NCBI GenBank assembly: GCA_028712375.1
Contig: JAQTQG010000002.1
Span: forward strand, 8,032 to 72,031
Length of the DNA: 64,000 nucleotides
Source of the DNA: Candidatus Omnitrophota bacterium
GTDB lineage: Bacteria; Omnitrophota; Gorgyraeia; Gygaellales; Profunditerraquicolaceae
Direction of reading: 5' to 3'
Shown here: positions 1-64,000 of the stretch, piece after piece
Layout: the number at the start of each line of letters is the position of its first letter
Position numbering within the stretch: the first letter of the stretch is position 1
Notes under the pieces: model-generated
Told to the model about the DNA's origin: nothing
The model's input: the letters and a program-made list of their open reading frames with translations, nothing else
The model's database searches: none
Program-made: the position numbers and the translations under genes

Positions 1-8411: not shown

Positions 8412-9127
8412 TATAACAATATGTCTCCAACTAATTTCCTTTGCATAGTAAAAAGCTCTTCAATGCCTTTTTTAGCTAAATCCAGCATCGTATCCATTTT
8501 CTCTTTAGAAAAAGGCTTGCGTTCCGCGGTCCCCTGGATTTCGATAAACTCTCCGGCGCCGGTCATAATCACATTCATATCCACTTCGGCTTTGGAATCT
8601 TCCTCATAACATAAATCCAGAATCAGCGTATTATTCAATATCCCGACGCTAGTGGCAGCGATGTAATCCTGTACAGGAATTTTAGTGATCTTACCGTCTT
8701 TTTTAAGCTTCTGCAGAGCATCCACCAGAGCAATAAAACTGCCGGTAATTGCCGCCGTGCGCGTGCCGCCATCTCCCTGGATAACATCACAGTCCAGCCA
8801 AATCGTACGCTCTCCTATCTGCTTCATATCGGTAACCGACCGCAAGGATCTGCCGATTAAACGCTGAATTTCAAAAGTACGCCCGGAATCTTTCCCTCTG
8901 GGGATACGTGTTCCGCATGAACGGGGAAGCATCCCATATTCAGCAGTCACCCAACCCGTACCGGAATTCCTTAAAAATGGCGGGACAGTTTCTTCTACCG
9001 AAGCAGTACAGATTACTTTAGTATTGCCTAATTCAATCAGACAGCTGCCTTCGGGGTATTTAATATAATTCCTGGTGATTGTAACCTTTCTCAACTTATC
9101 ATTGCCGCGCCCGTCAATCCTGACCAT
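8411..9127 (-). CDS. rph: Ribonuclease PH
   Basis: [44 protein letters not shown]. The start is placed at MVRIDGR; the ORF track offers an upstream Met at 9151. Confidence 0.85.
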
Positions 9128-9641
9128 AAAGATTACCTCCGTTAACATCAATTGCTACAATCAAAGGAAAATTTTCTACTTCCAATTTGACAATTGCCTC
9201 CGGGCCTAAATCAGCATAAGCAACTGTTTTTACGCTCTTCACATATTTACTTAAAAGAGCCCCGCAACCGGCATAAGTAACAAAATAAATCCCTTTATGT
9301 TTTTTAACCGCCTCGGCCACTTCCGGCCCGCGGCTACCCTTACCGATCATTCCTCTTAAACCTTTAGCTAAGATCAAACCAGCGAATGCATCCATACGCG
9401 AACTTGTGGTTGGCCCGCAGGAACCAATTATTTTCCCCCGGGGAGTTTGTGTCGGCCCGCAATAATAAATAACCGCATTCCGAAGATCAAAAGGCAAAGC
9501 CTTGCGTTCTTTAATCGCCTGAACCAGCCTCTTATGCGCCTGATCCCGGGCAGTATATACTGATCCACTTAAAAAAACTTCCTGGCCCGCTTTTAAAGAC
9601 TTAACCTGATCCCAATTTAAAGGAGCCGTTATTTTTCTCAT
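9114..9641 (-). CDS. fumB: Class I fumarate hydratase / Fe-S hydro-lyase, beta subunit
   Basis: C-terminal catalytic domain of the class I fumarase/tartrate dehydratase family. Paired with the alpha subunit upstream. Confidence 0.8.
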
Positions 9642-10459
9642 AGCACCGCTTCCGCAATTCTTAACGCATGACAGCTGATGTTAACACTCACCGGCAACCC
9701 GGCAATATGCGTCGGATAAGTCAAGATTTTTACCGCCAATGCCGTAGTTTTTCCGCCCAACCCCATCGGGCCGATTCCAGTTGCATTAATCTGTTTTAAC
9801 AAATCTTTTTCCAGTGGCGAACGTTTAACCCCCAAACTGGCTAATAATGCTTTTTTCGCCAGAATTCCGGAATAGTCAGCTGAGCCTCCGATACCGACAC
9901 CGACAAAATACGGCGGACAGGCATCCGGCCCGGCATTTTTTACCGCACCGACAATAAAATCCTTTATTTCCTGCAAGCTGGCAGTCGGTTTAAACATTTT
10001 CAGCTGTGATTTATTTTCACAGCCAAAACCTTTGGGTAACAGGACTAGTTTTAACTTATCCCCGGGAACGATATCTATATGTATAATGCAGGGAGAAAAT
10101 CCGGATTTACTTCTATGCAACGGATCGATAACAATAGAATTTCTCAAGCTATATTTTTTATACCCTTCTTCTATGCCTTTATTAATCGCGGATTTCAAGT
10201 TTCCGGATATTTTCAGGTCCTGGCCGATTTCCACAAATACCACCGGCATTCCCGTATCCTGGCAGATTGCCAAATTTTCCTTTTTAGCATAAGCAGCATT
10301 ATCCAACACTGCTTTAAGAATAGTTCTGGCCCGACTGTTCTTTTCAGACCGATAAGCTCTATGTAAAGCCGACAAAACATCTTTAGGCAGTAAAAAATTT
10401 GCCTGTTTCACCAAAACTATCACTGCCTGGATTATGCTTGCCGCTTTTATTTTTCTCAT
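9638..10459 (-). CDS. fumA: Class I fumarate hydratase / Fe-S hydro-lyase, alpha subunit
   Basis: N-terminal domain of the class I Fe-S hydro-lyase family. Translationally coupled to the beta subunit. Confidence 0.8.
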   Translation of the reverse strand: MRKIKAASIIQAVIVLVKQANFLLPKDVLSALHRAYRSEKNSRARTILKAVLDNAAYAKKENLAICQDTGMPVVFVEIGQDLKISGNLKSAINKGIEEGYKKYSLRNSIVIDPLHRSKSGFSPCIIHIDIVPGDKLKLVLLPKGFGCENKSQLKMFKPTASLQEIKDFIVGAVKNAGPDACPPYFVGVGIGGSADYSGILAKKALLASLGVKRSPLEKDLLKQINATGIGPMGLGGKTTALAVKILTYPTHIAGLPVSVNISCHALRIAEAVL

Positions 10460-10887
10460 CTACTTCTGTACTCCGCCGACACAGTAGTCGTTATGCCTCC
10501 GCGGGGATTAAAAATCCCCGTAATCTTTACCCAGCGCGGTTTCACTGCAGTCACAAAATCATCCAGTATTTTATTAATCAGATGCTCATGAAAAATCCCC
10601 AGATTACGAAAAGATATAGTATAGAGTTTGAAAGATTTCAACTCCACGCAGAATTTACGCGGAGAATATTCTATCCGGATAACCGCAAAATCCGGCAAGC
10701 CGGTTTTAGGGCAAATACAAGTAAACTCCGGGATATCCAGGTTAATTGCATAAACCTTATCCGCATATTGGTTTTGCCAAACTTCAATCTCCGGCGTATT
10801 CAACTTCCGGACGTTATTTTGTAAACCTTCATAGCTGGATTCTCCACTACGTATTTTAGCGGACGTTTTTATTGATTTATTTTTCAT
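10456..10887 (-). CDS. queF: NADPH-dependent 7-cyano-7-deazaguanine (preQ0) reductase QueF
   Basis: Catalytic Cys motif FTCICPKTGLPDF and the QueF signature ELKSFKLY. Confidence 0.9.
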   Translation of the reverse strand: MKNKSIKTSAKIRSGESSYEGLQNNVRKLNTPEIEVWQNQYADKVYAINLDIPEFTCICPKTGLPDFAVIRIEYSPRKFCVELKSFKLYTISFRNLGIFHEHLINKILDDFVTAVKPRWVKITGIFNPRGGITTTVSAEYRSR

Positions 10888-11555
10888 TTTAACCCCATTG
10901 TTTTATGGATCTGGGGGATAACACAAGTGGTAACCCCCTCCTGGCTGGCAATTTCTTTAAAGTTCTTCATTTTTTCAAGTAAAACCGCTTGATTCTCGTA
11001 ACTATTCGGCTGTAAAACTAAAACACTGGAAGGGCTTATTTCTTTAATGATTGCCAAAGCCTCCTTCAAATCCTCTTCATAGGTCGCCTGACAGATAATT
11101 GCTTTAAGAAACACTTCTTTTTTAGAAGCAACTTTTAAAAATTTCCGGTGTAATTGCCAAAGATTACCCATTCCGGAAGAACTGGGAAATTTCAGATCCA
11201 TAGCGATAATATCAATATGATCAATTAATTTCTCCAGCTCAAAAAACAGGGTTCCGTTTGTTTCCAGGTAGTGCCGGTGGCCGTGGCCGCTGGTAAGCGC
11301 AATAATCTTCTTCAGAAAATCCGCATAAAGAAGCGGCTCACCTCCGGTAAAAGAAATAGAATGATATTTGTCACGGTAAAGGCAGATCTCTTCAAAAAGT
11401 TCATCCGGATCATATTCTGTGAACCGGTCCAGCTTAGTATCACAATAAATACAGCTGAGGTTGCAATCAAAAAAACGCACAAAAATCTGCTTCTCCCCTA
11501 AATACAGGCCTTCACCCTGCACGCTATCGAATACCTCGGAAATCCTGGCTTTCAC
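10884..11555 (-). CDS. queE: 7-carboxy-7-deazaguanine synthase QueE (radical SAM)
   Basis: CNLSCIYCDTK radical-SAM-like cluster motif. ~220 aa, inside the que operon. Confidence 0.85.
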   Translation of the reverse strand: MKARISEVFDSVQGEGLYLGEKQIFVRFFDCNLSCIYCDTKLDRFTEYDPDELFEEICLYRDKYHSISFTGGEPLLYADFLKKIIALTSGHGHRHYLETNGTLFFELEKLIDHIDIIAMDLKFPSSSGMGNLWQLHRKFLKVASKKEVFLKAIICQATYEEDLKEALAIIKEISPSSVLVLQPNSYENQAVLLEKMKNFKEIASQEGVTTCVIPQIHKTMGLK

Positions 11556-11631
11556 CCCGCCCCTTCTTTCTTATTTAGTTTATTTAACCGGACAGCTTTA
11601 GAAATCAAACATTTAGCAGGAACAGGGTTCA

Positions 11632-12291
11632 TCAATTAATTAACGGATCCGTCAAACCCGCCTCCTCAAAACCTTTAGCCCGGTAATAACAACTATCGCA
11701 TTCCTGACACGGTTTTACGCTTGCCCGATAGCATGACCGGGTAAGGTTAAATGGCACGCCAAGCTTATTACCCAAACGAATAATCTGCGATTTATTTTTA
11801 TTTAACAGGGGAGCCACTATCTTAATTTTATTTTTAGTAGCCAGCCCGACTTTAGCCATTTTCCTGAAAGCTTCAAAAAACTCCTCGCGGCAATCCGGAT
11901 ACCCGGAATAATCCTGCGCGTGCGCACCGATAAAAATCGCCTGCGCTTTAATCACTTCTGCCAATGATAAAGCAAAACTTAAAAATATAATATTGCGCGC
12001 CGGCACATAAGTAGCCGGAACTCCTGGGGTAATTTTCTTGGGAACCTTCATCTTTTCATCCAGCAGCGCAGACCCTTTCCAAGGAAATGCTATCTTTAAA
12101 ATTCTATATACGCAATTGCTGGCCCGGGCAATTTTTACTGCACAAGCTACCTCCTGCTTATGCCTTTGCCCATAGTCGAAAATTAAAACCTGGCATTTAT
12201 ACCCTTTGGCTTTGGCTAAGTACAAAACCGTAGCTGAATCCAGCCCGCCGGACAAAAGCACTACCGCAGTCTTTAAAATTTTATTCTTCAC
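11632..12291 (-). CDS. queC: 7-cyano-7-deazaguanine synthase QueC
   Basis: PP-loop VVLLSGGLDS and a C-terminal Cys cluster (CQECDSC). Confidence 0.9.
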   Translation of the reverse strand: MKNKILKTAVVLLSGGLDSATVLYLAKAKGYKCQVLIFDYGQRHKQEVACAVKIARASNCVYRILKIAFPWKGSALLDEKMKVPKKITPGVPATYVPARNIIFLSFALSLAEVIKAQAIFIGAHAQDYSGYPDCREEFFEAFRKMAKVGLATKNKIKIVAPLLNKNKSQIIRLGNKLGVPFNLTRSCYRASVKPCQECDSCYYRAKGFEEAGLTDPLIN

Positions 12292-12347
12292 CTTGCACCT
12301 TATTTTATATTTAGTCCATTAACCCGATAACCTTAATAATCGAATAA

Positions 12348-12764
12348 TTAGAAGGTGCCGGGTTCATAGGTAGCGCTGCTTGTACTATTCTCCCAGACCG
12401 TTACACAACTTAATAGTGGTATAACGGGCTTGAGCTGATCATAGATATATTTAGCAATATTTTCAGAGGTCGGATTTATTTTTTTACCGCCGGATACGGA
12501 TCCCCGCCTGACCGGCGGGCAGGCGCCTTTAACGGAAAAATATGGGATATGGTTAAGATATTTATGGTCCATCTTTTCCAAACAAGCATTTAATTTTTTC
12601 TTCAGGAATTTGAAATCCAAAACCATTCCAATTTTATCTAATTCACCAGACCTGGCCATTATTTCCACCACCCAATTATGGCCATGCAAATCTTCGCATT
12701 TGCCTTTGTAACCCCTTAAATTATGCGCGGAGCTAAACGTCCCCTGCACTTTTAAACTATACAT
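12348..12764 (-). CDS. queD: 6-carboxy-5,6,7,8-tetrahydropterin synthase QueD
   Basis: PTPS family: CEDLHGHNW ... a second His motif. Confidence 0.85.
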   Translation of the reverse strand: MYSLKVQGTFSSAHNLRGYKGKCEDLHGHNWVVEIMARSGELDKIGMVLDFKFLKKKLNACLEKMDHKYLNHIPYFSVKGACPPVRRGSVSGGKKINPTSENIAKYIYDQLKPVIPLLSCVTVWENSTSSATYEPGTF

Positions 12765-13548
12765 TATCCACCTTCCTCACGTTCATTAATTTTACCCCCA
12801 TGAATCTTTGCGCTAATGAACTAAACCATTCAGGGTTATCGCTGACATAGAACCGATGCTTACCGCCTTTTCCACGATTAAGTAAATCTTCACTGGCCAG
12901 GATCTTCTTTATTTCAAAAGCCACCTGTTTGGCAGAATCAATCAAGATAACATTCTTCCCCAGGACTTCCTGAATCACCGGCTTAAGTAAAGGATAATGC
13001 GTACAGCCTAAAATTACTGTATCTACGCCAGCCTGGCGCAGCGGTTTTAAATATTGCCTGGCCACGCTTAAAACTACCTCTCCGGAAAGCCAGCCCTCCT
13101 CCACAAAAGGAACAAATAAAGGACAGGCCACCGCCGTTACTTTAACCTTAGGATCAAGCTGCTTAATTTCGGTTTCATATGTACGGCTCTTAACCGTTCC
13201 ATTAGTCCCGATCACTCCAATCCGCTTATTTTGTGAAGCATAAACTGCTTCTCTGGCTCCGGGAGTAATTACGCCGATAATCGGGACGCGAAAGTTATTC
13301 CTAATCACCGGAAGCGCGAAACTGGATGCGGTATTACAAGCAACACAAATCAGCTTAACATCCTGCTTTAATAAAAATAAAATATTCTCGATAGAAAAAC
13401 GGATTACGGTTTGGGGCGACTTAATCCCGTAAGGAACGCGGGCAGTGTCGCCAAAATAAACTATGTTTTCACCAGGCAGCTGGCGGATTATTTCCCTGGC
13501 CACTGTAAGCCCGCCTACACCGGAATCAAAAACACCGATTGCACCCAT
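12757..13548 (-). CDS. murI: Glutamate racemase
   Basis: VFDSGVGGLTV ... ILGCTHYP. Confidence 0.9.
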   Translation of the reverse strand: MGAIGVFDSGVGGLTVAREIIRQLPGENIVYFGDTARVPYGIKSPQTVIRFSIENILFLLKQDVKLICVACNTASSFALPVIRNNFRVPIIGVITPGAREAVYASQNKRIGVIGTNGTVKSRTYETEIKQLDPKVKVTAVACPLFVPFVEEGWLSGEVVLSVARQYLKPLRQAGVDTVILGCTHYPLLKPVIQEVLGKNVILIDSAKQVAFEIKKILASEDLLNRGKGGKHRFYVSDNPEWFSSLAQRFMGVKLMNVRKVDNV

Positions 13549-13615
13549 TAAACACCTTCTTTCTTATTCTTGGCTAAACTTTATATTTTAAAAACTTAGC
13601 TACACAAAGGACAGG

Positions 13616-14698
13616 CTATTTTGAGGCCATCTCTACTAAAGCCATCTCCTGAGAATAATCCCGAATCCCTTCTAATATTCCGACAGCTAACTTTTCACGG
13701 TAGGCAGATGTCTTTAACAGCCTTTCTTCATGAAGATTGGAAACAAAACCCACCTCAATCAACGCCCCCGGCATAGTAATCCCTTTTAAAACCTGAAAAC
13801 GTGCATTTTTTACACCCAGGATGTCAGCATCAATACTGGAATCCATAATCTTACACAAAGAACGCGATAACTCAATTGATTCTGCGCGGCTATTCGTATA
13901 AATCATATCCCAGATAATTGTCTTTAACTCCTGAGAATTACTGGCAAAATCAGCATCCTTTAAATTCAATGCGGTAGTCCTGGCAGTAAGCATAGCCCTC
14001 TTGGAGTCGCTTACACTGGGAGCAACATAAAAAACTTCAAACCCGCATAAAGCACGTGAACGAGCCGCATTAGAATGGATACTGATAAACAAGTCTGCTT
14101 TTGCACGATTAGCAATACTGACTCGCGTCGAAAGAGGCACAAATTTATCCGTCGAACGGGTAAGCATCGTTTGCACGCCTTCGGCTTTTAGCAGGCTGCT
14201 TAATCTTTTGGCAATATCCAGATTTATGTCCTTTTCCCGCAAACCGCTCTTGCCAATAGCTCCGGGATCGGTTCCCCCATGCCCGGGATCAATCACTACC
14301 TTGTTTAATTTTATTTTGCCGATTCCGGCGCGGCGATGGGCTAAAACATCCTTCCTGAATAAAATATCAAAAACCTGTTCTTTATATTGACGGGGGACGG
14401 CAATCGCGCCTTGCCAAATATCAACAGGATTATTCAAACGTAAAACATTATCATTTACCAATACCAAAGCATCGCCAACTCTTAAAGTTGAACGCTGCTG
14501 GTCTTTGGCTAAAGAAGCAATGCGGGTAAGCGGATCATACTGCATCGTAACCCCGCGCAGATCGCACAAAGTAGCCAGCGGATAATAAGTCACTCCGCCG
14601 ATAGAATAAGTAGCAATATTCTCGCCTACGGGAACAGTAGCGCAGCCACAGATGCAGAGCATAAACAAAACCAGCAAAATTTTTATTTTATTAACCAT
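13616..14698 (-). CDS. N-acetylmuramoyl-L-alanine amidase (Amidase_3, AmiC-like) with N-terminal signal/AMIN-like region
   Basis: VVIDPGHGGTDPGAIG and ISIHSNA motifs. Confidence 0.85.
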   Translation of the reverse strand: MVNKIKILLVLFMLCICGCATVPVGENIATYSIGGVTYYPLATLCDLRGVTMQYDPLTRIASLAKDQQRSTLRVGDALVLVNDNVLRLNNPVDIWQGAIAVPRQYKEQVFDILFRKDVLAHRRAGIGKIKLNKVVIDPGHGGTDPGAIGKSGLREKDINLDIAKRLSSLLKAEGVQTMLTRSTDKFVPLSTRVSIANRAKADLFISIHSNAARSRALCGFEVFYVAPSVSDSKRAMLTARTTALNLKDADFASNSQELKTIIWDMIYTNSRAESIELSRSLCKIMDSSIDADILGVKNARFQVLKGITMPGALIEVGFVSNLHEERLLKTSAYREKLAVGILEGIRDYSQEMALVEMASK

Positions 14699-14753
14699 AA
14701 ATTAAGTTTCATTTTTATAAGCAATAATTTTATTAAACCGGGTAGCGGACCCG

Positions 14754-14805
14754 CCAAAATTGAAAATTTTGGCGAGGTCTCACCATTTTTGCAAAGCAAA
14801 AATGG
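14754..14805 (-). terminator. Tandem hairpins immediately 3' of tmRNA (possible terminator/processing structures)
   Basis: CCATTTTTGC-aaa-GCAAAAATGG overlaps the tmRNA CCA end. GCCAAAATT-gaa-AATTTTGGC follows. No clean U-tract. Confidence 0.3.
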
Positions 14806-15209
14806 TGGAGGTGCGGGGAATCGGACCCCGGTCCTTAAGTAATCGCATAAAAGCCGCTACATGCTTAGCCTGATATTTTAATTCTTAACCTTGTAACTCC
14901 TACCCGGCAGGATTTACAAAGCGCAGCCTTTTCGATTTCGCCCCGGTTTGGAAGGCTAACCGCCGGAACTATCCTACTTGAGCCCTAATCTATCCCGTAG
15001 GCAGGACAGTCAGGGGCTTCGGGCTTAATTAAGTCCGAAGGCTGGTACGAACATCGGTTTAGCCGCAAAAGACGGCTGAACAAATGTTCCTAAACGTGAC
15101 ACTTGCGTGTTTGCGTTTGTATTGTGCAAGGATTGTTAACGCGGCTAACCGTGCGTCCGCGGCATGCTGCTCTTATCCGACATATCTTAAGTCGAACCCT
15201 TTCACCCCC
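14803..15209 (-). ncRNA. ssrA: tmRNA (ssrA)
   Basis: Minus-strand 5' end is GGGGGTGAAAGGGTTCGAC. The 3' end is tRNA-like, GGACCGGGGTCCGATTCCCCGCACCTCCACCA, with an encoded CCA. The acceptor pairs GGGGGTG/CACCTCC. It lies directly upstream of smpB. I could not assign the tag-peptide reading frame. Confidence 0.8.
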
Positions 15210-15239
15210 AAGTTTTCAAATAACAATATTTTAAGACGA

Positions 15240-15695
15240 TTATCCTCTGCGATTCTTAATTACCCGGCGCAATAATTTATCAGTCTCCCTGCGCTTAACA
15301 TCTTCCCGCTTATCATAAATCTTTTTACCCTTACAAAGCGCCAGTTCCACTTTGGCAAAACCCCGGTCATTAAAATAAATCTTTAACGGAATTAAAGTCA
15401 GGCCTTTTTGGGTAAGCTTGCCATTTATTCTTTGAATCTGCTTCTTATGCAAAAGCAACTTGCGCGGCCGGTCTGAATTAACATTTAAATAGCTGGCCTG
15501 CGCATAATGGCTGATGTGCGCGTTATATAAAAATATTTCCTGCCCCTCAAAACGGGCAAAACTATCATTCAGATTAACCCGGGCGTCACGTAAAGATTTT
15601 ACTTCCGAACCTTTTAATTCAATGCCGCTTTCCAAAGATTCCAGAACATCATAATCCCTGTATGCTTTACGGTTAGTGGCAATAATATTACTCAT
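15240..15695 (-). CDS. smpB: SsrA-binding protein SmpB
   Basis: Typical SmpB sequence (RKAYRDYDVLESLESGIELKGSEVKSLR ... HKKQIQR) and size. Confidence 0.9.
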   Translation of the reverse strand: MSNIIATNRKAYRDYDVLESLESGIELKGSEVKSLRDARVNLNDSFARFEGQEIFLYNAHISHYAQASYLNVNSDRPRKLLLHKKQIQRINGKLTQKGLTLIPLKIYFNDRGFAKVELALCKGKKIYDKREDVKRRETDKLLRRVIKNRRG

Positions 15696-16648
15696 TTTAG
15701 CACAACCCAGTATAAATATAAACTTAAAAATAATGGTATAGTAAATAAGCTGACGACGTGGCTAAAAAATACACCTTGACTAATCAGCACGTCAGGCCTG
15801 TTAAAACGGCGGATAATTACGGATAAAGAGGTCGCTGAAGGCATCGCCAGCTGCATGACTACCAGAAAACCCAATAAATACGGCAACCCAAGTTGCAACA
15901 CAATAAATATACCTAATGACGGCAGAATAATCAACTTACCCAGTAAAAATATTAAAGTGGCTTTTTTATCGATATTCTTTAGTTGCACTAAAGCTATATT
16001 GCCCCCCACTATCAACATTGCCAAAGGTAAAGTGCAATTACCTACCATCGATAATGGTTTAAATAAAACATCGGGAATAAACTTATTTAGGCCCAGCGCA
16101 ATCAATACCAGGCTGGATAAATTCGCAATTACCGGGGCGCTAAAGAGGCTCTGCGGCTTAAATTTAACCTGCTTATCATAAGTAAGCATATAAATTCCCA
16201 AAGACCAGGCGATCAGATCAAACCCCAGCAAAAACAAGAAAATATAAATAAAAGCATCATTGGCTTGCTGGCCGGTGAATATTGCGGCAACAATCGCCAA
16301 AGGAAGATAACCGGAATTCTGGAAAGCCACTAAACTTAAAAACTGCAGTTTATGCATCTTTAAACCTGAAAGTTTAAGCAAAAACCATCCTACCGCCAGG
16401 GCCGTAATAGTAATCATCAAACTCACTAACGGAAAAATCCACCAGGCAGGATAAAGGTTAAAGTCAAAATTCTTAAGCATCTGGGCAAGAATCAAAGCTG
16501 GAAAAATAATCTGAATCACTAAACGGCTTAAAGCATTTAAACCTTCGTGAGAAAGAATATTATTTTTAACAAGAATATAGCCCAAGCCGCCCAAAATCAG
16601 TATCTGCGCCATAGCTAAACCCGTAATTTTAAACTGTTCCAAAAACAT
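15692..16648 (-). CDS. AEC family transporter (auxin efflux carrier/malate permease family)
   Basis: ~10 TM helices and the AEC-family N-terminal pattern. Confidence 0.75.
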   Translation of the reverse strand: MFLEQFKITGLAMAQILILGGLGYILVKNNILSHEGLNALSRLVIQIIFPALILAQMLKNFDFNLYPAWWIFPLVSLMITITALAVGWFLLKLSGLKMHKLQFLSLVAFQNSGYLPLAIVAAIFTGQQANDAFIYIFLFLLGFDLIAWSLGIYMLTYDKQVKFKPQSLFSAPVIANLSSLVLIALGLNKFIPDVLFKPLSMVGNCTLPLAMLIVGGNIALVQLKNIDKKATLIFLLGKLIILPSLGIFIVLQLGLPYLLGFLVVMQLAMPSATSLSVIIRRFNRPDVLISQGVFFSHVVSLFTIPLFLSLYLYWVVLK

Positions 16649-16798
16649 TAGAACACCCCTTTTATAATTTATGGTGAACTATTATAACAGCAAAAAAACC
16701 TGCTCGCAATTCATTTAAAGCGAAAAAACAGGTTTTTCCATATTTTGAAAACTAGGCCAAAAATAAATAAGCCCTCTATTTTTCTATTTTTTAACCGG

Positions 16799-16827
16799 TT
16801 GACAGGACAGAACGGCTAAGATATACT
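16799..16827 (+). promoter_or_regulatory. Sigma70-like promoter for the tRNA-Leu transcript (TTGACA-17-TATACT)
   Basis: Consensus -35 and -10 hexamers with 17-nt spacing, ~180 nt upstream of tRNA-Leu. Confidence 0.5.
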
Positions 16828-16896
16828 TAAAGAATTGTAAATTCCCCACAGCTATTACGGGGGATTGACCCTTGATCTCTCTAATGTTCAATCGGG

Positions 16897-17005
16897 GACT
16901 GCGCTAGATAAAAACTATAAGGTGCTTGATTTAACAGAGTGCTTGCCCTTGCTCGCTAACGCTCGCAAGGACTACGCTAGATAAAAACTATAAGGTGCTT
17001 GATTT
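16897..17005. repeat. 37-nt tandem direct repeat (ggact[g/a]cgctagataaaaactataaggtgcttgattt) flanking a CCTTGC...GCAAGG family hairpin; forms the tRNA-Leu leader
   Basis: DR1 16897-16933 and DR2 16969-17005 differ by 1 mismatch. The hairpin cccttgctcgctaacgctcgcaagga lies at 16946-16972. Confidence 0.75.
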
Positions 17006-17086
17006 GCGGGAGTGGCGGAATGGCATACGCGCACGTCTCAGAAGCGTGTGGGGCAACCCTTGAGGGTTCAACTCCCTCCTCCCGCA
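17006..17086 (+). tRNA. tRNA-Leu (anticodon CAG), long variable arm
   Basis: GCGGGAGTGGCGGAATGGCATACGCGCACGTCTCAGAAGCGTGTGGGGCAACCCTTGAGGGTTCAACTCCCTCCTCCCGCA. Acceptor GCGGGAG/CTCCCGC, T-arm GAGGGTTCAACTCCCTC. Confidence 0.85.
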
Positions 17087-17215
17087 TTAAAATCTCATGA
17101 GGAGGGACTCCTCCCGCATAAAGATCATGAAGAAGAATTTCCGCTTCATCAACTGCTCTTGCGCTAAATTCAAAACTTACTTAAATACTAAATTCCTTCT
17201 TTAACCAATTGACAA

Positions 17216-18391
17216 TCAAAGATACTCGACGGTAACCAGTTTCCCCATTTTTTTAAGCTTATCGATAATCTTCTGAATAATCGCCACCCGCGGCAAAACC
17301 CCCATTTGGCGAAAAACAATATTCTGATATCCCGGATTAGCGGCAGTACCAACTAACAGATTCACTGCATCCACCGAACGCAAAAACATACAAAGACTAG
17401 AAACACAAGAATCAGCCTCATAAGAACCGGGGTCTTCTTCAAGGATATTATAAACCTGATTTAAAGTTAAAACGCCTTCGGTAACCAGATCGATACCGGA
17501 AACTTCATACTGCGGCGGTTTATAATAAGCATCGGAAATCGCCTTAGTTTTAACCGATACACCTAAAAACTTAGCAACAATATCTGCGGTTGTAGAACCA
17601 CAAATAATTTTAATCCCGGGCAAATACATAAAATGTTCTACAGTCTTTTGATCGAACTGACGGTCTGCCGGCGGCCCGGTAAGAATATGCGCTGTTTTTG
17701 TTTTGCGGCATTGCAGAAGAACCACCGTAGAATCATCACCATAGGTCGGCCCGGAATACTGACGCACTTTCTCGATAATCATCTGCGGCAGCATCTCTAC
17801 TGACATCCCTTGAGCAAGAGCGGAACGGATAAACTCCTCCACCCCTTCTTCCCTCCAGCCCAACCGGAAAGTCGAACCCATTCCGGCCTGAGACACCCCA
17901 TCGCTGAATAGAAGCAAAGAATTATGCGTATGCAAATAAAAATGCGCCTCCGCAATCACCTCATTACCCAAAGCAATAAAACGCGGCTGGACTATCGAAG
18001 CAGCCATCTGCCCGATAATTATCGGGGCCGGCATTTCATATGCAGTTACCGTGGTATGCCCATCATTCAGAATCCGGCAGACACAAAACGCAGAAAACGG
18101 AATATCCTGCGTACGGGCAGCGTGCATAGTCATCGCAACTTTAGCCGATGCCTGGCGCAATGAAAAACCGAGCCGTAATAATTCCATCAAACGATTAGCC
18201 GCCATTACCGCAGCGATATGCGCCCTCACACCGCTGCCGATACCATCGCAAAGAATTACCGTTGTAGCTTCTTCAGTGCGTTCAGAAAGCAGATAATCCC
18301 CGCACACAGGCGCGGTGGATTTATTCACCTGGGCAACGGTAATCCCGATATACTTTTTAGAGTTCTGCGGCCTTATCTTCACCATCTTCAT
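17216..18391 (-). CDS. PP2C-type Ser/Thr phosphatase (SpoIIE/RsbU-like) with an uncharacterised C-terminal domain; co-transcribed with the sensory hydrogenase
   Basis: N-terminal PPM motifs (ILCDGIGSGVRAHIAAVMAANRL ... FSDGVSQAG ... YGDDSTVVLL). It overlaps the 3' end of the HydS-like gene by 35 nt. Confidence 0.7.
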   Translation of the reverse strand: MKMVKIRPQNSKKYIGITVAQVNKSTAPVCGDYLLSERTEEATTVILCDGIGSGVRAHIAAVMAANRLMELLRLGFSLRQASAKVAMTMHAARTQDIPFSAFCVCRILNDGHTTVTAYEMPAPIIIGQMAASIVQPRFIALGNEVIAEAHFYLHTHNSLLLFSDGVSQAGMGSTFRLGWREEGVEEFIRSALAQGMSVEMLPQMIIEKVRQYSGPTYGDDSTVVLLQCRKTKTAHILTGPPADRQFDQKTVEHFMYLPGIKIICGSTTADIVAKFLGVSVKTKAISDAYYKPPQYEVSGIDLVTEGVLTLNQVYNILEEDPGSYEADSCVSSLCMFLRSVDAVNLLVGTAANPGYQNIVFRQMGVLPRVAIIQKIIDKLKKMGKLVTVEYL

Positions 18392-20093
18392 TTAAGGTCA
18401 TTAATTTATTCACCAACTCTTCACCCCTGGCAGTACTTTCCCCTAAAAACTGAGCGATATTCTGTGCCATCTTAATTTGATGCTCCAGTAATTCCCTGGC
18501 CTGCCCAACGGTCTGGCTTTTTATCTTACGCAGCTTCTGCTCATTATCACGCAAATGCGACACATCCACAAAAATCCCGACATATTGTTTTTCCTGGCGT
18601 AACGCGTAAATCAGTTGATGGCAGGTTAAATTATACCCGCTAAACTCTACGGTTTCCGCTGAATACTCTTGGGCACCACAGGCAATCTTCTCAAAAACTG
18701 CAGGATCCAACACAAATGAAATATGCTTACCAACAGCTGTATCGGCACAAGCGAAAAATTTCTTAAACGCCTTATTCATGCTGATGATCTGTAAATCCTG
18801 GTTTAAAATCACAATCCCGTTGGGGCTAGTCTCGATTATCCGGTCAGTTTTACATTCGGCCAGCCGGCGCATATATGGAATACACATTTCCGGCTCCGCC
18901 AGCCCTTGAATAACCGCAATCGCTTTTTCCCGGCAGCTATTATAACCACAGGCCCCGCAATTAAGCTGATGATCAGGATCAGCTTTGCCGGTTTGCTCAA
19001 ACACCGCCAAAATATCCTCCTGGCTTACCGGCGCACAAAAATCACCGACCTGATGAAAACTGGAACAAAATAAATCCGGGTTTTCAATCAATGGAATGCT
19101 TTTTTGGGCATTTTTCTGACAATACTCCAATAGCTCCTGGCGCCGCTGAAAAACATTAGATTCAACACTCATCACCGGGCTATTAATACAACCTTGGCTG
19201 CAAAAAAGCGGCTCAAGCAGCAAATAATTTTTGCTTTCAGGAACTGCCTCCAGTAATTCTTTGACCTGGCCAAAACCGCTTGCCTGAACTACCTCCATCT
19301 GTAAGCCATCATCTTTAATTCCGGCGGTTTTAAGTAAACCTCCGGGTAAAGGAAAAAAACTTGCCGCTTCCACCGGCTCCTCGTCAAAAGAACTTTCTTC
19401 GCAAGCAGCCAGATCAATACCTGCAACTTGAAACCAATTTTTAAGTTCCGTAAATGTCAATACAGCATCTACCGCCTGCTGTACTTGAGGCCATTGCGCT
19501 TCCGATTTTTTTGCAACACAAGGGCCGATGAATACTGTTTTAGTATCTTTGCCGAGTTTTTCCTTAAGCATACGGCAATGTACCACCATTGGAGAAGCCA
19601 CGGGAATAAGATAATCGATCAGTTGCGGCTGATAACGTTGGACATAATTAACCAGGGCCGGGCAAGCAGTAGCCACGCAGGGGCCTTGTTTTTTCTGCCG
19701 CACAAACCTATACGTAGCATGGGCAACCTGATAAGCGCCTTGCGCTGTTTGTCCGATATAGTTAAAACCTAACCGGCGCAAAGCCGAAGCCAACCGCTGC
19801 CTCTGCCACTGATTAAACACCGCGGCAAATGACGGGGCTATGCTTACCGCTACTTTTTTCCCGGAAGCCAGCATTTCTTGGACTATTTCAATATCGCAAC
19901 GATAAGTTTTAGCCTGCTGCGGGCACTCGCGGATACAAGTTCCGCAGGCAATACAACGATCCTGATCTACATAAGCCTGCCCATGGCGCATCCGGATAGC
20001 TTTTACCGGACAAGCCCGCACGCAGCGATAGCAATCGCGGCAACGCGCTGTTAAGGTAAAAACAGCCTGATTTAGCCCGGCATTATTATTCAT
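18357..20093 (-). CDS. hydS: Sensory [FeFe]-hydrogenase-like protein (HydS type): N-terminal 4Fe-4S ferredoxin domains, degenerate H-cluster domain, C-terminal PAS domain
   Basis: 2x CxxCxxCxxxCP ferredoxin motifs. H-cluster-like motifs diverge from the catalytic consensus (ACPALV for TSCCPAW, GPCVAKKSE for MPCxxKxxE, EPLFCSQGCINSP for ExMACxGGCxxG). A PAS-like segment lies at the C-terminus. Confidence 0.7.
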   Translation of the reverse strand: MNNNAGLNQAVFTLTARCRDCYRCVRACPVKAIRMRHGQAYVDQDRCIACGTCIRECPQQAKTYRCDIEIVQEMLASGKKVAVSIAPSFAAVFNQWQRQRLASALRRLGFNYIGQTAQGAYQVAHATYRFVRQKKQGPCVATACPALVNYVQRYQPQLIDYLIPVASPMVVHCRMLKEKLGKDTKTVFIGPCVAKKSEAQWPQVQQAVDAVLTFTELKNWFQVAGIDLAACEESSFDEEPVEAASFFPLPGGLLKTAGIKDDGLQMEVVQASGFGQVKELLEAVPESKNYLLLEPLFCSQGCINSPVMSVESNVFQRRQELLEYCQKNAQKSIPLIENPDLFCSSFHQVGDFCAPVSQEDILAVFEQTGKADPDHQLNCGACGYNSCREKAIAVIQGLAEPEMCIPYMRRLAECKTDRIIETSPNGIVILNQDLQIISMNKAFKKFFACADTAVGKHISFVLDPAVFEKIACGAQEYSAETVEFSGYNLTCHQLIYALRQEKQYVGIFVDVSHLRDNEQKLRKIKSQTVGQARELLEHQIKMAQNIAQFLGESTARGEELVNKLMTLNEDGEDKAAEL

Positions 20094-22093
20094 AGCGTTT
20101 TCTCAATTCTTTCTTTTATTCTTTCAAAATTGCAATTTTCAAAAATCTCATCGCCGACCCTGACCACCGGACCCCGGTCACATTTCTCAAAACAAAACGA
20201 AGCCTTAACTTCAACCTTATCGCTCAAGTTATTTTCCCGGATATATTCCAACAACTGCCGCAGCAATGCCTGAGCGCCTTTAAGAAAGCATCCTGTGCCA
20301 AAACAAACTACTAGTTCTATTTTCTTATCCGATTCCGATATTGAAGCATTAATCGTTACCCCTTCATCAAAAATACGCTTACGCGTCTTATAATGAGTAT
20401 GCAGCAGGTTATGCGCTTTGTGCCCGCCTACACTCCCCAGAAGATTTTTGTAAAGCTCATTTAAATATGGATTATCCTGGGATTTATGCAATTGCAGCAT
20501 TTTGTCATTTTCATAAATACCTTTGGTGCGTTTTTTCCTTACCGAAGGATCACGGTAAACCGGCTGCCCTGCTCCGCCCACACAGCCCCCCGGGCAGGCC
20601 ATTACCTCCACGAAATCATACTTCAGATTACCCGTTTTCATTTTCTCAATCAGATTCCGCGCATTCTTAAGCCCGCTTACTACCGCTAATTTAAATTCCC
20701 GTCCGCCAAGTGCCACGGATATTTCGCGTATCCCGCTATCTCCGCGCGCCGCCTGAAATTCATAATTATCGCTTTTTTCCCCCGTTATTTTTTCCGTAAC
20801 AAAACGTAATACCGCCTCGCTGACGCCTCCAGAAGCTCCAAAAATAACCCCGGCACCGGTCTTAAAACCAAACGGTAAATCAAAAGATTCCGGCTCCAGG
20901 GATTCAAAATGTAAACCCGCCTCCTCAATCATCCGGCATAATTCCTGAGTCGTAAGCACATAATCCACATCCGCAACTTCTCCGTGCTTAAACTCCGGGC
21001 GCTTAGCTTCAAACTTTTTAGCCGTACAAGGCATAATCGAAACAACAACAATATCTTTCCGGTCAATTCCTAATTGCGCGCTTAACATTTCTTTGCTCAA
21101 AACCCCAAACATCTGCTGCGGAGAACGGCAGCTGGAAATATTTTTAAGCAACTCCGGGTAATATTGCTCCGCAAATTTTACCCAGGCAGGACAACAAGAA
21201 GTAAATTGCGGGATAAGTTCATTTTTCTTAATCCGCTCAATAAATTCATGGCCTTCCTCAATTACCGTAAGATCGGCAGTAAAAGAAGTATCAAAAACCT
21301 TATCAAAACCCATCGCACGCAAAGCTGAAACAATTTGCCCGGTAGAAGTAGCTCCCGGTTCCAAACCAAACATCTCTCCTACAGCCACGCGTACCGCCGG
21401 AGCAATCTGCGCAATCACCACGCGCTTAGGATTATCCAAAGCTTTCCACACTTCTTCTACTTCGGATTTAGGAGTCAACGCACCGGTAGGGCATACCCGG
21501 CTGCATTGCCCGCAATATACGCACTCCACGCTATCTAAATTTTTACCAAAACAAGGCATCACCGCTGATTTAGATCCACGATGAGCAAAATCAATCGCCC
21601 CTACCGACTGTATTTCAGAACACACCCGCACACAATCTCCGCACAATACGCATTTATTGGGATCGCGCACCAATGAATAAGAAGAATCATCCAGCGCTTC
21701 CTGACGCAGAGTATTTTTAAATCTTACTTTTTTAATCCCCAGCTTACTGGCTAAAGATTGTAACTGGCAATGATTGTTCTTCGGGCATGTCGGGCACCCC
21801 TGATCATGATTGGCTAAAAGTAACTCTACAATAATCTTGCGCATTGAACGGATCTGTTCAGTATTGGTACGCACAGACATTTTGTTCTCCGGGGGAGTCG
21901 AGCAGGCAGGCTGCAGTCCGCGCCCCTGAACCTCCACCATACATAACCGGCAAGCCCCATATACGCTTAATTCGGAATGATAACAAAAGGTCGGTAAATC
22001 AATCTTGGCTTTTCGCACTAACTCCAGCAGGTTACGCTCACCTTCCATCTTAACCTGCTTATTATCAATTAAAACATATGCCGCCTCTTTCAT
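20090..22093 (-). CDS. hydA: [FeFe]-hydrogenase catalytic subunit HydA (bifurcating trimeric type) with N-terminal 2Fe-2S/4Fe-4S domains and a C-terminal thioredoxin-like 2Fe-2S domain
   Basis: H-cluster motifs FTSCCPAWV (L1), IMPCTAKKFEA (L2) and EVMACPGGCVGGAGQP (L3), plus the N-terminal CYHSELSVYGACRLC. Confidence 0.92.
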   Translation of the reverse strand: MKEAAYVLIDNKQVKMEGERNLLELVRKAKIDLPTFCYHSELSVYGACRLCMVEVQGRGLQPACSTPPENKMSVRTNTEQIRSMRKIIVELLLANHDQGCPTCPKNNHCQLQSLASKLGIKKVRFKNTLRQEALDDSSYSLVRDPNKCVLCGDCVRVCSEIQSVGAIDFAHRGSKSAVMPCFGKNLDSVECVYCGQCSRVCPTGALTPKSEVEEVWKALDNPKRVVIAQIAPAVRVAVGEMFGLEPGATSTGQIVSALRAMGFDKVFDTSFTADLTVIEEGHEFIERIKKNELIPQFTSCCPAWVKFAEQYYPELLKNISSCRSPQQMFGVLSKEMLSAQLGIDRKDIVVVSIMPCTAKKFEAKRPEFKHGEVADVDYVLTTQELCRMIEEAGLHFESLEPESFDLPFGFKTGAGVIFGASGGVSEAVLRFVTEKITGEKSDNYEFQAARGDSGIREISVALGGREFKLAVVSGLKNARNLIEKMKTGNLKYDFVEVMACPGGCVGGAGQPVYRDPSVRKKRTKGIYENDKMLQLHKSQDNPYLNELYKNLLGSVGGHKAHNLLHTHYKTRKRIFDEGVTINASISESDKKIELVVCFGTGCFLKGAQALLRQLLEYIRENNLSDKVEVKASFCFEKCDRGPVVRVGDEIFENCNFERIKERIEKTL

Positions 22094-23997
22094 TGCCCAC
22101 CCCCGATAATTGCTTTAAACTTACAGGTTGCCACGCAAGCGCCGCATTTAATGCATATTTTTTGATCAATTACATAAGGTTTACCGGGTTGACCGCTGAT
22201 TGCGTTCACCGGGCATTTTTTACCGCACAAAGAACAACCTTTGCATAAATCCGGATTTATTTTATATTTAGTCAAAGCTTTACAGCGCCCTGCCGGACAA
22301 TATTTGTATTTCACATGCGCCTGGTACTCATCGTGAAAATAACGTAAAGTCGATAATACAGGATTCGGTGCGGTCTTGCCTAACCCGCATAACGACCCGA
22401 CCTGCACCGCTTTAGCCAGGTCTTCCAGAATTACCAAAGTTTCATCCGTTGCCCTGCCTTCAATAATATCATCCAATAAAGCCAACATCTGCTTGGTCCC
22501 TTCACGGCAAAGCACACATTTACCACAAGATTCATTTTGGGTAAACTGCATAAAGAAACGCGCGATACTCACCATGCAGGTCTGGCTATTCATGACAACC
22601 AGGCCGCCGGAACCGATCATCGCGCCTACTTTACGCAACGAATCAAAATCCATCGGGATATCCAGGTGTTCCCGAGTCAGGCATCCTCCGGAAGGCCCTC
22701 CGATTTGTACTGCTTTGAATAATTCAGAGCAAACTGTCCCGTCTTCAGCAGTTACTCCGCCGGCAATTTCATAAACAATCTGGCGTAAGGTCGAACCAAA
22801 GGGAACTTCAATCAAACCTGTATTCACCACATGCCCGGTTAACGCAAAAGTCTTAGTACCGCAAGAACCGGAAGTACCCATCTTTGTATAATCTGCTGCG
22901 CCCATTAACACGATCAACGGAACAGTGGCCAAAGTTTCCACGTTATTAATTACCGTCGGTTTACCCCAAAGCCCGCTTTGCGCCGGGAATGGCGGCTTAG
23001 GGGAAGGCATACCGCGTTTACCTTCGATTGATGCCATCAAAGCCGTCTCTTCACCGCAGACAAAAGCACCGGCACCTTCCATTACCTGCAGGTCAAAATT
23101 AAATCCTGAAGCAAAAATATTTTTACCCAGCACCCCTAATTTACGGGCATCTTCAGCGGCTTTACGCATACGGCGTACAGCCAGCGGATATTCAGCGCGC
23201 ACATATACATATCCTTCATCCGCGCCAATCGCTTTAGCCGCGATCATCATTCCTTCAATAACGCTATGTGGATTGCCTTCCATAACGCTCCGGTCCATAA
23301 ACGCCCCCGGGTCACCTTCATCTCCGTTACAAATCACATACTTCTTGTCGCCTTTCTGGCGTAAGGTAATATCCCATTTCTTTCCGGTAGGAAAACCTCC
23401 GCCGCCGCGCCCGCGCAGCCCTGCGGCGATCATTAAATCGCAAACTTCTTGTGGCCGCATAGAACAAACTACCCTGCCTGCGGCCTCATAACCTCCCCGG
23501 TAAATGTATTCACGAATATCTTCCGGATCAATCTGGCCGCACTCTTTAAGGACAAATCGATGTTGTTTTTGATAAAAAGGGATCTCCTTCGGTGTAGTGC
23601 AGGATTTACCGCTGGAAGGCTCAACATATAAAAGACGCTGAATCACTTCACCTTTCATTAAAGTTTTATTTACAATCTCTTCAGCATCCGCAGGCTTAAC
23701 CCGGGTGTAAAAAATATTTTCCGGCAATATCGTTACTAAAGGGCCCATCTGGCAAAACCCCTGGCATCCGCTCTTAGAAACAAAAACAGAACTATCGGCA
23801 ACTTTATCTTCCCGGCGTAGTTCTAAAACCACCGGCAGTCCGCTTTTATGCAGCTGTGCTTCCAGCTGCGCATATACTTTCAATGACCCGTTAGCCACAC
23901 AACCGGTCCCCGCGCAAACAATAACCCTGCGCACCTGCTTTAAACTTTCGGAAAATTCTTCCCGAATAACCTTAAGATCTGGTAACTGCACCGCCAT
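22090..23997 (-). CDS. hydB: NADH-binding flavoprotein subunit HydB (NuoF-like; FMN, NADH and Fe-S binding)
   Basis: GRGGGGFPTGKKW NuoF motif, an N-terminal thioredoxin-like 2Fe-2S region, and C-terminal 2x4Fe-4S ferredoxin motifs. Confidence 0.9.
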   Translation of the reverse strand: MAVQLPDLKVIREEFSESLKQVRRVIVCAGTGCVANGSLKVYAQLEAQLHKSGLPVVLELRREDKVADSSVFVSKSGCQGFCQMGPLVTILPENIFYTRVKPADAEEIVNKTLMKGEVIQRLLYVEPSSGKSCTTPKEIPFYQKQHRFVLKECGQIDPEDIREYIYRGGYEAAGRVVCSMRPQEVCDLMIAAGLRGRGGGGFPTGKKWDITLRQKGDKKYVICNGDEGDPGAFMDRSVMEGNPHSVIEGMMIAAKAIGADEGYVYVRAEYPLAVRRMRKAAEDARKLGVLGKNIFASGFNFDLQVMEGAGAFVCGEETALMASIEGKRGMPSPKPPFPAQSGLWGKPTVINNVETLATVPLIVLMGAADYTKMGTSGSCGTKTFALTGHVVNTGLIEVPFGSTLRQIVYEIAGGVTAEDGTVCSELFKAVQIGGPSGGCLTREHLDIPMDFDSLRKVGAMIGSGGLVVMNSQTCMVSIARFFMQFTQNESCGKCVLCREGTKQMLALLDDIIEGRATDETLVILEDLAKAVQVGSLCGLGKTAPNPVLSTLRYFHDEYQAHVKYKYCPAGRCKALTKYKINPDLCKGCSLCGKKCPVNAISGQPGKPYVIDQKICIKCGACVATCKFKAIIGGGQ

Positions 23998-24481
23998 TTA
24001 AACGCTCCTCTTTCTTTAAAATTTCATCAATAAGTGCTACTGCTTTTCCCGGAGTCATCTGCCCATGCACCTCATCATCCACAACAATAACCGGTGCCAG
24101 TCCGCAAGCACCCAGGCAAGAAACAGTCTCAATTGTAAATAACATATCCGGGGTAGTCATAACATTATCTTTAAGCCCGAGTTTCTGACGCATCGCCTCT
24201 AATAGCCCGGTAGATTTTTTAACATGGCAGGCTGTACCGTCACAGATACGAATAATATATTTGCCTTTAGGTATCAGGGTAAAATGCGAATAAAAAGTAG
24301 CCACCCCATATACTCTGGCCGGGGTTAAATTCAAAGATACCGCAACAAAAGTAAGGATCTCCTCCGGCAGGTAACGGTACTCTTCCTGCACTGCCTGCAG
24401 AATAGGAATCAACCGGCTGGGATCCCGGTTATTCTGCTGAAGTATTTGACAAACTTTTTCTAATTTACGCAATCCTTCCAT
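23972..24481 (-). CDS. hydC: NuoE-like 2Fe-2S subunit HydC
   Basis: Thioredoxin-like [2Fe-2S] ferredoxin motifs ICDGTACHVK and CLGACGLAPV. Confidence 0.9.
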   Translation of the reverse strand: MEGLRKLEKVCQILQQNNRDPSRLIPILQAVQEEYRYLPEEILTFVAVSLNLTPARVYGVATFYSHFTLIPKGKYIIRICDGTACHVKKSTGLLEAMRQKLGLKDNVMTTPDMLFTIETVSCLGACGLAPVIVVDDEVHGQMTPGKAVALIDEILKKEERLNGGAVTRS

Positions 24482-24497
24482 TTCTCTATTTTTCTCC

Positions 24498-25163
24498 TTA
24501 TCTTTCCGCTAATAATAATGCCAGCCGTTTGGATAATACGGCAAGTGAAGACGCTAAGTTTTCATGTTGAACAATAATGCCTTCAGGGACACTTATCTTG
24601 ACCGGAGCAAAGTTCCAAATCGCTTTAATCCCGGCTTCTACCATCATATTAGCAAGTTCCTGAGCAGGCGCAGCAGGCGCAGCCAGGATACCTATTTTAA
24701 TCCCCATGCGCTTGATCATTTCCGGAAGCTTCTTTACCGATAAAACTTTCTTACCCCTGATCTCTTTGCCAATTTTTTCAGGCGAACTATCAAAAGCAGC
24801 GACAATATTTAACCCGTAATCCTTAAACCCCTGGTAACCCAAAAGTGCCGAACCCAGGTTCCCGGTTCCCACCAGATAAGCTTCCGTAGTATTATTCCAA
24901 CCCAAAAAATTCTCAATCGCCTTAATTACCTCTGCTACTTTATAACCGACCTTCGGCCTGCCTTCTGCTCCGGTAATCTCCAAATCTTTACGCACCTGAA
25001 TCGCCAGCGTATTCAAATCCTCGGAAATCCGGGTGCAAGATATGTATTCAACAGGACGATCTTGGACAATCTTTTTTAAATACTGATAATAAACCGGCAA
25101 CCTGCGCAACACCGGCTCAGGAATAACTTTTACCACTAGTTCTGCGGGCCTGGGGTTAACCAT
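24498..25163 (-). CDS. rex: Redox-sensing transcriptional repressor Rex
   Basis: N-terminal winged helix (PEPVLRRLPVYYQYL) and a Rossmann NADH-binding domain (LVGTGNLGSAL). Confidence 0.9.
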   Translation of the reverse strand: MVNPRPAELVVKVIPEPVLRRLPVYYQYLKKIVQDRPVEYISCTRISEDLNTLAIQVRKDLEITGAEGRPKVGYKVAEVIKAIENFLGWNNTTEAYLVGTGNLGSALLGYQGFKDYGLNIVAAFDSSPEKIGKEIRGKKVLSVKKLPEMIKRMGIKIGILAAPAAPAQELANMMVEAGIKAIWNFAPVKISVPEGIIVQHENLASSLAVLSKRLALLLAER

Positions 25164-25185
25164 AATCCTACCTCCGGGTTAAATA

Positions 25186-25234
25186 GATAAATATTTATCA
25201 ATAAAAGTATATCTATAAAAATTTATCTTGTCAA
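25186..25234 (-). promoter_or_regulatory. Promoter of the rex-hydCBA operon (TTGACA-17-TATACT on the minus strand) with a 14-bp palindrome GATAAATATTTATC at the +1 region (candidate Rex operator)
   Basis: -35 is the reverse complement of 25229-25234 and -10 the reverse complement of 25206-25211. The palindrome at 25186-25199 resembles the Rex box TTGTGAAATATTTCACAA (TTGATAAATATTTATCTA on the minus strand). Confidence 0.5.
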
Positions 25235-25348
25235 GAGAATATTTTTACACCCAATAAATTGAATAATGGATTTACTAAGCTACAATTATATTACGTTAAT
25301 ATTGCTGGGGAATTCTTGGCAGGTTACTTGTATATCTTAAGCGGGAAA

Positions 25349-26422
25349 CTACTGCCTTTTGCCACTCTCCCACTCAAAGAAACACTTTCGATAAGCTTTA
25401 AAAGAAGGCTTAACAGAATAATCCCAACGCACTAAACCAAAATAATCAACACCATTGTCCCAATGTTCCCTGGTATCGCGGAAAAAAGCCCAGAAAATCT
25501 TTTCAACATGCTGGTCCTTTAATAATCCGCCATAAACCTCTTTTACCCATTCAGCTTGCTGGCGTTCGTTAGAATTCTGGCCCATCCACCAATTATTTGT
25601 CTTTAATGACGATTTTACTCCCGGGCAGCCGGTCTCGGTTATCCAAATTTTCTTCCCGGCATCACCATTACGCGCCATTATTTTATAGGCAAGCTTAGGA
25701 TAATTAATCACCGCTTTTAAACCATTTTTGCCGTGTAGTGGGCTTTCAAAAAAATGCAGGTTTAATATATCAAAATAATCTTTGGCGCCATTATCATATA
25801 AATGATTAATGCTAGCCAACCCGTTAGCGATACCGCCATTTAAAATCCTGCAATCCTGGTCTATTTTTTTGGCTGCCAGATAAACCTCTTTTAATAAAAC
25901 ACAGTAGGACTTAAGGCTATCCTGTTGCTTCCAGTAAATGACAGAATCCGGCTCGTTCCAAACCTCCCAATGTTTAACCTGGCCCCTATAACGCTGTATA
26001 ACCTTGCCGGCATAATTTACGAATTTTTGATTGTCTCGAGGAGGGCAATTCCATTCTCCGCAGGAGGAAGCCCAGTTTGTGCTATAATGTAATATACCTA
26101 AAATATGAATACCTTTGGCCTTAAGCAATTTAACGAGATTATCATATTTAATAAAATCAAAGCTTCCTTCCTGCGCTTCAATATCTGACCATAAAAAATC
26201 CAGTCTTACCCAGCCGACCCCGGCCTTCTGCATTAAAGAAATAGTTTTCTCCAAGCCGCGCCCGCCGGGATATTTATAATTATTCCAGGAATGGTTCCAG
26301 TGTAAAAATTCCAAGACCCCAAAAGGATTCTCTAAATTTTCCTTCTCCGGCTTTACCATATCGCTCCTTATCTCTTCCTGCCCTGAAATCTCCCCGGCTA
26401 GCAAACTATGAGAAATGAACAA
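25349..26422 (-). CDS. Glycoside hydrolase, clan GH-A (GH5/GH39-like) with an N-terminal signal-like region
   Basis: A WNEPD motif (acid/base Glu in NEP) and an ITETG motif (nucleophile Glu), with TIM-barrel-like spacing. Confidence 0.6.
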   Translation of the reverse strand: MFISHSLLAGEISGQEEIRSDMVKPEKENLENPFGVLEFLHWNHSWNNYKYPGGRGLEKTISLMQKAGVGWVRLDFLWSDIEAQEGSFDFIKYDNLVKLLKAKGIHILGILHYSTNWASSCGEWNCPPRDNQKFVNYAGKVIQRYRGQVKHWEVWNEPDSVIYWKQQDSLKSYCVLLKEVYLAAKKIDQDCRILNGGIANGLASINHLYDNGAKDYFDILNLHFFESPLHGKNGLKAVINYPKLAYKIMARNGDAGKKIWITETGCPGVKSSLKTNNWWMGQNSNERQQAEWVKEVYGGLLKDQHVEKIFWAFFRDTREHWDNGVDYFGLVRWDYSVKPSFKAYRKCFFEWESGKRQ

Positions 26423-26508
26423 AAGTCCGCCGAAAAACCGATTACTTTATTCACCCGGCCATAACAAAATACCAAAGGTAAACAGCGGTTGCCTTGGACG
26501 ACCTGTTC

Positions 26509-27882
26509 CTAACGAGGCTCATGGGGTTTTTGCTCAATATTGATATAGTCCCCAAAATCTATCTTTTCGCCGAGCTCTTGTTTCACAACCCTGATCCGGT
26601 CAGGGACATAAGGGTGAGTCTTATAATATGAGCGCTCCCTAAGCGGCATCCTGCGGTTTATATCCTGAAGCTTAATTAAAAAAGTCACCATGCCATGCGG
26701 ATCGTAACCGGCTAACTTAGCATAACGGGCACCCAGCTGATCCGCCAATAACTCATCTTCACGCCCATAACCCAGTAAAAACTCAGTAAAAGCGGCATCC
26801 GCGGCATTACCCACATCCGAAGCACCGGGAGCTACCGCTACCAAAACCCTTAAAATAGAATAGCTCTGCATCGCCTGAAGCTTCTTAATGCTATGCCGGG
26901 CAACAATGTGCCCTACCTCATGCGCTAAAATACAGGCCAACTCATCATCATTAGCCACTTTATCCAACAGGCCGCTGTTCACATAAACATACCCTCCGGG
27001 CAAAGACACGGCGTTTACCTCATCATCCTCTAAAACCCGGAAATGATAATCGATTTCTTTTCTATCGCTGACGGCAGATATCTTTTTTCCGATATCTTCC
27101 ACGCGTTTCTGCTGCAGCGGATCGGCAGAAAGTTTTAATTCTTTCTCTACTCTTAAGTTAATGGACCGGCCCATCTGCACTTCCTTATCCGTACTGTAAT
27201 AATATTTTTCTTCCTGCTTAGTAGCAAGATTATATTCCGTAGAACATCCGGGCAAAACCAGTGCGGCCATCAAACAATAAGTAAGCGTTAAAAAGAATGA
27301 AAATAACTTTATATCAAATTTCTTAAGCATCAAATACAACTTTCTCAAAGGCAGGCCGACTACATTATAGAAACAACCATCTATGCTCTTAATAAAAAAT
27401 GCCCCTTTTCCCTGAATATCAAAACTCCCCGCTTTATCCAAAGGAGAAACTTGTTTAAAATAATTATCAATCTGCGCCTGGCTTAATTTATCCATACAGA
27501 CTCTTGTTTTTTCATAATCCAATATTAAACTCTGCTTAGTTTTATTTTTTTTGATCACTGCCAGGCCGGTGTAAAGCCATTGCGGACGGCGGGATAACTG
27601 TTTAAGCATCCGGCGGGCATCCGGTATATTTTTGGGCTTGCCGAATATTTTGCCATTTTGCACACAAACAGTATCGGCGGCGATGATTACTCCTTCTGCC
27701 ACCCTGGAAGCCACCTCTTCTGCTTTTTCCCGGGCATTCTTCTGCACGAGCTGAGAGTATGACAATTTACCGCGTTTAGCTTGTTCCTTGATTTTAGAAG
27801 GCAGGACTTTAAAACGCAGGCCAAATTTCTCTAATAATTTCTTTCTGGCTTTAGAATTGGAGGCTAAATATATTTTCACCAT
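26509..27882 (-). CDS. Maf-like nucleotide pyrophosphatase fused in frame to a lipoprotein-type M48 (BepA/LoiP-like) zinc metalloprotease
   Basis: N-terminal Maf (MVKIYLASNSKARKKLL ... NVVGLPL). An in-frame internal signal peptide with lipobox (MLKKFDIKLFSFFLTLTYCLMAALVLPGCS) follows. Then an M48 domain (ILAHEVGHIVARHS, THPYVPDRI). The start is set at MVKIY because the upstream ORF extension overlaps a structured noncoding element. Confidence 0.6.
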   Translation of the reverse strand: MVKIYLASNSKARKKLLEKFGLRFKVLPSKIKEQAKRGKLSYSQLVQKNAREKAEEVASRVAEGVIIAADTVCVQNGKIFGKPKNIPDARRMLKQLSRRPQWLYTGLAVIKKNKTKQSLILDYEKTRVCMDKLSQAQIDNYFKQVSPLDKAGSFDIQGKGAFFIKSIDGCFYNVVGLPLRKLYLMLKKFDIKLFSFFLTLTYCLMAALVLPGCSTEYNLATKQEEKYYYSTDKEVQMGRSINLRVEKELKLSADPLQQKRVEDIGKKISAVSDRKEIDYHFRVLEDDEVNAVSLPGGYVYVNSGLLDKVANDDELACILAHEVGHIVARHSIKKLQAMQSYSILRVLVAVAPGASDVGNAADAAFTEFLLGYGREDELLADQLGARYAKLAGYDPHGMVTFLIKLQDINRRMPLRERSYYKTHPYVPDRIRVVKQELGEKIDFGDYINIEQKPHEPR

Positions 27883-27899
27883 ATCTTTACCCATAGATA

Positions 27900-28045
27900 A
27901 ACGGTGAGACTTGTTTAAGCAGCATCTTAAAATTCGAGCGGGCAAGGTTGCCCGCAATAAATGTCTTGGCAGAGCGAGAATTTTACCGAAGCGCAGCTGG
28001 CCACGCTGGGGCCAGCAAGCGGTGCGGCGAGAACAAGTCTCACCG
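27900..28045. other. ~146-nt GC-rich structured element bounded by 13-bp inverted repeats (GGTGAGACTTGTT / AACAAGTCTCACC); candidate small ncRNA or MITE-like insertion
   Basis: Terminal inverted repeats, plus internal hairpins GCGGGCAA-gg-TTGCCCGC and GCTGGCC-acgctggg-GGCCAGC. It is intergenic between the Maf-M48 gene and the HI0933 flavoprotein. Confidence 0.5.
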
Positions 28046-28049
28046 CTAA

Positions 28050-29294
28050 CTAACTTACCGCCGCGCTCTCTCCTGCCAAATACCCGGTTGAGAATGCTGC
28101 CTGAAGGTTAAATCCGCCGGTATCCGCATCCACATCGATCATCTCCCCGCAAAAATATAACCCCTTAACCAGGCGAGACTCCATCGTGCGTGGATCAATC
28201 TGCTTTAAACTTACTCCACCGCGGGTAACCATCCCTTCCTCAATCGGCCGGGGCCCGGAAATATCCAGATGAAAGCTCTTAAGTAAAGAAAGGATCTTTT
28301 CCCTCTCCTTTTGCGTAATCTGGCTGCATTTTTTTAACGGATCAATCCCGGCAACGTCAATAAAAATCATAATTAAACGCAAAGGCAATAACTCTTTAAG
28401 CATGTTCTTTATGCTCTTTTTAGAATTTAACTTAAACTCTCTAAGTAAGCGGGCATCCAACTGCTGAACCGATAAGGCCGGCTTTAAATCTATCTCCACA
28501 AAAACAGCTTTATCCGGCACGCTTAAATCTATAACCTTGCCGCTTAAAGTAATCACCAGCGGGCCGGATATTCCGCCTGCGGTAAAAACCAATTCGCCAA
28601 TCTCTGAAACAATCTCCCGTTTTCCGTCGGAAAATGTAAGCTTAATATTGCGTAAAGTTAACCCTTCCAGCTTTTTTACATAATTTTGTTTCACATCCAA
28701 CGCGACTAAACCGGGCTGCAAAGGGACTATAGTATGCCCTAATTTCTTAGCAATTTTTATTCCGGAAGCATCGGAACCGGTAAAGCTGTAGCTAGCCCCT
28801 CCGGAAGCTAAAATAACACGATCACTGGGAATATCCTGGCCGTTTTCTAAACGCACTCCTTTTGCCTGTCCACCGATAATAATTAAATCCACAACTTTAC
28901 TGCGGAAGGCAATCTGCACCCCGGCCTTAACCAATTCATCTTCTAATACTTTAAGTATGCTGGCAGACCGGTCGGTTTGCGGAAATACCCGCAGTTGACG
29001 TTCGATTTTTAATTTTAAACCACGATCTTCAAAAAAAGAGATCAATTCCTGATTAAAAAATTTCTTAAAAGCATCCCTTAGAAAATCGCCATTTTTGGAG
29101 AAACGTTTTAGAAAATTAGGGAGGTCTTCTGTATTGGTAAGATTACAGCGGCCTTTGCCGCTAAGCAGGAGCTTATTGCCCAGAGTGCTCTTTCTCTCCA
29201 GGAGAATAACCTCCTGGCCCAGAGTGCGCGCCCGGATTGCCGCCATTATACCTGCCGGCCCACCACCGGCTACTAAAATTTTTAATTTTTTCAC
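28050..29294 (-). CDS. HI0933/BaiN-family NAD(P)/FAD-dependent flavoprotein
   Basis: N-terminal GGGPAG dinucleotide-binding motif. ~410 aa HI0933-like architecture. Confidence 0.8.
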   Translation of the reverse strand: MKKLKILVAGGGPAGIMAAIRARTLGQEVILLERKSTLGNKLLLSGKGRCNLTNTEDLPNFLKRFSKNGDFLRDAFKKFFNQELISFFEDRGLKLKIERQLRVFPQTDRSASILKVLEDELVKAGVQIAFRSKVVDLIIIGGQAKGVRLENGQDIPSDRVILASGGASYSFTGSDASGIKIAKKLGHTIVPLQPGLVALDVKQNYVKKLEGLTLRNIKLTFSDGKREIVSEIGELVFTAGGISGPLVITLSGKVIDLSVPDKAVFVEIDLKPALSVQQLDARLLREFKLNSKKSIKNMLKELLPLRLIMIFIDVAGIDPLKKCSQITQKEREKILSLLKSFHLDISGPRPIEEGMVTRGGVSLKQIDPRTMESRLVKGLYFCGEMIDVDADTGGFNLQAAFSTGYLAGESAAVS

Positions 29295-29301
29295 GCAACA
29301 C

Positions 29302-29865
29302 CTAGCCTAAACCGAAATCTGCAATCTTAAAGATCGACTCTAGTTTTAATCCTGCTTTAGCTAAGCTCTCAGCAGCACCCTGGTTGCGGTCAACAATCAC
29401 GATTGCCTTCTCGGCGATTACTCCAATTTTATCCAAAGCCTGTTTAGCCTCCAGGATCGCTTTACCGCTGGTAGCCACATCATCAACCAAAACTACCCGG
29501 CTTCCTTTTTTAAGCGCCGGCCCTTCCACCTGTTGCTGCGTTCCATGCTCTTTAGCCTGCTTACGCACAATAAAAGTATTCACCGGTTGCCTGTTAATAT
29601 AGCTTATCGCGGCCAAAGCGCCGGTGATAGGATCGGCCCCCAAAGTCGGCCCGCCAATTGCATCAAAAACATCATCCTTAAGCATACCTAAAATAATATT
29701 AGCCGTCAAATAAGCCCCCTGCGGGCTTAAAGTAATTATCCGCCCATCGAGGTAATAGTTGCTTTCTTTGCCTGAAGAAAGGATAAATTTACCCCGCTTT
29801 AAGGCTTCGCGGTTTAATAAATCGAACAGTTCTTTTTTTAATTCCGCCGAATTTAATTTTTCCAT
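29302..29865 (-). CDS. pyrE: Orotate phosphoribosyltransferase
   Basis: PRPP-binding VVLVDDVATSGKAILEA. Confidence 0.85.
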   Translation of the reverse strand: MEKLNSAELKKELFDLLNREALKRGKFILSSGKESNYYLDGRIITLSPQGAYLTANIILGMLKDDVFDAIGGPTLGADPITGALAAISYINRQPVNTFIVRKQAKEHGTQQQVEGPALKKGSRVVLVDDVATSGKAILEAKQALDKIGVIAEKAIVIVDRNQGAAESLAKAGLKLESIFKIADFGLG

Positions 29866-30023
29866 GGTTTTATTCTACTATCGATAAAGCTGGCTGTCAA
29901 CACCTTCGTAAAAACAGGGAAAAACTGTATATTCTTCTAAAATTAATCCCGGGCAAAAGCAGCCCCCCCCTCCATCATCCCAATTACTTTGACAAACGTA
30001 ATTTTCATTGATATTATATCTTT

Positions 30024-30755
30024 ATGTTCCGGGGGTTATTAAAAGGCTTAAAGGATTTATTTTATCCAAACTGTTGTTTAATTTGTGGAAATATAATCCA
30101 GATACCTGACCGACAGGAATTAATCTGTGCCAGCTGTTGGGATAGTCTTGAGAAAAACCTGCCCCCTTTTTGCGCCAGCTGCGGCAGGCACCTGGGCCCT
30201 GAAGCAATAAAAAGAAATACTTGTCCGAGCTGCTCAAAATATAAAGAAAATTTTTATTTTGACCGGGCTTTCAGCCCTTGTGTATACACCGGCTCCGTAA
30301 AAAAACTGATTCATGAATTTAAATACTCGGGTAAGGATTATCTGGGTGCATTTTTAGGAAAACTGATGAATACTTTTATCCGGGATTATCAATTACCCAT
30401 CGCATACCTTGATTTCATTATCCCTGTGCCGTTGCACAGCAGCCGAAAAAGAGAAAGAGAATTTAATCAGGCAGAAATCTTAGGCCGTAAAATTGCGGAT
30501 GAATTCGGAAAAAAAATCCTAACCGATGCCCTTATCCGCAGTAAACCTACAAAAACGCAAACGGAGCTTACTTTCGGGCAGCGCTGCCGTAATATCGAGG
30601 GATGTTTTACAGTAACCAATCCGGAATTAATTAATAATACAAATTTACTAATCATCGATGATGTATTGACCACTGCTGCTACCGCAAACGAAGCAGCCAA
30701 ATGCTTAAAGAAAGCCGGAGCCAAAAAAGTACTCCTTTTAACTTTAGCTAGCTAA
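30024..30755 (+). CDS. comFC: ComF family protein (phosphoribosyltransferase domain with N-terminal Cys4 zinc finger)
   Basis: CLICGN...CASCW...CASCG zinc ribbon and a C-terminal PRTase motif LLIIDDVLTTAAT. Confidence 0.8.
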   Translation: MFRGLLKGLKDLFYPNCCLICGNIIQIPDRQELICASCWDSLEKNLPPFCASCGRHLGPEAIKRNTCPSCSKYKENFYFDRAFSPCVYTGSVKKLIHEFKYSGKDYLGAFLGKLMNTFIRDYQLPIAYLDFIIPVPLHSSRKREREFNQAEILGRKIADEFGKKILTDALIRSKPTKTQTELTFGQRCRNIEGCFTVTNPELINNTNLLIIDDVLTTAATANEAAKCLKKAGAKKVLLLTLAS

Positions 30756-30762
30756 CTATGAA

Positions 30763-30837
30763 CCCCGCACCTTCCATATATCCAACTATTAAAACCGTGC
30801 GGGATAACAAATTAAATGAGAAAGAAGGTGCGGGGTG
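30763..30837 (+). promoter_or_regulatory. Inverted-repeat hairpin sequestering the lptF Shine-Dalgarno and GTG start (CCCCGCACCTTC...GAAGGTGCGGGG-TG)
   Basis: 12-bp arms separated by ~49 nt. The 3' arm contains the SD GAAGGTG and ends in the GTG start codon. An identical module sits upstream of radA at 49076-49147. Confidence 0.6.
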
Positions 30838-31938
30838 AAGATCCTGCGTAATTACATTTTAAGGGAATTCCTCGGTCCGCTGCTTCTGGTTTTGGGAGTG
30901 TTGACCTTTGTTATGGTGCTTATCGGCAATTTAAAACGCATCGCGGATCTAGTGATTAATAAAGGAGTGGATATCTTTAGTGTCATCCAGATTTTCATCT
31001 ACCTTACTCCTTATATTGTTACTTATACCTTGCCCATATCAATACTAGTGGCAGTATTACTGGCTTTAGGCAGATTAAGCGGAGACAATGAAGTAATCGC
31101 AATCCGCGCCAGCGGCATCAACTTATTTAAATTAATACTGCCCTTACTAACCATCGGATTAGCCTTGAGTTTAGCCCTGGCAGTTTTTAACGACCAGGCA
31201 GCATCCTATTCCCATTTTGCTTACCGCAAAACCTTGCAGGAAATGGGGATTAAAAATCCTACTGCCGCCTTTGAAGAAGGAGTATTTATTGATTCCTTCA
31301 AAAAATACATTCTTTTTATCTACAATGTTGACCAGAAAAAAAACCGGCTCAATAACATCCGCATCTATGAACCACAGGGCGAAGACCGGCCCACTCGCAC
31401 GATTGTGGCGAAAGCCGGAGAATTTATTACTGTGCCCGGTAAAAACACCGTAAAATTGAAGCTTATCGATGGAACCAGTGATGAGCCGGATCCGGAGAAC
31501 CCGACTAATTTTTATAAACTAAATTTCCGTACCTACTTCATGAACCTGGATATGGCACAAATGCAGGATAAGGTTGTAGAAAAGAAATATAAAGAAATGA
31601 CAATCCGCGAACTCAAAAAAGAAGCGGCTAAGCTTAAATCCGAAGGCATCAGCCCGGCGCCCCTAATCACCAAAATACATGAAAAACTAGCTTTGGCATT
31701 CTCCTGCTTTGTTTTCATGCTTCTGGGATCCTCATTGGGAATTATTACGCGCAGGCGCGAAAAATCCATTAACATCGGAATTGCCGTACTGATCATTGTC
31801 TGCTACTATCCTTTATATATCGGCTTAACCGCGCTGGCTATGGAAGGAGCTTTACCGGCAGCACTTGCCATCTGGTTGCCGAATATTATCTTTGCCGGTG
31901 TAGGCAGCTATTTAACTTATAAACTATGCGCATCTTAG
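30835..31938 (+). CDS. lptF: LPS export ABC transporter permease LptF (YjgP/YjgQ family)
   Basis: 6-TM YjgP/YjgQ architecture with a periplasmic beta-jellyroll insert. GTG start. Paired with lptG. Confidence 0.8.
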   Translation: MKILRNYILREFLGPLLLVLGVLTFVMVLIGNLKRIADLVINKGVDIFSVIQIFIYLTPYIVTYTLPISILVAVLLALGRLSGDNEVIAIRASGINLFKLILPLLTIGLALSLALAVFNDQAASYSHFAYRKTLQEMGIKNPTAAFEEGVFIDSFKKYILFIYNVDQKKNRLNNIRIYEPQGEDRPTRTIVAKAGEFITVPGKNTVKLKLIDGTSDEPDPENPTNFYKLNFRTYFMNLDMAQMQDKVVEKKYKEMTIRELKKEAAKLKSEGISPAPLITKIHEKLALAFSCFVFMLLGSSLGIITRRREKSINIGIAVLIIVCYYPLYIGLTALAMEGALPAALAIWLPNIIFAGVGSYLTYKLCAS

Positions 31939-33023
31939 ACCGCTACATCCTAAAATCAATTATTCATATTTTCATTTCCTGCATTTTTGTATTCCTCTTC
32001 CTCTATATCGTCATCGACTTGTTGTCTAATTTAGATGAAGTATTAAAACATCAGACTACTTTGGCCTTACTCATACGCTATTATCTTTCATATCTGCCGA
32101 TTATGTTCGTACAGGTCTCCCCCTTTGCCTGCCTCCTAAGTACGGTTTATACTTTCGGCAAGCTAAACCACAATAATGAAATTATTGCCATGCGTTCAAG
32201 CGGCTTAAGCATATTTGAAATCGCCCGTAATGCCCTGATTTTCGGCTTGCTGATTAGTTTTACAGTATTTTGGGTAAATGACCGGCTTGTGCCCAGTTCT
32301 CTGGCGGAAAATCAAAAAATTAAAATCCAGATTGAAGAAGGCACGAAAGGCAAACCTAAAAAAAATGAAGCAATTACTAACCTCACCCTCTACGGCCTAC
32401 GAAACAGATTATTCTTTATCAGCAGATTCTTGCCAGCTGCAAAAACCATGGAAGGAATTACTATACTTGAACAAGATGAACATCAAAACTTGACTAAAAA
32501 AATCATCGCTACCCGGGGAGTTTATCAGGATGGATTATGGAGATTTTTTCAAAGCATCACTTATAAATTCGATAATAACGGACAGGTAATTGATGAACCA
32601 AGCTACCTGGAAGAAGAAATTATGAGTATTCCGGAAACCCCCGAGAACCTTGCATCTTTGCGCCAGAAACCGGAACAAATGAACATACGCCAAATGCAGG
32701 ATTATATCTGGATACTCTCTAAAAGCGGAGCTACCACCGTCATCCGCAACTTAAAAGTAGACCTCTATCAGCGTTTTACTGCGCCATTTACCAGCATCAT
32801 AATTATACTATTAGGAATACCGTTTTCTCTGATGATGCGCAAACGCGCAACAGGAATGTCTTCTGTCGGGGTTTCGATTATCGTGGGTTTTCTTTATTAT
32901 GTTCTGGAGGCTATCTGCCTGGCTATCGGAAAATCCGGGTTAATCCCACCTATTCTGGCTGCCTCATTAAGCCACATTATCATTTTATCCGGAAGCCTCT
33001 ATCTTATTTCAAAACTACCCTAA
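31926..33023 (+). CDS. lptG: LPS export ABC transporter permease LptG (YjgP/YjgQ family)
   Basis: Paralogous YjgP/YjgQ permease that overlaps the lptF stop. Confidence 0.8.
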   Translation: MRILDRYILKSIIHIFISCIFVFLFLYIVIDLLSNLDEVLKHQTTLALLIRYYLSYLPIMFVQVSPFACLLSTVYTFGKLNHNNEIIAMRSSGLSIFEIARNALIFGLLISFTVFWVNDRLVPSSLAENQKIKIQIEEGTKGKPKKNEAITNLTLYGLRNRLFFISRFLPAAKTMEGITILEQDEHQNLTKKIIATRGVYQDGLWRFFQSITYKFDNNGQVIDEPSYLEEEIMSIPETPENLASLRQKPEQMNIRQMQDYIWILSKSGATTVIRNLKVDLYQRFTAPFTSIIIILLGIPFSLMMRKRATGMSSVGVSIIVGFLYYVLEAICLAIGKSGLIPPILAASLSHIIILSGSLYLISKLP

Positions 33024-33057
33024 AAAAATAAAAACTAGTTTCCGCCTCAGAAGCTGC

Positions 33058-33081
33058 GTCAAAATTCTCTAGAATTTTGAC
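33058..33081. promoter_or_regulatory. 24-bp near-perfect palindrome GTCAAAATTCTCTAGAATTTTGAC downstream of lptG
   Basis: 11 of 12 positions are self-complementary. Candidate terminator stem or dimeric DNA-binding site. Confidence 0.35.
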
Positions 33082-33097
33082 GTATTCGACGGAATAA

Positions 33098-33122
33098 CCC
33101 TTGCTCGTTTCACTCGCCAGGA
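33098..33122. repeat. Hairpin repeat cccttgc-tcgtttcactc-gccagga (CCTTGC...GCAAGG family)
   Basis: Near-identical to the 7519-7543 copy. Confidence 0.7.
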
Positions 33123-33176
33123 TTTCGTTAAACAGAGCATAAAGTGCTCAATTCGCGACAGCCTTATGGCCTCAGC

Positions 33177-34331
33177 TTACGTCGCTATCGCTCCGTAAGC
33201 TGTCTGCTCATTTATATAAATCCTGGGAATCCGGCTGCCTAATCCACAGACAATTTCATATGAAATTGTGCCGGATAACTCCGCAAGCTCTTCCGCGGTA
33301 ACCTGCTGCTCCCCCTGTTTACCGATTAAAACTACCTCATCTCCTATTTTTGGTTTAAAATTGCCGACATCCACCATAATTTGATCCATACAAACCCTGC
33401 CGCTAACCCTAAACCGCCGGCCGCCGATTAAAAGCCAACCCAAGTTAGAAAGATTACGCGGATAACCATCGCCATAACCTATCGGTAAAGTAACAATACA
33501 TGTTGAACGCGCCGTTACATAAGTTAAACCATAGCTTATGCCGACATGCGGGCCGACCTGTTTAATAAACACCACCCGGGTCTTAAGGCTCAACACCGGC
33601 TTTAATTTCAAACCTAAATTTTTCTTAGGATGTAAACCATAAATTACTAATCCCGGCCTGACCATGTTAAAATGGCTGTTGCGATGCTTAATTAATCCGA
33701 TGCTGTTAGCAGTATGTACCAAAGGAATATTAATCCCGCTCTTTTTCAAATCCATAACTAATTTATCAAACAATCTAATTTGCCTGGTAGTAAATTTATG
33801 GTCAGAATCCGCAAGGGGAAAATGCGTAAAAATTCCCTGGATTTGGATATTCTTTAATTTATAAATATCCGTTACCAACCCAAAAGCTTCCCCAGGGAGA
33901 ACCCCGATCCTGCCCATTCCGGTATCAATTTTAATATGCACCGGGATAATCTGTTTAAAGATTCCAGCTTGAGCATTAAGTGCGCGGGCTAACTGAAGAT
34001 CGCAAACTGCGGGAATAAGCCGGTAAGTAAAAAGCGGTTTTATGTCTTCTTTAAGCACCAACCCTAAAATTAAAATTGGTTTTTTAATCCCGGCCCGCCT
34101 AAGCTTAATTCCTTCATCTATAGAAGCAACACCTAAATAATCTAAACCGCAGGCAACCAGTTTTTTAGCCACAGGAATTAAACCATGCCCATAAGCATCG
34201 GCTTTAACGGTAACCAAAACTTTGGTTTGCTTATGCAACAGGGACTTAATTTTTTTGAAATTATGCCCCAAATAATTCAGGTTCACCTCTGCCCAGGTCG
34301 GCCGGTAACCTATCGCGACTTTATTTGACAT
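33177..34331 (-). CDS. alr: Alanine racemase
   Basis: PLP-lysine motif VTVKADAYGHG. Confidence 0.9.
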   Translation of the reverse strand: MSNKVAIGYRPTWAEVNLNYLGHNFKKIKSLLHKQTKVLVTVKADAYGHGLIPVAKKLVACGLDYLGVASIDEGIKLRRAGIKKPILILGLVLKEDIKPLFTYRLIPAVCDLQLARALNAQAGIFKQIIPVHIKIDTGMGRIGVLPGEAFGLVTDIYKLKNIQIQGIFTHFPLADSDHKFTTRQIRLFDKLVMDLKKSGINIPLVHTANSIGLIKHRNSHFNMVRPGLVIYGLHPKKNLGLKLKPVLSLKTRVVFIKQVGPHVGISYGLTYVTARSTCIVTLPIGYGDGYPRNLSNLGWLLIGGRRFRVSGRVCMDQIMVDVGNFKPKIGDEVVLIGKQGEQQVTAEELAELSGTISYEIVCGLGSRIPRIYINEQTAYGAIAT

Positions 34332-34984
34332 TCTTTAGGATATAGGTAGATCGGTTTAACGGTTAAAGCTGAAGAAAATTGCTGAGCTTTAATCCTGGCC
34401 AACGCCAGATCCATAAGGTTATGCGCCCGCGGACTCCAATAATCTTTATCTAAAACAGTAGCATTTTTTATGCGTGCCAACAAGCTATCGCCATACAGGC
34501 TTACAGCATCCCCCAAGATTACCGGATTCCCGGGAAATCTTTTCACCAGATCATCCAAACCAAGCAGCGCATATGCGCTCTTGCGCTGCAATTTTCCCTG
34601 CGCATACCGGTAAGAACTGCAATAAATAAGCGATCTTCGGGCATCTATCGCAGTAACGATTAAACGATCCCTGGCTTCTGCATTCATCGCCAAAACATCT
34701 AATGTCGATATTCCAACAACCGGCTTATTCTTTACCACACTTAACCCTTTAATTGTAGCCAGGCCAATACGGATTCCGGTAAAAGACCCCGGGCCTAAAC
34801 CACAGGCAAAATAATCAATATCGGATACTTTTAGCCCAACTTCACAAAGCACCCGCTGGATAGCAGGAACCAACAACCTGGAAAGATTGCGGCCCACCTC
34901 CAGGCTGTATTCATAGAACTTGCCGTCTACGTGCAAACCCAAGCAAAGACGCGGAGTCGTAGTATCAATTCCCAGTATTCTCAT
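34310..34984 (-). CDS. tsaB: tRNA threonylcarbamoyladenosine biosynthesis protein TsaB (YeaZ)
   Basis: MRILGIDTTT and the ASKH-fold Kae1/YeaZ family. Confidence 0.85.
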   Translation of the reverse strand: MRILGIDTTTPRLCLGLHVDGKFYEYSLEVGRNLSRLLVPAIQRVLCEVGLKVSDIDYFACGLGPGSFTGIRIGLATIKGLSVVKNKPVVGISTLDVLAMNAEARDRLIVTAIDARRSLIYCSSYRYAQGKLQRKSAYALLGLDDLVKRFPGNPVILGDAVSLYGDSLLARIKNATVLDKDYWSPRAHNLMDLALARIKAQQFSSALTVKPIYLYPKECQIKSR

Positions 34985-35432
34985 TGATCCTTTCTAATAA
35001 TTTTTTGTACCTGAAGCCTTTAGCCAGAAATTTAAAACTTCTTTTATTTTTAGCTTTAGCAATTAGCTTAATCTTTAAAAATTCCTTTGGCAAGAGGAAT
35101 TTTAACCGCTCTGGCCATTCAATAACCGTCACCGCATCAGAATACAAATATTCCTGATAACCCAAAGCAAAAATATCCTCCGGGCTGCTTATACGGTAAA
35201 AATCAAAGTGCTGCAATAGGTGTTTGCCTTGATATACGCGCAGTAAAACAAAAGTCGGGCTAACCACATCATTTTTTTTAATCCCTAAACCCTGAGCAAT
35301 TCCTTTAGCTAAAACTGTTTTACCTGCCCCCAAGTTTCCATACAAAAGAATAACCTCACCCCCTACAAGATGAGCGGCAATACGCTTACCTAACTTCAAT
35401 GTCTGATTAACCGATACAGATAGTTTTTCCAT
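34965..35432 (-). CDS. tsaE: tRNA threonylcarbamoyladenosine biosynthesis ATPase TsaE (YjeE)
   Basis: Walker A GNLGAGKTVLAKGIAQGLG. ~155 aa. Confidence 0.85.
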   Translation of the reverse strand: MEKLSVSVNQTLKLGKRIAAHLVGGEVILLYGNLGAGKTVLAKGIAQGLGIKKNDVVSPTFVLLRVYQGKHLLQHFDFYRISSPEDIFALGYQEYLYSDAVTVIEWPERLKFLLPKEFLKIKLIAKAKNKRSFKFLAKGFRYKKLLERINENTGN

Positions 35433-36328
35433 TAGAAATGCCGATACCCTTTCAACTTAAGCCTGGCATACCTGTTTTTATAATTAATCAACCTTAAGCC
35501 AAATGATGCCGGCATAATTTCACCGATAACTTTAAAACGGTATTTAGTATTTTTTATAATTTTACTTGCTTGATCCCTGCTGGCAGTAAAAAGCAGTTCA
35601 AACTCCTCACCCGAACAAAGCGCTTCCTGGCTGTTTTTTGCCTGCTTACTTAATGGAATAAGGCTTTCATATAAAACCGCACCCGCTGAACTTTGTTCTA
35701 AAATATGGCCCAAATCCTGCACTAACCCGTCAGAGACATCAATCATAGAATTAATTTTAAAATTACCCACTAGAAACCGCGCTTCTTTAAGGCGCGGAAT
35801 AAATTTTAAATGTTTTCCTTTTATTGAACCGCCAAACTCGCCGGTAACCATAATAATATCCCCGGTTTTTGCTCCCCGGCGCAGACAAAGCTCATTTTTA
35901 CCGACTTCTCCCAACACACTCACATCAATAACAAGTTTATGGGAAGCAGAGATATCCCCTCCAACAATATTAATATCAAATCTCTTGGCCATTTCAAACA
36001 AGCCTTTTGCCAAAAGGTCTACCTGGTTAACCTGCATATTCTTTGGCAACCCCAACGCTACTACCGCATGTTTAGGCACTCCCCCGCAGGCAGCAATATC
36101 GCTGATTGAAATAGCCAAAGCCTTGCCGCCCACCAGGCTAAAGTTATCGGTTTTATAAAAATCTACCCCTTCTACGATCATATCGCAAGTAAACAACTGG
36201 TAGCTGTCTTTATTAAATTTTAATACCGCACAATCATCACCGCTGCCCTCAACTACAGAAGAATTAAGCCGGATTTTTTTCCGGAACCTTTTAATTAACT
36301 CAAATTCGCCAAGATCACTTATGCGCAT
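35432..36328 (-). CDS. thiL: Thiamine-monophosphate kinase
   Basis: AIR-synthase-related fold: GEFELIKRF ... DDCAVL ... DISDGL. Confidence 0.8.
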   Translation of the reverse strand: MRISDLGEFELIKRFRKKIRLNSSVVEGSGDDCAVLKFNKDSYQLFTCDMIVEGVDFYKTDNFSLVGGKALAISISDIAACGGVPKHAVVALGLPKNMQVNQVDLLAKGLFEMAKRFDINIVGGDISASHKLVIDVSVLGEVGKNELCLRRGAKTGDIIMVTGEFGGSIKGKHLKFIPRLKEARFLVGNFKINSMIDVSDGLVQDLGHILEQSSAGAVLYESLIPLSKQAKNSQEALCSGEEFELLFTASRDQASKIIKNTKYRFKVIGEIMPASFGLRLINYKNRYARLKLKGYRHF

Positions 36329-37375
36329 TTATTCTTTCCTCAACATTCTTCTGATATTGCGAATATACGGCATCCGGATAATTCCCCGTTCAGTAATAAT
36401 CCCGTTAATTAATTGGTGCGGAATAATATCAAAAGCCGGATTAAGCACTCTGGCATTCTTTGGGGTAATCTCTCTTTTAAATAACAAGGAGGCTACCTCC
36501 TTATCCTTACGCATCTCAATCTTTATTCCGGAGCCATCTTTTATCTTTAGGTCAAAAGTACTCTTAGGGGCAGCAACATAAAAAGGCACCTTATGATATC
36601 TGGCTAAAACTGCCAGGTTAAAACTGCCGATTTTATTCGCCGTATCGCCGTTTGCCGCAATACGGTCAGCGCCGGTAATTACCACATCCACCTTGCCTTC
36701 CTGCATCAACTTGGCAGCCGTGTTATCAGCGATCAATGTAACATCAACCCCCTGTTTATGCAATTCCCAGGCGGATAGGCGCGCTCCCTGTAATAAAGGC
36801 CGCGTTTCGCAGCAAAAAGCTTCTAGCTTCTTGCCCTGCGCCTGGGCGGAGTAAATGACCCCCAAGGCAGTGCCGTAATCAATCGTCGCCAGTATTCCGG
36901 CATTACAAATCGTCAAAACTTTATCATTTTTTCTAAACAGCTTGGACCCATAATAACCGATCTTGCGGCAGGAAAGCGCATCTTCCCGCATAATCGATTT
37001 TGCATCAGCTAATATAATTTGCTTAATTTGGGTAATCGGCTTAGTTTTATTGGCTGCCGCAACCGCTAATATTCTTTCTATCCCCCAGAATAAATTCCTG
37101 GCGGTTGGACGGCTGCTGGCAAGATATTTCGCTACAGAGGTTAATTTCCGGTTGAATTTATCCCAATCAGAACAAACATAATCTTTTATTCCTAAATACA
37201 TTCCCAATCCGGCGGCTGCCCCTAAAGCCGGAGCACCCCGCACCTGCATTATCTTAATTGCCTGCCAAAGGTCTTCCAAGCGATTAATATCAATATATAC
37301 TAATTTAAGCGGTAATTTTGTTTGATCAATAATCCTAACCTTATTACTCTTCCAGTCTATTGTACGAATATTCAT
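36329..37375 (-). CDS. mtnA: S-methyl-5-thioribose-1-phosphate isomerase (eIF-2B alpha/beta/delta family)
   Basis: MNIRTIDWKSNKVRIIDQTKLP ... VGADRIAANGDTANKIGS. The start is placed at MNIRT; the ORF track offers an upstream Met at 37468. Confidence 0.8.
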   Translation of the reverse strand: MNIRTIDWKSNKVRIIDQTKLPLKLVYIDINRLEDLWQAIKIMQVRGAPALGAAAGLGMYLGIKDYVCSDWDKFNRKLTSVAKYLASSRPTARNLFWGIERILAVAAANKTKPITQIKQIILADAKSIMREDALSCRKIGYYGSKLFRKNDKVLTICNAGILATIDYGTALGVIYSAQAQGKKLEAFCCETRPLLQGARLSAWELHKQGVDVTLIADNTAAKLMQEGKVDVVITGADRIAANGDTANKIGSFNLAVLARYHKVPFYVAAPKSTFDLKIKDGSGIKIEMRKDKEVASLLFKREITPKNARVLNPAFDIIPHQLINGIITERGIIRMPYIRNIRRMLRKE

Positions 37376-37502
37376 ATTTGCGTAAGTTGATATTTTTACG
37401 GGTGGCTTGGGTGTTTTTCCGCCACCTGGCGGACACCCGCGCAATTCCAATTGGCGCGGGGTGCCCATGTGATAAACCCCAAGACAGGACCCGTAAAAAT
37501 TA

Positions 37503-38621
37503 TTACAATCCTATTAATTTAGCCAATAGGCTCTTCTTTACTCCGATCGCTGCTGCCGGACAAGCTTCCTGACAGCAAAAACAAGCGATACATTGACGAT
37601 AGTTAATCTGTATTCCACTTTTCTTTAACCTAATACACTGCTTCGGGCAAACCTTAACGCAATGCCCGCAACGCGTGCATTTTAAGCGTAATGAATAAGG
37701 ATAATATCTGACCAAAGATTTAAATATCTTTGTGATCACCGGAGGCAAGCTGGTCAGCTTTACTGAATTTTTCGGCAGAATAAACGGACGGATATTTAAC
37801 TTGCTAATACCCTCTCCTTCTATCTTTATTTTATCCAACTGGGCTTGCCCTAAATTACGTAAAGAAGCTTCTTTGGTCGTTAAAACCTCTTGTTTAACTC
37901 CCATTATTTTCGCAACCACCGTATCTAAAGCCACACAATCGGCTCCACAAAGCAAAAGGCCAAGCTCCCGGGGTATACCGCTGGTTGCCGGGCCGTCCCC
38001 TTCCATCGCCAATATCCCGTCAATAATCGTAAGGTCCGGTTTTGCTTCCTGATAAATATCTACCAAAACTTTAGCAAACTCGGAAGGCGCAAAATAATTC
38101 TTATGCAATTCGGTTTTATAGGTTCCAGAAACTAAACCAAAAAGATTTTTAATTGCCCCGGTAATCAAAGTAAGTTCGTGGGTTTTAAATTTAGGCAGGC
38201 TGACTAAATGGTCACACTCATCCAGGACTGCGGTAAGCGGAAATTTATCGCGCATCCGCCGCTTATCAAAATTTACCAGGCGCACGTCTTCATCCTGACA
38301 GACCTTTTTAATTCCGGTTACCGCATAAACTTCATCCACGTTTTCAATATATTGCCCCCAGACACTCGGCCCATCACCCACAATAACTTTACAATTTATT
38401 TCTTTTAGTATCCGGATAACCGCCCGCACTACCTCCGGATGCGTAGTAATACCGCACTCCGGCGCCTTAGACATTAAAAGATTAGGCTTAACCAAAACTC
38501 TGGAATTTGGTTTAACAAAATTGGCTATTCCCCCTAGCAAGCCGAGTGCGTCCCGGATGGCTTGCTGTACTTTCGCCGATTCATAATTACTGCACTTAAC
38601 AATGGAAATTCGAGCGCTCAT
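37503..38621 (-). CDS. DUF362 domain protein with 2x[4Fe-4S] ferredoxin domain
   Basis: N-terminal DUF362 pattern (ISIVKC...VLVKPNLL) and a C-terminal CTRCGHCVKVCP...CIACFCCQEACP. Confidence 0.7.
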   Translation of the reverse strand: MSARISIVKCSNYESAKVQQAIRDALGLLGGIANFVKPNSRVLVKPNLLMSKAPECGITTHPEVVRAVIRILKEINCKVIVGDGPSVWGQYIENVDEVYAVTGIKKVCQDEDVRLVNFDKRRMRDKFPLTAVLDECDHLVSLPKFKTHELTLITGAIKNLFGLVSGTYKTELHKNYFAPSEFAKVLVDIYQEAKPDLTIIDGILAMEGDGPATSGIPRELGLLLCGADCVALDTVVAKIMGVKQEVLTTKEASLRNLGQAQLDKIKIEGEGISKLNIRPFILPKNSVKLTSLPPVITKIFKSLVRYYPYSLRLKCTRCGHCVKVCPKQCIRLKKSGIQINYRQCIACFCCQEACPAAAIGVKKSLLAKLIGL

Positions 38622-39379
38622 GGAATTTTAAAAAAACTTTTAGCGTTTCTGGTTGTCTGCTGCCCTAACTCCTGAAGACTTATTCCCTTAATCCGGCTGA
38701 CTTCATCGGCCAGTAATTTTACCTGCATGGGCTCATTACGTTTCCCCCGGAACCCCTCCGGAGATAAATAAGGCGCGTCGGTTTCCAACATCAACCTATC
38801 CAACGGAGTCAAAGACACCATCTCTCTTAAAACCGCGGCTTTTTTATAAGTAATATTGCAGGTATAAGAAATCAAAAAACCACAGCCTAAACACTCCTGC
38901 AAGAAATTCTCATCCGCGGAAAAACAGTGCACTACCGCGGCCAAAGGCAAAGCATTCTTTAAAATCTGCAGGGTATCTTCTTCAGCCTGGCGGCAATGTA
39001 ACACGACCGGTAAATTTAATTCTTTAGCTAAAGCAATCTGTTTTAAAAAAGCCTGTTTTTGATTTTCTTTGCTCGATAAATTACGGTAATAATCCAGGCC
39101 GGTTTCTCCGATCGCCACGACTTTCTTTTCAGCAGCCAGCTGTTTTAATTTTTTTTCTGCCACAAGATCGAAAGTATCCGCATCATGCGGATGTACTCCT
39201 ACACTTGCATAAATTTGCGGGTATTGCGCAGCTAACACGCAAGATGCCGCTGAAGACTCTAAGGTAGCGCCGATATTAATAAAATATTGTACTCCTGCTT
39301 CCTGGGCGCGCCGGATAACCTGGCCGCGATCCGGCTCAAAGGCGGGAAAATCTAGATGACAATGCGTATCAATCAACAT
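38618..39379 (-). CDS. tatD: TatD family metal-dependent DNase/hydrolase
   Basis: MLIDTHCHLDF ... ETDAPY. Confidence 0.85.
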   Translation of the reverse strand: MLIDTHCHLDFPAFEPDRGQVIRRAQEAGVQYFINIGATLESSAASCVLAAQYPQIYASVGVHPHDADTFDLVAEKKLKQLAAEKKVVAIGETGLDYYRNLSSKENQKQAFLKQIALAKELNLPVVLHCRQAEEDTLQILKNALPLAAVVHCFSADENFLQECLGCGFLISYTCNITYKKAAVLREMVSLTPLDRLMLETDAPYLSPEGFRGKRNEPMQVKLLADEVSRIKGISLQELGQQTTRNAKSFFKIP

Positions 39380-39381
39380 AA

Positions 39382-40887
39382 CTATTTCTTTTTAGTTTCA
39401 ATGCGCGGAAACAGCGGGTTGCCTTTTTTGATTTTATCCGCCTTAAACTGCTCTTGAATCAACAAAGCAGTCTGGGGAATAAATATTTCTAATTGCCCGG
39501 CTACCGCCCTAATCACATCAACTAACAATCGTATAAATTCCTTTAGTTCTTCCTGCTTATTTTCCTTAGCTAAATTCCAAGGCTTGGTTTCTTCAACATG
39601 TTTATTGGCCATAGCGATTAATTCCCAGATGGCTTCTAACGCCAAACTAAAGTTTGACTCATCCAAAGCCTGGCAAACCCTGCTCTCCAAATGTTTAATT
39701 TTGGCGAGAATATCGCTGACTCTTTGGCTGTTTTGAAGTTGGCTAAAATCAATACCCGGAATATTGCCATCAAAATATTTTTCCACCATGGTCAAAGTAC
39801 GATAAACCAAATTCCCCAAGTCATTCGCTAAATCACTATTATAACGCTTGATTATCCCTTCTTCTGAAAAGTTACCATCTAAGCCAAAAGGGACTTCACG
39901 CAGAAGAAAATAACGATACGCATCTAAACCGAATTTTTCTATCATCTCAAGAGGATTAACCACATTACCGCGGGATTTAGACATTTTGTCTTCGTTAATC
40001 ATCCACCAGCCATGCGCAAAAACTGCTTTAGGCAGCTTAATGTTTAAAGCCTGCAGCATAATCGGCCAGTAGACGGTATGTTGCCTTAAAATGTCTTTGG
40101 CCATTAAGTGCAAATCTGCGGGCCACCATTGAGAAACATAATTATCCTGGCTGTCGAAATCGCCAACTGCGCTAATATAATTAATTAAAGCATCGAACCA
40201 AACATAGGTCACATGCTCCGGGGCAAAAGGCAAAGGAATTCCCCAACTAAGCCTCTCCTTGGGCCGGGAAATACATAAATCATTTAATTTGTTTAACTCT
40301 AAAAACCTTAGGGTTTCTTCATAGCGGCTGGCAGGTTTAATAAAATCCGGGCGCTCTTTAAGAAACCCCAGCAACCAATCCTGGTATTTAGATAATTTAA
40401 AAAAATAATTGGTTTCAATAATACGTTCAACCGGACGTTGACAATCCGGGCACAACCCTCCTATTGCCTGTGCCTCCAGCCAAAATGTTTCACACGGCGT
40501 ACAATATAATCCTTCATATTTACCTTCATAAATATCACCTTTTTTAAAAAGAATCTCCAGGCTCTTCTGCACAACCTTAATATGCCGCGGCTCGGTAGTA
40601 CGGATAAAATCATCATAAGAAACATTTAAAGACTGCCAAAGGCTCCTGAACTTCTGGCTGGTCTGGTCCACAAAAGCCTGCGCTGAAAGCTTAGCCGCAT
40701 CCGCAGCTTTCTGTATCTTCTGGCCATGCTCATCGGTCCCAGTAAGAAAACGTACATGCTCCGGCCCTAACTGCCGGCGTTTAAACCGGCTTAAAACATC
40801 AGCAGCAATCGTAGTATATGAATGTCCGATATGCGGAGCAGCATTTACATAATAAATAGGCGTAGTAATATAATACTTATTTGACAT
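39382..40887 (-). CDS. metG: Methionine--tRNA ligase (short form, no C-terminal tRNA-binding domain)
   Basis: HIGH motif (PHIGHSYT), KMSKS motif (KMSKSRGN) and a zinc knuckle CTPCETFW...CPDCQ. The start is placed at MSNKYYITT. Confidence 0.9.
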   Translation of the reverse strand: MSNKYYITTPIYYVNAAPHIGHSYTTIAADVLSRFKRRQLGPEHVRFLTGTDEHGQKIQKAADAAKLSAQAFVDQTSQKFRSLWQSLNVSYDDFIRTTEPRHIKVVQKSLEILFKKGDIYEGKYEGLYCTPCETFWLEAQAIGGLCPDCQRPVERIIETNYFFKLSKYQDWLLGFLKERPDFIKPASRYEETLRFLELNKLNDLCISRPKERLSWGIPLPFAPEHVTYVWFDALINYISAVGDFDSQDNYVSQWWPADLHLMAKDILRQHTVYWPIMLQALNIKLPKAVFAHGWWMINEDKMSKSRGNVVNPLEMIEKFGLDAYRYFLLREVPFGLDGNFSEEGIIKRYNSDLANDLGNLVYRTLTMVEKYFDGNIPGIDFSQLQNSQRVSDILAKIKHLESRVCQALDESNFSLALEAIWELIAMANKHVEETKPWNLAKENKQEELKEFIRLLVDVIRAVAGQLEIFIPQTALLIQEQFKADKIKKGNPLFPRIETKKK

Positions 40888-41683
40888 GGTCTTTTTCCTT
40901 ATAGCTAACCTCAATATAACCGCCTTCATCCAGCTGCACACTCACCAGTCGCTTAAAAACATTCACCCCGATCACCTTCCCCTTGCCTTCGGGAGTATTC
41001 AGATGTTCGCCTTCCCGCGGCAGCCCCTTAGAAAGTAATTTATAAGTTTCATATTCATAAGACAAACAGCACATCAGGCGGCCGCACAAGCCGGAAATCT
41101 TAGGAGGATTTAACGGTAAGCCTTCCTCTTTAGCCATTTTAATTGTTACCGGTTCAAAATCTTTCAAGAATTTTTTACAGCAAAGCTCCCGGCCGCATGA
41201 ACCATACCCGCCAAAAAGCCTGGCTTCATCCCTGACCCCGATTTGCCTTAATTCAATGCGCGCCTTAAATACTTTCGCCAGGTCTTTAACCAAATTACGA
41301 AAATCCACCCGGCCGTCTGAAGTAAAATAAAATAATATTTTAGACCGGTCAAAAGAATACTCCGCCTTGACCAGCTTCATATCCAATTTATGCTCCAGGA
41401 TCTTTTTTTCACAGGCATTAAATGCTTCCTTGGCCTTAGCGGCATTATCCTGAACCTGTTTTAAATCGCTCTCTTTAGCCAGGCGGATAACTTTCTTCGG
41501 CGGCTCTTTCGGCGGCTCTTCGTGGCAGCAATGCGCACGCGCTGCCGGAATCACGCAACCGCAGTCTAAGCCCCGGTCATGCTCAACAATCACATAGTCG
41601 CCAACCTTTAAATTCAAATTACCTGCTTGATAGAATTGAACAATCCCGGAATTATTAAGTTGTATCAGAACTAAACCTTCCAT
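40877..41683 (-). CDS. ricT: PSP1 domain protein (RicT/YaaT-like)
   Basis: PSP1 C-terminal domain pattern, conserved Cys residues, and the holB-yaaT synteny. Confidence 0.7.
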   Translation of the reverse strand: MEGLVLIQLNNSGIVQFYQAGNLNLKVGDYVIVEHDRGLDCGCVIPAARAHCCHEEPPKEPPKKVIRLAKESDLKQVQDNAAKAKEAFNACEKKILEHKLDMKLVKAEYSFDRSKILFYFTSDGRVDFRNLVKDLAKVFKARIELRQIGVRDEARLFGGYGSCGRELCCKKFLKDFEPVTIKMAKEEGLPLNPPKISGLCGRLMCCLSYEYETYKLLSKGLPREGEHLNTPEGKGKVIGVNVFKRLVSVQLDEGGYIEVSYKEKDHVK

Positions 41684-42630
41684 AGTTGCGCCCCCAAATT
41701 ATGCAAAAGTAATTTACTATTCACATTCTTCTCTAAGTACAAAGAACTTTCCGAAAGCGTGGATAAAATATCATCCAGCTGCTTAAAAGAAAACTTAGGA
41801 ATTAGTTTCAGTAAGTCACTATGCCGGTCTGAATGGATTATTTCTTTGTCTGCCGCCCCCGCCTTTAATAAATATATATCCCTGAACCAGGAAGCAAGAA
41901 TATTTAAACAAACTTGCAATTGCTCCTTGCTTTGCCCCATAATATTGCGATCCAGCGGCTTTGCGGAAATAATAAAAGAATCGAATATCCTGTTTTTTTC
42001 CTGTAGTAAAGGGGTATCCTTTAATCTTAAAGCCAAACCCAATCTGCCTTCCGCATAATAAGCCAGAAAATGCGCAGTGGTTTTATCTAAAGCGTAATTT
42101 TTGATTAAAATATTTTCCAGTTGCGCCCTGATTAAAGGAGTAAACTTGATTGCCTTACAACGGGAAAGCACAGTTTTAATAATATTCTGGGGTTTATGCG
42201 TAATTAAAATAATCACTGCGTCTTTAGGGGGCTCTTCCAAAACTTTGAGTAAAGAATTAGCTGCTTCGGTATTAAGTTTATGTGCGTTATCAATAATAAA
42301 AACTTTTACCATCCCCTCATAAGGCCGGAAACTTGCCTGCCGCAAGATATCCCGGACATCTTCAATCTTTATTTGAGATTCCCCATTCTGGATAATATGC
42401 AAATCCGGATGTTCTTCTTTGTTAATCTTCAAACATGAGCTACATTCTCCGCAGGGCCGCTGGGCTTGCCCGGTACAATTCAGCTGTCCGGCGATGATTT
42501 TAGCTGCCATCTTCTTTCCGATTCCTTCCGGGCCGCTAAAAATATATGCTCCGGAAAAGCGGGAACCCGCCAAATGAGCCCGGATAATACTTAATGGGCG
42601 CTCCTGGCCCAAACAATCGCTAAAGCGCAT
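41671..42630 (-). CDS. holB: DNA polymerase III subunit delta'
   Basis: AAA+ clamp-loader fold with a Cys zinc module (CGECSSC). It follows tmk, as is typical. Confidence 0.8.
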   Translation of the reverse strand: MRFSDCLGQERPLSIIRAHLAGSRFSGAYIFSGPEGIGKKMAAKIIAGQLNCTGQAQRPCGECSSCLKINKEEHPDLHIIQNGESQIKIEDVRDILRQASFRPYEGMVKVFIIDNAHKLNTEAANSLLKVLEEPPKDAVIILITHKPQNIIKTVLSRCKAIKFTPLIRAQLENILIKNYALDKTTAHFLAYYAEGRLGLALRLKDTPLLQEKNRIFDSFIISAKPLDRNIMGQSKEQLQVCLNILASWFRDIYLLKAGAADKEIIHSDRHSDLLKLIPKFSFKQLDDILSTLSESSLYLEKNVNSKLLLHNLGAQLWKV

Positions 42631-43228
42631 ACCGGAGGACCTCTCTGATTTTATCCTGCGTTTTAAACTTATCTTCCAGGACTTTAACAATTTTAATTCT
42701 TTGCGGCTCCTGTTTTGCCAGCGTCAAATACCCTCTTCTAACCTTTTCATGATAGCTTATTGAGCGCTGCTCAATACGGTCCTTGCAAGCATGCCGGTGT
42801 TTAAGCCCGCTTTCAACCGGTAAATCCAGAAAAATGGTTAAATCCGGCTTAATACCCTGTGTAGCAAAATTACCTAAAAGCTTGATTAACTTTATATCAA
42901 TACCTAAACCGAACCCCTGATAAGCAATCGTAGAATCAAGAAACCTATCGCAAACCACTATTTTTTTATCTTCCAGCGCGGGCTTAATAATTTCTTCAAC
43001 TACTTGAGCCCGGGCAGCCATATAAAGCAAGGTTTCGGCCTGAGCGGATATTTTACTTTTAGGATCAAGCAAGAGCGCCCGGATCTTTTCGCTTAAAGCC
43101 ACTCCTCCCGGCTCCCGCAGATAGATAACTCTGCTTCCGCATGATTTAAGATAACTAAATAACATCTCTGACTGCGTACTTTTACCGCAGCCTTCGGAAC
43201 CTTCAAATGTAATAAATTTACTCTTCAT
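42620..43228 (-). CDS. tmk: Thymidylate kinase
   Basis: P-loop FITFEGSEGCGKSTQ. The start is placed at MKSKF because the upstream ORF extension covers a GC-rich structured noncoding element. Confidence 0.85.
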   Translation of the reverse strand: MKSKFITFEGSEGCGKSTQSEMLFSYLKSCGSRVIYLREPGGVALSEKIRALLLDPKSKISAQAETLLYMAARAQVVEEIIKPALEDKKIVVCDRFLDSTIAYQGFGLGIDIKLIKLLGNFATQGIKPDLTIFLDLPVESGLKHRHACKDRIEQRSISYHEKVRRGYLTLAKQEPQRIKIVKVLEDKFKTQDKIREVLRYAL

Positions 43229-43244
43229 ATTGTTATATTTGCTT

Positions 43245-43326
43245 GGCGGGTCCTGTCTGCCAATCCACCTCGCCGTGCTCACTTGCGTTGCGCGCGACAA
43301 GGGCTCTGTCTTGGCAGTCACCCGCC
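43245..43326. other. GC-rich ~80-nt imperfect long hairpin between the cysS stop and the tmk start; candidate cis-regulatory RNA or small ncRNA
   Basis: GGCGGGT...CTGCCAA pairs with TTGGCAG...ACCCGCC. Internal GC-rich stems (CTTGTCGCGCGCAACGCAAG). No U-tract. Composition contrasts with the AT-rich surroundings. Confidence 0.45.
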
Positions 43327-43348
43327 GTAATCAAAACCGTATCAGCCG

Positions 43349-44761
43349 CTATAATTTTCTACGCCAAGTTGTACCTTCTTTGGTATCTTCTAAAATTATA
43401 CCTTTGGTTTCTAATTCCTGCCTGATTTCATCTGATCGCTTAAAATCTTTTCTCTTCCTGGCATCGTTTCGCTGATCAATTAATACGGTTACACTCGCCT
43501 GCAGATCTTTAAAACCGGTTTTTTTATTTAAATCTAAGCCGAATACACTGGTAAGCTCTTGTAAAATCAACCAAGAATGAGATATAAAGTTTTGGTCATC
43601 AATGTTTTTATTAGCAATATTCACCAGATCAAAAATTGTTGCTAAGGCCCGTGGAGTATTAAAATCATCATCCATAGCTTTAGCAAACTTCCCCTTAACA
43701 TCTCCCAGTTCCACGGGTAAGTTACCGAATGATTCTTTGACTAAAGGATAAACCAGCTTATTTTGCAAAATCAATATTCTTTCTAAAGACTGTTTGGCTT
43801 CTTGAATTTTCTCATCGGTATAATCAACCGGATGAGAATAATGCGTAGATAAAAATAATAACTTTAATAAATCAGCATATTCATACTTATCCAGAAAATC
43901 TTTTACTGTTATAAAATTACCTAAAGATTTAGACATTTTCTGAGCATTGATTGTCAATAATCCATGATGCATCCAGTAACGCGCAAACTTCTTACCTGCG
44001 CCTTCGGATTGGGCGATTTCATTTTCATGATGCGGAAAAATAAGATCCAGTCCGCCGCCGTGAATATCAAATTCATCCCCCAAAATATCCGAACTCATCA
44101 CCGAACACTCAATATGCCAGCCCGGCCGGCCAGGCCCCCACGGGCTGTCCCAGGCAGGCTCTCCAGGCTTAGCAGATTTCCATAAAGCAAAATCTAAAGG
44201 ATCTTTCTTTTTCTCACCCAGAGCAATTCTTGCCCCCGCTTCCATTTTTTCCAAGGCCTGGTGAGATAACTTGCCGTAGTCTTTTGCTTTTTTAATATCA
44301 AAATATACATCCCCTTCAGAAACATAAGCGCAGCCTTTTTCAATCAATAGCTGGATAAATTTCTGCATTAGAGGATTATTGGAGCCAACATATTCAGTGG
44401 CTTTGGGCTCAATATCCGGTTCAAGAATCCCTAAGCTTTTCATGTCTTCATGATAAAGACCGAGGTATTTAGTAGAAACTTTTCTTACTGCTTCATTTAA
44501 ATCTTCATTTTCAAACTCTGCTTGAGCCTTATTAATAATTTTATCATCCACATCCGTCACATTCCTGACGAATTTAACCTGATACCCTCGATATACTAAA
44601 TACCTTCTAATCACATCAAAGATATAGGCACTGCGGGCATGGCCAATATGGGGCTGGTCATAAACCGTCGGACCGCAGACATACATCTTAACCTCTTTAG
44701 GTTTTAAAGGGATAAACTCTTCTTTCTTTCTGGTGAGAGAATTATATATAAAAATAGGCAT
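43349..44761 (-). CDS. cysS: Cysteine--tRNA ligase
   Basis: HIGH motif (QPHIGHARS), KMSKS motif (KMSKSLGN) and zinc-binding Cys residues. Confidence 0.92.
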   Translation of the reverse strand: MPIFIYNSLTRKKEEFIPLKPKEVKMYVCGPTVYDQPHIGHARSAYIFDVIRRYLVYRGYQVKFVRNVTDVDDKIINKAQAEFENEDLNEAVRKVSTKYLGLYHEDMKSLGILEPDIEPKATEYVGSNNPLMQKFIQLLIEKGCAYVSEGDVYFDIKKAKDYGKLSHQALEKMEAGARIALGEKKKDPLDFALWKSAKPGEPAWDSPWGPGRPGWHIECSVMSSDILGDEFDIHGGGLDLIFPHHENEIAQSEGAGKKFARYWMHHGLLTINAQKMSKSLGNFITVKDFLDKYEYADLLKLLFLSTHYSHPVDYTDEKIQEAKQSLERILILQNKLVYPLVKESFGNLPVELGDVKGKFAKAMDDDFNTPRALATIFDLVNIANKNIDDQNFISHSWLILQELTSVFGLDLNKKTGFKDLQASVTVLIDQRNDARKRKDFKRSDEIRQELETKGIILEDTKEGTTWRRKL

Positions 44762-44769
44762 GACTAACC

Positions 44770-45450
44770 TTATTTCTTTTCTAAGTTTTTAACTCTATCC
44801 TGCAGTTCTTCAATCGTCTGCATAATCGGATCCAGTATATGCACATGGTCCAGGCTGACATCCATTTTTTTGCCATCCTGTTTGGTAATCCTGCCGGGAA
44901 CACCGACTACCGTAGAATTCGGCGGGACATCTTTTACCACTACGGCATTTGCTCCGATATAAGAATTATCCCCGATTACAATATTTCCCAAGACCTTGGC
45001 TCCCGCGCCCACAACCACATTATTACCGATGGTCGGATGCCGTTTACCCTTCACAATACCCGTGCCGCCTAAAGTTGAGCCCTGGTAAAGTAAAACATCA
45101 TCTCCGATAATCGTCGTCTCTCCGATGACTACGCCAAATCCATGGTCAATAAAAAACCGCTTGCCGATTCTGGCTCCCGGATGAATCTCGATGCCGGTAA
45201 AAAACCTGGCAACCTGAGATAATAAGCGGGCTAAAAAAAACAGGTGTACTTTATAAAAAACATGCGCAATACGGTAATAGATTAAAGCATGCAGCCCGGG
45301 ATAAAGTAAAATTATCTCTAAGAAACTTTTAGCTGCAGGATCCTTTTTTTGCGCCGCCCGGATATCCGCGTAGAAGAATATAGAAATCAACACCAACTTA
45401 ATTATCGCAATCCCCAGCAATATAATTAAAATGCTCATAAGATAACCCAT
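44770..45450 (-). CDS. cysE: Serine O-acetyltransferase (hexapeptide-repeat), with a short hydrophobic N-terminal extension
   Basis: SATase N-domain ([29 protein letters not shown]) followed by left-handed beta-helix hexapeptide repeats. Confidence 0.85.
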
Positions 45451-45451
45451 A

Positions 45452-45934
45452 TTATTCCCCCTTCACTAAAGAAGCTGTGGCAAAGCAGGAGATTGCTTCC
45501 ATATGCCCCACAGCGCCTAGCCCTTCATTAGTTTTTGCTTTAATATTTAAAGTGTCCTGCCCGATACCCAGAAGCGCACAGATCTTTTCCTTAATTTGTT
45601 TCTTAAAAGGCGTTAATTTAGGTTCCTGGGCAATCACAATTATATCCAAATTATTTATTGTATATCCACTCTTATCCACCAGCTCTTTAACCACTTTAAG
45701 CAACTGGCTGCTGGCAATACCCTGGTATTTAGGGTCCGTATCCGGAAAATGTTCTCCGATATCTCCCAGCGCTAAAGCACCTAACAAAGCATCACAAAGC
45801 GCATGGATCAACACATCCGCATCCGAATGCCCCAAGAGGCCTTTAATATAAGGGATTTCTACTGCCCCTAAAAACAGTTTCCTACCTTCGGTTAAACGAT
45901 GAATATCATAACCTATACCAACCCTATATTGCAT
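45452..45934 (-). CDS. ispF: 2-C-methyl-D-erythritol 2,4-cyclodiphosphate synthase
   Basis: [11 protein letters not shown] ... HSDADV. Confidence 0.92.
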
Positions 45935-46610
45935 GGATTAACCTTTCGGCAATTGGCCCGGCAAATAATAAATCTTCTTTGGTGGTAATCTTAATATTTT
46001 CATACCTTCCTGGAACCAGCAAAACTTGCTTACCTAGCTTTTCAACCAATGAAGCATCATCCGTAACATCGCTGGCTGAATACTTTCTATACGCCTCTAG
46101 AATCAAATCTTTTTTAAACACCTGCGGAGTCTGTATTTCCCAAAGAGTATCCCGATCCAAAGTCTGCCTTACTATATTATTCCGGTAAGATGATTTTATG
46201 GTGGCTTTTGGCTTTACCGCAACAATAGCGGAGCCGGTTTTTTTAGCTGCCGAAATAACCCTGTTTATCGAACCCCGGTCAATAAACGGCCGGGCTGAAT
46301 CATGAATTAACACCCACCTACTATTGTCGTTAGCCGCCCTGAGTCCGTTATACACCGAATCCTGCCTGCGCCGGCCGCCCAAAACCAAAGCCTTAACTTT
46401 CTTAAATGAATATTTATTTATTAACTGTTTTATTGCCCACCGACTCCGGGGGTTCACCACCACAATAATTTCATTAACTCCCGGATGCTTATTCAAAGTG
46501 CTCAATGAATAAACTATCGCCGGCAATTTACCTATTTTTACTAAAGGCTTGGGCACGGCAGCTTTTAAGCGCCTGCCTTGCCCGGCAGCCAAAACAATCG
46601 CGCTAAGCAT
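45924..46610 (-). CDS. ispD: 2-C-methyl-D-erythritol 4-phosphate cytidylyltransferase
   Basis: AIVLAAGQGRRL nucleotidyltransferase motif. Confidence 0.9.
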   Translation of the reverse strand: MLSAIVLAAGQGRRLKAAVPKPLVKIGKLPAIVYSLSTLNKHPGVNEIIVVVNPRSRWAIKQLINKYSFKKVKALVLGGRRRQDSVYNGLRAANDNSRWVLIHDSARPFIDRGSINRVISAAKKTGSAIVAVKPKATIKSSYRNNIVRQTLDRDTLWEIQTPQVFKKDLILEAYRKYSASDVTDDASLVEKLGKQVLLVPGRYENIKITTKEDLLFAGPIAERLIHAI

Positions 46611-47590
46611 TATTTTTCAATTTTGGTAAAAATCATCCTTCCGGCTTGGGTCTGTAAAACTGAAGTTACCGCCACCTTCACATCCTGGCCGATCAGGCGC
46701 CGGGCATCTTCCACTACCACCATTGTACCGTCATCCAGGTAACCCACTGCCTGATTATGCTCCTTGCCTTCCTTAATCAATTTAATATGCATCTCTTCCC
46801 CGGGAAAAACTACCGGCTTAAGCGCATTGGCTAATTCATTAATATTAAGCACCTTGATCCCCTGGATGCTAGCTACCCGGTTTAAATTAAAATCAACAGT
46901 AAGAATTTTAGCTTCCAGCAGCTTAGCCAATAAAACCAGCTTCGCATCCACTTCTGAAGTCTCCGAAAAATCCTGTTCATGTATCGCAATATCCATTCCC
47001 GGTTCATTTTGAATGGTATTTAAAATCTCTAAGCCCCTCCGGCCTCTTTGGCGTTTAATCGGGTCGGTGGAATCAGCAATCTGCTGTAATTCCCTGAGCA
47101 CAAATTTCGGAATAACTACTTTACCGCCTAAAAAACGCGTTTTACAGATATCCACAATCCGACCGTCAATGATCACGCTGGTATCTAAAAGAATGACATC
47201 CTGGCTTTGGTCCTGCCGCCGCAGGCGCACATAAGGAATAATAATATTAAATTCATCTTTCCCGCGCAGAGCCATCACCATGCCCAGATAACAAAAAATC
47301 AAAGTCAATCCTACCCTGATCCTGGAAAGCATATTGGCATCTACCGGAGCCAGGCTGAATGCGTCTCCAACCAGCTTAGCCATAATTAAACCTAAGATTA
47401 ATCCGAATACCGCGCTGGATAATCCGCTCACCGAAACCTTACGTAAACCCACTTCAATTAAAATCATAATCAAAGCGGCTAAAGCACCGATAGACATGCC
47501 AACTAAACCATTGCCACCAAAACCGGCTGCCTGATAACCGATCACTGCGCTTCCTAAAATAAATAAAAGCCGCGCTAATAATAAATTCAT
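46610..47590 (-). CDS. yacL: PIN/TRAM domain membrane protein (YacL-like)
   Basis: N-terminal TM helices, a PIN domain ([12 protein letters not shown]) and a C-terminal TRAM-like beta barrel. It sits in the radA-yacL-ispDF neighbourhood, as in Bacillus. Confidence 0.75.
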
Positions 47591-47692
47591 TTCCTTACCT
47601 CCTTAACAAGGTCCGGAGTACCCTGCTGTTTAATAAATAACCCCGGGATTAACCTGCTTAAATGCCCAACGATGAAATACTTCACGGCCATC

Positions 47693-49078
47693 TTAAACCT
47701 GTTGTTTCTGGCTGCAAAGTATAATATCTAGCGCCTCCTTTAAAGTTGAGACGGCAATAATTTCCATATCTGATTTTTTAAATTTAAGATTCTTAATGCT
47801 GTTCTTAGGTAAAATGCAGTGTTTAAACCCTAATTTCTCTGCCTCATTAATCCGCGTAAGCACCTGTGAAATACTTCTAATTTCGCCGCTCAAACCTACC
47901 TCTCCCAAAACTATAGATTTGGGCAATACTTCCTGATCACGAAAACTGGAAGCAATCACCGCGCACACCGCTAAATCCGCTGCCGGGTCTTCGATTTTAA
48001 TCCCCCCGGTAACATTAATAAATATATCTTCAGCTTCCAACGCCAACCCCATGCGTTTCTCTAAAACCGCAACTAATAAAGACAAGCGGTTAAAATCAAA
48101 ACCTTGCGCGCGCCGGCGGGCATAGCCAAAGCTGCTCCGGGAGACTAAAGACTGAATCTCCACTAAAAGCGGGCGGGTCCCTTCCAAGATCGAAGTAACA
48201 ATCGTGCCGGAAACACTGTTTGGCCGTTCTGATAAAAAGATTTCAGAAGGATTCTTTACTTCAGCTAATCCCGCAGATAGCATTTCAAACACTCCGATTT
48301 CATTAGTTGATCCAAACCTGTTTTTCACTGCCCTTAATATTCTGTAAATCGCGAAACGGTCTCCTTCGAAATACAGCACGGTATCTACGATGTGCTCTAA
48401 AACACGCGGCCCGGCTAAAGCACCTTCTTTAGTAACATGCCCGATAATAAAAATTGAGGTTTCCGTAGTTTTGGCTAATTGCGTAAGCACCCCGGCACAT
48501 TCCCTGACCTGGCTGACGCTCCCGGGGGAAGAACTGATCCCGGGGTCAAAGATGACCTGAATAGAATCAATTACTACCACCTGCGGCTTTAATTTTCTTA
48601 TATATTCAACGATTAAAGATAAATCTGTCTGATTAACAATATATAAATTATCGCTTCCTGACTCACCTAAACGCTTTGCGCGCAATTTAGTTTGAGCCAC
48701 GGATTCTTCACCGCTGACATAAAGCACACTGATTCCCTGCTTCGTTAAATGATTAGAAACCTGCAGAGAAATTGTAGATTTACCTACACCGGGATCGCCG
48801 CCGATCAACACCACAGACCCCTTAACAATCCCTCCGCCTAAAACCCGGTCCAGTTCAACAATATTGGTTTTTAACCTGTCCTCATCTTTGGCAACTACAT
48901 CTTTTAAAAGAACCGGCCCGTCTTTATACAGGCTGACCCTTTCTTTAGCACCGGGAGCAACCGGAGTATAATTTTCCTCGGCAAAAGAATTCCAGCTGTT
49001 ACAATCCGGGCAGCGGCCTAACCACTTAGGCGATTGGTAACCGCAAGCCGAACAACTAAAAACTGTTTTGGTCTTCAC
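47693..49078 (-). CDS. radA: DNA repair protein RadA (Sms)
   Basis: N-terminal zinc finger (CSACGYQSPKWLGRCPDCNSWNSF), a RecA-like Walker A (GGDPGVGKST) and a C-terminal Lon-like domain. GTG start. Confidence 0.92.
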   Translation of the reverse strand: MKTKTVFSCSACGYQSPKWLGRCPDCNSWNSFAEENYTPVAPGAKERVSLYKDGPVLLKDVVAKDEDRLKTNIVELDRVLGGGIVKGSVVLIGGDPGVGKSTISLQVSNHLTKQGISVLYVSGEESVAQTKLRAKRLGESGSDNLYIVNQTDLSLIVEYIRKLKPQVVVIDSIQVIFDPGISSSPGSVSQVRECAGVLTQLAKTTETSIFIIGHVTKEGALAGPRVLEHIVDTVLYFEGDRFAIYRILRAVKNRFGSTNEIGVFEMLSAGLAEVKNPSEIFLSERPNSVSGTIVTSILEGTRPLLVEIQSLVSRSSFGYARRRAQGFDFNRLSLLVAVLEKRMGLALEAEDIFINVTGGIKIEDPAADLAVCAVIASSFRDQEVLPKSIVLGEVGLSGEIRSISQVLTRINEAEKLGFKHCILPKNSIKNLKFKKSDMEIIAVSTLKEALDIILCSQKQQV

Positions 49079-49147
49079 CCCGCACCTTCTTGTTATTAAT
49101 TCATTAAACCATCAGCTTTAGTACTTGAACAATAAGAAGGTGCGGGG
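49076..49147 (-). promoter_or_regulatory. Inverted-repeat hairpin sequestering the radA Shine-Dalgarno and GTG start (second copy of the 30763 module)
   Basis: mRNA sense reads AAACCCCGCACCTTCTT-(44 nt)-AAGAAGGTGCGGG-GTG-AAG. The 18-nt agaaggtgcggggtgaag is identical to the lptF copy. Confidence 0.6.
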
Positions 49148-49238
49148 TTTGCCCCTTTTGCACCTTCTCCCTATTCATTAACTCTAAACCAAACCCTGCG
49201 CCTTCTAATATTTAAACAAAAGAAAACACAGGGGTTCA

Positions 49239-49853
49239 TTATTTCTTCTCTTTAGCCTTAATTAATAATTTCCAGGGGTTCTTACGCACATCCGCAACAA
49301 AAGCTTCCAGTTCGTTATAAATCGCATCATCATAGATAAGCCTGCCTAAAGAGCCTTCTTTATTCACAATCTTGGCAATCCCGTTATCTACATTATTCAT
49401 TATACTTTCTGCCTTACGCAGCAACTCCTGCGTAGGCAAAGGATCAACCCCGGTGAGATACCCATTTTCCTGAAGAGTAAGGGAATAATCTTTCCCCGGC
49501 ATGATCTCTACATATTTTTCACCCAATAATCCCAAAGTATTCACCCATACCGTGGAATCAACCGGCACGCGCACTATATCCCTGATCCAAACCTCCAGGC
49601 ATACACTTGTATGATTCTGATCCGGCTTAAACTGCAGGTTAATTTTCTTTACCTCCCCGACATCTACCCCGGCAAAACGCACAGGTGCCCCGATTTTCAC
49701 CCCGTTAACAAAATTAAAAATAAGATTAATCCGGTAGCCGGAACTCCAGGTTTTAAATCCGCCGATCGATAATATAAAAATAACCAAAACGACCAATCCG
49801 ATAAAAACGAAAATTCCTACTTTAAGTTCTAATTTGGTTTTACCAAAAATCAT
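49239..49853 (-). CDS. mlaD: MCE-domain protein MlaD
   Basis: N-terminal TM helix plus an MCE domain. Confidence 0.8.
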   Translation of the reverse strand: MIFGKTKLELKVGIFVFIGLVVLVIFILSIGGFKTWSSGYRINLIFNFVNGVKIGAPVRFAGVDVGEVKKINLQFKPDQNHTSVCLEVWIRDIVRVPVDSTVWVNTLGLLGEKYVEIMPGKDYSLTLQENGYLTGVDPLPTQELLRKAESIMNNVDNGIAKIVNKEGSLGRLIYDDAIYNELEAFVADVRKNPWKLLIKAKEKK

Positions 49854-49927
49854 TTAAGCCTCCTCATTTTTCCCCAGCCTCCGGCGCATAAAAAAATAAC
49901 CTCAAGCTCCCGCCAGAAGAACATTAT

Positions 49928-50683
49928 TTAAGCATCCACTACTTCTGTTATCGGCCCCTTGGAAAGTCCGTTAATAAACTGGTGCACTACCGGATCCTGC
50001 GTTTCCTGGATCTGCTCCGCAGTACCCTCCAGAATTATCTTTCCTTTATACATCATGGCAATTTTATCGGCAATATGATAAGCGCTTTTCATATCATGAG
50101 TAACTACCAAGGATGTAACTTTTAATTTATCGTGCAATGAACGGATCAATTCATTAATGCAATCAGCAGTAATCGGGTCCACCCCCGTAGTCGGTTCATC
50201 ATAAAGAATAATCTCCGGTTTTATGCAAATTGCCCGGGCTAAAGCTACGCGTTTTTTCATCCCCCCGCTTAACTCTGAAGGCATAAGGTTTCCAATGCCG
50301 CCTAAACCCACCAAAGATAAGGATTCCTCCGCCCGCTCCAGGATTTCTTTTGGGTCCAGATGAGTATGCTCCAGCAGGCTAAAACCTACATTTTCACTTA
50401 CATTCATCGAATCAAAAAGTGCCCCTCCCTGAAAAACCATGCTTATTTTTGAACGCAAAGCCGCTAACTCTAATTCTTTCAAAGAAGCTACTTCTTTAGA
50501 CTCCACCAAAACCCGGCCGTTATCCGGCCTCAGTAACCCGACAATATGTTTAAGCAAAACGGATTTTCCACAACCGCTCCTGCCGATAATTACACAAGTC
50601 TGCCCGGTCTGCACATTTAAACTCAATTCATCTAAAACCAGGTTATTGTTAAATCTTTTACTTAAACGCTGTATTTCAATCAT
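49928..50683 (-). CDS. mlaF: ABC transporter ATP-binding protein MlaF
   Basis: Walker A (GRSGCGKS), ABC signature (LSGGMKKRVALARA) and Walker B (ILYDEPT). Confidence 0.85.
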   Translation of the reverse strand: MIEIQRLSKRFNNNLVLDELSLNVQTGQTCVIIGRSGCGKSVLLKHIVGLLRPDNGRVLVESKEVASLKELELAALRSKISMVFQGGALFDSMNVSENVGFSLLEHTHLDPKEILERAEESLSLVGLGGIGNLMPSELSGGMKKRVALARAICIKPEIILYDEPTTGVDPITADCINELIRSLHDKLKVTSLVVTHDMKSAYHIADKIAMMYKGKIILEGTAEQIQETQDPVVHQFINGLSKGPITEVVDA

Positions 50684-50687
50684 TTTT

Positions 50688-51473
50688 TTAAGGAAAAATA
50701 AAATAGAATAACGCGGTAATCAAGCAATCCGCGGCCAGAATCATCAAAAAGCTGATTACCACTGAACGCGTAGTGGCCCGGCCTACTCCCACTGCCCCGC
50801 CGTCAACATTAAAACCTTCATAGCAACTTACCAGGGCGATAACCATACCAAAGATCCAGGCTTTAAATAATCCCGTACATAAATCTTTATACAGCAAAGC
50901 AGAAAACGTCATATTCATGTACATGCTGCTGGTAATTCCTAATTTTACTACACAGATAAGATAGCTTCCAATTATTCCGACGATATTAGCATATAACGTA
51001 AGCACAGGAAGCATAATGCCCAGAGCGACAAAACGCGGCACAACTAAGTATTTTATCGGATTAGTCGCCAAAGTTTCTAAAGCGTCGATCTGCTCAGTAA
51101 CCTGCATCGAGCCTAATTCGGCGGTATTGGCCGCACCTACCCTTCCGGCAACAATTAAAGCGGTAATCACCGGGCCTAGTTCGCGCACAATCGCCAAAGC
51201 CACGAGGCTTGCGATATACATCTCTGAACCGATGCGCTGCATAAAATAACCGAATTGCAGCGCAAAAATAAAACCGATAAACAAAGCGACTACCGAAACA
51301 ATCGGCAGGCTGTCGTAACCGGCTTTTTTAGACTGCTCCACAATATGGCCATATTTATATGGAGGCTTAAAAGTTTGATAAACAGTCTGCGCCGTCAAAC
51401 TGGCTAAGCCGCCGAAAAAATACATAAAAGAAAGTATTTTACGGCCCAGGTCCATAAAAAATAGCATAAACAT
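50688..51473 (-). CDS. mlaE: ABC transporter permease MlaE
   Basis: MlaE/YrbE-family permease architecture. Confidence 0.8.
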   Translation of the reverse strand: MFMLFFMDLGRKILSFMYFFGGLASLTAQTVYQTFKPPYKYGHIVEQSKKAGYDSLPIVSVVALFIGFIFALQFGYFMQRIGSEMYIASLVALAIVRELGPVITALIVAGRVGAANTAELGSMQVTEQIDALETLATNPIKYLVVPRFVALGIMLPVLTLYANIVGIIGSYLICVVKLGITSSMYMNMTFSALLYKDLCTGLFKAWIFGMVIALVSCYEGFNVDGGAVGVGRATTRSVVISFLMILAADCLITALFYFIFP

Positions 51474-53896
51474 TATCCGAAAATCAGCTCTTCATTCTTG
51501 CGCGTTACTTTAATTAAAGAGCCCTCCTTATATTTTTTAGAAATAATCTCATTGGCTAAAGAATCTTCCAGGTATCTTTGAATAGTCCTTTTTAAGGGAC
51601 GGGCGCCAAAAACAGGGTCAAACCCTTTTTCAATTAAAAGATCCTTAGCCTCCTGGCTTACCTCTAGAACAATTTTTTGCTCTTTTAGGCGTTCAATCAC
51701 ATAACCGATCTCGATATCAATAATCTTAGAGAGATCTTCTCTGACTAACTGCTTAAAAACAATAATATCATCGATACGGTTTAAGAACTCCGGCTTAAAA
51801 GCATGTTTGACCGCTTCCAGGAGCTTATCTTTCATATCCTGGTAAGTACCTTCGTCTTTTTGTGATTTAAAACCCAATGAGCCGGTTTTACGGATTAATT
51901 CTGCCCCGACATTAGAAGTCATAATAATAATCGTATTCTTAAAGTTTACTTTACGGCCAAAACTATCAGTAAGCCGGCCTTCCTCAAAAACCTGCAGCAG
52001 TAAATTAAAAACATCCGGATGCGCTTTTTCAATTTCATCTAAAAGTATAACCGCGTAAGGCCGCCGGCGCACGCGTTCAGTCAGTTGCCCGCCCTCCTCA
52101 TATCCCACATACCCCGGGGGAGCGCCGATTAAACGCGAAACATTAAACTTTTCCATATATTCGGACATATCTATTTGCAGCAACGCGTCTTCATCTCCAA
52201 ACATAAACTCCGCTAATGCCCTAGCCAGCAAAGTTTTCCCTACTCCAGTCGGGCCTAGAAATACAAATGAACCGATTGGCCGCTTAGGGTCTTTGATCCC
52301 GGCACGCGAACGCCTTACCGCGTGAGCAATCGCTTCAATCGCTTCATTCTGGCCCACTACGCGCTTATGCAATTCTTCTTCAATTTTAAGTAACTTTTCA
52401 CTTTCCTTCTCTTCTAACCTAAAGATAGGAATTCCAGTCCACTGCGCCAGGATTTTAGCAATATCTTCTCCAGTCACTTCCGGGCGCATCTTATCTTTAG
52501 CCTGGCTCCATTCTTTATTTAACCGCTCCAATTCCTGACGGGCAACACGTTCCTGATCCCGCAAAGAAGCAGCTTTCTCAAAATCCTGGCTCTTAATATA
52601 AGCTTCTTTTTCTTTTCTTAATGACTCGACATTTGCTTCGATGCTCTTGATATTTTCCGGAACAATCAGGACATTTAAGCGCGCGCGGGAACCGGCTTCA
52701 TCAATCAAATCAATCGCTTTATCCGGCATAAATCTTCCGGTAATGTAGCGGTCGCTTAATACAGCCGCTGCCTCCAGGGCTTCATCTTTAAAAGTAACCC
52801 GGTGATGCGCTTCATACTTATCCCGCAGGCCTTTCAAAATTTTAACGGTTTGCTCAACGGTAGGCGGTTCCACCATAATCGTCTGAAAACGGCGCTCCAA
52901 AGCTGCATCTTTTTCAATATATTTACGGTATTCATTAATCGTAGTAGCCCCGATACACTGCATCTCCCCCCGGGAAAGAGAAGGCTTCATAATATTAGAA
53001 GCATCGATGGCGCCTTCGGCGGCTCCGGCACCCACTAAAGTATGCAGTTCGTCAATAAAAATAATTACATCCTGGGAACGCTTAATCTCTTCCATAATTG
53101 CCTTGATTCTTTCTTCAAACTGCCCGCGGTATTTAGTCCCGGCAACCATTAATGCCAGATCCAGGACAACAATACGTTTTCCTCTTAAAACTTCAGGAAT
53201 ATTTCCGGCGTTAATTAACTGGGCTAACCCTTCCACAATCGCGGTTTTACCGACTCCGGCTTCCCCTAAAAGCACCGGATTATTTTTAGTGCGGCGGCTT
53301 AAGATTTGCACTACCCGCTCAATCTCCTGCGCCCGGTCAATTACCGGATCCAACTTATTTTCACGCGCCAAAGCTGTCAGGTCCCTGCCAAAAGCATCCA
53401 GGGCCGGAGTCTTAGACTTTGCTGCTTGCGGGCCCTGTTGTTGGCCCATCCCCGGTAAAGCCGAGCCTAAAAGGCTCATCACCTCATTACGCACAGAATT
53501 TAAATCCATACCCAGATTTAATAACACTTGCGAAGCAATACCTTCACCTTCGCGAATAAGCCCGAGTAAAAGATGTTCTGTACCGATATAATTATGCCCT
53601 AAAGAACGTGCCTCTTCGGCTGCCAGCTCTAAAGCTTTTTTGGCACGCGGAGTAAAAGGAATATCACCGATAATCTGAGTAGCCGGGCCGGGCTGCACCA
53701 ACTTCTCAATCTCCAGCCTGATATTCTCCAGCGAAACTTCCAGTTTCTGCAATACCGCCGCCGCTACTCCTTCGCCTTCCCGGATCAAGCCTAAAAGTAT
53801 ATGTTCAGTACCGATATAATCATGATTAAAACGCCTGGCTTCTTCCTTGGCTAAAATAATCACTTTTCTTGCTCTTTCCGTAAAACGATTAAACAT
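51473..53896 (-). CDS. clpC: ATP-dependent Clp protease ATP-binding subunit ClpC
   Basis: Two Clp_N repeats, two AAA+ modules (GEAGVGKTAIVEGLA; GPTGVGKTLLARALA), a short UVR-like linker and an LGF ClpP-docking loop. 807 aa. Confidence 0.9.
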   Translation of the reverse strand: MFNRFTERARKVIILAKEEARRFNHDYIGTEHILLGLIREGEGVAAAVLQKLEVSLENIRLEIEKLVQPGPATQIIGDIPFTPRAKKALELAAEEARSLGHNYIGTEHLLLGLIREGEGIASQVLLNLGMDLNSVRNEVMSLLGSALPGMGQQQGPQAAKSKTPALDAFGRDLTALARENKLDPVIDRAQEIERVVQILSRRTKNNPVLLGEAGVGKTAIVEGLAQLINAGNIPEVLRGKRIVVLDLALMVAGTKYRGQFEERIKAIMEEIKRSQDVIIFIDELHTLVGAGAAEGAIDASNIMKPSLSRGEMQCIGATTINEYRKYIEKDAALERRFQTIMVEPPTVEQTVKILKGLRDKYEAHHRVTFKDEALEAAAVLSDRYITGRFMPDKAIDLIDEAGSRARLNVLIVPENIKSIEANVESLRKEKEAYIKSQDFEKAASLRDQERVARQELERLNKEWSQAKDKMRPEVTGEDIAKILAQWTGIPIFRLEEKESEKLLKIEEELHKRVVGQNEAIEAIAHAVRRSRAGIKDPKRPIGSFVFLGPTGVGKTLLARALAEFMFGDEDALLQIDMSEYMEKFNVSRLIGAPPGYVGYEEGGQLTERVRRRPYAVILLDEIEKAHPDVFNLLLQVFEEGRLTDSFGRKVNFKNTIIIMTSNVGAELIRKTGSLGFKSQKDEGTYQDMKDKLLEAVKHAFKPEFLNRIDDIIVFKQLVREDLSKIIDIEIGYVIERLKEQKIVLEVSQEAKDLLIEKGFDPVFGARPLKRTIQRYLEDSLANEIISKKYKEGSLIKVTRKNEELIFG

Positions 53897-54005
53897 GATA
53901 ATTTCTCCTCTAATATACCCCCGGTTAATCCCCTTCGGGGATCAAACATGGAGGACTGCGTTAAATAAAAACTACAGGATGCTCAATTAACAGATTAGCC
54001 TAAAA

Positions 54006-55064
54006 TTAAGCGCCCATTAAGTTAAGTTTTTTCCTAATCAACTCTGCTCTTTTTAAGTCCCGCTGGTCTGAAGAAAGCTTGACATTCTCCAACTTCTGCA
54101 AATGTGCCGGCTGAGTAATAATAAACAGTTCGTTAATTGTGCGCCGGTCAATATCCTTAATCATTCCCAGGTCGCTGCCTAACCTGACCATAGACAACAA
54201 TTCAATTGTCTCCTGGCTGGTAATGATCCGGGCACTTTTTAAAATTCCCAGGGAACGGTTAATCCTATCCTCCAGGATTTCTTTGCTTTTAGTCAACATA
54301 ATCTCCCGGGCCTGCGTCTCCTGTTCAATAATCTGCCGGATAAGGCCGTTAATATTTTCAATAATCTCCGTTTCACTATGCCCCAAAGAAACCTGATTGG
54401 AAATTTGAAAAAAATTCCCGCTGGCCTGCGTGCCTTCTCCATAAAGCCCGCGCGTAGTAAAACTTAATTTGGCAATCGCCGCCAACACCCGCTCAATCTG
54501 CCGGCTCATTACCAACGCAGGCAAATGCAGCATCACTGACCCACGCATGCCCGTACCGGTATTGGTCGGGCAAGCGGTAAGATAACCAAAATCATCCAAA
54601 TAGGCATAATCCAGAAGTTTAGCTAAAGCATCATCAATACCATTAATAATTTCCCAGGCTTCGAAAAGATTGAAACCTGATTGCATAAGCTGAATGCGCA
54701 AATGATCCTCTTCGTTAATCATCACGGCGATATTTTCTTCATCGTTCACCAAGACTGCTTTTTGTTCTGTTTTTTGAGTATGCTCGATAGACATCAGGTG
54801 CCTTTCCACCAAGAATTGTTTATCGATACTGTCTAAGTCCGCTAAAATAAAAAGCGTGGCTTTGCTCAGTACATCCACTTTGCCCATTGCCTGACGGGTC
54901 TTTTCCAAAACCTCATTTAGCTGCGCCTTAGATGCCCAATGCGGAAAAGGAAACTTATTTAAATTCCTGGCCAGGCGGATTCTACTGGAGATCACGATAT
55001 CCGAATTCGGTCCCGTACCCTTAAGCCATTCGCTGGTATGATTAATTAAATCATTAATCTGCAT
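54006..55064 (-). CDS. mcsB: Protein-arginine kinase McsB (ATP:guanido phosphotransferase)
   Basis: Phosphagen-kinase catalytic motif CPTNTGTGMRGSVMLHLP. Confidence 0.88.
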   Translation of the reverse strand: MQINDLINHTSEWLKGTGPNSDIVISSRIRLARNLNKFPFPHWASKAQLNEVLEKTRQAMGKVDVLSKATLFILADLDSIDKQFLVERHLMSIEHTQKTEQKAVLVNDEENIAVMINEEDHLRIQLMQSGFNLFEAWEIINGIDDALAKLLDYAYLDDFGYLTACPTNTGTGMRGSVMLHLPALVMSRQIERVLAAIAKLSFTTRGLYGEGTQASGNFFQISNQVSLGHSETEIIENINGLIRQIIEQETQAREIMLTKSKEILEDRINRSLGILKSARIITSQETIELLSMVRLGSDLGMIKDIDRRTINELFIITQPAHLQKLENVKLSSDQRDLKRAELIRKKLNLMGA

Positions 55065-55109
55065 ATCATCCTTTATTTGCTCATGTTTTTATGCTGCTTC
55101 CTGAAACCT

Positions 55110-55625
55110 CTAAGCACTGTCCTGCTGCGAGGACATTTTCTTGATCTGATCACGCAGGCGCGCTGCTTCTTCAAAAGCTTCCTGCTGAATAGCTTTTTGC
55201 AGCTGGTCTTTTAATTCTTGTAAACCGGATTTCTTTTTATTAGGCTTAAGCGTAATTTTTGCTTTAGCCGGATTTTTCCCGACATGCTGATTTGAGCCAT
55301 GAATGCGCTTTAATAAAGGTGCCAGGTATTTACGAAAAGCATTAAAACATTCCCCGCAGCCTAACCGTCCGATCTTCTTAAAATCCGCATAAGTCAAGCC
55401 GCAAGCGGGGCATTTAATGGTAACCGGCTCTTCTTCTTTATCCGAAGAGGGTTTTTCAAAATCCGCCATACCTGCTAACAGGTCACTTAAACCAAACTGC
55501 TGCTCCATGGCCGCGCTTTTATGCCTGGCGCAATCCTCGCATAAATGCAGTTCATTCATCTGCTCATCAATAATCTCAGTCAAATGCACAGTAGCCGGAT
55601 TTTTACCGCAAATATCACAAAGCAT
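55110..55625 (-). CDS. mcsA: McsA-like activator of protein-arginine kinase (zinc fingers + UVR domain)
   Basis: CDICG...CEDC...CPACG...CGEC zinc-binding modules and a C-terminal UVR-like helix (QEAFEEAARLRDQIKKM). Confidence 0.8.
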   Translation of the reverse strand: MLCDICGKNPATVHLTEIIDEQMNELHLCEDCARHKSAAMEQQFGLSDLLAGMADFEKPSSDKEEEPVTIKCPACGLTYADFKKIGRLGCGECFNAFRKYLAPLLKRIHGSNQHVGKNPAKAKITLKPNKKKSGLQELKDQLQKAIQQEAFEEAARLRDQIKKMSSQQDSA

Positions 55626-55626
55626 A

Positions 55627-56496
55627 TTAATATTTTACCCCGTTCTTAACCGTTAACTCTTTAAATTTTTTTATTAAATTCAGAGTAAGTTTTCCGGGCT
55701 TTCCCTGGCCGATAACCCGGCCATCCACTTTCACTACCGGGATCACTTCCGCCGCAGTACCGGTAAGGAAGCATTCATCTGAAATATAAACTTCGTGGCG
55801 GGTAATCACGTGTTCATGCGCCGGAATTTTATCTCTGCGGGCAATCTCCAATATGGAATCACGGGTAATCCCGCGTAAAGTCCCCATGCACTGCGGAGGA
55901 GTATAAAGATGTCCGTTTTTTACTACAAAAATATTATCTCCGGTGCACTCGGCAACATAACCTAAAGAATCCAGCATAATTGCCTCATCGCATCCGGCAT
56001 TAGCAGCTTCAATCTTGGCCAGAATATTATTCAAATAATTCAAAGACTTGATCTGCGGATTAAGCGCTTCCGGCAGATTGCGCACCGTAGGCACGGTAAC
56101 AATCGCCAAACCTTCGCGATAAAGCTTCTCCGGGTACAAAGCAATTTTATCGGCGATCACAATAATTGTCGGGCCTTGAGTACACTTGCGCGGGTCAAGC
56201 CCCAAATCACCTACCCCGCGGGAAACTACCAGGCGGATATAAGCATTCTCCAGTTTATTTATCTTCAACGTCTGAACCACCGCTTTAATCAATTGCTCTT
56301 TAGTAAGCGGAATTTTTAGCATAATACTCTGGGCAGACTCCAGAAGCCGGTCGATATGCTCGCTTAATTTAAATACCCGGCGGCTATAGGAGCGGATTCC
56401 TTCAAAAACTCCGTCGCCATAAAGTAAGCCATGGTCAAACACGGAAACTTTGGCGTTTTCTTTATCGTAAAATTTTCCATTGATATAAATTTTCAT
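55627..56496 (-). CDS. ilvE: Class IV aminotransferase (branched-chain amino acid or D-amino acid aminotransferase)
   Basis: Fold-type IV PLP enzyme: FDHGLLYGDGVFEGIRSY ... LTGTAAEVIPV. Confidence 0.75.
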   Translation of the reverse strand: MKIYINGKFYDKENAKVSVFDHGLLYGDGVFEGIRSYSRRVFKLSEHIDRLLESAQSIMLKIPLTKEQLIKAVVQTLKINKLENAYIRLVVSRGVGDLGLDPRKCTQGPTIIVIADKIALYPEKLYREGLAIVTVPTVRNLPEALNPQIKSLNYLNNILAKIEAANAGCDEAIMLDSLGYVAECTGDNIFVVKNGHLYTPPQCMGTLRGITRDSILEIARRDKIPAHEHVITRHEVYISDECFLTGTAAEVIPVVKVDGRVIGQGKPGKLTLNLIKKFKELTVKNGVKY

Positions 56497-56522
56497 TTCT
56501 TCCCCCTTTTTACGCCCCGCGC

Positions 56523-57236
56523 TTAACTTTGTTGCGCGGGCGCGCGCTCGGTAGCGCGATGTAAAATAAGCCCGTCTTTAAGGCACATAGTTCTTCCAGC
56601 ACCACAGGCAAGATCCTTGTCATGAGTAACCATAATAATAGTAATTTTTTGGCTTTGGTTAAGCTCGATTAAAAGCTGCAAAATATTCTTTCCATTCTCC
56701 GAATCTAAATTTCCCGTAGGTTCATCGCAAAGTAAAAGCTGCGGATGGTTGATTAACGCCCGGGCAATCGCCACCCGCTGCTGTTCTCCGCCGCTTAAAG
56801 CGCTTGGCCGGTGCTTTAGCCGGGAGGATAACCCTAATCTTTCTAAAAGTTCAAGCGCCTTGCTTAAACTTTTTTTCCTCTCCCACCAGGATTTTAAAAT
56901 TCCCGGCAGCAAAACATTTTCTAAAGCGCTCAACTCCGGCAATAGATGAAAGAATTGAAAAACAAATCCTATTTTCTGATTGCGTAAAGCAGCGCGCTTA
57001 TTTTCATCTATGGCATAAATATCCGCTCCCTGAAAATAAACATTCCCCATCGTCGGGTTATCCAGGCCGCCCAAAATATGTAAAAGCGTCGACTTACCCG
57101 CGCCGCTTGGCCCCTGAATTACCAAAAATTCACCAGATGAAACAGAAAAAGTTATATTCTTTAATACTTCCAGACTGCTTGAGCTATCCCGGTAACTTTT
57201 ACAGATCGAGCTAACTTTAATTACTTCGTCATTCAT
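56523..57236 (-). CDS. lolD: ABC transporter ATP-binding protein, LolD/MacB type
   Basis: Walker A (GPSGAGKST), signature ([14 protein letters not shown]) and Walker B. Paired with an FtsX-like permease. Confidence 0.8.
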
Positions 57237-58440
57237 GGCGGACAGCCTCGCTGGGAATTATGCGGCTGGCATAATATGCCGGGTAAATACTGGCCGCCAA
57301 AGTAATCAACAGGGCAGAAACTACAATAACAGTAACATCGCTTATATTAATATTTACCGGAATCCGGTCGAAATAATAAATATCTTTGGGAATCAGGCTT
57401 CTACCGATAATTTTAGAGATAACATCTACCACTTTATCTAAAGAAAGCGCCAGCCCCACTCCCGCGCTTAACCCTAATAATATTCCGGTCACGCCAATCG
57501 CCATGCCTTGAAAAATAAAAATCTGCAGAATGCTTTTGGTCCTGGCGCCCACCGAACGTAAAATACCGATATCTTTAATCCTGCTCATTACCGACATAAT
57601 TAAAGTGCTCACAATGCCAAATGCCGCTACCACCGTGGTCATCGTCACCACAATAAACATCACAATCTTCTCAAGCTTTAAAGCTTCCAGGAAATTCTTA
57701 TTAGCATCTATCCAGGTACGCACCAGGTAAGGGCCGACACCGGTTAAATCCCGGTACAATTTTTCTTTAATATTTTCAACTTTATAAATATCCCGGACAC
57801 GCACGGCAACCCCGCTAATCGCATCCGGCATTTTGTAAAAATCCTGCGCCCCTTGAATGCTAGTCAATACCAAGCTAGAATCATATAAATACATTCCGCT
57901 ATTAAAGATCCCTTTAACATAAAAATCGGTTTTCGCTAAAGAGACCGGTGAAACCAGGCTCAAAACTCCGCCAATATCTAGGCCTAGACGCCAAGCAAGC
58001 TCACCACCCAATGCTACTTCGTTACCCGTCAACGCATAGCTGCCGGATTTTAAATACTCATCAAGCTTAGATGTTTCCATTTGCAGCTGCGGGTCAATAC
58101 CACGCACCTGCACCCCGAAAATCGACTTGCCTGTTTTAACTAAAGCCTGGCCGTCGATAAAAGGAGAGGCTCCTTCTACGTAAGAAAAAGTTTTTAACTT
58201 ATCAATTACCTTTCCGGAATCCCGTGAGCCATTATAAAACTCCAGCGACAAATGCGAGTTAGTCCCCACCATCTTATCTTCGAGAAACCGGTCAAACCCG
58301 CTCATTACCGAAATCACCACGATCAAAACCATTACTCCAATGGCAATCCCGATTATGGAAATTAATGCGGTAATAGAAATAATCTTTTCTTTTTTACCCG
58401 CTCTCAGGTATCTTTGGCTAAGCCATAACTCTGAAAGCAT
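57229..58440 (-). CDS. lolC: Lipoprotein-releasing system permease LolC/E family (FtsX-like)
   Basis: N-terminal TM helix, large periplasmic domain, and 3 C-terminal TM helices (FtsX fold). Confidence 0.75.
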   Translation of the reverse strand: MLSELWLSQRYLRAGKKEKIISITALISIIGIAIGVMVLIVVISVMSGFDRFLEDKMVGTNSHLSLEFYNGSRDSGKVIDKLKTFSYVEGASPFIDGQALVKTGKSIFGVQVRGIDPQLQMETSKLDEYLKSGSYALTGNEVALGGELAWRLGLDIGGVLSLVSPVSLAKTDFYVKGIFNSGMYLYDSSLVLTSIQGAQDFYKMPDAISGVAVRVRDIYKVENIKEKLYRDLTGVGPYLVRTWIDANKNFLEALKLEKIVMFIVVTMTTVVAAFGIVSTLIMSVMSRIKDIGILRSVGARTKSILQIFIFQGMAIGVTGILLGLSAGVGLALSLDKVVDVISKIIGRSLIPKDIYYFDRIPVNINISDVTVIVVSALLITLAASIYPAYYASRIIPSEAVRHE

Positions 58441-59900
58441 TACTTGGTCTCCTCCTGCTCCGGCGACCGCCGCAAGAGAGGAAATAAAATCACATCTCTA
58501 ATTGATGGTTGATCCGTAAGCAGCATCACCAGCCGGTCGATTCCAATACCCAGCCCTCCGGCCGGCGGCATACCATGCTCTAAAGCCAGCAAATACTCTT
58601 CATCGACATTCTTTTTTTCCTCGGAATTGAGATCTTTAATCTCTTCTTCGAAACGCCGGCGCTGCTCCAAAGGATTATTTAACTCGGAATAAGCATTAGC
58701 AATCTCCATCCCCGCCAGATAAAGTTCGAACCTCTCGGAAATCAAGGGATTGTCTTTTTGCGTTTTAGCTAAAGGGCAAAGGCTGGTAAAATAATCCGTA
58801 ATGAATGTAGGATTAACCAGAAGCTCCTGCTCTAAGGCATCCTCCACAATTTTATTTATCTGGGAACGGCTTAGGCGGCTCTGATCCTTAGCCAGCCCCT
58901 TAGCTTGTAATTTTTCCAGCATTACCGACGGACTATCCTGCGGTTCAATGCCAAATTTTTCCTTAACCAACCCGGCAAATGACTGCCTTCTCCAGGGAGT
59001 TTTTAAATCAATGGTTTTGCCCTGATAAAGCAATTCCTCTTTGCCTAAAACCTGCTGGGCAACATGGCAGATCAAATCCTGCGTTAAATTAATCATATCC
59101 TCATAATCCGCATAAGCCTGATAAACCTCCAGCATAGTAAACTCCGGATTATGCCGGGTAGAAACCCCCTCATTGCGAAAAGAACGATTGATTTCATAAA
59201 CCCGGTCAAGGCCGCCAACCAACAGGCGTTTTAAATATAACTCCGGGGCAATCCTCAAATACAAATCCATGCTATATTCATTATGAAAAGTCTTAAACGG
59301 CCGGCCGGCTGCGCCTCCAGCGATATCGTGCATCATCGGAGTTTCTACTTCCAGAAATCCCCGTTCATCTAAAAAACTGCGGATAGCCTGAATAATCTTG
59401 GCGCGCAACAAAAATACTTTTTTTACATCTTCATTAGCAAGCAGGTCTAAATAACGCTGCCGGTATCGTAACTCTACATCCTTTAAACCATGCCATTTCT
59501 CAGGTAAAGGCCGTAAAGCTTTAGATAATATCGTAAAATCCAGGACTTTTACCGTAAATTCCCCGGTGTGCGTCTTAAAAAGCTCGCCACTGACGCTTAA
59601 AATGTCAGCAATATCCAATTGCTCAAGCAGTGCAGCCCTGTCTTCTCCCACAACATCCCGCTTAATATAAAGCTGAATCTTGCCGGTAGTATCCCTCAGG
59701 TCCATAAAATTGACCTTACCGTGTGCCCGATTAGCCATAATTCTTCCGCAAAGAGTAACTTTTTTGCCTTCTTCAAAGCTGCTCAAAGCCTGCCCAATCG
59801 GAATATGGGCAGGAACGCTGGCCGGATACAAAACCACATTTTTATTGCCCAGTATCCCTAATTTTTCGATTCTCTGCTGCACGATCTCATTAATGTCCAT
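58440..59900 (-). CDS. lysS: Lysine--tRNA ligase (class II)
   Basis: N-terminal OB fold and class II motifs (FRNEG, GGLGIGIDRLVMLL). Confidence 0.92.
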   Translation of the reverse strand: MDINEIVQQRIEKLGILGNKNVVLYPASVPAHIPIGQALSSFEEGKKVTLCGRIMANRAHGKVNFMDLRDTTGKIQLYIKRDVVGEDRAALLEQLDIADILSVSGELFKTHTGEFTVKVLDFTILSKALRPLPEKWHGLKDVELRYRQRYLDLLANEDVKKVFLLRAKIIQAIRSFLDERGFLEVETPMMHDIAGGAAGRPFKTFHNEYSMDLYLRIAPELYLKRLLVGGLDRVYEINRSFRNEGVSTRHNPEFTMLEVYQAYADYEDMINLTQDLICHVAQQVLGKEELLYQGKTIDLKTPWRRQSFAGLVKEKFGIEPQDSPSVMLEKLQAKGLAKDQSRLSRSQINKIVEDALEQELLVNPTFITDYFTSLCPLAKTQKDNPLISERFELYLAGMEIANAYSELNNPLEQRRRFEEEIKDLNSEEKKNVDEEYLLALEHGMPPAGGLGIGIDRLVMLLTDQPSIRDVILFPLLRRSPEQEETK

Positions 59901-59933
59901 AGTTCAGTAATTATATAGTATATTTGGGGTTAT

Positions 59934-59990
59934 GTCAAAAGAAAACGGGGCCGCGTCAATATCGCTGAAACGGCCCCATTTTATTAATTT
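59934..59990. terminator. Bidirectional rho-independent terminator between htpX and lysS
   Basis: GGGGCCG...CGGCCCC stem, flanked by U-tracts on both strands (GTTTTCTTTTG on the minus strand, ATTTTATTAATTTTT on the plus strand). Confidence 0.65.
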
Positions 59991-59999
59991 TTAACTCTT

Positions 60000-60962
60000 T
60001 TAAACCTTATGCTCTGAAAGCCTTTTTATACGTTTAAGCATATTCGGATGCGTGCTTAAAAGCTCAAGCATCTTATCCCCTAAATTCAAACGTATATTTG
60101 ACCTTCTGAGCAACTCCAATTCAGAAGCATCAATCGTTCCGCTTTTATCTAAGTCTAACTGTGACAACTCCAATACTTCCTTACGCCCCTGTGATGGATC
60201 ATTGATAAAAAAAGCTTTTAACCCTTCAGTCTGCTTTAATTCCTCCTTATTCAGCTTAGCTGAACCATAAGCCAGTTTATAAAGGCTGGAAGCTAAGGCT
60301 TTTGGTTGATTACCTAAAAGCACAGAACCACGGTCAGCAAAATACTCCCGGATACGCGAAGCATAAAGCACTAAAAGATTAGTCACAAAATAGAACAAAA
60401 AGGCTGCCAGGCCGATCAAGACAGTATTGCCTCCCCGATCATCACGCCGGCGTCCGTAAAATAAAAACTGCCAGGCAATCCTATACATCACCATAGGAAT
60501 AACGGAAAGCAAGGTAATCGTAAGCACATCATGATTCTTTAAATGGCTTAACTCATGCCCAAGTACTGCCTTTAATTCTTCCTCATTAAGCAGATTCAAT
60601 ATCCCATTCGTTACACAAACCCTCCCATCTTTGAGAGAACGGCCAAAAGCAAAAGCATTGGGAATATCGATCTGGGCAATACCGATTTTGGGCATCGGGA
60701 TATTAGCACGCAAACTTAAACTTTCCACCATCTGGAACAGGCGCGGATTTTCTTCTCTTTTAATATATTTAACCCGCATGCTCCATTCCACAATTTTAGG
60801 CCCCAGCATATATTGAATAACCATCATCACTAAAGAAATAATTAAATAGAAGCTGAAATTGCTTACATGTAAAAAACTACTGCCCACCACCACTAATAAA
60901 GCATAAATAATCCCGAATAAAAGCGTTACCAACAACCACATCCTTAACTGTAATGACCACAT
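60000..60962 (-). CDS. htpX: M48 family zinc metalloprotease HtpX-like
   Basis: HEXXH motif (VLGHELSHLKNHD), N-terminal TM helices, and a C-terminal Asp-rich Ca-binding-like segment (DLDKSGTIDASELE). Confidence 0.85.
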   Translation of the reverse strand: MWSLQLRMWLLVTLLFGIIYALLVVVGSSFLHVSNFSFYLIISLVMMVIQYMLGPKIVEWSMRVKYIKREENPRLFQMVESLSLRANIPMPKIGIAQIDIPNAFAFGRSLKDGRVCVTNGILNLLNEEELKAVLGHELSHLKNHDVLTITLLSVIPMVMYRIAWQFLFYGRRRDDRGGNTVLIGLAAFLFYFVTNLLVLYASRIREYFADRGSVLLGNQPKALASSLYKLAYGSAKLNKEELKQTEGLKAFFINDPSQGRKEVLELSQLDLDKSGTIDASELELLRRSNIRLNLGDKMLELLSTHPNMLKRIKRLSEHKV

Positions 60963-60966
60963 CCGA

Positions 60967-61377
60967 CTAATCCTCCTTTATTACGTTAGCCTTAACTGTA
61001 AATCGAATTATTGCCTGATCCGCATTATCGGTATTAACATACACAAATTGTTTAACCTGCCCCGAATATCCATGTGAATTAAAAGTTACTTTAATCGCGG
61101 TACTCTCCTGCGGCATTAAAGATCTCTTATCCGATTGTGAAGCAGTACATCCGCAAGAAGTATGAATACTATTTATCGCCAGGATATCATTCGTCTCATT
61201 TTTTAATATAAAATCGTGCTTTAAAACAGCCCCCTGCTTAACCACGCCAAAGTCCCATTCGTTAATACCGGCTCTCTCTTGCGCATAACATACCGGTTCC
61301 ACCGGCAAACTGAAAAACACCTCTGCGCCAAAAAAGAGAAAGCTCAACAAACTCCATATAATTATTACCTTGCGCAT
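60967..61377 (-). CDS. DUF1573 domain secreted protein
   Basis: Signal peptide plus the DUF1573 beta-sandwich pattern (FGVVKQGAVLKHDFILKN ... VKVTFNS). Confidence 0.7.
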   Translation of the reverse strand: MRKVIIIWSLLSFLFFGAEVFFSLPVEPVCYAQERAGINEWDFGVVKQGAVLKHDFILKNETNDILAINSIHTSCGCTASQSDKRSLMPQESTAIKVTFNSHGYSGQVKQFVYVNTDNADQAIIRFTVKANVIKED

Positions 61378-62627
61378 TAAACCCTCCAGAGCAAGAATAT
61401 CCCTAAGCTAAAAAATAAAACTGCCAATAAAATCTTAATTGACCCTAAGTTCTTCTTCAGGAAACCGGAAAATTGCTGGCTACTGGTCCCTAATAACGCC
61501 AATATAAAAATTACAATCAGCGGCACAACGAACATAATATTATACAATAAGAGGTATATGAATGCCTGAAGCCTAAGCGCTGTAGATTTTAGCACAAAAG
61601 ATATCGTCGGCAAATATACCTGCCCGGTACATACTGCCTCCAGAAGCGAAACTAAAAATCCGGTAACCAGCGCGCTGAAAGCAAGCCTGCTTAAGGCCGG
61701 TTTCATTTTTTCCTGCTTTTGCCGGTGGCTCTGACGGTAAAAAAATCCTACTACCTTGTGAATACTGTCTTTAACCGGTTTGGGCAGCTGCAAAATCAGC
61801 CCTTCGGTAGAACCTGTTTTTTTAAATATGATGAAATCATAAACTGCCAGGACGCCGAATACTATACTTAAAATTCCAATGATTATATTTGATAAACGCG
61901 CGATTATTAAAAATCCTGAAAAACGATAAAAGAAATTAAAAATCCCCAGACCAATCCCCAGATAGGTCAGAAAAACTCCAAAAATAAATAACGCACCGAT
62001 TAAAACAAGCTCTCTTCTACGGTATCCTTGCAGGGCAAGAAAAGAAATAAAAAATATAATTACCGTAAAAGCACAGGGATTGATTCCGTCGCTGAGCCCG
62101 GCAATAATAATTGCCGCCGGAACAAAACTTTTAAAATACGCTATTAAATCCACCGGATCAGAACCTGCAACTAAAGGCCGGCTAATTCCTGCCAGGATAA
62201 AATTCCGTAACTTATCGGGAAGCTGGCCGTCCGCGCTTAAAAACCTGCCGCGCATATAAAAAAGCGGGACCTGAAATTTTATCCCCTCCGGGTCTTTCTG
62301 CAACAAACCCAGAAGCAACTTATAATCCTCTAGGCGGCTAACATCGCGGTACTCGAAAATAATCCTGTCTTTAAATTCTTTTTCAATACCCGGCAGCACT
62401 TCCTGATTTACCTGAATACAGCGGTGGCAGCTGGGCGAATGAAAAATAATAAGCTTGGCCTGGCCGGAATCCGGCTCGCCGGCAAACAGAATCCCTGCCG
62501 GTAGAAACAAAACTAAAAATAAAAGTCCGATAAAATAACTTTTCAGTTTAGTCATAATATTATCTGTTGGATTATATAAACAGGAGAATATCCGGTTAAG
62601 GCTAAAACATAAAATCAAATATAACAC
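61377..62627 (-). CDS. Thiol:disulfide interchange protein, DsbD/CcdA-like (N-terminal thioredoxin-like domain fused to a CcdA transmembrane domain)
   Basis: HSPSCHRC thioredoxin-like CxxC, a multi-TM domain with GINPCAF, and a second membrane-embedded Cys. Confidence 0.7.
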   Translation of the reverse strand: MLYLILCFSLNRIFSCLYNPTDNIMTKLKSYFIGLLFLVLFLPAGILFAGEPDSGQAKLIIFHSPSCHRCIQVNQEVLPGIEKEFKDRIIFEYRDVSRLEDYKLLLGLLQKDPEGIKFQVPLFYMRGRFLSADGQLPDKLRNFILAGISRPLVAGSDPVDLIAYFKSFVPAAIIIAGLSDGINPCAFTVIIFFISFLALQGYRRRELVLIGALFIFGVFLTYLGIGLGIFNFFYRFSGFLIIARLSNIIIGILSIVFGVLAVYDFIIFKKTGSTEGLILQLPKPVKDSIHKVVGFFYRQSHRQKQEKMKPALSRLAFSALVTGFLVSLLEAVCTGQVYLPTISFVLKSTALRLQAFIYLLLYNIMFVVPLIVIFILALLGTSSQQFSGFLKKNLGSIKILLAVLFFSLGIFLLWRV

Positions 62628-62667
62628 ATTTACTTAAGTAATCAACAAAATTCTCCTCTTAAAAAGC

Positions 62668-63063
62668 TTAGATCAGGTTAAAAATAGTAAATTTACCCTC
62701 GCCCAGCAAAATAAGAGCAAGGCAGGCGCAAGCAATCACAAAAGTATACTCAAAGCCTCCGCTGGATAAAAAGAAACCTTTAGCCAAATGCACTTTAAAA
62801 GCAGCTGTAATAATAAGCATCAGGAGCATGGCCGCCCAAGACCGGGTAAACAATCCAATTATTAAACATACTCCTCCCAGTAATTCCGTATAGGCAGCCA
62901 GATAAGCCCACGGGATGGCCGGAGCAAACCCTAAACCGGAAAGCATCTGAGAGAATCCTTTAATTCCCGGGCCGCCGTAAAAACCGAAAGCCTTCTGCAA
63001 CCCATGCGCTGCGAACATAATCCCTATCCCCAACCTTAAAACCAAAATTCCCCAGTTTGACAT
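62668..63063 (-). CDS. doxX: DoxX family membrane protein
   Basis: ILVLRLGIGIMFAAHGLQKAFGFYGG pattern and 4 TM helices. Confidence 0.8.
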   Translation of the reverse strand: MSNWGILVLRLGIGIMFAAHGLQKAFGFYGGPGIKGFSQMLSGLGFAPAIPWAYLAAYTELLGGVCLIIGLFTRSWAAMLLMLIITAAFKVHLAKGFFLSSGGFEYTFVIACACLALILLGEGKFTIFNLI

Positions 63064-63098
63064 CTGCCCCTCCTTTTTTTCACTTACCCGTTGCCTGA

Positions 63099-64000
63099 CT
63101 AAAACAAGCTTTTAATTAAATTTCTCGTAATGCCGGCCCGGTTAATCCAACCGATTGAACGAAAAATACACATACTAAAATGCAATAAAGTAGCCAGCCA
63201 CCCGGAAACATTTAACCCCATCACCTGCCCGCAGGAACAATTATTAGCCATCGGAATAATATAACCCAGATCCAGCGGCCGGTATTTTTTAAGCGGCATA
63301 TTTTTTATGTTTCTGATTATGTTTTGAGCGGCTAAATCACCTTGAGTAATCGCAAACTGAACGGCCATCCTCAAAGAAGTATTTTTACTGCTAAAAAAAG
63401 CAGTATCTCCGGCGCAAAAACAACTCTGGTTAAGCCTTAAATATTCATCCACAACAATCCGCCCTTGCGGGTTCTTGGGAATATCCAACTTTTGAATAAA
63501 TTCTGCTGTTTTAACCCCGGGAACCCAAATCAACACTGAACGCACAAATTCCCTGCCTCCGGAAACCAGCACTTTATCCGGGCCGGCCTTCTCAATCACG
63601 GTGTTTGTCAAAACCTCAATGCCTATACTTTTTAAATTCCTTCCGGCATAATCTTTCATCCAGGCCGGTAAAGGCCCGAGCGCAGAAGGCGCCCGCTCAA
63701 CCATAATAATATTTTTAGATACTTTGTTTTTCTTAAAATAAAGCCACAGGTTTGTAGCTGCCTCCACCCCGGTATAGCCTGCGCCGCAAATAATTACATT
63801 TTCATAATTATTTTCCTGCAAACAGCTAATTATCCTTTGCACATCCTCTACGTTATTTAAAGGAAACCCGTAAGCCCGGGCGTCAGGGTTAGAAAAAAAA
63901 TTTGGTTGGCTGCCGCTGGAGATAATTAAATAATCGTAATTATGGCTGGTTGATCCGGCTTGAACCTGCTTAGCGGCTAAATCAACAGAATTAACCTCTT
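63099..64000 (-). CDS. Pyridine nucleotide-disulfide oxidoreductase, NDH-2/SQR-like, C-terminal part; gene continues past the right window edge
   Basis: Second Rossmann motif VIICGAGYTGVEAATNL. The reading frame stays open upstream (…YDYLIISSGSQPNFFSNPDARAYGFPLNNVEDVQRIISCLQ) to position 64000. Confidence 0.7.
   Translation of the reverse strand, partial: EVNSVDLAAKQVQAGSTSHNYDYLIISSGSQPNFFSNPDARAYGFPLNNVEDVQRIISCLQENNYENVIICGAGYTGVEAATNLWLYFKKNKVSKNIIMVERAPSALGPLPAWMKDYAGRNLKSIGIEVLTNTVIEKAGPDKVLVSGGREFVRSVLIWVPGVKTAEFIQKLDIPKNPQGRIVVDEYLRLNQSCFCAGDTAFFSSKNTSLRMAVQFAITQGDLAAQNIIRNIKNMPLKKYRPLDLGYIIPMANNCSCGQVMGLNVSGWLATLLHFSMCIFRSIGWINRAGITRNLIKSLF

Follow-up and report, generated by a model that had tools for sequence, protein, structure and literature searches.

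A rex-headed operon encoding a predicted electron-bifurcating [FeFe] hydrogenase, a HydS-type paralogue and its linked phosphatase

To what does a HydS-type hydrogenase hand its signal when a Ser/Thr phosphatase is encoded directly behind it and no kinase lies at its side? The earlier note on this locus had suggested that the phosphatase carries its C-terminal domain instead of being paired with a kinase, and that the opposing kinase is encoded elsewhere or the signalling output differs. The question concerns a class of proteins whose sensory function is still termed putative (PMC10055695), and a 2026 study stated that the interaction partners of putative sensory [FeFe] hydrogenases are still to be identified.

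The probable operon and its candidate promoter

The locus comprises six genes in the order rex-hydC-hydB-hydA-hydS-SpoIIE/PP2C, all on the minus strand of the 64-kb stretch of DNA that was analysed (hereafter the window); this order, like the coordinates of the genes, had been read correctly in the earlier note and agrees with the Pfam and NF models. Rex itself, one mark of a Rex-regulated operon, is encoded at the locus by rex (24498-25163, 221 aa), whose product, a redox-sensing repressor, contains Put_DNA-bind_N and CoA_binding domains and matched the NF003994 equivalog with 290 bits (cut-off 130). The structural genes follow: hydC (23972-24481), for a NuoE-like, thioredoxin-type [2Fe-2S] subunit of 169 aa (PF01257, 2Fe-2S_thioredx, E = 1e-48); hydB (22090-23997), for a NuoF-like FMN/NADH subunit of 635 aa with extra Fe-S domains (Complex1_51K, NADH_4Fe-4S, Fer4); and hydA (20090-22093), for the catalytic [FeFe] hydrogenase subunit of 667 aa, which ends in a thioredoxin-like 2Fe-2S domain and scored 782.6 with NF040763 (cut-off 765). 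When set against the catalytic signature of HydABC enzymes of groups A3 / A6 (TSCCPxW, MPCxxKxxE and ExMxCxxGCxxG), HydA displayed the three H-cluster motifs in the canonical form already noticed in it, namely TSCCPAW, MPCTAKKFE and EVMACPGGC (EVMACPGGCVGGAGQP), and the NuoF-like and NuoE-like subunits of such enzymes are co-encoded. HydABC is accordingly named here as a predicted electron-bifurcating hydrogenase, which would form H2 in an NADH- and ferredoxin-dependent manner.

The 3' end of the operon lies 128 nt from a convergent tRNA-Leu(CAG) gene (17005-17087, plus strand), which marks its downstream end. No hydE, hydF or hydG maturase gene was found within the 64-kb window, and the description of the locus as complete therefore holds for its structural and regulatory genes but not for the maturases. 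We consider it probable that the locus is a single operon, which joins HydABC to a two-input control module of its own and belongs to an operon type conserved across phyla.

Directly upstream of rex, a promoter-like site, recognised by consensus match only, agrees with TTGACA-17 nt-TATACT at 11 of 12 consensus positions (25206-25234, minus strand). Between its -10 hexamer and the rex start lies an 18-bp palindrome, TTGATAAATATTTATCTA (25184-25201), with the core GATAA-N4-TTATC at 25186-25199, and a second operator-like site with one mismatch, TATAAAAATTTATC (25214-25227), falls inside the promoter spacer, 28 bp from the first. Of 41 related loci, 28 carried the core within the 150 bp that precede rex; its density upstream of rex was 8.0 sites per kb, compared with 0.088 per kb overall (about 90-fold), and tandem operator-like sites spaced 14 or 28 bp apart were recurrent among related loci. 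In our reading the palindrome is likely a variant of the Rex operator, to which Rex would bind. It shares its geometry with TTGTTA-N6-TAACAA, which together with TTGTGAA-N4-TTCACAA represents the published Rex boxes of anaerobes (PMC5886521), and here, as in the Rex regulons of those organisms, an 18-bp palindrome overlaps the promoter and rex stands first in a hydrogenase operon. The half-site, however, is TTGATA and not TTGTGA or TTGTTA, and no canonical Rex box (TGTGA-N6-TCACA, with up to one mismatch) was detected in the 64-kb window; as the palindrome differs in this way from the canonical boxes, another regulator could bind it instead of Rex. A degenerate Rex-box pattern with three mismatches performed no better than chance and was rejected.

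HydS and its linked phosphatase

On the basis of its domains and altered motifs, hydS (18357-20093) encodes a group C sensory-type [FeFe] hydrogenase of 578 aa. The protein is laid out as two Fer4 ([4Fe-4S]) domains, an H-domain (Fe_hyd_lg_C), a PF04060 four-Cys cluster (CGACGYNSC...C, that is, C-x2-C-x4-C-x16-C, at residue 379), a PAS domain (PAS_8) and a helical tail, and it thus contains the elements that PMC13104023 describes for group C HydS (M2f): two [4Fe-4S] clusters, H-domain, four-Cys cluster and PAS. Its H-cluster motifs read ATACP, GPCVAKK and EPLFCSQGC, with the proton-relay Cys lost and the Met positions altered, as in group C. These changes are family-wide: among 69 HydS orthologues, xTACP or xSACP occurred in 64, GPCxxK in all 69 and EPLFC in 63, whereas the HydA proteins encoded beside them retain TSCCP, MPCxxK and E(V/I)MAC. 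The altered motifs, which together with the C-terminal PAS domain had singled out the paralogue as sensory, therefore withstood a comparison across the family.

The SpoIIE/PP2C phosphatase gene (17216-18391) encodes 391 residues, and its start overlaps the 3' end of hydS by 29-35 nt. Its catalytic domain of the PPM/SpoIIE type spans residues 1-230 (17702-18391, minus strand), has the PPM fold and matches the Pfam SpoIIE domain (PF07228, residues 41-228) above threshold with 56 bits. That this score is modest and that the match to TIGR02865 is very weak might suggest a pseudo-phosphatase serving as a catalytically dead scaffold. Against this reading, 31 homologues keep the metal-binding aspartates D31, D48, D163, D218 and D219 and the DG.G.G motif without exception, the Asp positions align with the GD, DGMG, SDG and DD motifs of SpoIIE, and the catalytic residues are also kept in the Ruminococcus albus sequence. 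As judged from these residues the PPM catalytic centre is intact, and we regard a dead scaffold as highly improbable.

The search for homologues of the phosphatase returned 1717, and the 120 listed were all about 376-400 aa long. In 65 related loci, from many phyla, the DNA ahead of the phosphatase gene was long enough to be judged, and in 62 of them hydS is its direct upstream neighbour; the full order rex-hydC-hydB-hydA-hydS-phosphatase is kept in 36 of 49 loci, none of them with a conserved kinase. Related loci were found in Omnitrophota, Syntrophorhabdaceae, Planctomycetota, Bacillota, Spirochaetota, Riflebacteria and others. Of note, three loci (L044, L046 and L065, the last from Sporobacter termitidis DSM 10068) contain rex-(fdx)-hydS-phosphatase operons with no hydrogenase structural genes, and in L076, which lacks hydS, rex and the phosphatase gene overlap by 4 nt ahead of an Etf-type operon. 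Recurrent neighbours were also considered and discarded, the frequent ones being Syntrophorhabdaceae-specific or heterogeneous (an AMP-binding enzyme, sigma-54 activators, ABC transporters).

The C-terminal domain and the opposing kinase

The unassigned C-terminal domain reported for the phosphatase does exist, but it measures about 160 aa (residues 232-391; 17216-17701 on the minus strand, stop codon included) and not about 190. It is common to essentially all HydS-linked phosphatases, including all homologues of about 390 aa, and also occurs in hfsC-like phosphatases (L045). Among the best 150 representatives with this domain none exceeded 431 aa, and in every match of at least 300 aa the domain stood at the C-terminal end. 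A Pfam hmmscan of the copy in the window and of 32 diverse members gave no match, and a profile of the domain found only sub-threshold matches among PDB sequences (FolC, E = 0.075; a 40-residue motif match to eIF2-alpha). A relationship with the DRTGG proteins of neighbouring clusters was rejected, as hhalign gave it a probability of 0.9%.

Structure prediction suggested a generic Rossmann-like α/β fold for the domain, with its best matches among the dinucleotide-binding domains of molybdopterin enzymes, NuoG, sirtuins and CARF. In the model, the conserved GPP, CGGTT, TEG and G..N motifs follow strands 1-4, two of them at helix N-termini, and the invariant loops are placed at the edge where Rossmann-like folds usually bind ligands. 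Both the predicted fold with its dinucleotide-binding matches and the position of the motifs would suit a sensor of a small molecule (a nucleotide, NAD(H) or a phospho-metabolite), through which the phosphatase would integrate metabolic signals with the H2 signal of HydS; we hold this to be rather unlikely, although worth keeping in mind.

As the earlier note had claimed, no kinase adjoins the phosphatase gene. Among all 64 ORFs of at least 90 aa in the window, Pfam detected neither a STAS domain nor a kinase of the Ser/Thr or HATPase_c type, and phmmer searches of its six frames found no match to the R. albus APH kinase or to SpoIIAB, RsbW, SpoIIAA and RsbV seeds, these four being approximate sequences. 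The only kinase-like Pfam match in the window, at 54006-55064, was the arginine kinase McsB, which was set aside. In R. albus the kinase belongs to the APH family of phosphotransferases (PF01636) and is not RsbW-like; it is conserved in 34 of 41 Ruminococcus-like loci and confined to such loci, and a search of the window and of 84 related loci turned up no homologue. Linkage without a kinase is therefore the norm, and across the same 84 loci no kinase gene was a conserved neighbour.

Could the C-terminal domain, then, replace the kinase, or confer an output unlike that of characterised HydS systems? The lack of a kinase in the window and of a Pfam or PDB assignment for the domain would fit such a role, but the comparison with R. 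albus 7 largely refutes it: its HydS-linked phosphatase aligns over query residues 16-390 and so includes the C-terminal domain, while its operon also contains a kinase. The domain is thus not there instead of a kinase, and we find the replacement very hard to credit. Presumably it serves the phosphatase for regulation or docking. The earlier note would have abandoned its proposal for a standard PP2C extension in homologues not linked to hydrogenases, with a kinase gene just beyond a related locus. The domain did turn out to be a standard extension, although of this phosphatase family, whose members are tightly linked to hydrogenases, and the only related loci with a kinase gene alongside were four Syntrophorhabdaceae-like ones, where it forms part of an adjacent divergent cluster.

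Those four loci (L010, L014, L015 and L020) carry, divergent beside rex, a cluster encoding DRTGG, HATPase_c_2, a 446-aa PAS-less hydrogenase and DRTGG, the hydrogenase being group-D-like. They lend some plausibility to an opposing kinase encoded elsewhere, either a HATPase_c_2 (RsbW-like) protein associated with group D and DRTGG or, as the 34 of 41 Ruminococcus-type loci would indicate, one of the APH type; a group C hydrogenase with its phosphatase and a group D hydrogenase with its kinase would then be the two arms of one phospho-switch. The HATPase_c_2 adjacency is, however, limited to one lineage and could reflect a single event, and both kinase types are absent from the window and from the remaining ~80 loci. 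Of the STAS and RsbW pairs near related loci, the one near L027 forms a separate operon, an independent module with a dCache-HAMP-SpoIIE phosphatase of its own, and the one near L029 lies 5 kb downstream. We therefore keep a kinase encoded elsewhere as a possible but tentative reading, with the balance against it.

Proposed mechanism and comparison with known systems

As an interpretation, the regulatory role preferred here for the C-terminal domain can be placed in a scheme with two inputs. The first would be NADH/NAD+: Rex, acting on the two GATAA-N4-TTATC palindromes of the promoter, probably sets transcription according to this ratio. The second would be H2, perceived by HydS as a hydrogenase paralogue of low activity whose proton relay and second-sphere environment are altered; the signal may pass from the C-terminal cluster through the PAS domain and the helical tail to the phosphatase. 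This cluster-to-PAS relay is uncertain because the C-terminal cluster of TamHydS, a related group D enzyme, is not reduced by H2. From the overlap between the phosphatase gene and hydS and their near-constant adjacency we predict that both proteins form a stoichiometric complex, whose phosphoprotein substrate and opposing kinase would be encoded outside the locus. A bolder proposal, in our view quite unlikely, is that Rex, HydS and the phosphatase constitute a self-contained H2/NADH regulator, in which the C-terminal domain acts as the receiver linking [FeFe] sensory hydrogenases to phospho-signalling and the substrate is Rex or the hydrogenase. If true, it would explain both the operons devoid of structural genes and the overlap of rex with the phosphatase gene in L076.

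The locus is an ordinary representative of a widespread operon that combines a predicted H2-producing enzyme, a putative H2 sensor and a phosphatase, and on its own it adds little beyond one more example, probably of omnitrophotal origin. What the comparison provides are handles: the phosphatase is a near-obligate downstream neighbour of HydS, always with the highly conserved domain of predicted Rossmann-like fold; a linked kinase is exceptional; and Rex with a distinctive candidate operator accompanies the HydS-phosphatase pair.

Among known systems, the HydS protein resembles that of Thermotoga maritima (TmHydS), a spectroscopically characterised group C enzyme assumed to regulate the hydrogenase of its own operon (PMC10055695). 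As compared by the published positions (A131, G177 and S267), both share the H-domain and PAS, an Ala in place of the proton-relay Cys and a Gly in place of the Met close to the bridging CO, whereas Ser267 of TmHydS corresponds here to a Leu, that of EPLFC in 63 of 69 orthologues. Partner switching of the RsbU/RsbP/SpoIIE kind differs in that its STAS substrate and HATPase_c kinase are neither co-encoded in the window nor conserved near homologues, and the regulatory domain is here C-terminal and of an unrelated type.

Another comparable system is the hydS cluster on pRUMAL01 of R. albus 7 (Zheng et al. 2014, as cited in PMC5707799; Greening et al. 2019, PMC6776011), to which the hfsABCD operon of T. 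saccharolyticum is arranged comparably, by the description in PMC11837493. In R. albus 7, too, rex heads the cluster and hydS is followed by an overlapping gene for a 389-aa SpoIIE phosphatase, 26% identical to the PP2C studied here and with the same C-terminal domain. That cluster, however, regulates the ferredoxin-only HydA2 and adhE, and includes two small 2Fe-2S ferredoxins and the APH-family kinase; here the regulated enzyme would be HydABC, hydS follows hydCBA, and the flanking kinase, small ferredoxins and HydA2 of the R. albus/hfs type are lacking. The known kind that the locus resembles is HydDB class C3, the 'phosphatase-linked (putative)' sensory [FeFe] hydrogenases, for which H2 sensing and regulation via a phosphatase were proposed (Sondergaard, Pedersen and Greening 2016, PMC5037454), and in which Greening et al. 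described the phosphatase as a subunit of the enzyme class. With a PAS-bearing HydS-type protein encoded directly beside a Ser/Thr phosphatase, the locus would be a member of group C3 by this defining gene linkage alone.

Organization of the hydrogenase operon and its putative Rex operator

Genes were called from an ORF listing and profile searches, which identified six genes in the same direction on the minus strand: rex (24498-25163; NF003994, 290 bits, cut-off 130), hydC (23972-24481, NuoE-like), hydB (22090-23997, NuoF-like), hydA (20090-22093; NF040763 "NADH-dependent [FeFe] hydrogenase", score 782.6, cut-off 765), hydS (18357-20093) and a SpoIIE/PP2C phosphatase gene (17216-18391) that overlaps hydS by 29-35 nt. 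This confirmed the order rex-hydC-hydB-hydA-hydS-PP2C proposed in the earlier note, as well as the tRNA at which the locus was said to end: ARAGORN placed a tRNA-Leu(CAG) at 17005-17087, on the strand opposite to the operon and 128 nt past the phosphatase stop. The locus had also been called complete; this holds for its structural and regulatory genes only, because hydE, hydF and hydG are absent from the 64-kb window.

The H-cluster motifs of HydA are canonical, as previously read (TSCCPAW, MPCTAKKFE and EVMACPGGC), and its paralogue HydS indeed showed altered motifs (ATACP, GPCVAKK and EPLFCSQGC) and a PAS domain, together with two [4Fe-4S] motifs in the N-terminal part, a C-terminal cluster of the form C-x2-C-x4-C-x16-C (PF04060) and a helical tail. 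The orthologues in related loci show that the HydS substitutions are shared more widely: xTACP or xSACP was present in 64/69, GPCxxK in 69/69 and EPLFC in 63/69, and the HydA proteins encoded beside them kept the canonical motifs. The HydS of Thermotoga maritima carries the same first two changes (A131 and G177), whereas at the third changed position it has Ser267 and the window HydS a Leu (PMC10055695).

A search of the window for a canonical Rex box (TGTGA-N6-TCACA, allowing one mismatch) found none. Upstream of rex lies a strong promoter-like site, TTGACA-17-TATACT (25234-25206), and directly downstream of this site a near-perfect 18-bp palindrome, TTGATAAATATTTATCTA (25184-25201), with a one-mismatch second copy 28 bp upstream of the first. 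Of 41 related loci, 28 have a GATAA-N4-TTATC core no more than 150 bp upstream of rex, often in two or three copies spaced by 14 or 28 bp; its density there was 8.0 per kb, compared with 0.088 per kb for whole loci. The palindrome has the geometry of the published Rex boxes TTGTTA-N6-TAACAA, and a Rex site was predicted upstream of hfsABCD in T. saccharolyticum (PMC5886521). These data point to GATAA-N4-TTATC as a candidate operator of this Rex subfamily, to which Rex would bind.

Elsewhere in the window, a probable integrated element (474-5991) adjoins a tRNA-His (5915-5991) and encodes a Dcm-type C5 methylase (474-1628), a Vsr endonuclease (1583-2008), a MazG-like protein (3011-3358), a DUF2924 protein (3537-4007) and a large serine recombinase (4004-5614); GC falls to 0.35-0.36 in the first 4 kb. 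At 14803-15695, a tmRNA whose predicted tag peptide, ANTQVSRLGTFVQPSFAAKPMFVPAFGLN, is unusually long adjoins smpB. A single 482-aa ORF (26509-27957) contains a Maf domain (residues 28-214) and an M48 peptidase domain (280-460), and may be either a true fusion or two adjacent genes.

The phosphatase C-terminal domain and its distribution

The PPM active site of the phosphatase is intact. The unassigned C-terminal domain, previously put at ~190 aa, is a separate domain of about 160 aa (residues ~232-391); it did remain unassigned, with no Pfam match for it alone or in 32 diverse family members and nothing significant among PDB sequences. Modelled alone (pLDDT 88), it is predicted to adopt a three-layer alpha/beta, Rossmann-like fold, for which Foldseek returned nothing at E <= 0.001. 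Members only 28-39% identical keep GPP, CGGTT, TEG and G..N, which follow strands 1, 2, 3 and 4, respectively, as well as a PP pair and a GK that precedes the final strand. In the model, the kept residues lie at the C-terminal edge of the sheet, two of them at helix N-termini, which would be the usual ligand- or phosphate-binding position of such folds. Kinship with DRTGG was ruled out (hhalign probability 0.9%). In a comparison of the domain profile with PDB 9h74_A, a 40-residue stretch (PP.Y....TEG..LNQ) resembled a segment, present twice in the chain, of the eIF2-alpha C-terminal domain (whole-sequence E-value 0.002, per-domain E-values 7-10); this resemblance is probably due to chance.

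Homologues of the full-length phosphatase number 1717, and each of the 120 listed has a length of about 376-400 aa; the best named one among the matches listed, 76% identical, comes from a MAG of Candidatus Omnitrophota that shares this operon. The window itself probably derives from an Omnitrophota bacterium. When the C-terminal domain was used by itself in an exhaustive search, 690 clusters at 50% identity were obtained; among the best 150 none exceeded 431 aa, and the domain was at the C-terminal end of every hit of at least 300 aa. Shorter matches may be fragments.

Homologues of the six window proteins were located in 84 related loci, labelled Omnitrophota, Syntrophorhabdaceae, Planctomycetota, Bacillota (including the cultured Sporobacter termitidis DSM 10068), Spirochaetota, Riflebacteria and others. 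The phosphatase gene was directly 3' of hydS in 62 of the 65 loci with enough upstream DNA, the exceptions being a frameshifted hydS, an inserted ORF and a rex-phosphatase pair, and the six-gene order was found in 36/49. In a Candidatus Wallbacteria locus (L037, 3728-9980), hydS is flanked by ORFs of 851 and 616 aa, both without a Pfam match, one of which sits between hydS and the phosphatase gene. Another locus (L058, 2129-5365) encodes, 3' of hydS and the phosphatase gene, a 1078-aa protein in which a GltD-like NAD(P)H oxidoreductase is fused to a HydA-type hydrogenase.

Neighbouring kinases and a proposed mechanism

A Pfam scan of every window ORF of at least 90 aa revealed no HATPase_c, Pkinase, APH or STAS domain, and neither did six-frame seed searches of the 64 kb, in agreement with the initial observation that no kinase adjoins the phosphatase. 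The sole kinase-like protein in the window is McsB, a protein arginine kinase with no relation to Ser/Thr signalling; its gene adjoins that of ClpC in a cluster (51473-55625) that also encodes an McsA-like UVR protein. Clustering of all other neighbouring ORFs of the related loci likewise yielded no conserved kinase. The view of this locus as anomalous was not supported.

We propose that transcription would be set by Rex according to NADH/NAD+, and that H2 would be sensed by HydS, which may modulate the phosphatase within a complex; the C-terminal domain would serve as a regulatory or docking module, or as a ligand sensor, and the phosphatase would dephosphorylate a target encoded outside the locus. 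In the group D enzyme TamHydS, H2 does not reduce the C-terminal cluster (PMC13104023), making a simple redox relay through that cluster doubtful. Rex itself is a candidate target or partner of the phosphatase. Three loci (L044, L046 and L065) have rex-(fdx)-hydS-phosphatase operons without hydrogenase structural genes, and in another (L076, 9330-15476), which lacks hydS, the rex and phosphatase genes share 4 nt. In the latter, EtfB, EtfA(Fer4) and a CCG-domain Fe-S oxidoreductase follow, so that the Rex-phosphatase pair heads a different electron-transfer operon.

A neighbouring Ser kinase was hinted at only in four Syntrophorhabdaceae-like loci (L010, L014, L015 and L020), where a four-gene cluster divergent from rex (e.g. 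L014, 489-3064, minus strand) encodes a DRTGG protein, an RsbW-like HATPase_c_2 protein, a 446-aa [FeFe] hydrogenase and a second DRTGG protein. This hydrogenase lacks PAS and has a C-terminal 4-Cys cluster, and in domain content it matches sensory hydrogenases of the published group D (M2e) type (PMC13104023); the kinase belongs to this other sensory hydrogenase, and kinase-linked and phosphatase-linked sensory hydrogenases lie side by side. An attractive hypothesis is that a group D and kinase arm could oppose the group C and phosphatase arm; the adjacency is limited to one lineage. A STAS and RsbW pair in L027 was rejected as a HydS partner, since it is part of a separate partner-switching operon that has a dCache-HAMP-SpoIIE protein of its own; a second such pair was found in L029, 5 kb downstream.

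Comparison with characterised and named systems

In the R. albus 7 cluster on plasmid pRUMAL01, rex and adhE are followed by a "phosphotransferase" gene, genes for two 2Fe-2S ferredoxins, hydS, the gene of a 389-aa SpoIIE phosphatase and hydA2. This phosphatase aligns to residues 16-390 of the window protein and keeps the C-terminal domain motifs; therefore, the domain coexists with a linked kinase, and the suggestion that it is present instead of one, as a kinase substitute, was rejected. Unlike an RsbW-type kinase, the R. albus enzyme is an APH-family phosphotransferase (PF01636), with no homologue in the window or the 84 loci. It is a lineage-specific addition, conserved in 34 of the 41 Ruminococcus-like loci from metagenomes that extend at least 5 kb upstream. 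As for the hfs architecture, with which the earlier note suggested a comparison, an hfs-like Riflebacteria cluster (L045: 2Fe-2S protein, HydS-like, phosphatase, HydA2-like) has a phosphatase with the same C-terminal domain. In HydDB, group C3 is already described as "phosphatase-linked (putative)" (PMC5037454), and, according to Greening et al., the phosphatase is a subunit of the enzymes of this class. The window operon is thus of a kind already known: an operon for a bifurcating hydrogenase, associated with Rex and including a phosphatase-linked sensory hydrogenase of group C.

Follow-up and report, generated by a model that had tools for sequence, protein, structure and literature searches.

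A Maf–M48 protease gene fusion with an internal lipoprotein-type signal sequence in Candidatus Omnitrophota

Maf nucleotide pyrophosphatases carry the signature S-R-E-K-D-K, which in YhdE is made up of Ser10, Arg13, Glu33, Lys52, Asp70 and Lys82; the YhdE subfamily is further marked by the motif R12-T71-Q153 and YceF by the motif W-Q-E (Tchigvintsev et al., PMC3899018). In eukaryotic ASMTL (PDB 2p5x), Maf forms the N-terminal module of a two-domain protein, as it does in the protein described here. The two domains of ASMTL, Maf and a methyltransferase-like domain, are both cytosolic and functionally related, whereas in our case the partner is a predicted exported protease, linked to Maf by an export signal. 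Bacterial polyproteins that are split at an internal signal peptide are rare; one is the cytochrome b–c1 precursor FbcH of Bradyrhizobium japonicum. Lipoprotein precursors, according to the PROSITE PS51257 rule, have their cysteine within roughly the first 15–35 residues. Among M48 proteases, the LoiP/YcaL-type enzymes, the protease domain of BepA and PDB 3c37 have in common an HExxH motif, a downstream Glu and the His of a THP motif, all of which recur in the protein analyzed below.

To our knowledge, no natural LspA substrate has been characterised in which a cytoplasmic domain of 190 residues precedes the signal peptide, and a search of the literature for such a substrate found none. The literature likewise yielded no description of a Maf–M48 fusion, of natural internal lipoboxes or of polyprotein lipoproteins. 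Here we analyze a gene that combines these features within a 64,000-nucleotide stretch of Candidatus Omnitrophota DNA (hereafter the window). The initial annotation, made from that DNA, had not recognised the architecture. It is indeed uncommon, and the NCBI name "Maf and M48 domain-containing protein" already exists for it and labels several of the homologues. The Maf and M48 domains are themselves ordinary members of well-known families; what is undescribed, as far as we could find, is the way in which they are joined.

Maf and M48 domains in a single reading frame

The maf::M48 fusion gene occupies positions 26509..27882 on the minus strand, a strand that the initial annotation did not give, and comprises 457 codons and a stop. 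The corresponding entry in the ORF list is longer (26509..27957) and begins at a TTG; if translation is instead begun from the ATG at 27882, the product (MVKIYLASNS...) has 457 aa and is identical to NCBI MDD5129630.1, from a Candidatus Omnitrophota MAG. The proposal that Maf runs in frame into an M48 protease is borne out, since this one ORF contains both Pfam domains in complete form. Across the junction the protein reads ...NVVGLP-LRKLYLMLKKFDIK-LFSFFLTLTYCLMAALV-LPGC213-STEYN..., with no stop codon.

The same fusion, which the initial annotation had suggested looking for in related genomes, was readily found. A homologue search over 5.8 billion proteins gave 120 best matches at 74–100% identity and approximately 100% coverage; every one of the 120 has both Pfam domains, their lengths range from 427 to 464 aa, and they come from many independent metagenome projects. 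Where the organism is named, it is nearly always a member of the Omnitrophota. A species-level scan, using one genome per GTDB species, recovered at least 80 loci at 63–87% identity. In all 80 of the listed species loci a single stop-free frame extends from the Maf motif NVVGLP through HExxH (79 by script and one, L064, by inspection). Further fused clusters, defined by clustering at 50% identity, lie at approximately 40–46% identity to the window protein (P0122, P0124, P0126 and the P0288 type).

The Maf nucleotide pyrophosphatase domain covers residues 1–193 (27304..27882, minus strand) and is complete to the natural Maf C-terminus by Pfam, TIGR00172 and alignment with 1ex2. Pfam Maf (PF02545) matches residues 3–189 over the whole model (positions 1–187 of 187) with an E-value of 1.3e-55 and 188 bits against a cut-off of 27; TIGR00172 is also passed, at 171 bits against a cut-off of 117. 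Among solved structures, 1ex2 of B. subtilis Maf is the closest (E 4e-33), and the full-length Maf fold that is seen there and in E. coli YhdE (4p0e) can be followed in the fusion by sequence. As in YhdE, the signature is present in full: S10, R13, E33, K53, D70 and K82 are intact, and are invariant or nearly so among the best 120 homologues. The subfamily motif reads A12-T71-Q157, which is neither R-T-Q nor W-Q-E. T71 and Q157 of the YhdE-type motif are retained, while at position 12, where YhdE-type proteins have Arg and YceF-type proteins an aromatic residue, Ala is invariant across the fused family. Besides this Ala12, the fusion differs from stand-alone Maf and YhdE in that its Maf C-terminus enters a hydrophobic signal segment instead of ending at a stop.

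The predicted mature M48 lipoprotein spans residues 213–457 (26512..27246, minus strand) and was delimited by Pfam and by invariant motifs. Pfam Peptidase_M48 (PF01435) matches residues 255–435 (model positions 1–184 of 186) with an E-value of 4e-33 and 115 bits against a cut-off of 20.3. The HEVGH motif corresponds to residues 321–325 (nt 26922..26908, minus strand) and THP to residues 422–424. The zinc site, made up of H321, E322, H325 and E377 together with H423 of THP, is invariant in the best 120 homologues. Judged by residue conservation, the Maf and M48 domains are both under purifying selection, with their catalytic residues kept. The best solved relative of the M48 half is the Geobacter M48 family peptidase 3c37, with an E-value of 9e-35; the BepA protease domain is more distant (E 3e-19). 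The BepA equivalog model NF052400 scores 109 bits against a cut-off of 570 and matches at model positions 42–251 of 483 only, the TPR region being absent; because the TPR domain is missing and the score falls under the cut-off, the M48 half is not BepA. The LoiP model NF052399 also fails, at 60.7 bits against a cut-off of 365. In contrast to LoiP/YcaL-type proteins and BepA, the signal peptide of the fusion is internal, with its Cys at residue 213.

An AlphaFold2 model of the 457-aa fusion has a mean pLDDT of 71.6 and a pTM of 0.47, with an inter-domain arrangement that is not confident. Residues 194–233 have pLDDT values below 50, and the model is uninformative there.

The signal sequence at the junction

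Between the two domains lie the parts of a lipoprotein signal peptide, one of which belongs to Maf. Residues 179–192 (LRKLYLMLKKFDIK; 27307..27348, minus strand) form the basic C-terminal helix of Maf, which would double as the n-region. The hydrophobic h-region follows at residues 193–209 (LFSFFLTLTYCLMAALV; 27256..27306, minus strand), and then the lipobox L210-P211-G212-C213 (27244..27255, minus strand), in which Cys213 is the predicted lipidation site and G212/C213 the predicted LspA cut. The initial annotation had described a signal peptide with a lipobox at this place. The h-region and the lipobox are indeed present, but the stretch MLKKFDIK ahead of them is part of the Maf C-terminus, as seen in the alignment with 1ex2 and in stand-alone Mafs. 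The end of the 189-aa B. subtilis protein, ...ALRHFDIR (to residue 188), aligns with ...MLKKFDIK192 of the fusion, and stand-alone Mafs of the Omnitrophota terminate in ...QMLKKFDIHAL or ...MLKKFGVHAL. The h-region and lipobox therefore follow the Maf C-terminus directly, with no linker.

The Gly212-Cys213 pair is invariant in all of the best 120 homologues. Among the fused proteins collected, all 162 have [LIAV][SATYC]-G-C together with a conserved mature N-terminus, and the family as a whole fits the lipobox pattern [LVI][ASTVI][GAS]-C, with an uncharged h-region and a K/R-rich n-region in front of it. The family consensus is L-[S/A]-G-C. Pro at position -2 (L-P-G-C), which is outside the usual lipobox, occurs in one of 157 fused sequences, that of the window protein. 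In the fusions, the median number of uncharged residues ahead of the Cys is 15, many members having only 9–13; the median in stand-alone M48 lipoproteins is 14. With 20 residues, the window protein has one of the longer stretches in the family. In one respect the fusion departs from lipoprotein precursors in general: its Cys is residue 213, behind a 193-residue Maf domain, and the signal peptide is thus not N-terminal.

Stand-alone M48 homologues, by comparison, are ordinary lipoproteins of approximately 255–270 aa whose mature N-terminus, GC(A/S)TEYNLAT, is that of the fusion. One of them, P0128, has the N-terminal signal MQRLFILVALGFFLCGC/ATEYNLAT. We searched the contigs of the closest stand-alone proteins among the 50%-identity clusters (P0127, P0128 and P0167) for adjacent maf and M48 genes and found none on these contigs.

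Fused, unfused and alternative states of the locus

In the window, the fusion gene is flanked by co-directional genes on the minus strand. Upstream are a gene for an HI0933-like (TIGR00275) FAD enzyme (28050..29294), found at this place in 71 of the 80 listed loci, and pyrE for orotate phosphoribosyltransferase (29302..29865), the first gene of a conserved pyrE-(HI0933)-maf::M48 cluster and present in 65 of the 80. A glycoside-hydrolase-like gene, whose true start is probably inside the ORF, lies downstream (25349..26422) and recurs in 58 of the 80 loci. The conserved order begins with comF-like, lptG and lptF genes, which are divergent, and continues with pyrE, the HI0933-like flavoenzyme gene, maf::M48 and the glycoside-hydrolase-like gene. 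In a lineage at 40% identity (L085), the order is comF<lptGF and then pyrE>maf::M48, the flavoenzyme gene being absent. Compared with the other Omnitrophota loci described below, the window lineage has the HI0933-like gene as an extra gene between pyrE and maf.

Other arrangements at this locus came to light in a search with P0219, a 326-aa Maf–DUF192 protein that had itself come from a representative search. The clusters that it brought up within the Omnitrophota fall into three states: stand-alone Maf of 192–193 aa (60 clusters), Maf–M48 (41) and Maf–DUF192 (19). The genes are unfused in the order pyrE – maf – M48 – DUF192 in L096 (GCA_015233705.1) and in L097–L099. At these unfused loci, the maf stop is followed by a spacer of 5–10 nt that carries a Shine–Dalgarno (SD) sequence (agaggtcgct or gaggc) and then by the ATG of the M48 gene itself, which encodes an N-terminus of the type MTARLSLACCFLPVILLLSGC/SGISSNFNTAT. 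L093 is likewise unfused and has no M48 gene; its maf and DUF192 genes overlap by 4 nt, and DUF192 begins with a signal peptidase I signal, MKDSNSLLLKITCFLLLFSSICHA/G.

In L094, a maf::DUF192 fusion reads ...MLKKFGVS-ILFFIFLILGIGPVQA/ASPQVCH. The 19 Maf–DUF192 clusters have an h-region and a small-x-small site of the signal peptidase I type, as in ...GIGPVQA/ASPQVCH, and most have small residues at both -3 and -1. These fusions share with the window gene, and with the unfused operons, their locus (comF<lptG<lptF, then pyrE>maf>...), a junction placed after ...KKFG(V/I)xxL and a retained downstream export signal. They differ from it in the partner domain and in a signal peptidase site that is mostly of the AXA type. 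P0219 and P0271 join a lipobox signal of the M48 type to DUF192, and look as if they were fusions from which the protease had been deleted. In every fusion, the C-terminus of Maf takes the place of the short n-region of the downstream gene, whose h-region and cleavage motif are kept.

Unfused Maf is 83% and unfused M48 75% identical to the matching parts of some fused proteins, whereas the window protein is only approximately 42% identical to the fused group that is nearest to the unfused genes. This contrast indicates that the two states have been interconverted, and by these comparisons there have been several fusion or fission events. A neighbour-joining tree of the Maf domains, which carries no support values and was used only alongside the identity comparisons, also shows the three architectures interleaved.

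Predicted fate of the fusion product

We consider it fairly probable that the gene encodes a natural polyprotein, whose internal lipoprotein signal would be handled by Sec, Lgt and LspA in turn. A single ORF, an internal signal peptide and a retained signal peptidase site, as expected of a polyprotein, are all found in the fusion. The window carries genes for LptF and LptG, which marks the host as diderm. What would happen to the product from translation onwards is inferred as follows. The Maf domain would fold in the cytoplasm, and its basic C-terminal helix would serve as the n-region of the internal signal peptide, whose h-region and lipobox would derive from a once-separate downstream M48 lipoprotein gene. 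Sec/SRP would insert the hydrophobic segment in the N-in/C-out orientation, with translocation of the M48 domain. Lgt would then lipidate Cys213 and signal peptidase II (LspA) would cut between Gly212 and Cys213. The protease is predicted to end up in the periplasm as a mature M48 zinc-protease lipoprotein. Maf would stay in the cytoplasm, presumably tail-anchored at first through the retained signal peptide and later possibly freed by signal-peptide peptidases. The fusion probably arose when the maf stop and the 5–10 nt spacer were lost from a tightly packed pyrE–maf–M48–DUF192 operon.

Processing of this kind has a counterpart in FbcH. Both proteins are encoded by one ORF with an internal signal peptide, and cleavage of the fusion is likewise predicted to separate an exported product from one that stays on the side of the cytoplasm or membrane. 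The fusion differs in having a signal peptidase II (lipobox) site, in having a soluble enzyme as its N-terminal part, and in that its cleavage is a prediction. The fusion does not by itself indicate a joint function of Maf and the protease, and the ease with which fused and unfused states are exchanged argues against one. Such exchange fits products that, once cleaved apart, work independently of each other. The main effect of the fusion would be to enforce co-translation and compaction, rather than to create a new joint activity. In hundreds of genomes, a lipoprotein n-region is replaced by the basic helix at the C-terminal end of a cytoplasmic enzyme, and the locus also occurs naturally in unfused and DUF192-fused form. 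Should cleavage be confirmed, signal peptidase II would be resolving a polyprotein that occurs naturally in bacteria, the related loci would serve as evolutionary controls for the handling of internal signals by Sec, Lgt and LspA, and Maf would offer a test case for the fate of a cytoplasmic protein that still bears a signal peptide.

The initial annotation had offered another route to an exported protease, namely translation from an internal Met. Initiation at Met185 (nt 27330..27328) would yield an ordinary M48 prolipoprotein, and the full-length product would be minor or non-functional. In the window, codon 185 is indeed ATG, and a signal peptide whose n-region is basic comes after it. A survey of 81 genes (the 80 listed loci and the window) found ATG at this codon in 47, but ATT, ATA or ATC in 32 and AGC and TTA in one each, so that the remaining 34 genes lack it and approximately 40% of the fused genes encode Ile. 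No ATG, GTG or TTG occurs from residue 177 to the last basic residue of the n-region in 19 of the 81 genes, and another 15 have only a TTG or GTG that is badly positioned. Met185 is moreover a native Maf residue, present in stand-alone Mafs too. Together with the codon survey, this shows that internal initiation is not the means by which the family exports its protease, and as a general route the proposal does not hold.

Signals for initiation give a similar picture. An SD-like 4-mer lies 5–18 nt 5' of codon 185 in 19 of the 81 genes and coincides with an ATG in only 13; the window has none upstream of this codon, whereas the spacer of unfused relatives has a clear SD (GAGG). A sigma-70-like match at 27392..27364 might be taken for an internal promoter, but the region contains 16 promoter-like matches where 10.4 are expected, and this chance-level match therefore carries no weight. 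We regard a significant contribution from initiation at Met185 in the window genome as unlikely, though its ATG may allow some initiation there as a minor route.

A permanent anchor was the initial annotation's principal suggestion for the signal sequence. The fusion would then be an uncleaved bitopic protein, with Maf at the cytoplasmic face and M48 in the periplasm, forming one two-sided enzyme. This is possible for the window protein in particular: its 20-residue h-region is long enough for a stable anchor, and the atypical Pro at -2 in its LPGC could make it a poor substrate for Lgt or LspA. In the ER system, the general principle is cleavage for signals with a short h-region and anchoring for those with a long one (PMC2120157). 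The anchor reading is further favoured by the lack of a known precedent for LspA cutting after a big N-terminal domain and by the stability of the fusion in more than 80 species. Permanent anchoring would not, however, account for the invariant Gly-Cys at the periplasmic end (162/162 fused proteins), and many members have only 9–13 uncharged residues before the Cys, less than the length of a stable transmembrane helix. Close relatives have separate genes, with a soluble Maf and an ordinary M48 lipoprotein, and the parallel Maf–DUF192 fusions retain signal peptidase I sites. The invariant lipobox, the signal-peptide-like length, the signal peptidase I sites of the sister fusions and the free interchange with unfused genes together favour cleavage, and we consider an uncleaved anchor rather unlikely.

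A further reading builds on cleavage. The retained signal peptide would tail-anchor Maf at the inner membrane face, and either the release of Maf or its 1:1 production with an envelope quality-control protease could couple envelope biogenesis to the nucleotide-pool and division-arrest activity of Maf. We put this forward as a speculative and quite improbable extension. If true, Maf would for the first time be physically linked to the cell envelope, and LspA would have its first natural substrate with a lipobox downstream of a large cytoplasmic domain.

It is scarcely credible that the maf stop is missing from this MAG through an error in sequencing or assembly or through a mutation that was recent and inactivating: in some relatives maf does end in a stop at this junction and M48 is a gene of its own, but the ORF is unbroken in 120 protein clusters and in at least 80 independent species-level assemblies from many studies, and the junction sequences have diverged while keeping a stop-free frame between two domains that are strongly conserved by residue. 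The initial annotation had named such separate genes as grounds for rejecting the fusion. They exist in some lineages, and there they indicate evolutionary interconversion of two states rather than an artefact; the Maf stop has been lost relative to unfused relatives, and a recent mutation or an error as the cause finds no support. The names "Maf family nucleotide pyrophosphatase" and "septum formation protein" call for caution, as they conceal the predicted exported protease in the second half of such proteins.

Gene start and codon 12 of maf::M48

The mechanical open reading frame of the maf::M48 fusion gene reaches a TTG located 25 codons 5' (positions 27883-27957, minus strand), and this frame offers an additional ATG at position 27894. 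Since the homologues and the NCBI protein begin with MVKIYL or MKIYL, the gene likely starts at position 27882, as judged from these sequence comparisons. Codon 12 (positions 27847-27849) encodes Ala12, a residue that never varies within the fused Maf–M48 family. At this position, YhdE-type Mafs carry the base-pocket Arg and YceF-type Mafs carry Trp, whereas the fused family has Ala. The substrate preference of the fused-family Maf may differ from that of YhdE-type and YceF-type enzymes alike.

In a regex scan of the window, only one ORF was found with a conventional N-terminal lipoprotein signal (MVNKIKILLVLFMLCICGC|ATVPV). This ORF, of ~360 aa, runs downward from position ~14698 on the minus strand, and ordinary lipoboxes are therefore in use in the window's genome.

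Unfused operons and other Maf proteins

Other Omnitrophota genomes carry the corresponding genes separately, either as pyrE–maf–M48 lipoprotein–DUF192 with 5-10 nt spacers (locus L096, 4393-6926; loci L097-L099) or as pyrE–maf–DUF192, in which maf and DUF192 share 4 nt (locus L093, 4447-6022). These unfused operons likely represent the ancestral arrangement.

A second Omnitrophota fusion family joins Maf to DUF192 (PF02643), with an internal signal peptide between them (locus L094, 5001-5987; locus L095; proteins P0219 and P0271-P0287). Most members retain, within this internal signal, a small-x-small site of the signal peptidase I type, for example GIGPVQA|ASPQVCH. P0219 and P0271 instead have an M48-type lipobox signal attached to DUF192, as if they were products of protease deletion. 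One of the 50%-cluster representatives, the 423-aa protein P0231, is a tandem Maf–Maf in which both Maf domains are complete, and it has no relation to the lipoprotein fusions.

Genomic surroundings and source labels

Immediately downstream of the maf::M48 neighbourhood, on the minus strand, lies an electron-bifurcating [FeFe]-hydrogenase-type cluster (positions 20090-25163), in which a Rex-like redox regulator (24498-25163) is followed by NuoE-like, NuoF-like and HydA-like genes. On the plus strand, divergent from pyrE, are genes for a ComF-like phosphoribosyltransferase and then lptF and lptG (positions 30024-33023). This divergent layout is kept in approximately 45-48 of the 80 related loci, among the matches listed, and is also present in the distant lineages represented by L085, L093, L096 and L097.

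Some MAGs that bear other labels, namely 'uncultured Planctomycetales', 'Margulisiibacteriota', 'Patescibacteria group' and 'Candidatus Methanoperedens', also have the Omnitrophota-type gene and its synteny. These non-Omnitrophota labels (e.g. loci L002, L057 and L065, and protein P0066) probably reflect taxonomic mislabelling or binning contamination.

Follow-up and report, generated by a model that had tools for sequence, protein, structure and literature searches.

What is the GC-rich, self-complementary segment that separates a flavoprotein gene from maf on an Omnitrophota contig? Read from the sequence alone, it had been proposed to be a small regulatory RNA, possibly 6S-like, or else a miniature inverted-repeat element (MITE). 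After following it through the 64,000-nucleotide stretch of DNA analysed here (hereafter the window) and through related loci, we find it likely that the segment represents one member of a mobile family of Candidatus Omnitrophota, of a MITE- or REPIN-like kind, whose dispersed, gene-less copies are bounded by inverted repeats. The family is apparently new and undescribed, and its core appears unusually constrained; searching the full-text literature for palindromic repeats or MITEs of Omnitrophota/Omnitrophica, we found nothing relevant. The element should be annotated as a repeat and not as a small RNA gene, and the ORFs that run through it as artefacts.

The element in the flavoprotein–maf spacer

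The element fills the whole spacer between the two genes (27883–28049), both of which lie on the − strand. A cmsearch with the family covariance model R1, whose 'R' orientation corresponds to the + strand of the window, gave 157.9 bits (E = 2.8e-49), with 180 of the 180 model positions matched (Table 1). The closed domain is GC-rich, spans 155 nt and contains internal hairpins. Its closing repeat is a perfect 13 bp as originally predicted, except that GGTGAGACTTGTT occupies 27903–27915, one base to the right of the start first given (27902), with its exact complement at 28032–28044. Adding the neighbouring bases extends the pairing to 15 bp, and complementarity is still 83% across 23 nt. In most family members, helix P1 is divided from helix P2 by an asymmetric internal loop, with CCTGYC opposite GYC; this copy does not have it. 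The two internal stems predicted at the outset are both present, (i) GCGGGCAA (27938–27945) with TTGCCCGC (27948–27955) and (ii) GCTGGCC (27996–28002) with GGCCAGC (28010–28016). Folding confirmed that either strand is far more stable than shuffled sequence, with free energies of −73.6 kcal/mol (z = −7.1) for the + strand and −65.8 kcal/mol (z = −6.2) for the − strand, values reached in neither case by any of 200 shuffles. The GC content of the element (52.9%, versus 42.3% for the whole window) exceeds that of the flank on the maf side (43.4%), as had been claimed for both flanks; the claim does not hold against the 3′ end of the flavoprotein gene (49.8%).

Table 1. Coordinates, in the window, of the element, its structural parts, the flanking genes and two related elements
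Feature	Coordinates	Strand	Remarks
Whole element	27883..28057	+	Match of family covariance model R1
Closing stem, 5′ arm	27902..27916	.	Family helices P1 and P2 fused; includes the predicted 13-mer 27903–27915
Closing stem, 3′ arm	28031..28045	.	Complement of 27902–27916
Helix P3b, 5′ strand GCAGCATC	27919..27926	+	Partner GGTGCGGC at 28021–28028
Helix P3b, 3′ strand GGTGCGGC	28021..28028	+	Partner of 27919–27926
Helix P5, 5′ strand AAAATTC	27929..27935	+	Partner GAATTTT at 27978–27984; encloses hairpin P6 and a variable linker
Helix P5, 3′ strand GAATTTT	27978..27984	+	Partner of 27929–27935
Hairpin P6, GCGGGCA-AGGT-TGCCCGC	27938..27955	+	Predicted stem GCGGGCAA/TTGCCCGC
Hairpin P8, CTGGCC-ACGCTGG-GGCCAG	27996..28016	+	Predicted stem GCTGGCC/GGCCAGC
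Junction box 1, GAGCG	27936..27940	+	Contains AGCG
Junction box AGAGCGA	27971–27977	+	Contains AGCG
Junction box GAAGCG	27988–27993	+	Contains AGCG
Junction box AAGCGG	28017–28022	+	Contains AGCG
Upstream gene, HI0933-like FAD/NAD flavoprotein, 414 aa	28050..29294	−	Pfam PF03486, E = 9.6e-84
Downstream gene, maf in-frame into M48 peptidase lipoprotein	26509..27882	−	Pfam Maf 1.3e-55, Peptidase_M48 4.1e-33
Related element, same frame (TTTTTACGGGTCCTGTCTTGG ... CCAAGCCACCCGTAAAAA), different core	37398..37494	−	
Second related element, same frame (GGCGGGTCCTGTCTGCC ... GGCAGTCACCCGCC), another core	43246..43327	+	

The element is not explained by any ORF. The + strand ORF at 27911–28111 encodes 66 residues with no Pfam match and no conservation and is an artefact of the repeat, as suspected from the start; so is the 5′ extension of the maf ORF, homologues placing the true maf start at the ATG at 27882. 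The suggested check for further copies of the 13-bp terminal repeat gave none in the window: a 13-mer search, repeat finding and the covariance model all failed to detect either the 13-mer or the whole element a second time in these 64 kb, and the 150-nt core occurs only once there.

With its GC-rich stem directly behind the flavoprotein stop codon (a TAG 5 nt ahead of the closing stem), the element could be taken for a transcription terminator or attenuator hairpin acting between the two genes, or for an integron-type attC site, attC sites being likewise palindromes that are imperfect, contain unpaired bases and vary at the centre. Both readings are very unlikely. No terminator-like site is predicted in 27600–28400, a branched 'loop' of 100 nt is unsuitable for a terminator, and the conserved A/T flanks (TTTT-stem-AAAA) have the wrong polarity, so that neither transcript would carry a U-tract. 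Compared with the R''/R' core sites of attC, the element ends read TTAGCGGGT ... ACCCGCTAA; RYYYAAC/GTTRRRY core sites, a cassette array and an integrase are all lacking, and the copies are solitary and lie between housekeeping genes.

Dispersal of the element family

The family was searched for with a 27-base exact core pattern against metagenomes and then with covariance model R1. The core pattern retrieved 72 copies on metagenome stretches, two of them at the flavoprotein–maf junction and 70 at other loci, and matched one 515-kb contig three times. The covariance model added more divergent copies, three within 6.3 kb of locus L093 and second copies in nine other loci. Altogether, at least five full copies lie within the 28 kb examined of one 515-kb contig (three at L093, the others at L097 and L121); copies sharing one contig are diverged, with no sign of a recent burst. 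All copies are intergenic: a few overlapping ORFs merely traverse the repeat, and no copy is spanned by a real gene. They are commonly found 0–20 nt from ORF ends, and since the element often lies within a few bases of them, there is no room for a promoter or terminator of its own. The two orientations relative to co-directional gene pairs are found in a 17:14 ratio (20:15 over all 71 copies), and some copies lie between convergent genes; the family is indifferent to the direction of host transcription. Clustering of the neighbouring proteins revealed groups of orthologous sites only, with no recurrent partner gene.

These properties bear on the reading of the element as a stand-alone small regulatory RNA gene, 6S-like or other. 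Its length of about 150 nt, long closing stem and strong folding would suit such a gene, and 6S RNA (RF00013) resembles it both in size (~150–180 nt) and in the pairing of its 5′ and 3′ ends into a long closing stem. However, 6S RNA is a rod whose large central bubble imitates an open promoter, and is encoded by one gene per genome, whereas the element is branched, mobile and indifferent to orientation, tens of copies lying either way round at unrelated loci; at the flavoprotein–maf junction, it is missing from many close relatives and inverted in others. Moreover, the Rfam scan proposed at the outset returned nothing at the element, whether for RF00013 or any other family: there was no match at gathering score in the window, none at E ≤ 10 in 27700–28250 and none at E ≤ 1 on ten loci carrying canonical copies. 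The small-RNA half of the original prediction is thus left with next to no probability.

Family elements are 155–185 nt long and built in layers: (i) a shared terminal 'frame' (TTAGCGGGTCCTGYC ... GYCACCCGCTAA), which combines a GC stem, interrupted by an asymmetric internal loop, with an A/T-rich outer stem; (ii) a shared second stem (CGAGNCTTG/CAAGNCTCG); (iii) in the subfamily of the window element, a branched core of ~110 nt with compensatory helices and four near-invariant AGCG boxes. At the level of the family, the arms are imperfect and span ~25 bp, GCGGGT(CCTGC)CGAGNCTTG standing opposite CAAGNCTCG(NC)ACCCGC, and the ends can be written GCGGGTCCTGYCGAG ... CTCGNCACCCGC. Many copies have (T)TAG ahead of the GC stem, TTTTAC, TTTTGC and TAAAC being also found. 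We detected no target-site duplication in the flanks searched, which are inverted complements and not direct repeats; TA is frequent on both sides but missing from the TTTTGC...GCAAAA copies.

Note that the outer A/T stem varies by compensation (TTAGC/GCTAA, TTTTGC/GCAAAA, TTTTAC/GTAAAA, TAAAC/GTTTA), which is unexpected under ordinary cut-and-paste transposition and, like the missing target-site duplication, counts against the reading as a mobile repeat.

The frame also occurs nearly bare or with other cores, at L010 and L037 as well as in the two related elements of the window (Table 1). The spacers orthologous to 37398–37494 in L097, L147, L108 and L111 contain the 150-nt core instead, in both orientations. 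Candidate copies on viral contigs were discarded: the 48 matches to the frame 15-mer lack a partner arm and are due to chance in GC-rich DNA, and the core pattern matched none of these contigs.

Insertion polymorphism at the flavoprotein–maf locus

The flavoprotein–maf synteny is found at ~65 Omnitrophota loci. There is no spacer at ~20 of these 65 loci, and L007, L017 and L018 read ...TTATGA..., an ATGA stop/start overlap; this overlapping junction of the flavoprotein gene and maf would be the original insertion site of the element. The window copy has the same orientation as those of L055, L011, L013 and L121, while the element is inverted in L019 and L003. L011 and L003 show internal deletions, and L028 and L067 retain one end only. 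The nearest relatives, L001 and L002 (84% gene identity), carry other cores, and over 139 nt the window element and the L019 copy share 87% identity, compared with 75.7% for the adjacent gene. Finally, comparison of L001 with L004 reveals an inversion in place: the inner 62 nt match at 58 positions as the reverse complement versus 47 in the forward direction, and the flanks are collinear. Copies of the family are acquired and lost at orthologous sites, where they also flip in place, undergo internal deletion and are exchanged.

That the segment between the inverted repeats occurs either way round at a given site in related genomes (the window versus L019; L001 versus L004) raises the question of whether the element is an invertible DNA switch, with the inverted repeats as invertase sites and flipping setting maf expression on or off. 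We hold this to be highly improbable. A promoter scan of the region yielded only weak, non-conserved promoter-like matches, and no consensus promoter lies within the element; no invertase was found among the four neighbouring ORFs scanned against Pfam; the family occupies dozens of unrelated sites, including convergent gene pairs; the differences in orientation seen here are between species; and recombination between the arms of any palindrome yields the same flip.

A branched core under structural constraint

The conserved fold consists of a long stem leading to a branched junction. As RNAalifold performed poorly on the initial MAFFT alignment, the consensus structure was defined by hand and the copies were realigned with Infernal. 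Over 71 copies, double-sided changes affect 35 of the 47 pairs, a figure reached by none of 500 shuffles, and amount to 347 cells versus 83.5 in shuffles (again, none of the 500 reaches 347), counts that are somewhat inflated by the fitting of the alignment to the model. Cells are paired in 90.4% of cases, compared with 78.2% in shuffles and 34–51% when partners are slid, and a structure-blind mutual information analysis puts the same pairs at the top. The intrastrand pairing of the family is under constraint, and the covariation test suggested with the original prediction upholds the branched fold across the 71 copies.

More specifically, helix P3b contains a near-invariant U.G wobble (UG in 60 of the 71 family copies and in 57 of 57 in alignment A2), to which the window copy adds one A.G mismatch; a divergent subfamily has GCAGGGCG opposite CGTCCCTGC, a compensatory replacement. 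Helix P5 covaries at all eight of its eight pairs (e.g. AAAAACTT/AAGTTTTT and CAAGAATTC/GAATTCTTG), with GC-rich replacements in subfamily B. Hairpin P6 is nearly invariant across the family, including the 12 copies found by the covariance model alone, a conservation to be read with the caveat that the search pattern itself fixed part of P6. In hairpin P8, the loop (consensus WCGCNGG) is kept while the stems are swapped whole and fully compensated (CTCGCC/GGCGAG, ATTTTCC/GGAAAAT, CATTTCC/GGAAATG, CCCGCC/GGCGGG, ATCCTGCC/GGCAGGAT). The four AGCG boxes are invariant or nearly so in the 71 copies, 12 of which were not selected by the search pattern. Such conserved unpaired boxes and internal helices exceed the needs of a passive repeat, which hints at an additional function.

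Could the element then be a functional structured RNA module that is only incidentally mobile? Its branched core would be active either in cis in operon transcripts (processing, stability, decoupling) or as an RNA involved in its own mobility, for instance a guide- or bridge-like one employed in trans by a recombinase directed at the REP-like frame. In favour of this idea, helices P3b, P5 and P8 lie far from the ends and are nevertheless maintained through full compensatory replacement; two deep subfamilies, pattern-independent copies included, share invariant unpaired AGCG boxes and an invariant P8 loop; and frames that are nearly bare or hold other cores fit a situation in which the frame is the target and the core the insert. 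Likewise, the strand corresponding to the window + strand has the better raw minimum free energy in 59 of 60 copies (mean difference, 10.2 kcal/mol), and across the family it carries the near-invariant U.G, tandem G.A pairs and an excess of purine–purine over pyrimidine–pyrimidine mismatches (177 versus ~28). However, the difference between strands becomes small when composition is controlled (z = −5.16 versus −4.59, the better strand being ahead in 22 of 30 copies), and the variable pairs include nearly as many A.C (50) as G.U (68), which do not track the transcribed strand, showing no dependence on the direction of host transcription. Orientation to host genes is random, with no conserved promoter or terminator. 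Mutual information across the copies revealed no covariation of loops with flanks or ends, hence no guide-like signal, nor any tertiary one, and neither an IS110-like gene nor any other recombinase gene adjoins a copy. On balance, we regard an RNA module as unlikely.

For the mobile repeat that we favour, we infer a spread as a folded single strand that would be recognised by a structure-specific enzyme. A bolder proposal, to which we give a small chance, is that the branched core (P3, P5, P6, P8 and the AGCG boxes) is the working part of an undescribed mobility system, perhaps as a folded single-stranded DNA recombination site or as a guide- or bridge-like RNA that directs, in trans, insertion into the REP-like frame. 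If so, the repeats of Omnitrophota genomes would form two layers, one family being parasitic on another.

Relation to known repeats and to RAYT transposases

The MITE alternative of the original prediction survives in part. The family is dispersed, gene-less, bounded by inverted repeats (15 bp perfect in the window copy), polymorphic for insertion, under ~300 bp and devoid of coding capacity, like MITEs; unlike plain MITEs, it has an internal structure under constraint, and neither a target-site duplication nor an autonomous parent was found, paired family ends 0.26–6 kb apart being absent from the 1.15 Mb searched. Among bacterial MITE-like repeats of 100–160 bp, ERIC/IRU of enterobacteria and Correia/NEMIS of Neisseria are similar to it in size, in their long terminal inverted repeats, in forming a transcript hairpin, in occupying transcribed intergenic sites in both orientations, in being more conserved than the flanking genes and in giving rise to variants through internal deletions or insertions. 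Correia elements carry an IHF site and are flanked by a TA target duplication; our family shows no such duplication. To our knowledge, there is no sequence relationship with either group, and we know of no multi-helix core kept by covariation in ERIC/IRU or Correia/NEMIS.

RNA-guided derivatives of insertion sequences offer another comparison. IS200/IS605 PATEs carry omega/reRNA scaffolds, and IS110/IS1111 elements, which have bridge or seek RNAs, target REP sequences; they resemble our family in that the non-coding part of the mobile unit is a conserved structured RNA of 150–200 nt. When IS110-type elements insert into REP-like hairpins, their orientation is fixed, which would match the fixed orientation of the core within its REP-like frame. 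In contrast to these systems, the family shows no guide-like flank covariation, and no copy was seen close to an IS110-like, TnpB, IscB, DEDD or other recombinase gene; conversely, they do not have the closing stem that joins both ends of the element.

The closest parallels are with the REP/BIME/REPIN sequences of E. coli and Pseudomonas, whose RAYT (REP-associated Y1 tyrosine transposase) enzymes belong to the Y1 HUH family PF01797. Like REPs and REPINs, the family consists of short, gene-less, GC-rich imperfect palindromes, intergenic and often located just 3′ of stop codons; they occur in both orientations, are long-lived, occupy orthologous spacers variably and keep their hairpins by symmetric changes. 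Unlike REPs, they show no clear GTAG head, TTAG being frequent and not constant, and unlike REPINs, they form no simple two-REP doublet, having instead a ~110-nt branched core with conserved junction boxes; nor was any RAYT flanked by the family's ends found.

A RAYT is nevertheless the most plausible candidate for the mobilising enzyme, because sister hairpin families share the same spacer in other Omnitrophota and are also found as arms flanking RAYT genes; the link is one of analogy, because no transposase was found between the ends of the family itself. More specifically, a RAYT gene lies 3.6 kb upstream of the flavoprotein gene in L001 and L019 (Pfam Y1_Tnp, 1.6e-9; NCBIfam REP_Tyr_transpos, 2.4e-14). 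RAYT genes sit between inverted arms of two types, GGGGACGGTTCTA...TAGAACCGTCCCC and GGGGTCAGA...; by contig, the flanking arms are GGGGACGGTTCT in L153–L156 and GGGGTCAGA in L155b, L206 and L208. The two sister Omnitrophota hairpin families that correspond to these inverted arms occur in the flavoprotein–maf spacer: hairpins of the first type fill it in L016, L024, L031, L042, L048, L059, L060, L063 and L077, and total 46 occurrences in 22 of 80 loci. The search for a transposase bracketed by the family's own ends, over 1.3 Mb of sequence and seven RAYT-bearing contigs, was negative. In particular, CGGGTCCTGYC arms surround no RAYT in those seven contigs, a small sample of thousands of homologues, and neither the window nor any of the 72 metagenome loci (L081–L152) contains a RAYT ORF.

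Altogether, the family couples MITE/REPIN-like behaviour with an RNA-like branched core, supported by covariation, and with invariant junction motifs. If this core has a function, it would add a compact new case to the mobile structured nucleic acids and point towards a partner enzyme. As for the window copy, it may have lost its mobility together with the asymmetric loop; if co-transcribed at all, it would form a strong hairpin between two genes whose translation was formerly coupled. More generally, uncultivated Omnitrophota appear to be full of hairpin repeats, of which we saw at least five families, two of them linked with RAYT transposases. Such repeats have repeatedly come between the two genes of a translationally coupled pair, and they also disrupt assemblies: contigs end within the element at L013, L095, L099, L111, L123, L132, L137, L141 and L148.

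A dispersed palindromic repeat family

The GC-rich element that separates the flavoprotein and maf genes of the window belongs to a new family of dispersed palindromic repeats in Omnitrophota, which behaves much like MITEs and REPINs. Metagenome contigs were scanned for exact matches to two conserved core blocks (GGGCAACCNTGCCCGCTC N5-15 AGATGCTGCT), which yielded 72 stretches, only two of them in a flavoprotein–maf spacer (L121 and L151; L numbers denote DNA loci from other genomes or metagenome contigs), and three on a single 515-kb contig. A covariance model built from 57 distinct copies recovered 11 further full copies beyond the exact pattern in the metagenome loci, including two in the 6.3-kb L093, which holds three in all. 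When it was applied to 81 sources (the window and the flavoprotein-anchored loci), the window gave a single match (157.9 bits) and L049 one diverged copy.

No real gene spans any family copy, and copy ends frequently lie 0–20 nt from ORF ends. Copies also occur between convergent and between divergent genes; the two orientations number 17 versus 14 among co-directional neighbours and 20 versus 15 when all 71 copies are considered. Contigs often terminate within the element, as expected of a repeat that breaks metagenome assemblies; nine begin or end in a copy (L013, L095, L099, L111, L123, L132, L137, L141 and L148, the last at both ends).

The window carries two further elements (Table) that share the terminal frame, CGGGTCCTGTC ... 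G[CT]CACCCG with a complementary A/T or GC outer stem, around unrelated cores. The spacer orthologous to the first of them contains the 150-nt core in L097, L147, L108 and L111, in both orientations.

Coordinates of the features discussed (RAYT, REP-associated tyrosine transposase)
Feature	Source	Position	Strand	Remark
Non-coding gap, in full	window	27883-28049		between two minus-strand genes
Inverted repeat GGTGAGACTTGTT	window	27903-27915		exact complement at 28032-28044
HI0933-like flavoprotein gene	window	29294..28050	-	upstream gene; PF03486, E = 9.6e-84
maf read in frame into M48 peptidase	window	26509-27882	-	downstream ORF; start ATG 27882 from homologues
Frame element, unrelated core	window	37398-37494	-	intergenic hairpin, same terminal frame
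Frame element, unrelated core	window	43246-43327	+	intergenic hairpin, same terminal frame
Other long hairpins, flavoprotein–maf spacer	other loci	L052:1696-1907; L025:5245-5453; L044:1805-1997; L012:5245-5332; L022:5251-5320; L038:1821-1914		
RAYT (Y1_Tnp) genes	other loci	L153:9930-10690; L155:9929-10690, 11600-12385; L156:9930-10670		between short inverted arms
RAYT (Y1_Tnp) genes	other loci	L206:9930-10790; L208:9945-10720		between short inverted arms
ACCCCGCACCTTC / GAAGGTGCGGGGT hairpin repeats	window	30761-30841; 49072-49149; 37234-37259		
TCCTTGCGAGCGCAAGCGAGCAAGGA-type hairpin repeats	window	7282-7391; 7520-7545; 16893-17014; 33099-33132; 53953-53998		some tandem
tRNA genes	window	7409-7685; 17006-17086		
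Possible integrated island	window	about 16660-25370		

The window copy

The 13-nt terminal inverted repeat described in the original prediction is exact, save that one coordinate had to be shifted by one base, and its arms can be extended to 15 bp. Both internal stems named there were found, the GC content is indeed raised (52.9% versus 42.3% for the window), and both strands fold far better than shuffles (plus strand, -73.6 kcal/mol, z-score -7.1; minus strand, -65.8 kcal/mol, z-score -6.2). The reading as a 6S or stand-alone small RNA gene is rejected: besides belonging to a dispersed repeat family, the element has no match in Rfam 15 at gathering scores, the only matches elsewhere in the window being one tmRNA and four tRNAs. 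A search of the element region at E <= 10 gave only noise, and so did the search of ten canonical copies of the family at E <= 1. Around the element, no terminator-like sites were predicted and promoter-like matches were weak; its conserved flanks read TTTT-stem-AAAA, a polarity opposite to that required of an intrinsic terminator.

The copy separates the formerly overlapping flavoprotein and maf genes, and the -66 kcal/mol structure that it introduces lies 5 nt past one stop codon and ~20 nt ahead of the next start. Further downstream, maf runs in frame into the M48 peptidase with no stop codon between them, and the peptidase has its own lipoprotein signal (LVLPGC). In some relatives (such as L001) the two occupy different, overlapping frames, and in others (L002 and L003) they again share one; either the fusion is real or the peptidase starts at an internal TTG.

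Hairpin insertions between flavoprotein and maf

A scan anchored on the flavoprotein protein returned 80 loci, nearly all from Candidatus Omnitrophota, of which ~65 keep the gene order flavoprotein–maf–M48, with spacers of 0 to ~220 nt. About 20 loci are empty sites with no spacer; L007, L017 and L018 read ...TTATGA..., the stop/start overlap being ATGA, which implies that the ancestral state is a translationally coupled pair and that the spacer contents were inserted. The window element recurs there in the same orientation in L055 (79% over 150 nt) and in the opposite one in L019 (87% over 139 nt); it is interrupted by the contig end in L013, lacks one hairpin in L011, is inverted with its centre missing in L003, and is reduced to a single end in L028 and L067. 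Unrelated hairpin cores occupy the same frame (CGGGTCCTGYC ... GYCACCCG) in L001, L002, L005, L006, L008, L034, L051, L052 and L070, and likewise in L004 and L037, where the frame is inverted; in L010 the frame is nearly bare. This one spacer is thus a hot spot at which hairpins insert.

L001 and L004 differ by an in-place inversion: their flanks are collinear (20/25 and 14/19 identical), and their inner 62 nt agree at 58/62 positions as reverse complement and at 47/62 forward. Element relationships are incongruent with those of the flanking genes, the element being 87% identical to the L019 copy next to a gene with only 75.7% nucleotide identity, whereas the loci closest by gene identity, L001 and L002 (84%), have other cores.

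The spacers of other Omnitrophota also include several unrelated perfect palindromes of 60–200 nt, and that of L052 holds two frame-type hairpins in tandem.

A conserved branched fold

The fold is supported by covariation across the 71 copies of a model-guided alignment. Standard pairs account for 90.4% of the cells, compared with 78.2% in shuffles and 34–51% when partners are slid; changes on both sides affect 35 of the 47 pairs (shuffles, 21.3) and 347 cells (shuffles, 83.5), and 0/500 shuffles reach either value. Structure-blind mutual information ranks the same column pairs at the top.

On the plus strand of the window, the fold comprises (i) P1, an outer A/T stem plus GCGGGT/ACCCGC; (ii) an asymmetric internal loop, GR opposite GCAGG; (iii) P2, CGAGNCTTG/CAAGNCTCG; (iv) P3, UUC/GAA and GCAGCAUC/GGUGCUGC joined by tandem G.A, with a near-invariant U.G (60/71 copies); and, past P3, a junction bearing two arms, namely (v) P5, AAAAUUC/GAAUUUU, which encloses a variable linker and the P6 hairpin GGGCA-NGGU-UGCCC, and (vi) hairpin P8, in which entire stems are exchanged from copy to copy and the loop, WCGCNGG, is retained. 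Four AGCG junction boxes are invariant or nearly so, including in 12 copies outside the pattern selection, which form a second subfamily with P3b and P5 in compensatory GC-rich versions. The window copy keeps every core feature and lacks the asymmetric loop, so that P1 and P2 are fused into a single perfect stem. Two unpaired columns flanking P8 (141 and 180 of alignment A4) covary as C...A versus A...G (32 and 29 copies), following the P8 stem subfamily; this could reflect a non-canonical contact or mere shared descent.

Evidence on the functional strand, and on DNA versus RNA, is mixed. The plus strand folds better in 59/60 copies (by 10.2 kcal/mol on average) and is also the strand with the U.G, with the tandem G.A and with the majority of purine–purine mismatches (177 versus ~28). 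When composition is controlled, the gap shrinks (z = -5.16 versus -4.59; plus strand better in 22/30), and among variable pairs G.U (68) and A.C (50) are near balance whichever strand the host transcribes. We therefore take intrastrand pairing as shown; the single strand may be DNA or RNA, and of either polarity.

In contrast to ordinary bacterial repeats, the family has a branched core that is supported by covariation and whose junction boxes are invariant. Such a core might act as a functional module, as RNA or as single-stranded DNA, although we regard this role as unlikely.

RAYT transposases and other repeats

At the edges of L001 and L019, 3.6 kb upstream of the flavoprotein gene, weak similarity to E. 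coli RayT pointed to ORFs that encode REP-associated tyrosine transposases (Pfam Y1_Tnp, 1.6e-9; NCBIfam REP_Tyr_transpos, 2.4e-14, on the C-terminal half). They have a very large number of homologues, and among those with a named source many are labelled Omnitrophota. On fetched contigs, RAYT genes are flanked by the inverted arms GGGGACGGTTCTA ... TAGAACCGTCCCC in L153, L154, L155 and L156, and a second clade has GGGGTCAGA... arms in L155b, L206 and L208, the arm types around these genes being GGGGACGGTTCT or GGGGTCAGA. Hairpins of the first arm type occur 46 times in 22/80 loci, and in nine other loci they occupy the spacer between flavoprotein and maf, indicating that in this phylum REP/RAYT systems actively colonise exactly such sites. 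Neither arm type is present in the window. The original alternative of a MITE comes closer, as regards dispersed, gene-less repeat behaviour. However, no RAYT or other transposase with the ends of the 150-nt family was found in the window, the metagenome loci or the fetched RAYT contigs.

Between the left RAYT arm and the start there are ~70 nt, and the right arm follows directly on the stop; a conserved hairpin with a GGAGG ribosome-binding site (CCTCCTTTTACGTC...GAAGGAGG) directly precedes the start codon. L155 has two RAYT paralogues separated by 1 kb, and a Fic/RHH pair lies in that interval.

Two other kinds of hairpin repeat occur in the window. The ACCCCGCACCTTC / GAAGGTGCGGGGT family gives seven arm matches there and is also present in a few related loci. 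The TCCTTGCGAGCGCAAGCGAGCAAGGA-type repeats cluster beside tRNA genes, and in L090 and L117 the 150-nt element is present as a copy truncated by this repeat. Synteny with L001 and L019 jumps directly from window position 25370 to 16658; ~8.7 kb of the window is thus absent from both, and this segment, bordered by the tRNA gene at 17006-17086 and by the TCCTTGCGAGCGCAAGCGAGCAAGGA-type repeats at 16893-17014, may be an integrated island.

Follow-up and report, generated by a model that had tools for sequence, protein, structure and literature searches.

Why should lptF and radA, two unrelated genes, be preceded by the same hairpin? A preliminary description of the window, by which we mean the whole 64,000-nucleotide stretch of Candidatus Omnitrophota DNA considered here, had noted that both genes open within an identical 18-mer, that a matching arm lies 45-50 nt upstream and that the two arms could pair so as to occlude the SD and the start codon. 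From the combination of conserved arms and unrelated loops it argued for selection on the structure, and it offered as explanations a thermometer-like or protein/sRNA-gated switch or, alternatively, a small mobile 'start cassette'. As set out below, sequence comparisons lead us to the last of these: the hairpins are very probably copies of a MITE that inserts into start codons. Probably, too, this MITE is non-autonomous, restricted to the Omnitrophota in the collections searched, and rebuilds the start codon of its target, the downstream gene then being expressed via translational coupling.

Hairpins in front of lptF and radA

The 18-mer AGAAGGTGCGGGGTGAAG occurs exactly at 30823-30840 on the forward strand and at 49073-49090 on the reverse strand, against 0.00 matches in shuffled sequence. 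The 5' arm CCCCGCACCTTC is found, again exactly, at 30763-30774 (+) and 49136-49147 (-), its distance to the 3' arm being 49 nt in the lptF copy and 46 nt in the radA copy. The loops of the two copies do indeed differ. Both ORFs open at a GTG within the 18-mer, one encoding a 367-residue protein of the LptF/LptG family (PF03739, E 1e-85) and the other a RadA-like protein of 461 residues. These GTG codons appear to be the true starts: the LptF and RadA N-termini, MKILRNYILREF and MKTKTVFSCSACG, resemble full-length starts and alignments with orthologues begin at residue 1. When folded with their flanks both leaders are predicted to pair the arms, with an MFE of -30.7 kcal/mol (z -3.75) for lptF and -37.0 kcal/mol (z -6.5) for radA, and in neither case was any of 200 shuffles as stable. 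In both leaders the paired stem covers the SD-like GAAGGTG and the GTG, in agreement with the occlusion first proposed. An intrinsic terminator or attenuator in the radA leader was also considered and dropped, its stems having no T-run and the extra hairpin there being a decayed older copy of the element (see below). The features of the two copies are as follows.

30759..30762, + strand: 5' TGAA copy of the target-site duplication at lptF, forming with A30758 the retained original lptF ATG
30763..30835, + strand: lptF copy from inverted repeat to inverted repeat, 73 nt, with the 5' arm CCCCGCACCTTC at 30763-30774 (nhmmer E 3e-17)
30824-30835, + strand: 3' arm GAAGGTGCGGGG of the lptF copy, which holds the SD GAAGGTG
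30835-30837, + strand: present GTG start of lptF
30836..30839, + strand: 3' TGAA copy of the duplication at lptF; G30835, the last base of the element, and the TG of this TGAA make up the GTG start
30758..30838, + strand: relay mini-ORF of the lptF copy, MNPAPSIYPTIKTVRDNKLNEKEGAG and stop, which begins at the old ATG and whose terminal TGA shares bases with the new GTG (GTGA); 26 codons, intact
49078..49147, - strand: radA copy E2, with the 5' arm at 49147-49136 and the 3' arm at 49089-49078 (HMM E 1.7e-14)
49078-49076, - strand: GTG start of radA supplied by E2, with the 3' TGAA at 49077-49074

The element family and its distribution

Species-representative genomes were scanned for both exact arms lying 30-60 nt apart. 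This retrieved 121 exact-arm copies at 113 loci in 34 assemblies, all of them Candidatus Omnitrophota MAGs, with habitats that include lakes, groundwater, deep mines, peat and the Black Sea. A single MAG, JAKLQX01, contains up to about 20 exact-arm loci, while a hairpin scan of viral contigs gave 0 matches. Since the sample was chosen for perfect arms, its arm conservation arises partly by construction, the structural figures given below describe intact copies, and selection on the hairpin therefore cannot be demonstrated from these data. The pattern of constant arms and unlike loops, from which such selection had been deduced, is also what would be expected of the terminal inverted repeats of a MITE.

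The element measures around 73-86 nt between its inverted repeats, its longest internal ORF has about 28 codons and it contains no transposase gene. The terminal inverted repeats are CCCCGCACCTTC(T) and (A)GAAGGTGCGGGG, with an imperfect extension to TATTCA/TGAATA, and the consensus reads (A)TGAA-CCCCGCACCTTC-TAAATATTCA...variable...TGAATAAGAAA-GAAGGTGCGGGG-TGAA. In 113 of 123 copies an ORF of 60 codons or more begins at the GTG formed from GGGG+TG; the corresponding counts for the other two frames are 0 and 5. More than 100 unrelated genes lie downstream, among them radA, lptF, rpmJ-like, tsaB and murI. Despite the symmetry of the arms, 110 of the 123 copies have the same internal orientation with respect to the gene, which counts against the MITE reading in so far as a symmetric cut-and-paste model does not predict it. 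Small size, terminal inverted repeats, a target-site duplication with empty sites (see below) and many dispersed copies are together the marks of a MITE. Our search for published descriptions of Omnitrophota repeats or MITEs, or of the literal arm sequences, found none that was relevant, and the family appears to be undescribed so far.

The element is also seen in uncultured MAGs titled Planctomycetia or Planctomycetales (L009, L019, L022, L026, L032, L042, L073, L074 and L107). The label is probably a placeholder, L073 and L107 being syntenic with the Omnitrophota window.

Several peculiarities are confined to the loops. Many hold a second copy of the 3' arm followed by TGAA-like sequence, exact at a few loci and degenerate at most (examples are L001:2624-2695, L033, L069 and L096); in L001, L069 and L080 the MFE structure pairs the 5' arm with this inner copy, leaving the outer SD and GTG free. 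Another perfect palindromic repeat, TGTAGACCTACGCGGTCTACA, is nested in copies of the element in the MAG JAPLLY01 (L013:1103-1146 and L091:2323-2341); neither the window nor the other 191 loci contain it. Finally, the orthologous radA copies L050:7184-7256 and L081:2660-2734 have flanks that are 99% and 95% identical, identical arms and the same unusual 5' flank ATTAA, with loops of only about 63% identity. The loop would therefore seem to have been replaced, by re-insertion or by exchange between copies, rather than to have diverged through point mutation.

Evidence for insertion into start codons

The 4-mers flanking the inverted repeats are identical on both sides in 99 of the 123 copies. 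Fifteen copies have a 3' flank other than TGAA and nine of them carry the matching variant on the 5' side (TGAG six times, TGGA twice and TGAT once). Since variant flanks match on both sides, TGAA is not part of the element but represents a 4-bp target-site duplication.

Comparison of orthologous loci tells the same story. There are 35 orthologue groups that hold both filled and empty sites and, across all 35, the empty sites read ATGAA, ATGAG or ATGGA, that is, the start codon and the next two bases. Filled sites read, at the same point, ATGAN-[element]-(G)TGAN, with the tetranucleotide on both sides; examples are provided by L075 when compared with L024 and L010, by L037 with L045 and by L091 with L044. 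The lptF site is filled in the window, in L096 and in L049, where the copy has decayed, and is empty in L028 and L107, which read ATGAGAATA and ATGAAAATT, respectively, at the point of the 5' TGAA. At the tsaE-tsaB junction it is the window that is empty (...ATGAGAATACTG), as is L073 (...TTTATGAAAATATTAGGC), while L028 is filled, reading ...TTTATGAA, then the element, CCCCGCACC...GGTGCGGGG, and then TGAAGATATTAGCC. The tsaB start is filled in L028, L033 and L049, and the last of these is the closest relative of the window at this locus, a pattern that points to repeated independent insertion.

A check independent of the arms is provided by RadA orthologues that were retrieved from metagenomes by protein similarity. 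In L115 and L123, whose RadA proteins share 90% amino acid identity with that of the window and which keep mlaD upstream, the mlaD-radA junction lacks the element (TAATGAAAAC; aaagaaaTAATGAAAAC). The junction is also empty in relatives whose RadA is 77-81% identical.

It is these target-site duplications and filled and empty sites that support the mobile cassette among the explanations first offered. In around 0.96 Mb of fetched flanking loci we found no ORF bounded by arms separated by 0.13-4 kb, the arrangement expected of an autonomous IS or transposase gene with these ends; no transposase having been found in the fetched flanks, transposition is deduced from its footprints only.

Further copies and relics in the window

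The lptF and radA hairpins are not the only copies in the window, just as they are not the only ones in the phylum. Relaxed searches and an HMM built from the family located additional copies at queC and queE, and alignment revealed two relics, at radA and murI; the 64 kb thus hold four HMM-detectable copies and two relics, involving 6 of about 62 genes.

49152..49238, - strand: radA-E1, an older decayed copy including its 5' TGAA (49238-49235), right after the mlaD stop (TAATGAA)
12287..12367, - strand: degenerate copy at the queD-queC junction (HMM E 7e-10)
12367-12363, - strand: old ATGAA of the queC copy, with the 5' arm CCCGGCACCTTC at 12362-12351 and the 3' arm TAAGGTGCAAGG at 12302-12291
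12291, - strand: GTG start of queC, with the 3' TGAA at 12290-12287
11551..11632, - strand: degenerate copy at the queC-queE junction (HMM E 6e-9)
11632-11628, - strand: old ATGAA of the queE copy, with the 3' arm GAAGGGGCGGGG at 11566-11555 and the queE GTG start at 11555
13549..13615, - strand: murI relic, occupying the intergenic region 5' of murI

The arms of radA-E1 read CCCCTGTGTTTTC (5') and GAAGGTGC-AAAA-GGGG (3'). This copy is orthologous to the sole copy of L076 and L014, and E2 has inserted at its 3' end. At the queD-queC junction, queD runs into the arm of the element (..YEPGTF) and ends at the element's TAA at 12350-12348 (-); the mini-ORF of this copy is interrupted. In the queE copy the A of the old ATGAA is shared with the queC stop TGA (TGATGAA) and the 5' arm, CCCTGTTCCTGC, has decayed, while the mini-ORF, MNPVPAKCLISKAVRLNKLNKKEGAG and stop, is intact at 26 codons. 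The murI relic keeps AATAAGAAAGAAGGTG, the remaining arm and GTG having been replaced by TTTAATG; the orthologous site of L015 bears an intact copy. Pairing has been lost without compensation in the decayed copies at queE, murI and radA-E1 and at the lptF site of L049. The two perfect copies in the window, lptF and radA E2, would be either young or maintained, and those at queC, queE, murI and radA-E1 would be decaying.

Some further properties of the window may be recorded here. Twenty of the 62 predicted genes start with ATGAA, ATGAG or ATGGA and are potential targets that are still empty. GTGAA starts are found in five genes, four of them preceded by the element. Ordinary genes of the window have GGAGG-type SDs. 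The tmRNA gene at 14803-15209 (-), matched by Rfam at 152 bits, has a 3' end, ...GATTCCCCGCACCTCCACCA, that matches the arm CCCCGCACCTTC at 11 of 12 bases; with 0.29 one-mismatch matches expected per window, this may be chance or may hint at the origin of the arm. None of the four tRNA genes, at 5918-5991, 7409-7482, 7611-7685 (-) and 17006-17086 (+), is associated with a copy of the element.

Consequences of insertion for the gene

The element enters (A/G)TGAA start codons at the TGAA, and these four base pairs are duplicated. The old ATG is kept 5' of the element: position -5 is A in 76% of copies and G in 14%, and the 5' flank reads (A/G)TGAA in 90%. The new start, GTG-AAN, is composed of the terminal G of the element and the duplicated TGAA, and, since it is rebuilt from the duplication, the N-terminus of the protein (M-K/N/R...) is preserved. 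The 3' inverted repeat, furthermore, places the SD GAAGGTG (AGGTG) 4 nt before the new GTG, where it should be readable by ribosomes that use the GGAGG-type SDs of the window genes.

The upstream gene is often affected too. Among the 106 copies with a co-directional upstream gene, the upstream stop is the TGA of ATGAA or lies 1 nt away in 49 and is a TAA just within the element arm in four; in most others it lies no more than 8 nt upstream. Where the element supplies the end, as in queD (..YEPGTF and stop, window 12348-12389 (-)) and in tsaE of L028 (..YEPRTF and stop, about 7061-7130), the last five codons and the stop come from the element. The notion that the TGA of ATGAA serves as a second in-frame stop for the upstream gene was rejected: all three window cases are in frame, but the larger set is distributed 19/19/15 across the three frames.

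As the ends of the element are inverted repeats, a stem in which the SD and GTG are buried is predicted to form in the mRNA. The MFE structure pairs both arms in 119 of 123 copies of the perfect-arm sample, the terminal stem being a perfect G+C-rich helix of 13-14 bp, and freeing the SD and GTG (by forbidding their pairing) costs a median of about 16 kcal/mol. From what is known of RBS structure and translational coupling (PMC12548453), a stem this strong would block free 30S binding. The downstream gene would still be expressed since translating ribosomes would open the stem, and this could happen in two ways. By the first route, ribosomes that finish translating the upstream gene at the border of the 5' arm would melt most of this arm. 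By the second, a ribosome starting at the retained ATG would read the mini-ORF through the element, stop at the TGA of GTGA and re-initiate. On either route the element would be no regulator of lptF or radA, but a parasite of translation start sites that largely neutralises its own effect.

A possible relay through the mini-ORF

The mini-ORF typically has around 20-28 codons and extends from the retained ATG to a TGA overlapping the new GTG. The length of the element is divisible by three in 82 of 123 copies (binomial p 6e-14), and the mini-ORF is open in 47 of 67 eligible copies, compared with 11.3 +/- 3.0 after shuffling of the loops. Stops in the central loop of those copies whose length is a multiple of three number 28 in frame against 61 and 99 in the other frames, a depletion confined to this class, the remaining copies having no such bias. 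Open relay ORFs are also about three times as frequent at tight operon junctions (40 of 86) as elsewhere (5 of 33). In addition, each of the three frames meets a stop shortly before the start, owing to TGAATAAG, which is conserved ahead of the 3' arm, and to the terminal TGA. On these sequence statistics, we consider the chances that the element acts as a translational-coupling relay through its mini-ORF to be evenly balanced.

It is possible, though we regard it as the less probable reading, that the same MITE works with no relay at all. The mini-ORF would then be an accident of the founder sequence, and initiation would be driven by the SD, either before the hairpin closes cotranscriptionally or after a ribosome terminating upstream has melted the 5' arm. 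An open relay ORF is, after all, present in just some 40% of all copies, and neither radA copy (E2 or E1, whose sequences were read by eye) has one; radA E2 and the queC copy nevertheless precede intact genes. Nor does the length periodicity disappear where the ORF is closed and upstream genes are not close: among copies without a near upstream gene, length is divisible by three in 13 of 17 and the ORF is open in three of 17. This periodicity may be due in part to founder subfamilies of 72, 75 and 78 nt. In most copies, moreover, the upstream stop is within or adjoins the 5' arm, which fits the RNA-unfolding model of coupling (PMC12548453). Against this reading stand the excess of open ORFs over loop shuffles (47 of 67 versus about 11), the in-frame depletion of stops solely in multiple-of-3 copies, and the enrichment of open ORFs at tight operon junctions.

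Other explanations of the family

A bolder interpretation, to which we attach a rather low probability, would make the element a start-codon-homing transposon with oriented recognition of initiation sites. It is prompted by the 90% of flanks that read (A/G)TGAA, by the fact that the same start codons have been hit in separate lineages and by the fixed orientation of 110 of 123 copies. The invariant arms would now constitute a phylum-wide module rendering about one gene in ten strictly dependent on upstream translation, possibly with a common trans-acting factor and with exchange of loops as in L050 and L081.

The switch favoured at the outset, a dedicated cis-regulatory RNA (a thermometer or a protein/sRNA-gated, SD-sequestering device) for lptF, radA and other genes, now looks most improbable. 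The hairpin is certainly predicted to be stable and to occlude the SD and start codon, and an arm sequence identical across species could in principle be the site of a trans-acting factor. However, presence and absence of the element at the same junction among close relatives, the target-site duplications, the functional diversity of over 100 downstream genes and the decay without compensation at queE, murI and radA-E1 all speak against such a role. The shared structure is equally unhelpful to it. RNAalifold analysis of 32 copies of the 75-nt class yields a common structure consisting of the 14-bp terminal stem only, with a covariation term of 0.02, and Rfam searches of the window at the gathering threshold and of the lptF leader at E<=1 gave no matches other than the tmRNA and tRNAs. 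With only a terminal stem in common, that low covariation and unrelated genes downstream, membership of a riboswitch or structured-leader class was rejected. In a small set of variant copies, changed arm pairs divide into 10 compensated, 10 one-sided and 10 broken, and the compensated changes could equally reflect subfamilies of inverted repeats. ROSE and FourU thermometers have short, mismatched stems. The present stem is a perfect, G+C-rich helix of 13-14 bp at about -30 kcal/mol, unlikely to melt at physiological temperature; a place among those thermometers was discarded given this stem, the MFE of -31 to -37 kcal/mol and the lack of an Rfam match.

We hold out equally little hope for a REP-like or IS200/IS605-derived palindrome, moved as single-stranded DNA by a RAYT or TnpA(Y1) and placed 3' of TGAA without duplication. 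The single hairpin, variable loop and numerous oriented copies would suit such a palindrome, orientation bias being typical of single-strand transposition, but the 3' 4-mer changes along with the target (TGAG/TGAG, TGGA/TGGA, TGAT/TGAT), as can be explained only by a true duplication, and the element, twice as large as a REP, lacks a GTAG or CGTC head.

That a translational-coupling module evolved in the host and spread between junctions by gene conversion or recombination, rather than by transposition, is likewise hardly credible: its orientation relative to the gene is fixed and the L050/L081 pair, with nearly identical flanks, resembles loop replacement between fixed arms, but clean 4-bp duplications of a variable target are footprints of transposition, empty and filled sites differ by exactly the element plus 4 bp, and arms of 12-14 bp are short for homologous recombination.

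Implications

The Omnitrophota are an uncultured phylum of ultra-small, probably host-dependent bacteria. If the reading as a start-rebuilding MITE is right, a mobile element persists in these very compact genomes by rebuilding the start codon, the SD and the coupling, an independent parallel to the MIRUs discussed below. There are practical consequences for gene callers, which would meet GTG starts behind a decoy ATG and upstream genes lengthened by five element codons (..EPGTF and stop), and each genome may hold dozens of mini-ORFs of the MNPAPS...EGAG type. Insertion polymorphism among close relatives could provide strain markers, as in MIRU-VNTR typing. Should the relay be real, the family would comprise over 100 naturally varying devices for termination and reinitiation across a strong hairpin, on which the unfolding and scanning models of coupling might be compared.

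Comparison with known systems

REP and BIME sequences, which are mobilised by RAYT, are described in PMC3733652 as palindromes of 20-40 nt with a GTAG or CGTC head and no target duplication. The present element has 73-86 nt and CCCC ends and generates a 4-bp duplication, and was therefore not assigned to them. More is shared with the Correia/NEMIS, ERIC and RUP MITEs, which are non-autonomous, have inverted repeats and target duplication, are transcribed in operons as long stem-loops and in some cases contain ORFs; they differ in their length of 100-170 bp, in mostly duplicating TA and in neither targeting start codons nor supplying an SD and start (PMC2229807).

The repeats called REP2 in Neisseria and IR in Borrelia also bring an RBS and start codon, but they are without terminal inverted repeats and carry a promoter, and duplicating insertion into start codons is not reported for them in PMC3184786. 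The Omnitrophota copies, by contrast, sit inside operons and nothing indicates a promoter role. As regards mechanism, the hairpins of rpmI-rplT, the MS2 coat-lysis junction and f1 VII-IX resemble the present one in that a downstream SD and start are paired with upstream sequence and opened by upstream translation (PMC12548453). Those hairpins, however, are unique and locus-specific, having evolved in place rather than being copies of a mobile repeat.

The preliminary description knew of no element of this form, but a described analogue does exist in the MIRU repeats (Supply et al. 1997, Mol Microbiol 26:991, as summarised in PMC3184786 and PMC12548453). MIRUs are small (40-100 bp) intergenic repeats of polycistronic operons, with filled and empty sites, tetranucleotide direct repeats and internal ORFs that overlap their neighbours (PMC3184786). 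They insert at start codons, the internal ORF being coupled to the gene at -4 nt and the impact on expression minimised (PMC12548453). Like them, the Omnitrophota element inserts at start codons within operons, with direct repeats of 4 nt and with filled and empty sites, and the stop of its internal ORF overlaps the downstream start (in 47 of 67 eligible copies, including lptF and queE), although this ORF is absent from many copies. Unlike MIRUs, it has perfect, G+C-rich inverted repeats of 13-14 bp that bury the RBS, it brings its own SD and rebuilds an ATG start as GTG from its last base and the duplication, and it occurs mostly as a single copy per site, with no tandem arrays of the VNTR type. 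It also belongs to another phylum, so that kinship in sequence is not to be expected, and the likeness is one of described features. MIRUs are the closest described system, but as every exact-arm copy comes from the Omnitrophota the element is best regarded as an analogue of MIRUs and not a member.

Follow-up and report, generated by a model that had tools for sequence, protein, structure and literature searches.

The inverted repeat between mlaD and radA very probably represents the terminal inverted repeats of a mobile, MITE-like hairpin element without an ORF, copies of which inserted at the ancestral start of radA. The window, that is the whole stretch of 64,000 nucleotides that we analysed, carries further copies, including one at the start of lptF. 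A more far-reaching proposal, to which we give about even chances, is that a minimal transposable element not recognised before has left gene-less copies of itself as the hairpins of radA and lptF. Its sole gene would encode an Ssn-like GIY-YIG nuclease of ∼90 aa, it would generate duplications of 3–6 bp, and in Omnitrophota it would enter (A/G)TGA(A/G) starts in the sense orientation, bringing along a substitute ribosome-binding site together with the G that opens a new GTG start, with the nuclease stop overlapping the host start. If this is true, the overlap would allow the selfish gene to be expressed from host operons and the host gene to stay alive.

The inverted repeat at 49078–49147 exists and is far beyond chance; in a repeat scan of the window none was longer (arms 49077–49108 and 49117–49148). 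Both mlaD and radA lie on the minus strand. Read in mRNA sense, the 5′ arm CCCCGCACCTTCTTATTG (49147–49130) pairs with the 3′ arm CAATAACAAGAAGGTGCGGGG (49098–49078) through 14 perfect pairs, a bulge and 5 further pairs, so the arms of 17 nt with one bulge given by the sequence-only reading were a fair description. Its gene names are likewise borne out by Pfam (Table 1). Exact matches to the 12-mer GAAGGTGCGGGG or its complement number four in the window, namely both arms at radA and both arms at lptF. When up to two mismatches are allowed, 12 matches are found in the window versus 4.05 ± 1.97 in shuffled sequences, and none of 100 shuffles reaches 12. Terminal inverted repeats (CCCCGCACCTTC.../...GAAGGTGCGGGG) delimit the short unit on both sides.

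Table 1. Coordinates of the hairpin element copies, their flanking duplications (TSD) and neighbouring genes in the window
Feature	Position	Strand	Remarks
Copy at radical-SAM (queE-like) gene start	11555..11627	-	TSD TGAA 11628-11631, 11551-11554
Copy at queC start	12291..12362	-	TSD TGAA 12363-12366, 12287-12290
lptF-start copy	30763..30835	+	68.4 bits; TSD TGAA 30759-30762, 30836-30839
LptF/LptG	30835-31938	+	Pfam
RadA-like	47693-49078	-	Pfam
Right target-site duplication copy TGAA	49074..49077	-	single TGAA in L122 empty site
radA GTG start	49076..49078	-	G is the last base of E2; TG from duplicated TGAA
E2, complete 70-bp ORF-less copy	49078..49147	-	covariance model R1, 67 bits, E=3e-15
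SD-like GAAGGTG in E2 3′ arm, 4 nt 5′ of GTG	49083..49089	-	
CAAA spacer, E1 to E2	49148..49151	-	
E1, degenerate 83-bp copy	49152..49234	-	R1, 40.7 bits, E=3e-8
Relic mini-ORF MNPCVFFCLNIRRRRVWFRVNE with stop, ancestral ATG to TAG inside E1	49171..49239	-	read from sequence
Left target-site duplication copy TGAA	49235..49238	-	
MlaD	49239-49853	-	Pfam

The gap between mlaD and radA is filled by two copies, E1 and E2, which are bracketed by duplicated TGAA. In E1 the 5′ arm CCCCTGTGTTTTCT is paired by an internal AGAAGGCGCAGGG, and the 3′ arm reads GAGAAGGTGC-AAAA-GGGG. The left TGAA together with the preceding A is the ancestral ATG of radA, overlapping the TAA stop of mlaD. At the other end, the GAAGGTG of E2 is the only SD-like sequence upstream of radA (ordinary SDs of this genome are GGAGG-like), and the GTG start aligns with the position at which RadA orthologues (MKTKTVFSC) have their ATG. 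This arrangement very probably arose when two copies in succession entered the TGAA of the ancestral overlap between mlaD stop and radA start (...AAATAATGAAGACC...), the TGAA being duplicated on insertion; the CAAA spacer is probably the mutated middle TGAA left by the two events. The last G of ...GAAGGTGCGGGG and the duplicated TGAA rebuild a start codon (GTG AAG...), and the arm supplies radA with its SD-like sequence. Since the element brings both the SD-like sequence and the G of GTG, radA is still translatable, with an N-terminus collinear with that of its orthologues.

Related genomes provide the corresponding empty sites. No insert is present upstream of radA in any of 12 related loci (63–90% RadA identity). 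The junction is readable in the three of them (L122, L124 and L130) in which radA directly follows a conserved MlaD-type C-terminus, and here the mlaD stop and radA start overlap as TAATG (...GAAAAGAAATAATGAAAACAAG, ...AAATAATGACC and ...AAATAATCATGAGAACC, respectively; the empty junction of L122 is AAATAATGAAAAC). The insert does split a junction that was formerly tight.

A covariance model search of the window returned five copies at four gene starts (radA, lptF, a queE-like gene and queC). Every copy sits in sense orientation in an ancestral ATGAA start, with TGAA on either side, and excision of any of them gives back a normal stop/start junction. The lptF copy contains a mini-ORF (MNPAPSIYPTIKTVRDNKLNEKEGAG followed by a stop) whose TGA overlaps the GTG start, and the PTPS (queD-like) gene upstream of queC now terminates within the queC-start copy. 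Of the ∼10 GTG starts that the window has among listed ORFs of 100 aa or more, 4 exist only through the hairpin element. No nuclease gene was found within the 64 kb. E1, the copies at 11555–11627 and 12291–12362 and the TGAA direct repeat around every copy had all been missed in the sequence-only reading.

Beyond the window, the hairpin arms were found in at least 119 public MAG loci, labelled mostly as Omnitrophota and CPR. Among the 124 copies in the matches listed, 62 have identical 4-bp flanks, versus 8.8 with shuffled partners; another 13 have flanking repeats of 3, 5 or 6 bp, and 49 lack a clean repeat. Repeat lengths scattered over 3–6 bp are not what one transposase usually produces. 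The flanking 4-mer varies by copy (TGAA, TCAA, TAAA and others). In the listed matches, the base before TGAA-flanked copies is A (24) or G (2–3), and behind most of these copies an ORF longer than 100 codons begins at G+TG. Other insertion sites include –35-like boxes and pilin leaders; Saccharibacteria copies are in frame within pilin leader peptides. The two arms co-vary between copies (CCCAGCCCTTCCT/AGGAAGGGCTGGG; TCCC.../...GGGA), and at one locus (L056) the same arms enclose a tRNA-Arg. Viral contigs gave no matches to the element, and a literature search by sequence string and on MITEs in Omnitrophota returned nothing relevant.

The family includes larger members of ∼300–340 bp, which share these arms, are likewise bordered by direct repeats and have a single gene, encoding a single-domain GIY-YIG nuclease of ∼85–97 aa (PF01541, E=7e-16; partner ORFs of 85–97 aa have PF01541 only). 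A search of PDB found no close relative of the nuclease. The association was seen from both directions: loci picked by the hairpin alone include nuclease-bearing ones (L051, L034, L066 and L060), and all four loci picked by protein similarity alone (L201, L206, L208 and L210) have the arms, either CCCCGCACCTTTT or its variants of one to three bases (L201 and L208). Their flanking repeats are CATGAA in L201, TAAAA in L206 and TCAA in L210; no flanking repeat was identified for L208, the arms of which are degenerate. One Omnitrophota element (L214, 185–509) matches the subfamily of the window, its arms and subterminal sequence agreeing with those of the window copies. Its target-site duplication is TGAG, within the ATGAG start of gpsA, and its nuclease ORF ends in ...LNKREGAG, with the TGA overlapping the GTG of the host gene. 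The window copies keep this nuclease tail as mini-ORF remnants (...KEGAG and stop).

The ORF-less copies, whose coding capacity is limited to relic mini-ORFs and includes no mobilising enzyme, look like internal-deletion derivatives of these nuclease elements. We infer that the nuclease mobilises them in trans, a step probably involving single-stranded DNA in which the element is folded into a hairpin, in the manner of Ssn nucleases. For radA the consequences would follow from the insertion itself. If the arms pair in mRNA, hiding the SD and GTG, translation of radA would drop and its direct coupling to mlaD would be lost, as a side effect of the insertion and not as a selected control device.

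Folding predictions agree with sequestration as such. Mean predicted P(unpaired) of the SD and start is 0.03 when E2 is folded by itself and 0.12 when the entire intergenic region is folded, and the SD and start are predicted to be paired in the radA, lptF and 11555 copies (0.03–0.12). There is, however, an alternative fold in which the 5′ arm of E2 pairs with the 3′ arm of E1 and frees the SD; with E1 included, it differs from the sequestered fold by only ∼0.4 kcal/mol (–66.6 versus –67.0). The notion that the SD and GTG of radA are mostly paired thus stands as a prediction, but the suggestion that sequestration is even more stable here than at lptF is not established, since the two folds are nearly equal in energy. 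No intrinsic terminator-like site was found on the minus strand of 49079–49238, where the stem is followed by GUGAAGACC. Any effect of the hairpin on radA expression is a matter of thermodynamic prediction and would be incidental to the insertion.

It could be argued that the insertion, once transposed in, has been exapted and is now under selection, the opening of the stem by ribosomes or helicases having become a requirement of radA translation and with it a novel means of coupling or attenuation. Window copies share 58–75% pairwise identity, and E2 and the lptF copy have perfect arms with interiors only ∼75% identical, so selection on the arms after insertion could be at work. Furthermore, among the matches listed, 33 of the 34 copies located at start codons have the sense orientation, and in about a third the mini-ORF stop lies over the GTG start, which is a layout of translational coupling. 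Both the orientation and the mini-ORF are nevertheless expected of copies descended from a nuclease-bearing parent, and the mini-ORF is better explained as a putative remnant of the nuclease C-terminus. Close relatives do without the insert, and the radA mini-ORF ends ∼95 nt before the start. Flipping the interior leaves predicted SD accessibility and mini-ORF coupling unchanged. On these grounds two candidate causes of the orientation bias were rejected: an internal decoy (AGAAGGCGYAGGG) that would keep the SD open (native versus flipped, 0.090 versus 0.085, Wilcoxon p=0.26), and mini-ORF/GTGA coupling (kept in 11 native and 10 flipped constructs). Taken with this evidence, exaptation appears unlikely.

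Another possibility is that we are dealing with an ordinary MITE, moved by an unseen classical DDE transposase (with CC... ends and 4–5-bp duplications, for example), and that the GIY-YIG gene is a passenger. Terminal inverted repeats accompanied by duplications mostly of 4 bp are what a DDE transposase classically leaves, the arms can hold other cargo, such as the tRNA-Arg mentioned above, and neither transposition of DNA nor the making of target-site duplications is known for any GIY-YIG nuclease. The nuclease could be cargo. Against this, a search for arms (exact or with up to two mismatches) lying 300–5000 bp apart in ∼0.8 Mb of loci found only neighbouring small copies and no element of transposase size with these ends. 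The nuclease is the sole gene in L051, L034, L066, L060, L201, L206, L208, L210 and L214, and L054 and L097 each have a homologous nuclease as sole gene between related arms of the CCCCGTTAGAG type. In addition, the 3′ end of the nuclease gene is retained in ORF-less copies, and the published Ssn family pairs a nuclease with repeats in the same way (PMC11893778). We therefore hold a DDE-driven MITE to be distinctly improbable.

Least plausible by far, with only the slightest probability, is the proposal of the sequence-only reading of a dedicated cis-regulatory RNA, such as a thermometer or translational operator, whose evolved role would be to control the translation of radA and lptF by SD sequestration, to which the stable stem holding SD and start codon and the alternative pairing in the radA leader, a potential switch, would be suited: the empty orthologous sites at 12 of 12 radA loci appear largely to refute it, the hairpin is flanked by target-site duplications and recurs at queC, at queE and at many unrelated sites elsewhere with the arms of the GIY-YIG element family, Rfam, searched with the window at the gathering threshold and with the intergenic region at E≤10, gave only chance miRNA-type matches, sense-strand mismatches in degenerate copies show no significant excess of G-U over A-C (13 versus 8), and nothing points to control of radA by DNA damage or heat.

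Of the known systems, the closest to the mobile element proposed here is Ssn/SRM (Chenal et al., Nat Commun 2025, PMC11893778). It comprises a single-domain GIY-YIG nuclease of ∼90 aa (CDD cd10448) with hairpin-forming NTS/SRM repeats on either side and many gene-less, directional repeat copies across the genome (PMC11893778). Here too a gene for a GIY-YIG protein of about this size has hairpin-forming sequence on both sides, and gene-less directional copies are scattered; a related layout is seen in two Omnitrophota homologues (L215 and L216), where local hairpin motifs in direct orientation stand on either side of the gene. In the elements described here, by contrast, the gene is enclosed by the arms of a single long inverted repeat instead of two self-contained hairpins, and the published SRM motif HGTCWYN(0-2)YYVSBRHN(0-5)WNVSBRGN(0-2)RNCYNB has no match in the window or in any of the nuclease-flanking regions examined. 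Flanking duplications of 3–6 bp and empty orthologous sites are not reported for Ssn (the word 'duplication' is absent from PMC11893778), nor is there any description of start codons as preferred sites or of an SD and GTG being rebuilt. Its authors likened the layout to an insertion sequence, and mobility was only hypothesised (PMC11893778). The duplications, empty sites and insertions in frame and at start codons now provide sequence-level evidence that small GIY-YIG/hairpin modules move. Should the minimal-transposon reading be true, it would be the first evidence that nuclease/hairpin modules of the Ssn type are true transposons, and the family points to a transposition chemistry so far undescribed for GIY-YIG enzymes.

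Bacterial MITEs, such as Correia/NEMIS of Neisseria, RUP and ERIC, are short and gene-less, with terminal inverted repeats and target-site duplications; they occur in many, mostly intergenic copies, and their transcribed hairpins can alter the expression of neighbours (PMC3184786). Terminal inverted repeats, short target duplications that differ between copies, empty sites and many ORF-less copies are all found here. What sets the present family apart is that the gene-carrying relative encodes a GIY-YIG nuclease and not a DDE transposase, and that the Omnitrophota subfamily sits exactly on (A/G)TGA(A/G) starts, in one orientation, replacing the host RBS and start. IS200/IS605, PATEs and REP/RAYT are similar in being hairpin-dependent single-strand mobile DNA with small gene-less palindromic derivatives that multiply; however, IS200/IS605 and REP/RAYT make no target duplication and have subterminal hairpins and a Y1 HUH transposase, none of which applies to our element, with its duplications, terminal arms and GIY-YIG partner. 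Rickettsia palindromic elements are mobile palindromes tolerated in expressed sequence by keeping frame, and in this the Saccharibacteria copies in pilin leaders resemble them; they are longer than the present element, share no sequence similarity with it and, to our knowledge, have no nuclease partner, and the radA copy lies outside coding sequence. ROSE and fourU thermometers also pair SD and start codon in a stem of the 5′ leader, but they are conserved at orthologues and marginally stable, whereas here a perfect stem of ∼–35 kcal/mol is absent from orthologues. A resemblance to IS5, whose end is GGAAGGTGCG, was rejected, as that end is inverted in orientation relative to the ends of the hairpin element.

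A mobile element that carries its own SD and start codon can inhabit tightly packed operons. The arms of the family imitate regulatory hairpins and break short-read assemblies; its recognition should help to avoid 'riboswitch-like' misreadings and aid the calling of gene starts in Omnitrophota and CPR. In exact-protein searches RadA had no match, and MlaD was matched only on a Logan contig of 953 bp, which breaks off within the arm of E2. As a minor observation, the interior of E2 closely resembles that of a copy from an Omnitrophota MAG (L030).

In the sequence-only reading, the inverted repeat ahead of radA was taken for a device in the 5' untranslated region that sequesters the Shine-Dalgarno (SD) sequence. 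The repeat is indeed there and is the longest inverted repeat found by inverted-repeat search of the window. All genes around it lie on the minus strand, and the mlaD-radA gap is 160 nt. It holds a complete 70-bp, ORF-less copy of a hairpin element (E2) and, upstream, a degenerate 83-bp copy (E1). In E1 the 5' arm, CCCCTGTGTTTTCT, pairs with an internal AGAAGGCGCAGGG, and the 3' arm is GAGAAGGTGC-AAAA-GGGG. The final G of the E2 3' arm is the first base of the radA start codon, and the sole SD-like sequence lies within the same arm. The only public contig with the window's exact MlaD protein (L001, Logan contig from SRR22315508) stops at 944-953 inside the E2 5' arm, which fits a repeat that breaks short-read assembly.

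The 12-mer arm core has exact occurrences in the window only at the radA and lptF sites; 12 near-matches compare with 4.05 in shuffles, roughly a threefold excess. A search of the window with a covariance model made from 34 element copies detects exactly five at E<=3e-8, together with two marginal remnants. At each locus the layout is ...A TGAA [CCC...GGG] TGAA..., and in-silico deletion of the element with one TGAA regains an ordinary junction (table). Scanning metagenome contigs with RadA gave 12 related loci (63–90% identity), none of which carries the element, and over 87 kb of them the covariance model detects no copy. The junction of the closest (L122, 90% RadA identity), ...AAAGAAAAGAAATAATGAAAACAAG, is exactly the empty site predicted, and those of two others (L124 and L130) are equivalent. 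No Rfam family matched the mlaD-radA region. By these comparisons the hairpin arrived at radA by insertion and did not evolve as a leader of this gene. Between mlaD and radA two mobile hairpin elements stand in tandem, and the radA copy, as a gene-less unit, falls under the structural definition of a MITE.

Positions of the features discussed (L numbers denote public loci fetched for comparison)
Feature	Position	Strand	Remark
radA	47693-49078	minus	GTG start at 49078-49076; junction after deletion TAATG AAG ACC
MlaD-domain gene	49239-49853	minus	
E2 5' arm	49147-49130	minus	CCCCGCACCTTCTTATTG (mRNA strand)
E2 3' arm	49098-49078	minus	CAATAACAAGAAGGTGCGGGG (mRNA strand)
SD-like GAAGGTG	49089-49083	minus	
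E1	49152-49234	minus	
Copy before lptF	30763-30835		junction TAA CT ATG AAG ATC
Copy before radical-SAM queE-like gene	11555-11627		junction TGATG AAA GCC
Copy before queC	12291-12362		queD/queC junction overlapping, ATGAAGAATAA
RBS region	13549-13615	minus	GAATAAGAAAGAAGGTGtttaATG
RBS region	12765-12835	minus	AATGAACGTGAGGAAGGTGgataATG
tmRNA	14803-15209	minus	3' end 14803-14818, CCCCGCACCTCCACCA
L022, in-frame pilin-leader copy	1228-1289		Saccharibacteria-labelled MAG
L023, same	5861-5925		Saccharibacteria-labelled MAG
L066, same	3534-3595		Saccharibacteria-labelled MAG
L066, gene-carrying unit in pilin leader	2340-2640		flanks TTTA; ORF in frame into pilin
L051, gene-carrying unit			flanks TTTTGA
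L034, gene-carrying unit			flanks TATA
L060, gene-carrying unit			no clear flanking repeat
L054, L097, gene-carrying units			related arm "dialect" CCCCGTTAGAG
L201			CATGAA|TCCCGCACCTTTTAACCAC...|CATGAA, at ATGA stop/start junction
L206			TAAAA|CCCCGCACCTTTTAAGCGC...|TAAAA
L210			TCAA|CCCCGCACCTTTTGTGCAC...|TCAA
L208			degenerate arms
L214, nuclease-bearing element	185-509		Omnitrophota
L214, L215, L216, other GIY-YIG genes	1501-1950, 1501-1879, 1380-1900		Omnitrophota
L056, tRNA between arms	7415-7517		CCCCGCACCTTCTGTT-[tRNA]-CCA-GAAGGTGCGGGG
L201, L216, PF05635 genes	276-647, 1981-2331		

In folding predictions for E2 alone the arm-arm stem has −35.6 kcal/mol and the mean unpaired probability over SD and GTG is 0.03; for the whole gap it is 0.12. 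An alternative predicted fold, in which the E2 5' arm pairs with the E1 3' arm and the SD is freed, lies only ∼0.4 kcal/mol away (−66.6 versus −67.0) and would be the first to form during transcription. In the gap, the transcribed strand has no promoter- or terminator-like site. The stop/start coupling present at lptF and queE is lost at radA, because the relic ORF from the ancestral radA ATG stops ∼95 nt ahead of the radA start. Judging from these models, radA translation is most likely weaker and uncoupled as a by-product of insertion. The regulatory reading is supported only in part: SD sequestration is plausible, but it is not what the element is for, and no evidence links the expected effect to DNA damage or heat.

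An exact two-arm pattern (CCCCGCACCTT-N25-55-AAGGTGCGGGG) matches at least 119 loci in species-representative genomes, against ∼2 expected by chance (our estimate from collection size); viral contigs gave no match. Among matches listed, most are MAGs labelled, as deposited, Omnitrophota, Saccharibacteria or other CPR, and Planctomycetia, with few Nitrospira and Proteobacteria. Identical 4-bp direct repeats, varying by copy, flank 62 of 124 copies versus 8.8 with shuffled partners, and a further 13 of the 124 have repeats of 3, 5 or 6 bp. Degenerate copies have both arms altered together (e.g. CCCAGCCCTTCCT/AGGAAGGGCTGGG), so arm pairing, or identical recognition of both arms, matters. Three landing sites recur: (A/G)TGA(A/G) start codons, where A (24) or G (2–3) precedes every TGAA copy and long ORFs follow most of them; the −35-box-like TTGAC(A); and, in MAGs labelled Saccharibacteria, TTTA within the G-F-T of type IV pilin leader peptides, where in-frame insertions of 66 or 69 nt remake the cleavage site ...KKGAG|FTLIE. 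Copies with TTGA/TCAA duplications (L026, L065, L073, L104, L105, L108, L119) sit mostly in TTGAC(A), regenerate this hexamer and show no orientation bias.

Tracing arms that had no nearby partner led to ∼300–340-bp units in which the arms enclose, as the sole gene, an ORF of 83–97 aa, a GIY-YIG domain (PF01541, E=7e-16). Independently, nuclease homologues were gathered by protein similarity alone (24 clusters), and all four contexts fetched (L201, L206, L208, L210) have the arms or close variants. The nuclease of L066, given its in-frame fusion, would be produced as a cleavable leader of the pilin. The gene-carrying counterpart of the window subfamily, L214, has the layout A|TGAG|CCCCGCACCTTCTTTATATTCA...ATG(90-aa nuclease)...TTTGAATAAAAGAGAAGGTGCGGGG|TGAG|AGTTTCTGTA..., is inserted at the ATGAG start of gpsA, and matches the window copies over the first ∼20 and last ∼25 nt. 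Its nuclease ends ...LNKREGAG*, with the TGA overlapping the new GTG of gpsA. Since window mini-ORFs end alike (MNPAPSIYPTIKTVRDNKLNEKEGAG* at lptF, ...LNKKEGAG* at queE), the best explanation for the ORF-less copies is internal deletion of a nuclease-bearing element of this kind. The same derivation also accounts for why 33 of 34 start-codon copies lie in sense orientation. No DDE-type transposase partner was found for the element in ∼0.8 Mb of loci; the nuclease may be the enzyme that mobilises the ORF-less copies.

Among described systems the Ssn family comes closest. Its members, single-domain GIY-YIG nucleases of ∼94 aa, cleave ssDNA beside a hairpin repeat (NTS/SRM) that occurs on both sides of the gene and is dispersed in hundreds of copies (PMC11893778). 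The authors of that study note that NTS-ssnA-NTS resembles an insertion sequence and report no duplications or insertion polymorphism. By analogy the present family may work as such a nuclease-repeat system. In contrast to Ssn, however, the gene lies within a single long inverted repeat, our repeats do not match the published SRM motif, duplications and empty sites are evident, and the start-codon/RBS-replacement habit is new. The GIY-YIG-only partner and this start-codon niche make the radA tandem element of interest. Other Omnitrophota nuclease homologues form at least 887 clusters; among those fetched (L214–L216) local hairpins flank the gene in direct orientation, which connects the Ssn and inverted-repeat layouts. 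The motif there is a different one, CGGGGCGTGCCCCGTTACAAATNTC; in L216 a partly duplicated gene start comes after it.

Several minor observations were made. The element accounts for the GTG of four of ∼10 GTG-start ORFs (queE-like, queC, lptF, radA) among window ORFs of at least 100 aa. RBS regions of two further genes (table) resemble its right end minus CGGGG, with covariance model E of only ∼1–3; either these are old copies in decay, or the element mimics an RBS style of its host. The tmRNA 3' end shares 11 of 12 positions with element arm CCCCGCACCTTC, which may be chance, no link being found. In L025, L038, L042, L044, L049 and L068, and also in L079, L080, L084, L095, L097 and L110, the hairpin forms the centre of an imperfect palindrome of larger size, ...CGAATTAA[hairpin]TAAGTTCG..., which suggests nesting in, or preference for, another repeat family. 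In L056 a complete tRNA-Arg(GCG) lies between the arms, which can thus carry non-nuclease cargo or form a processing-stem-like structure. Finally, genes for PF05635 (23S rRNA-intervening-sequence protein) adjoin nuclease-bearing copies at two unrelated loci, L201 and L216.
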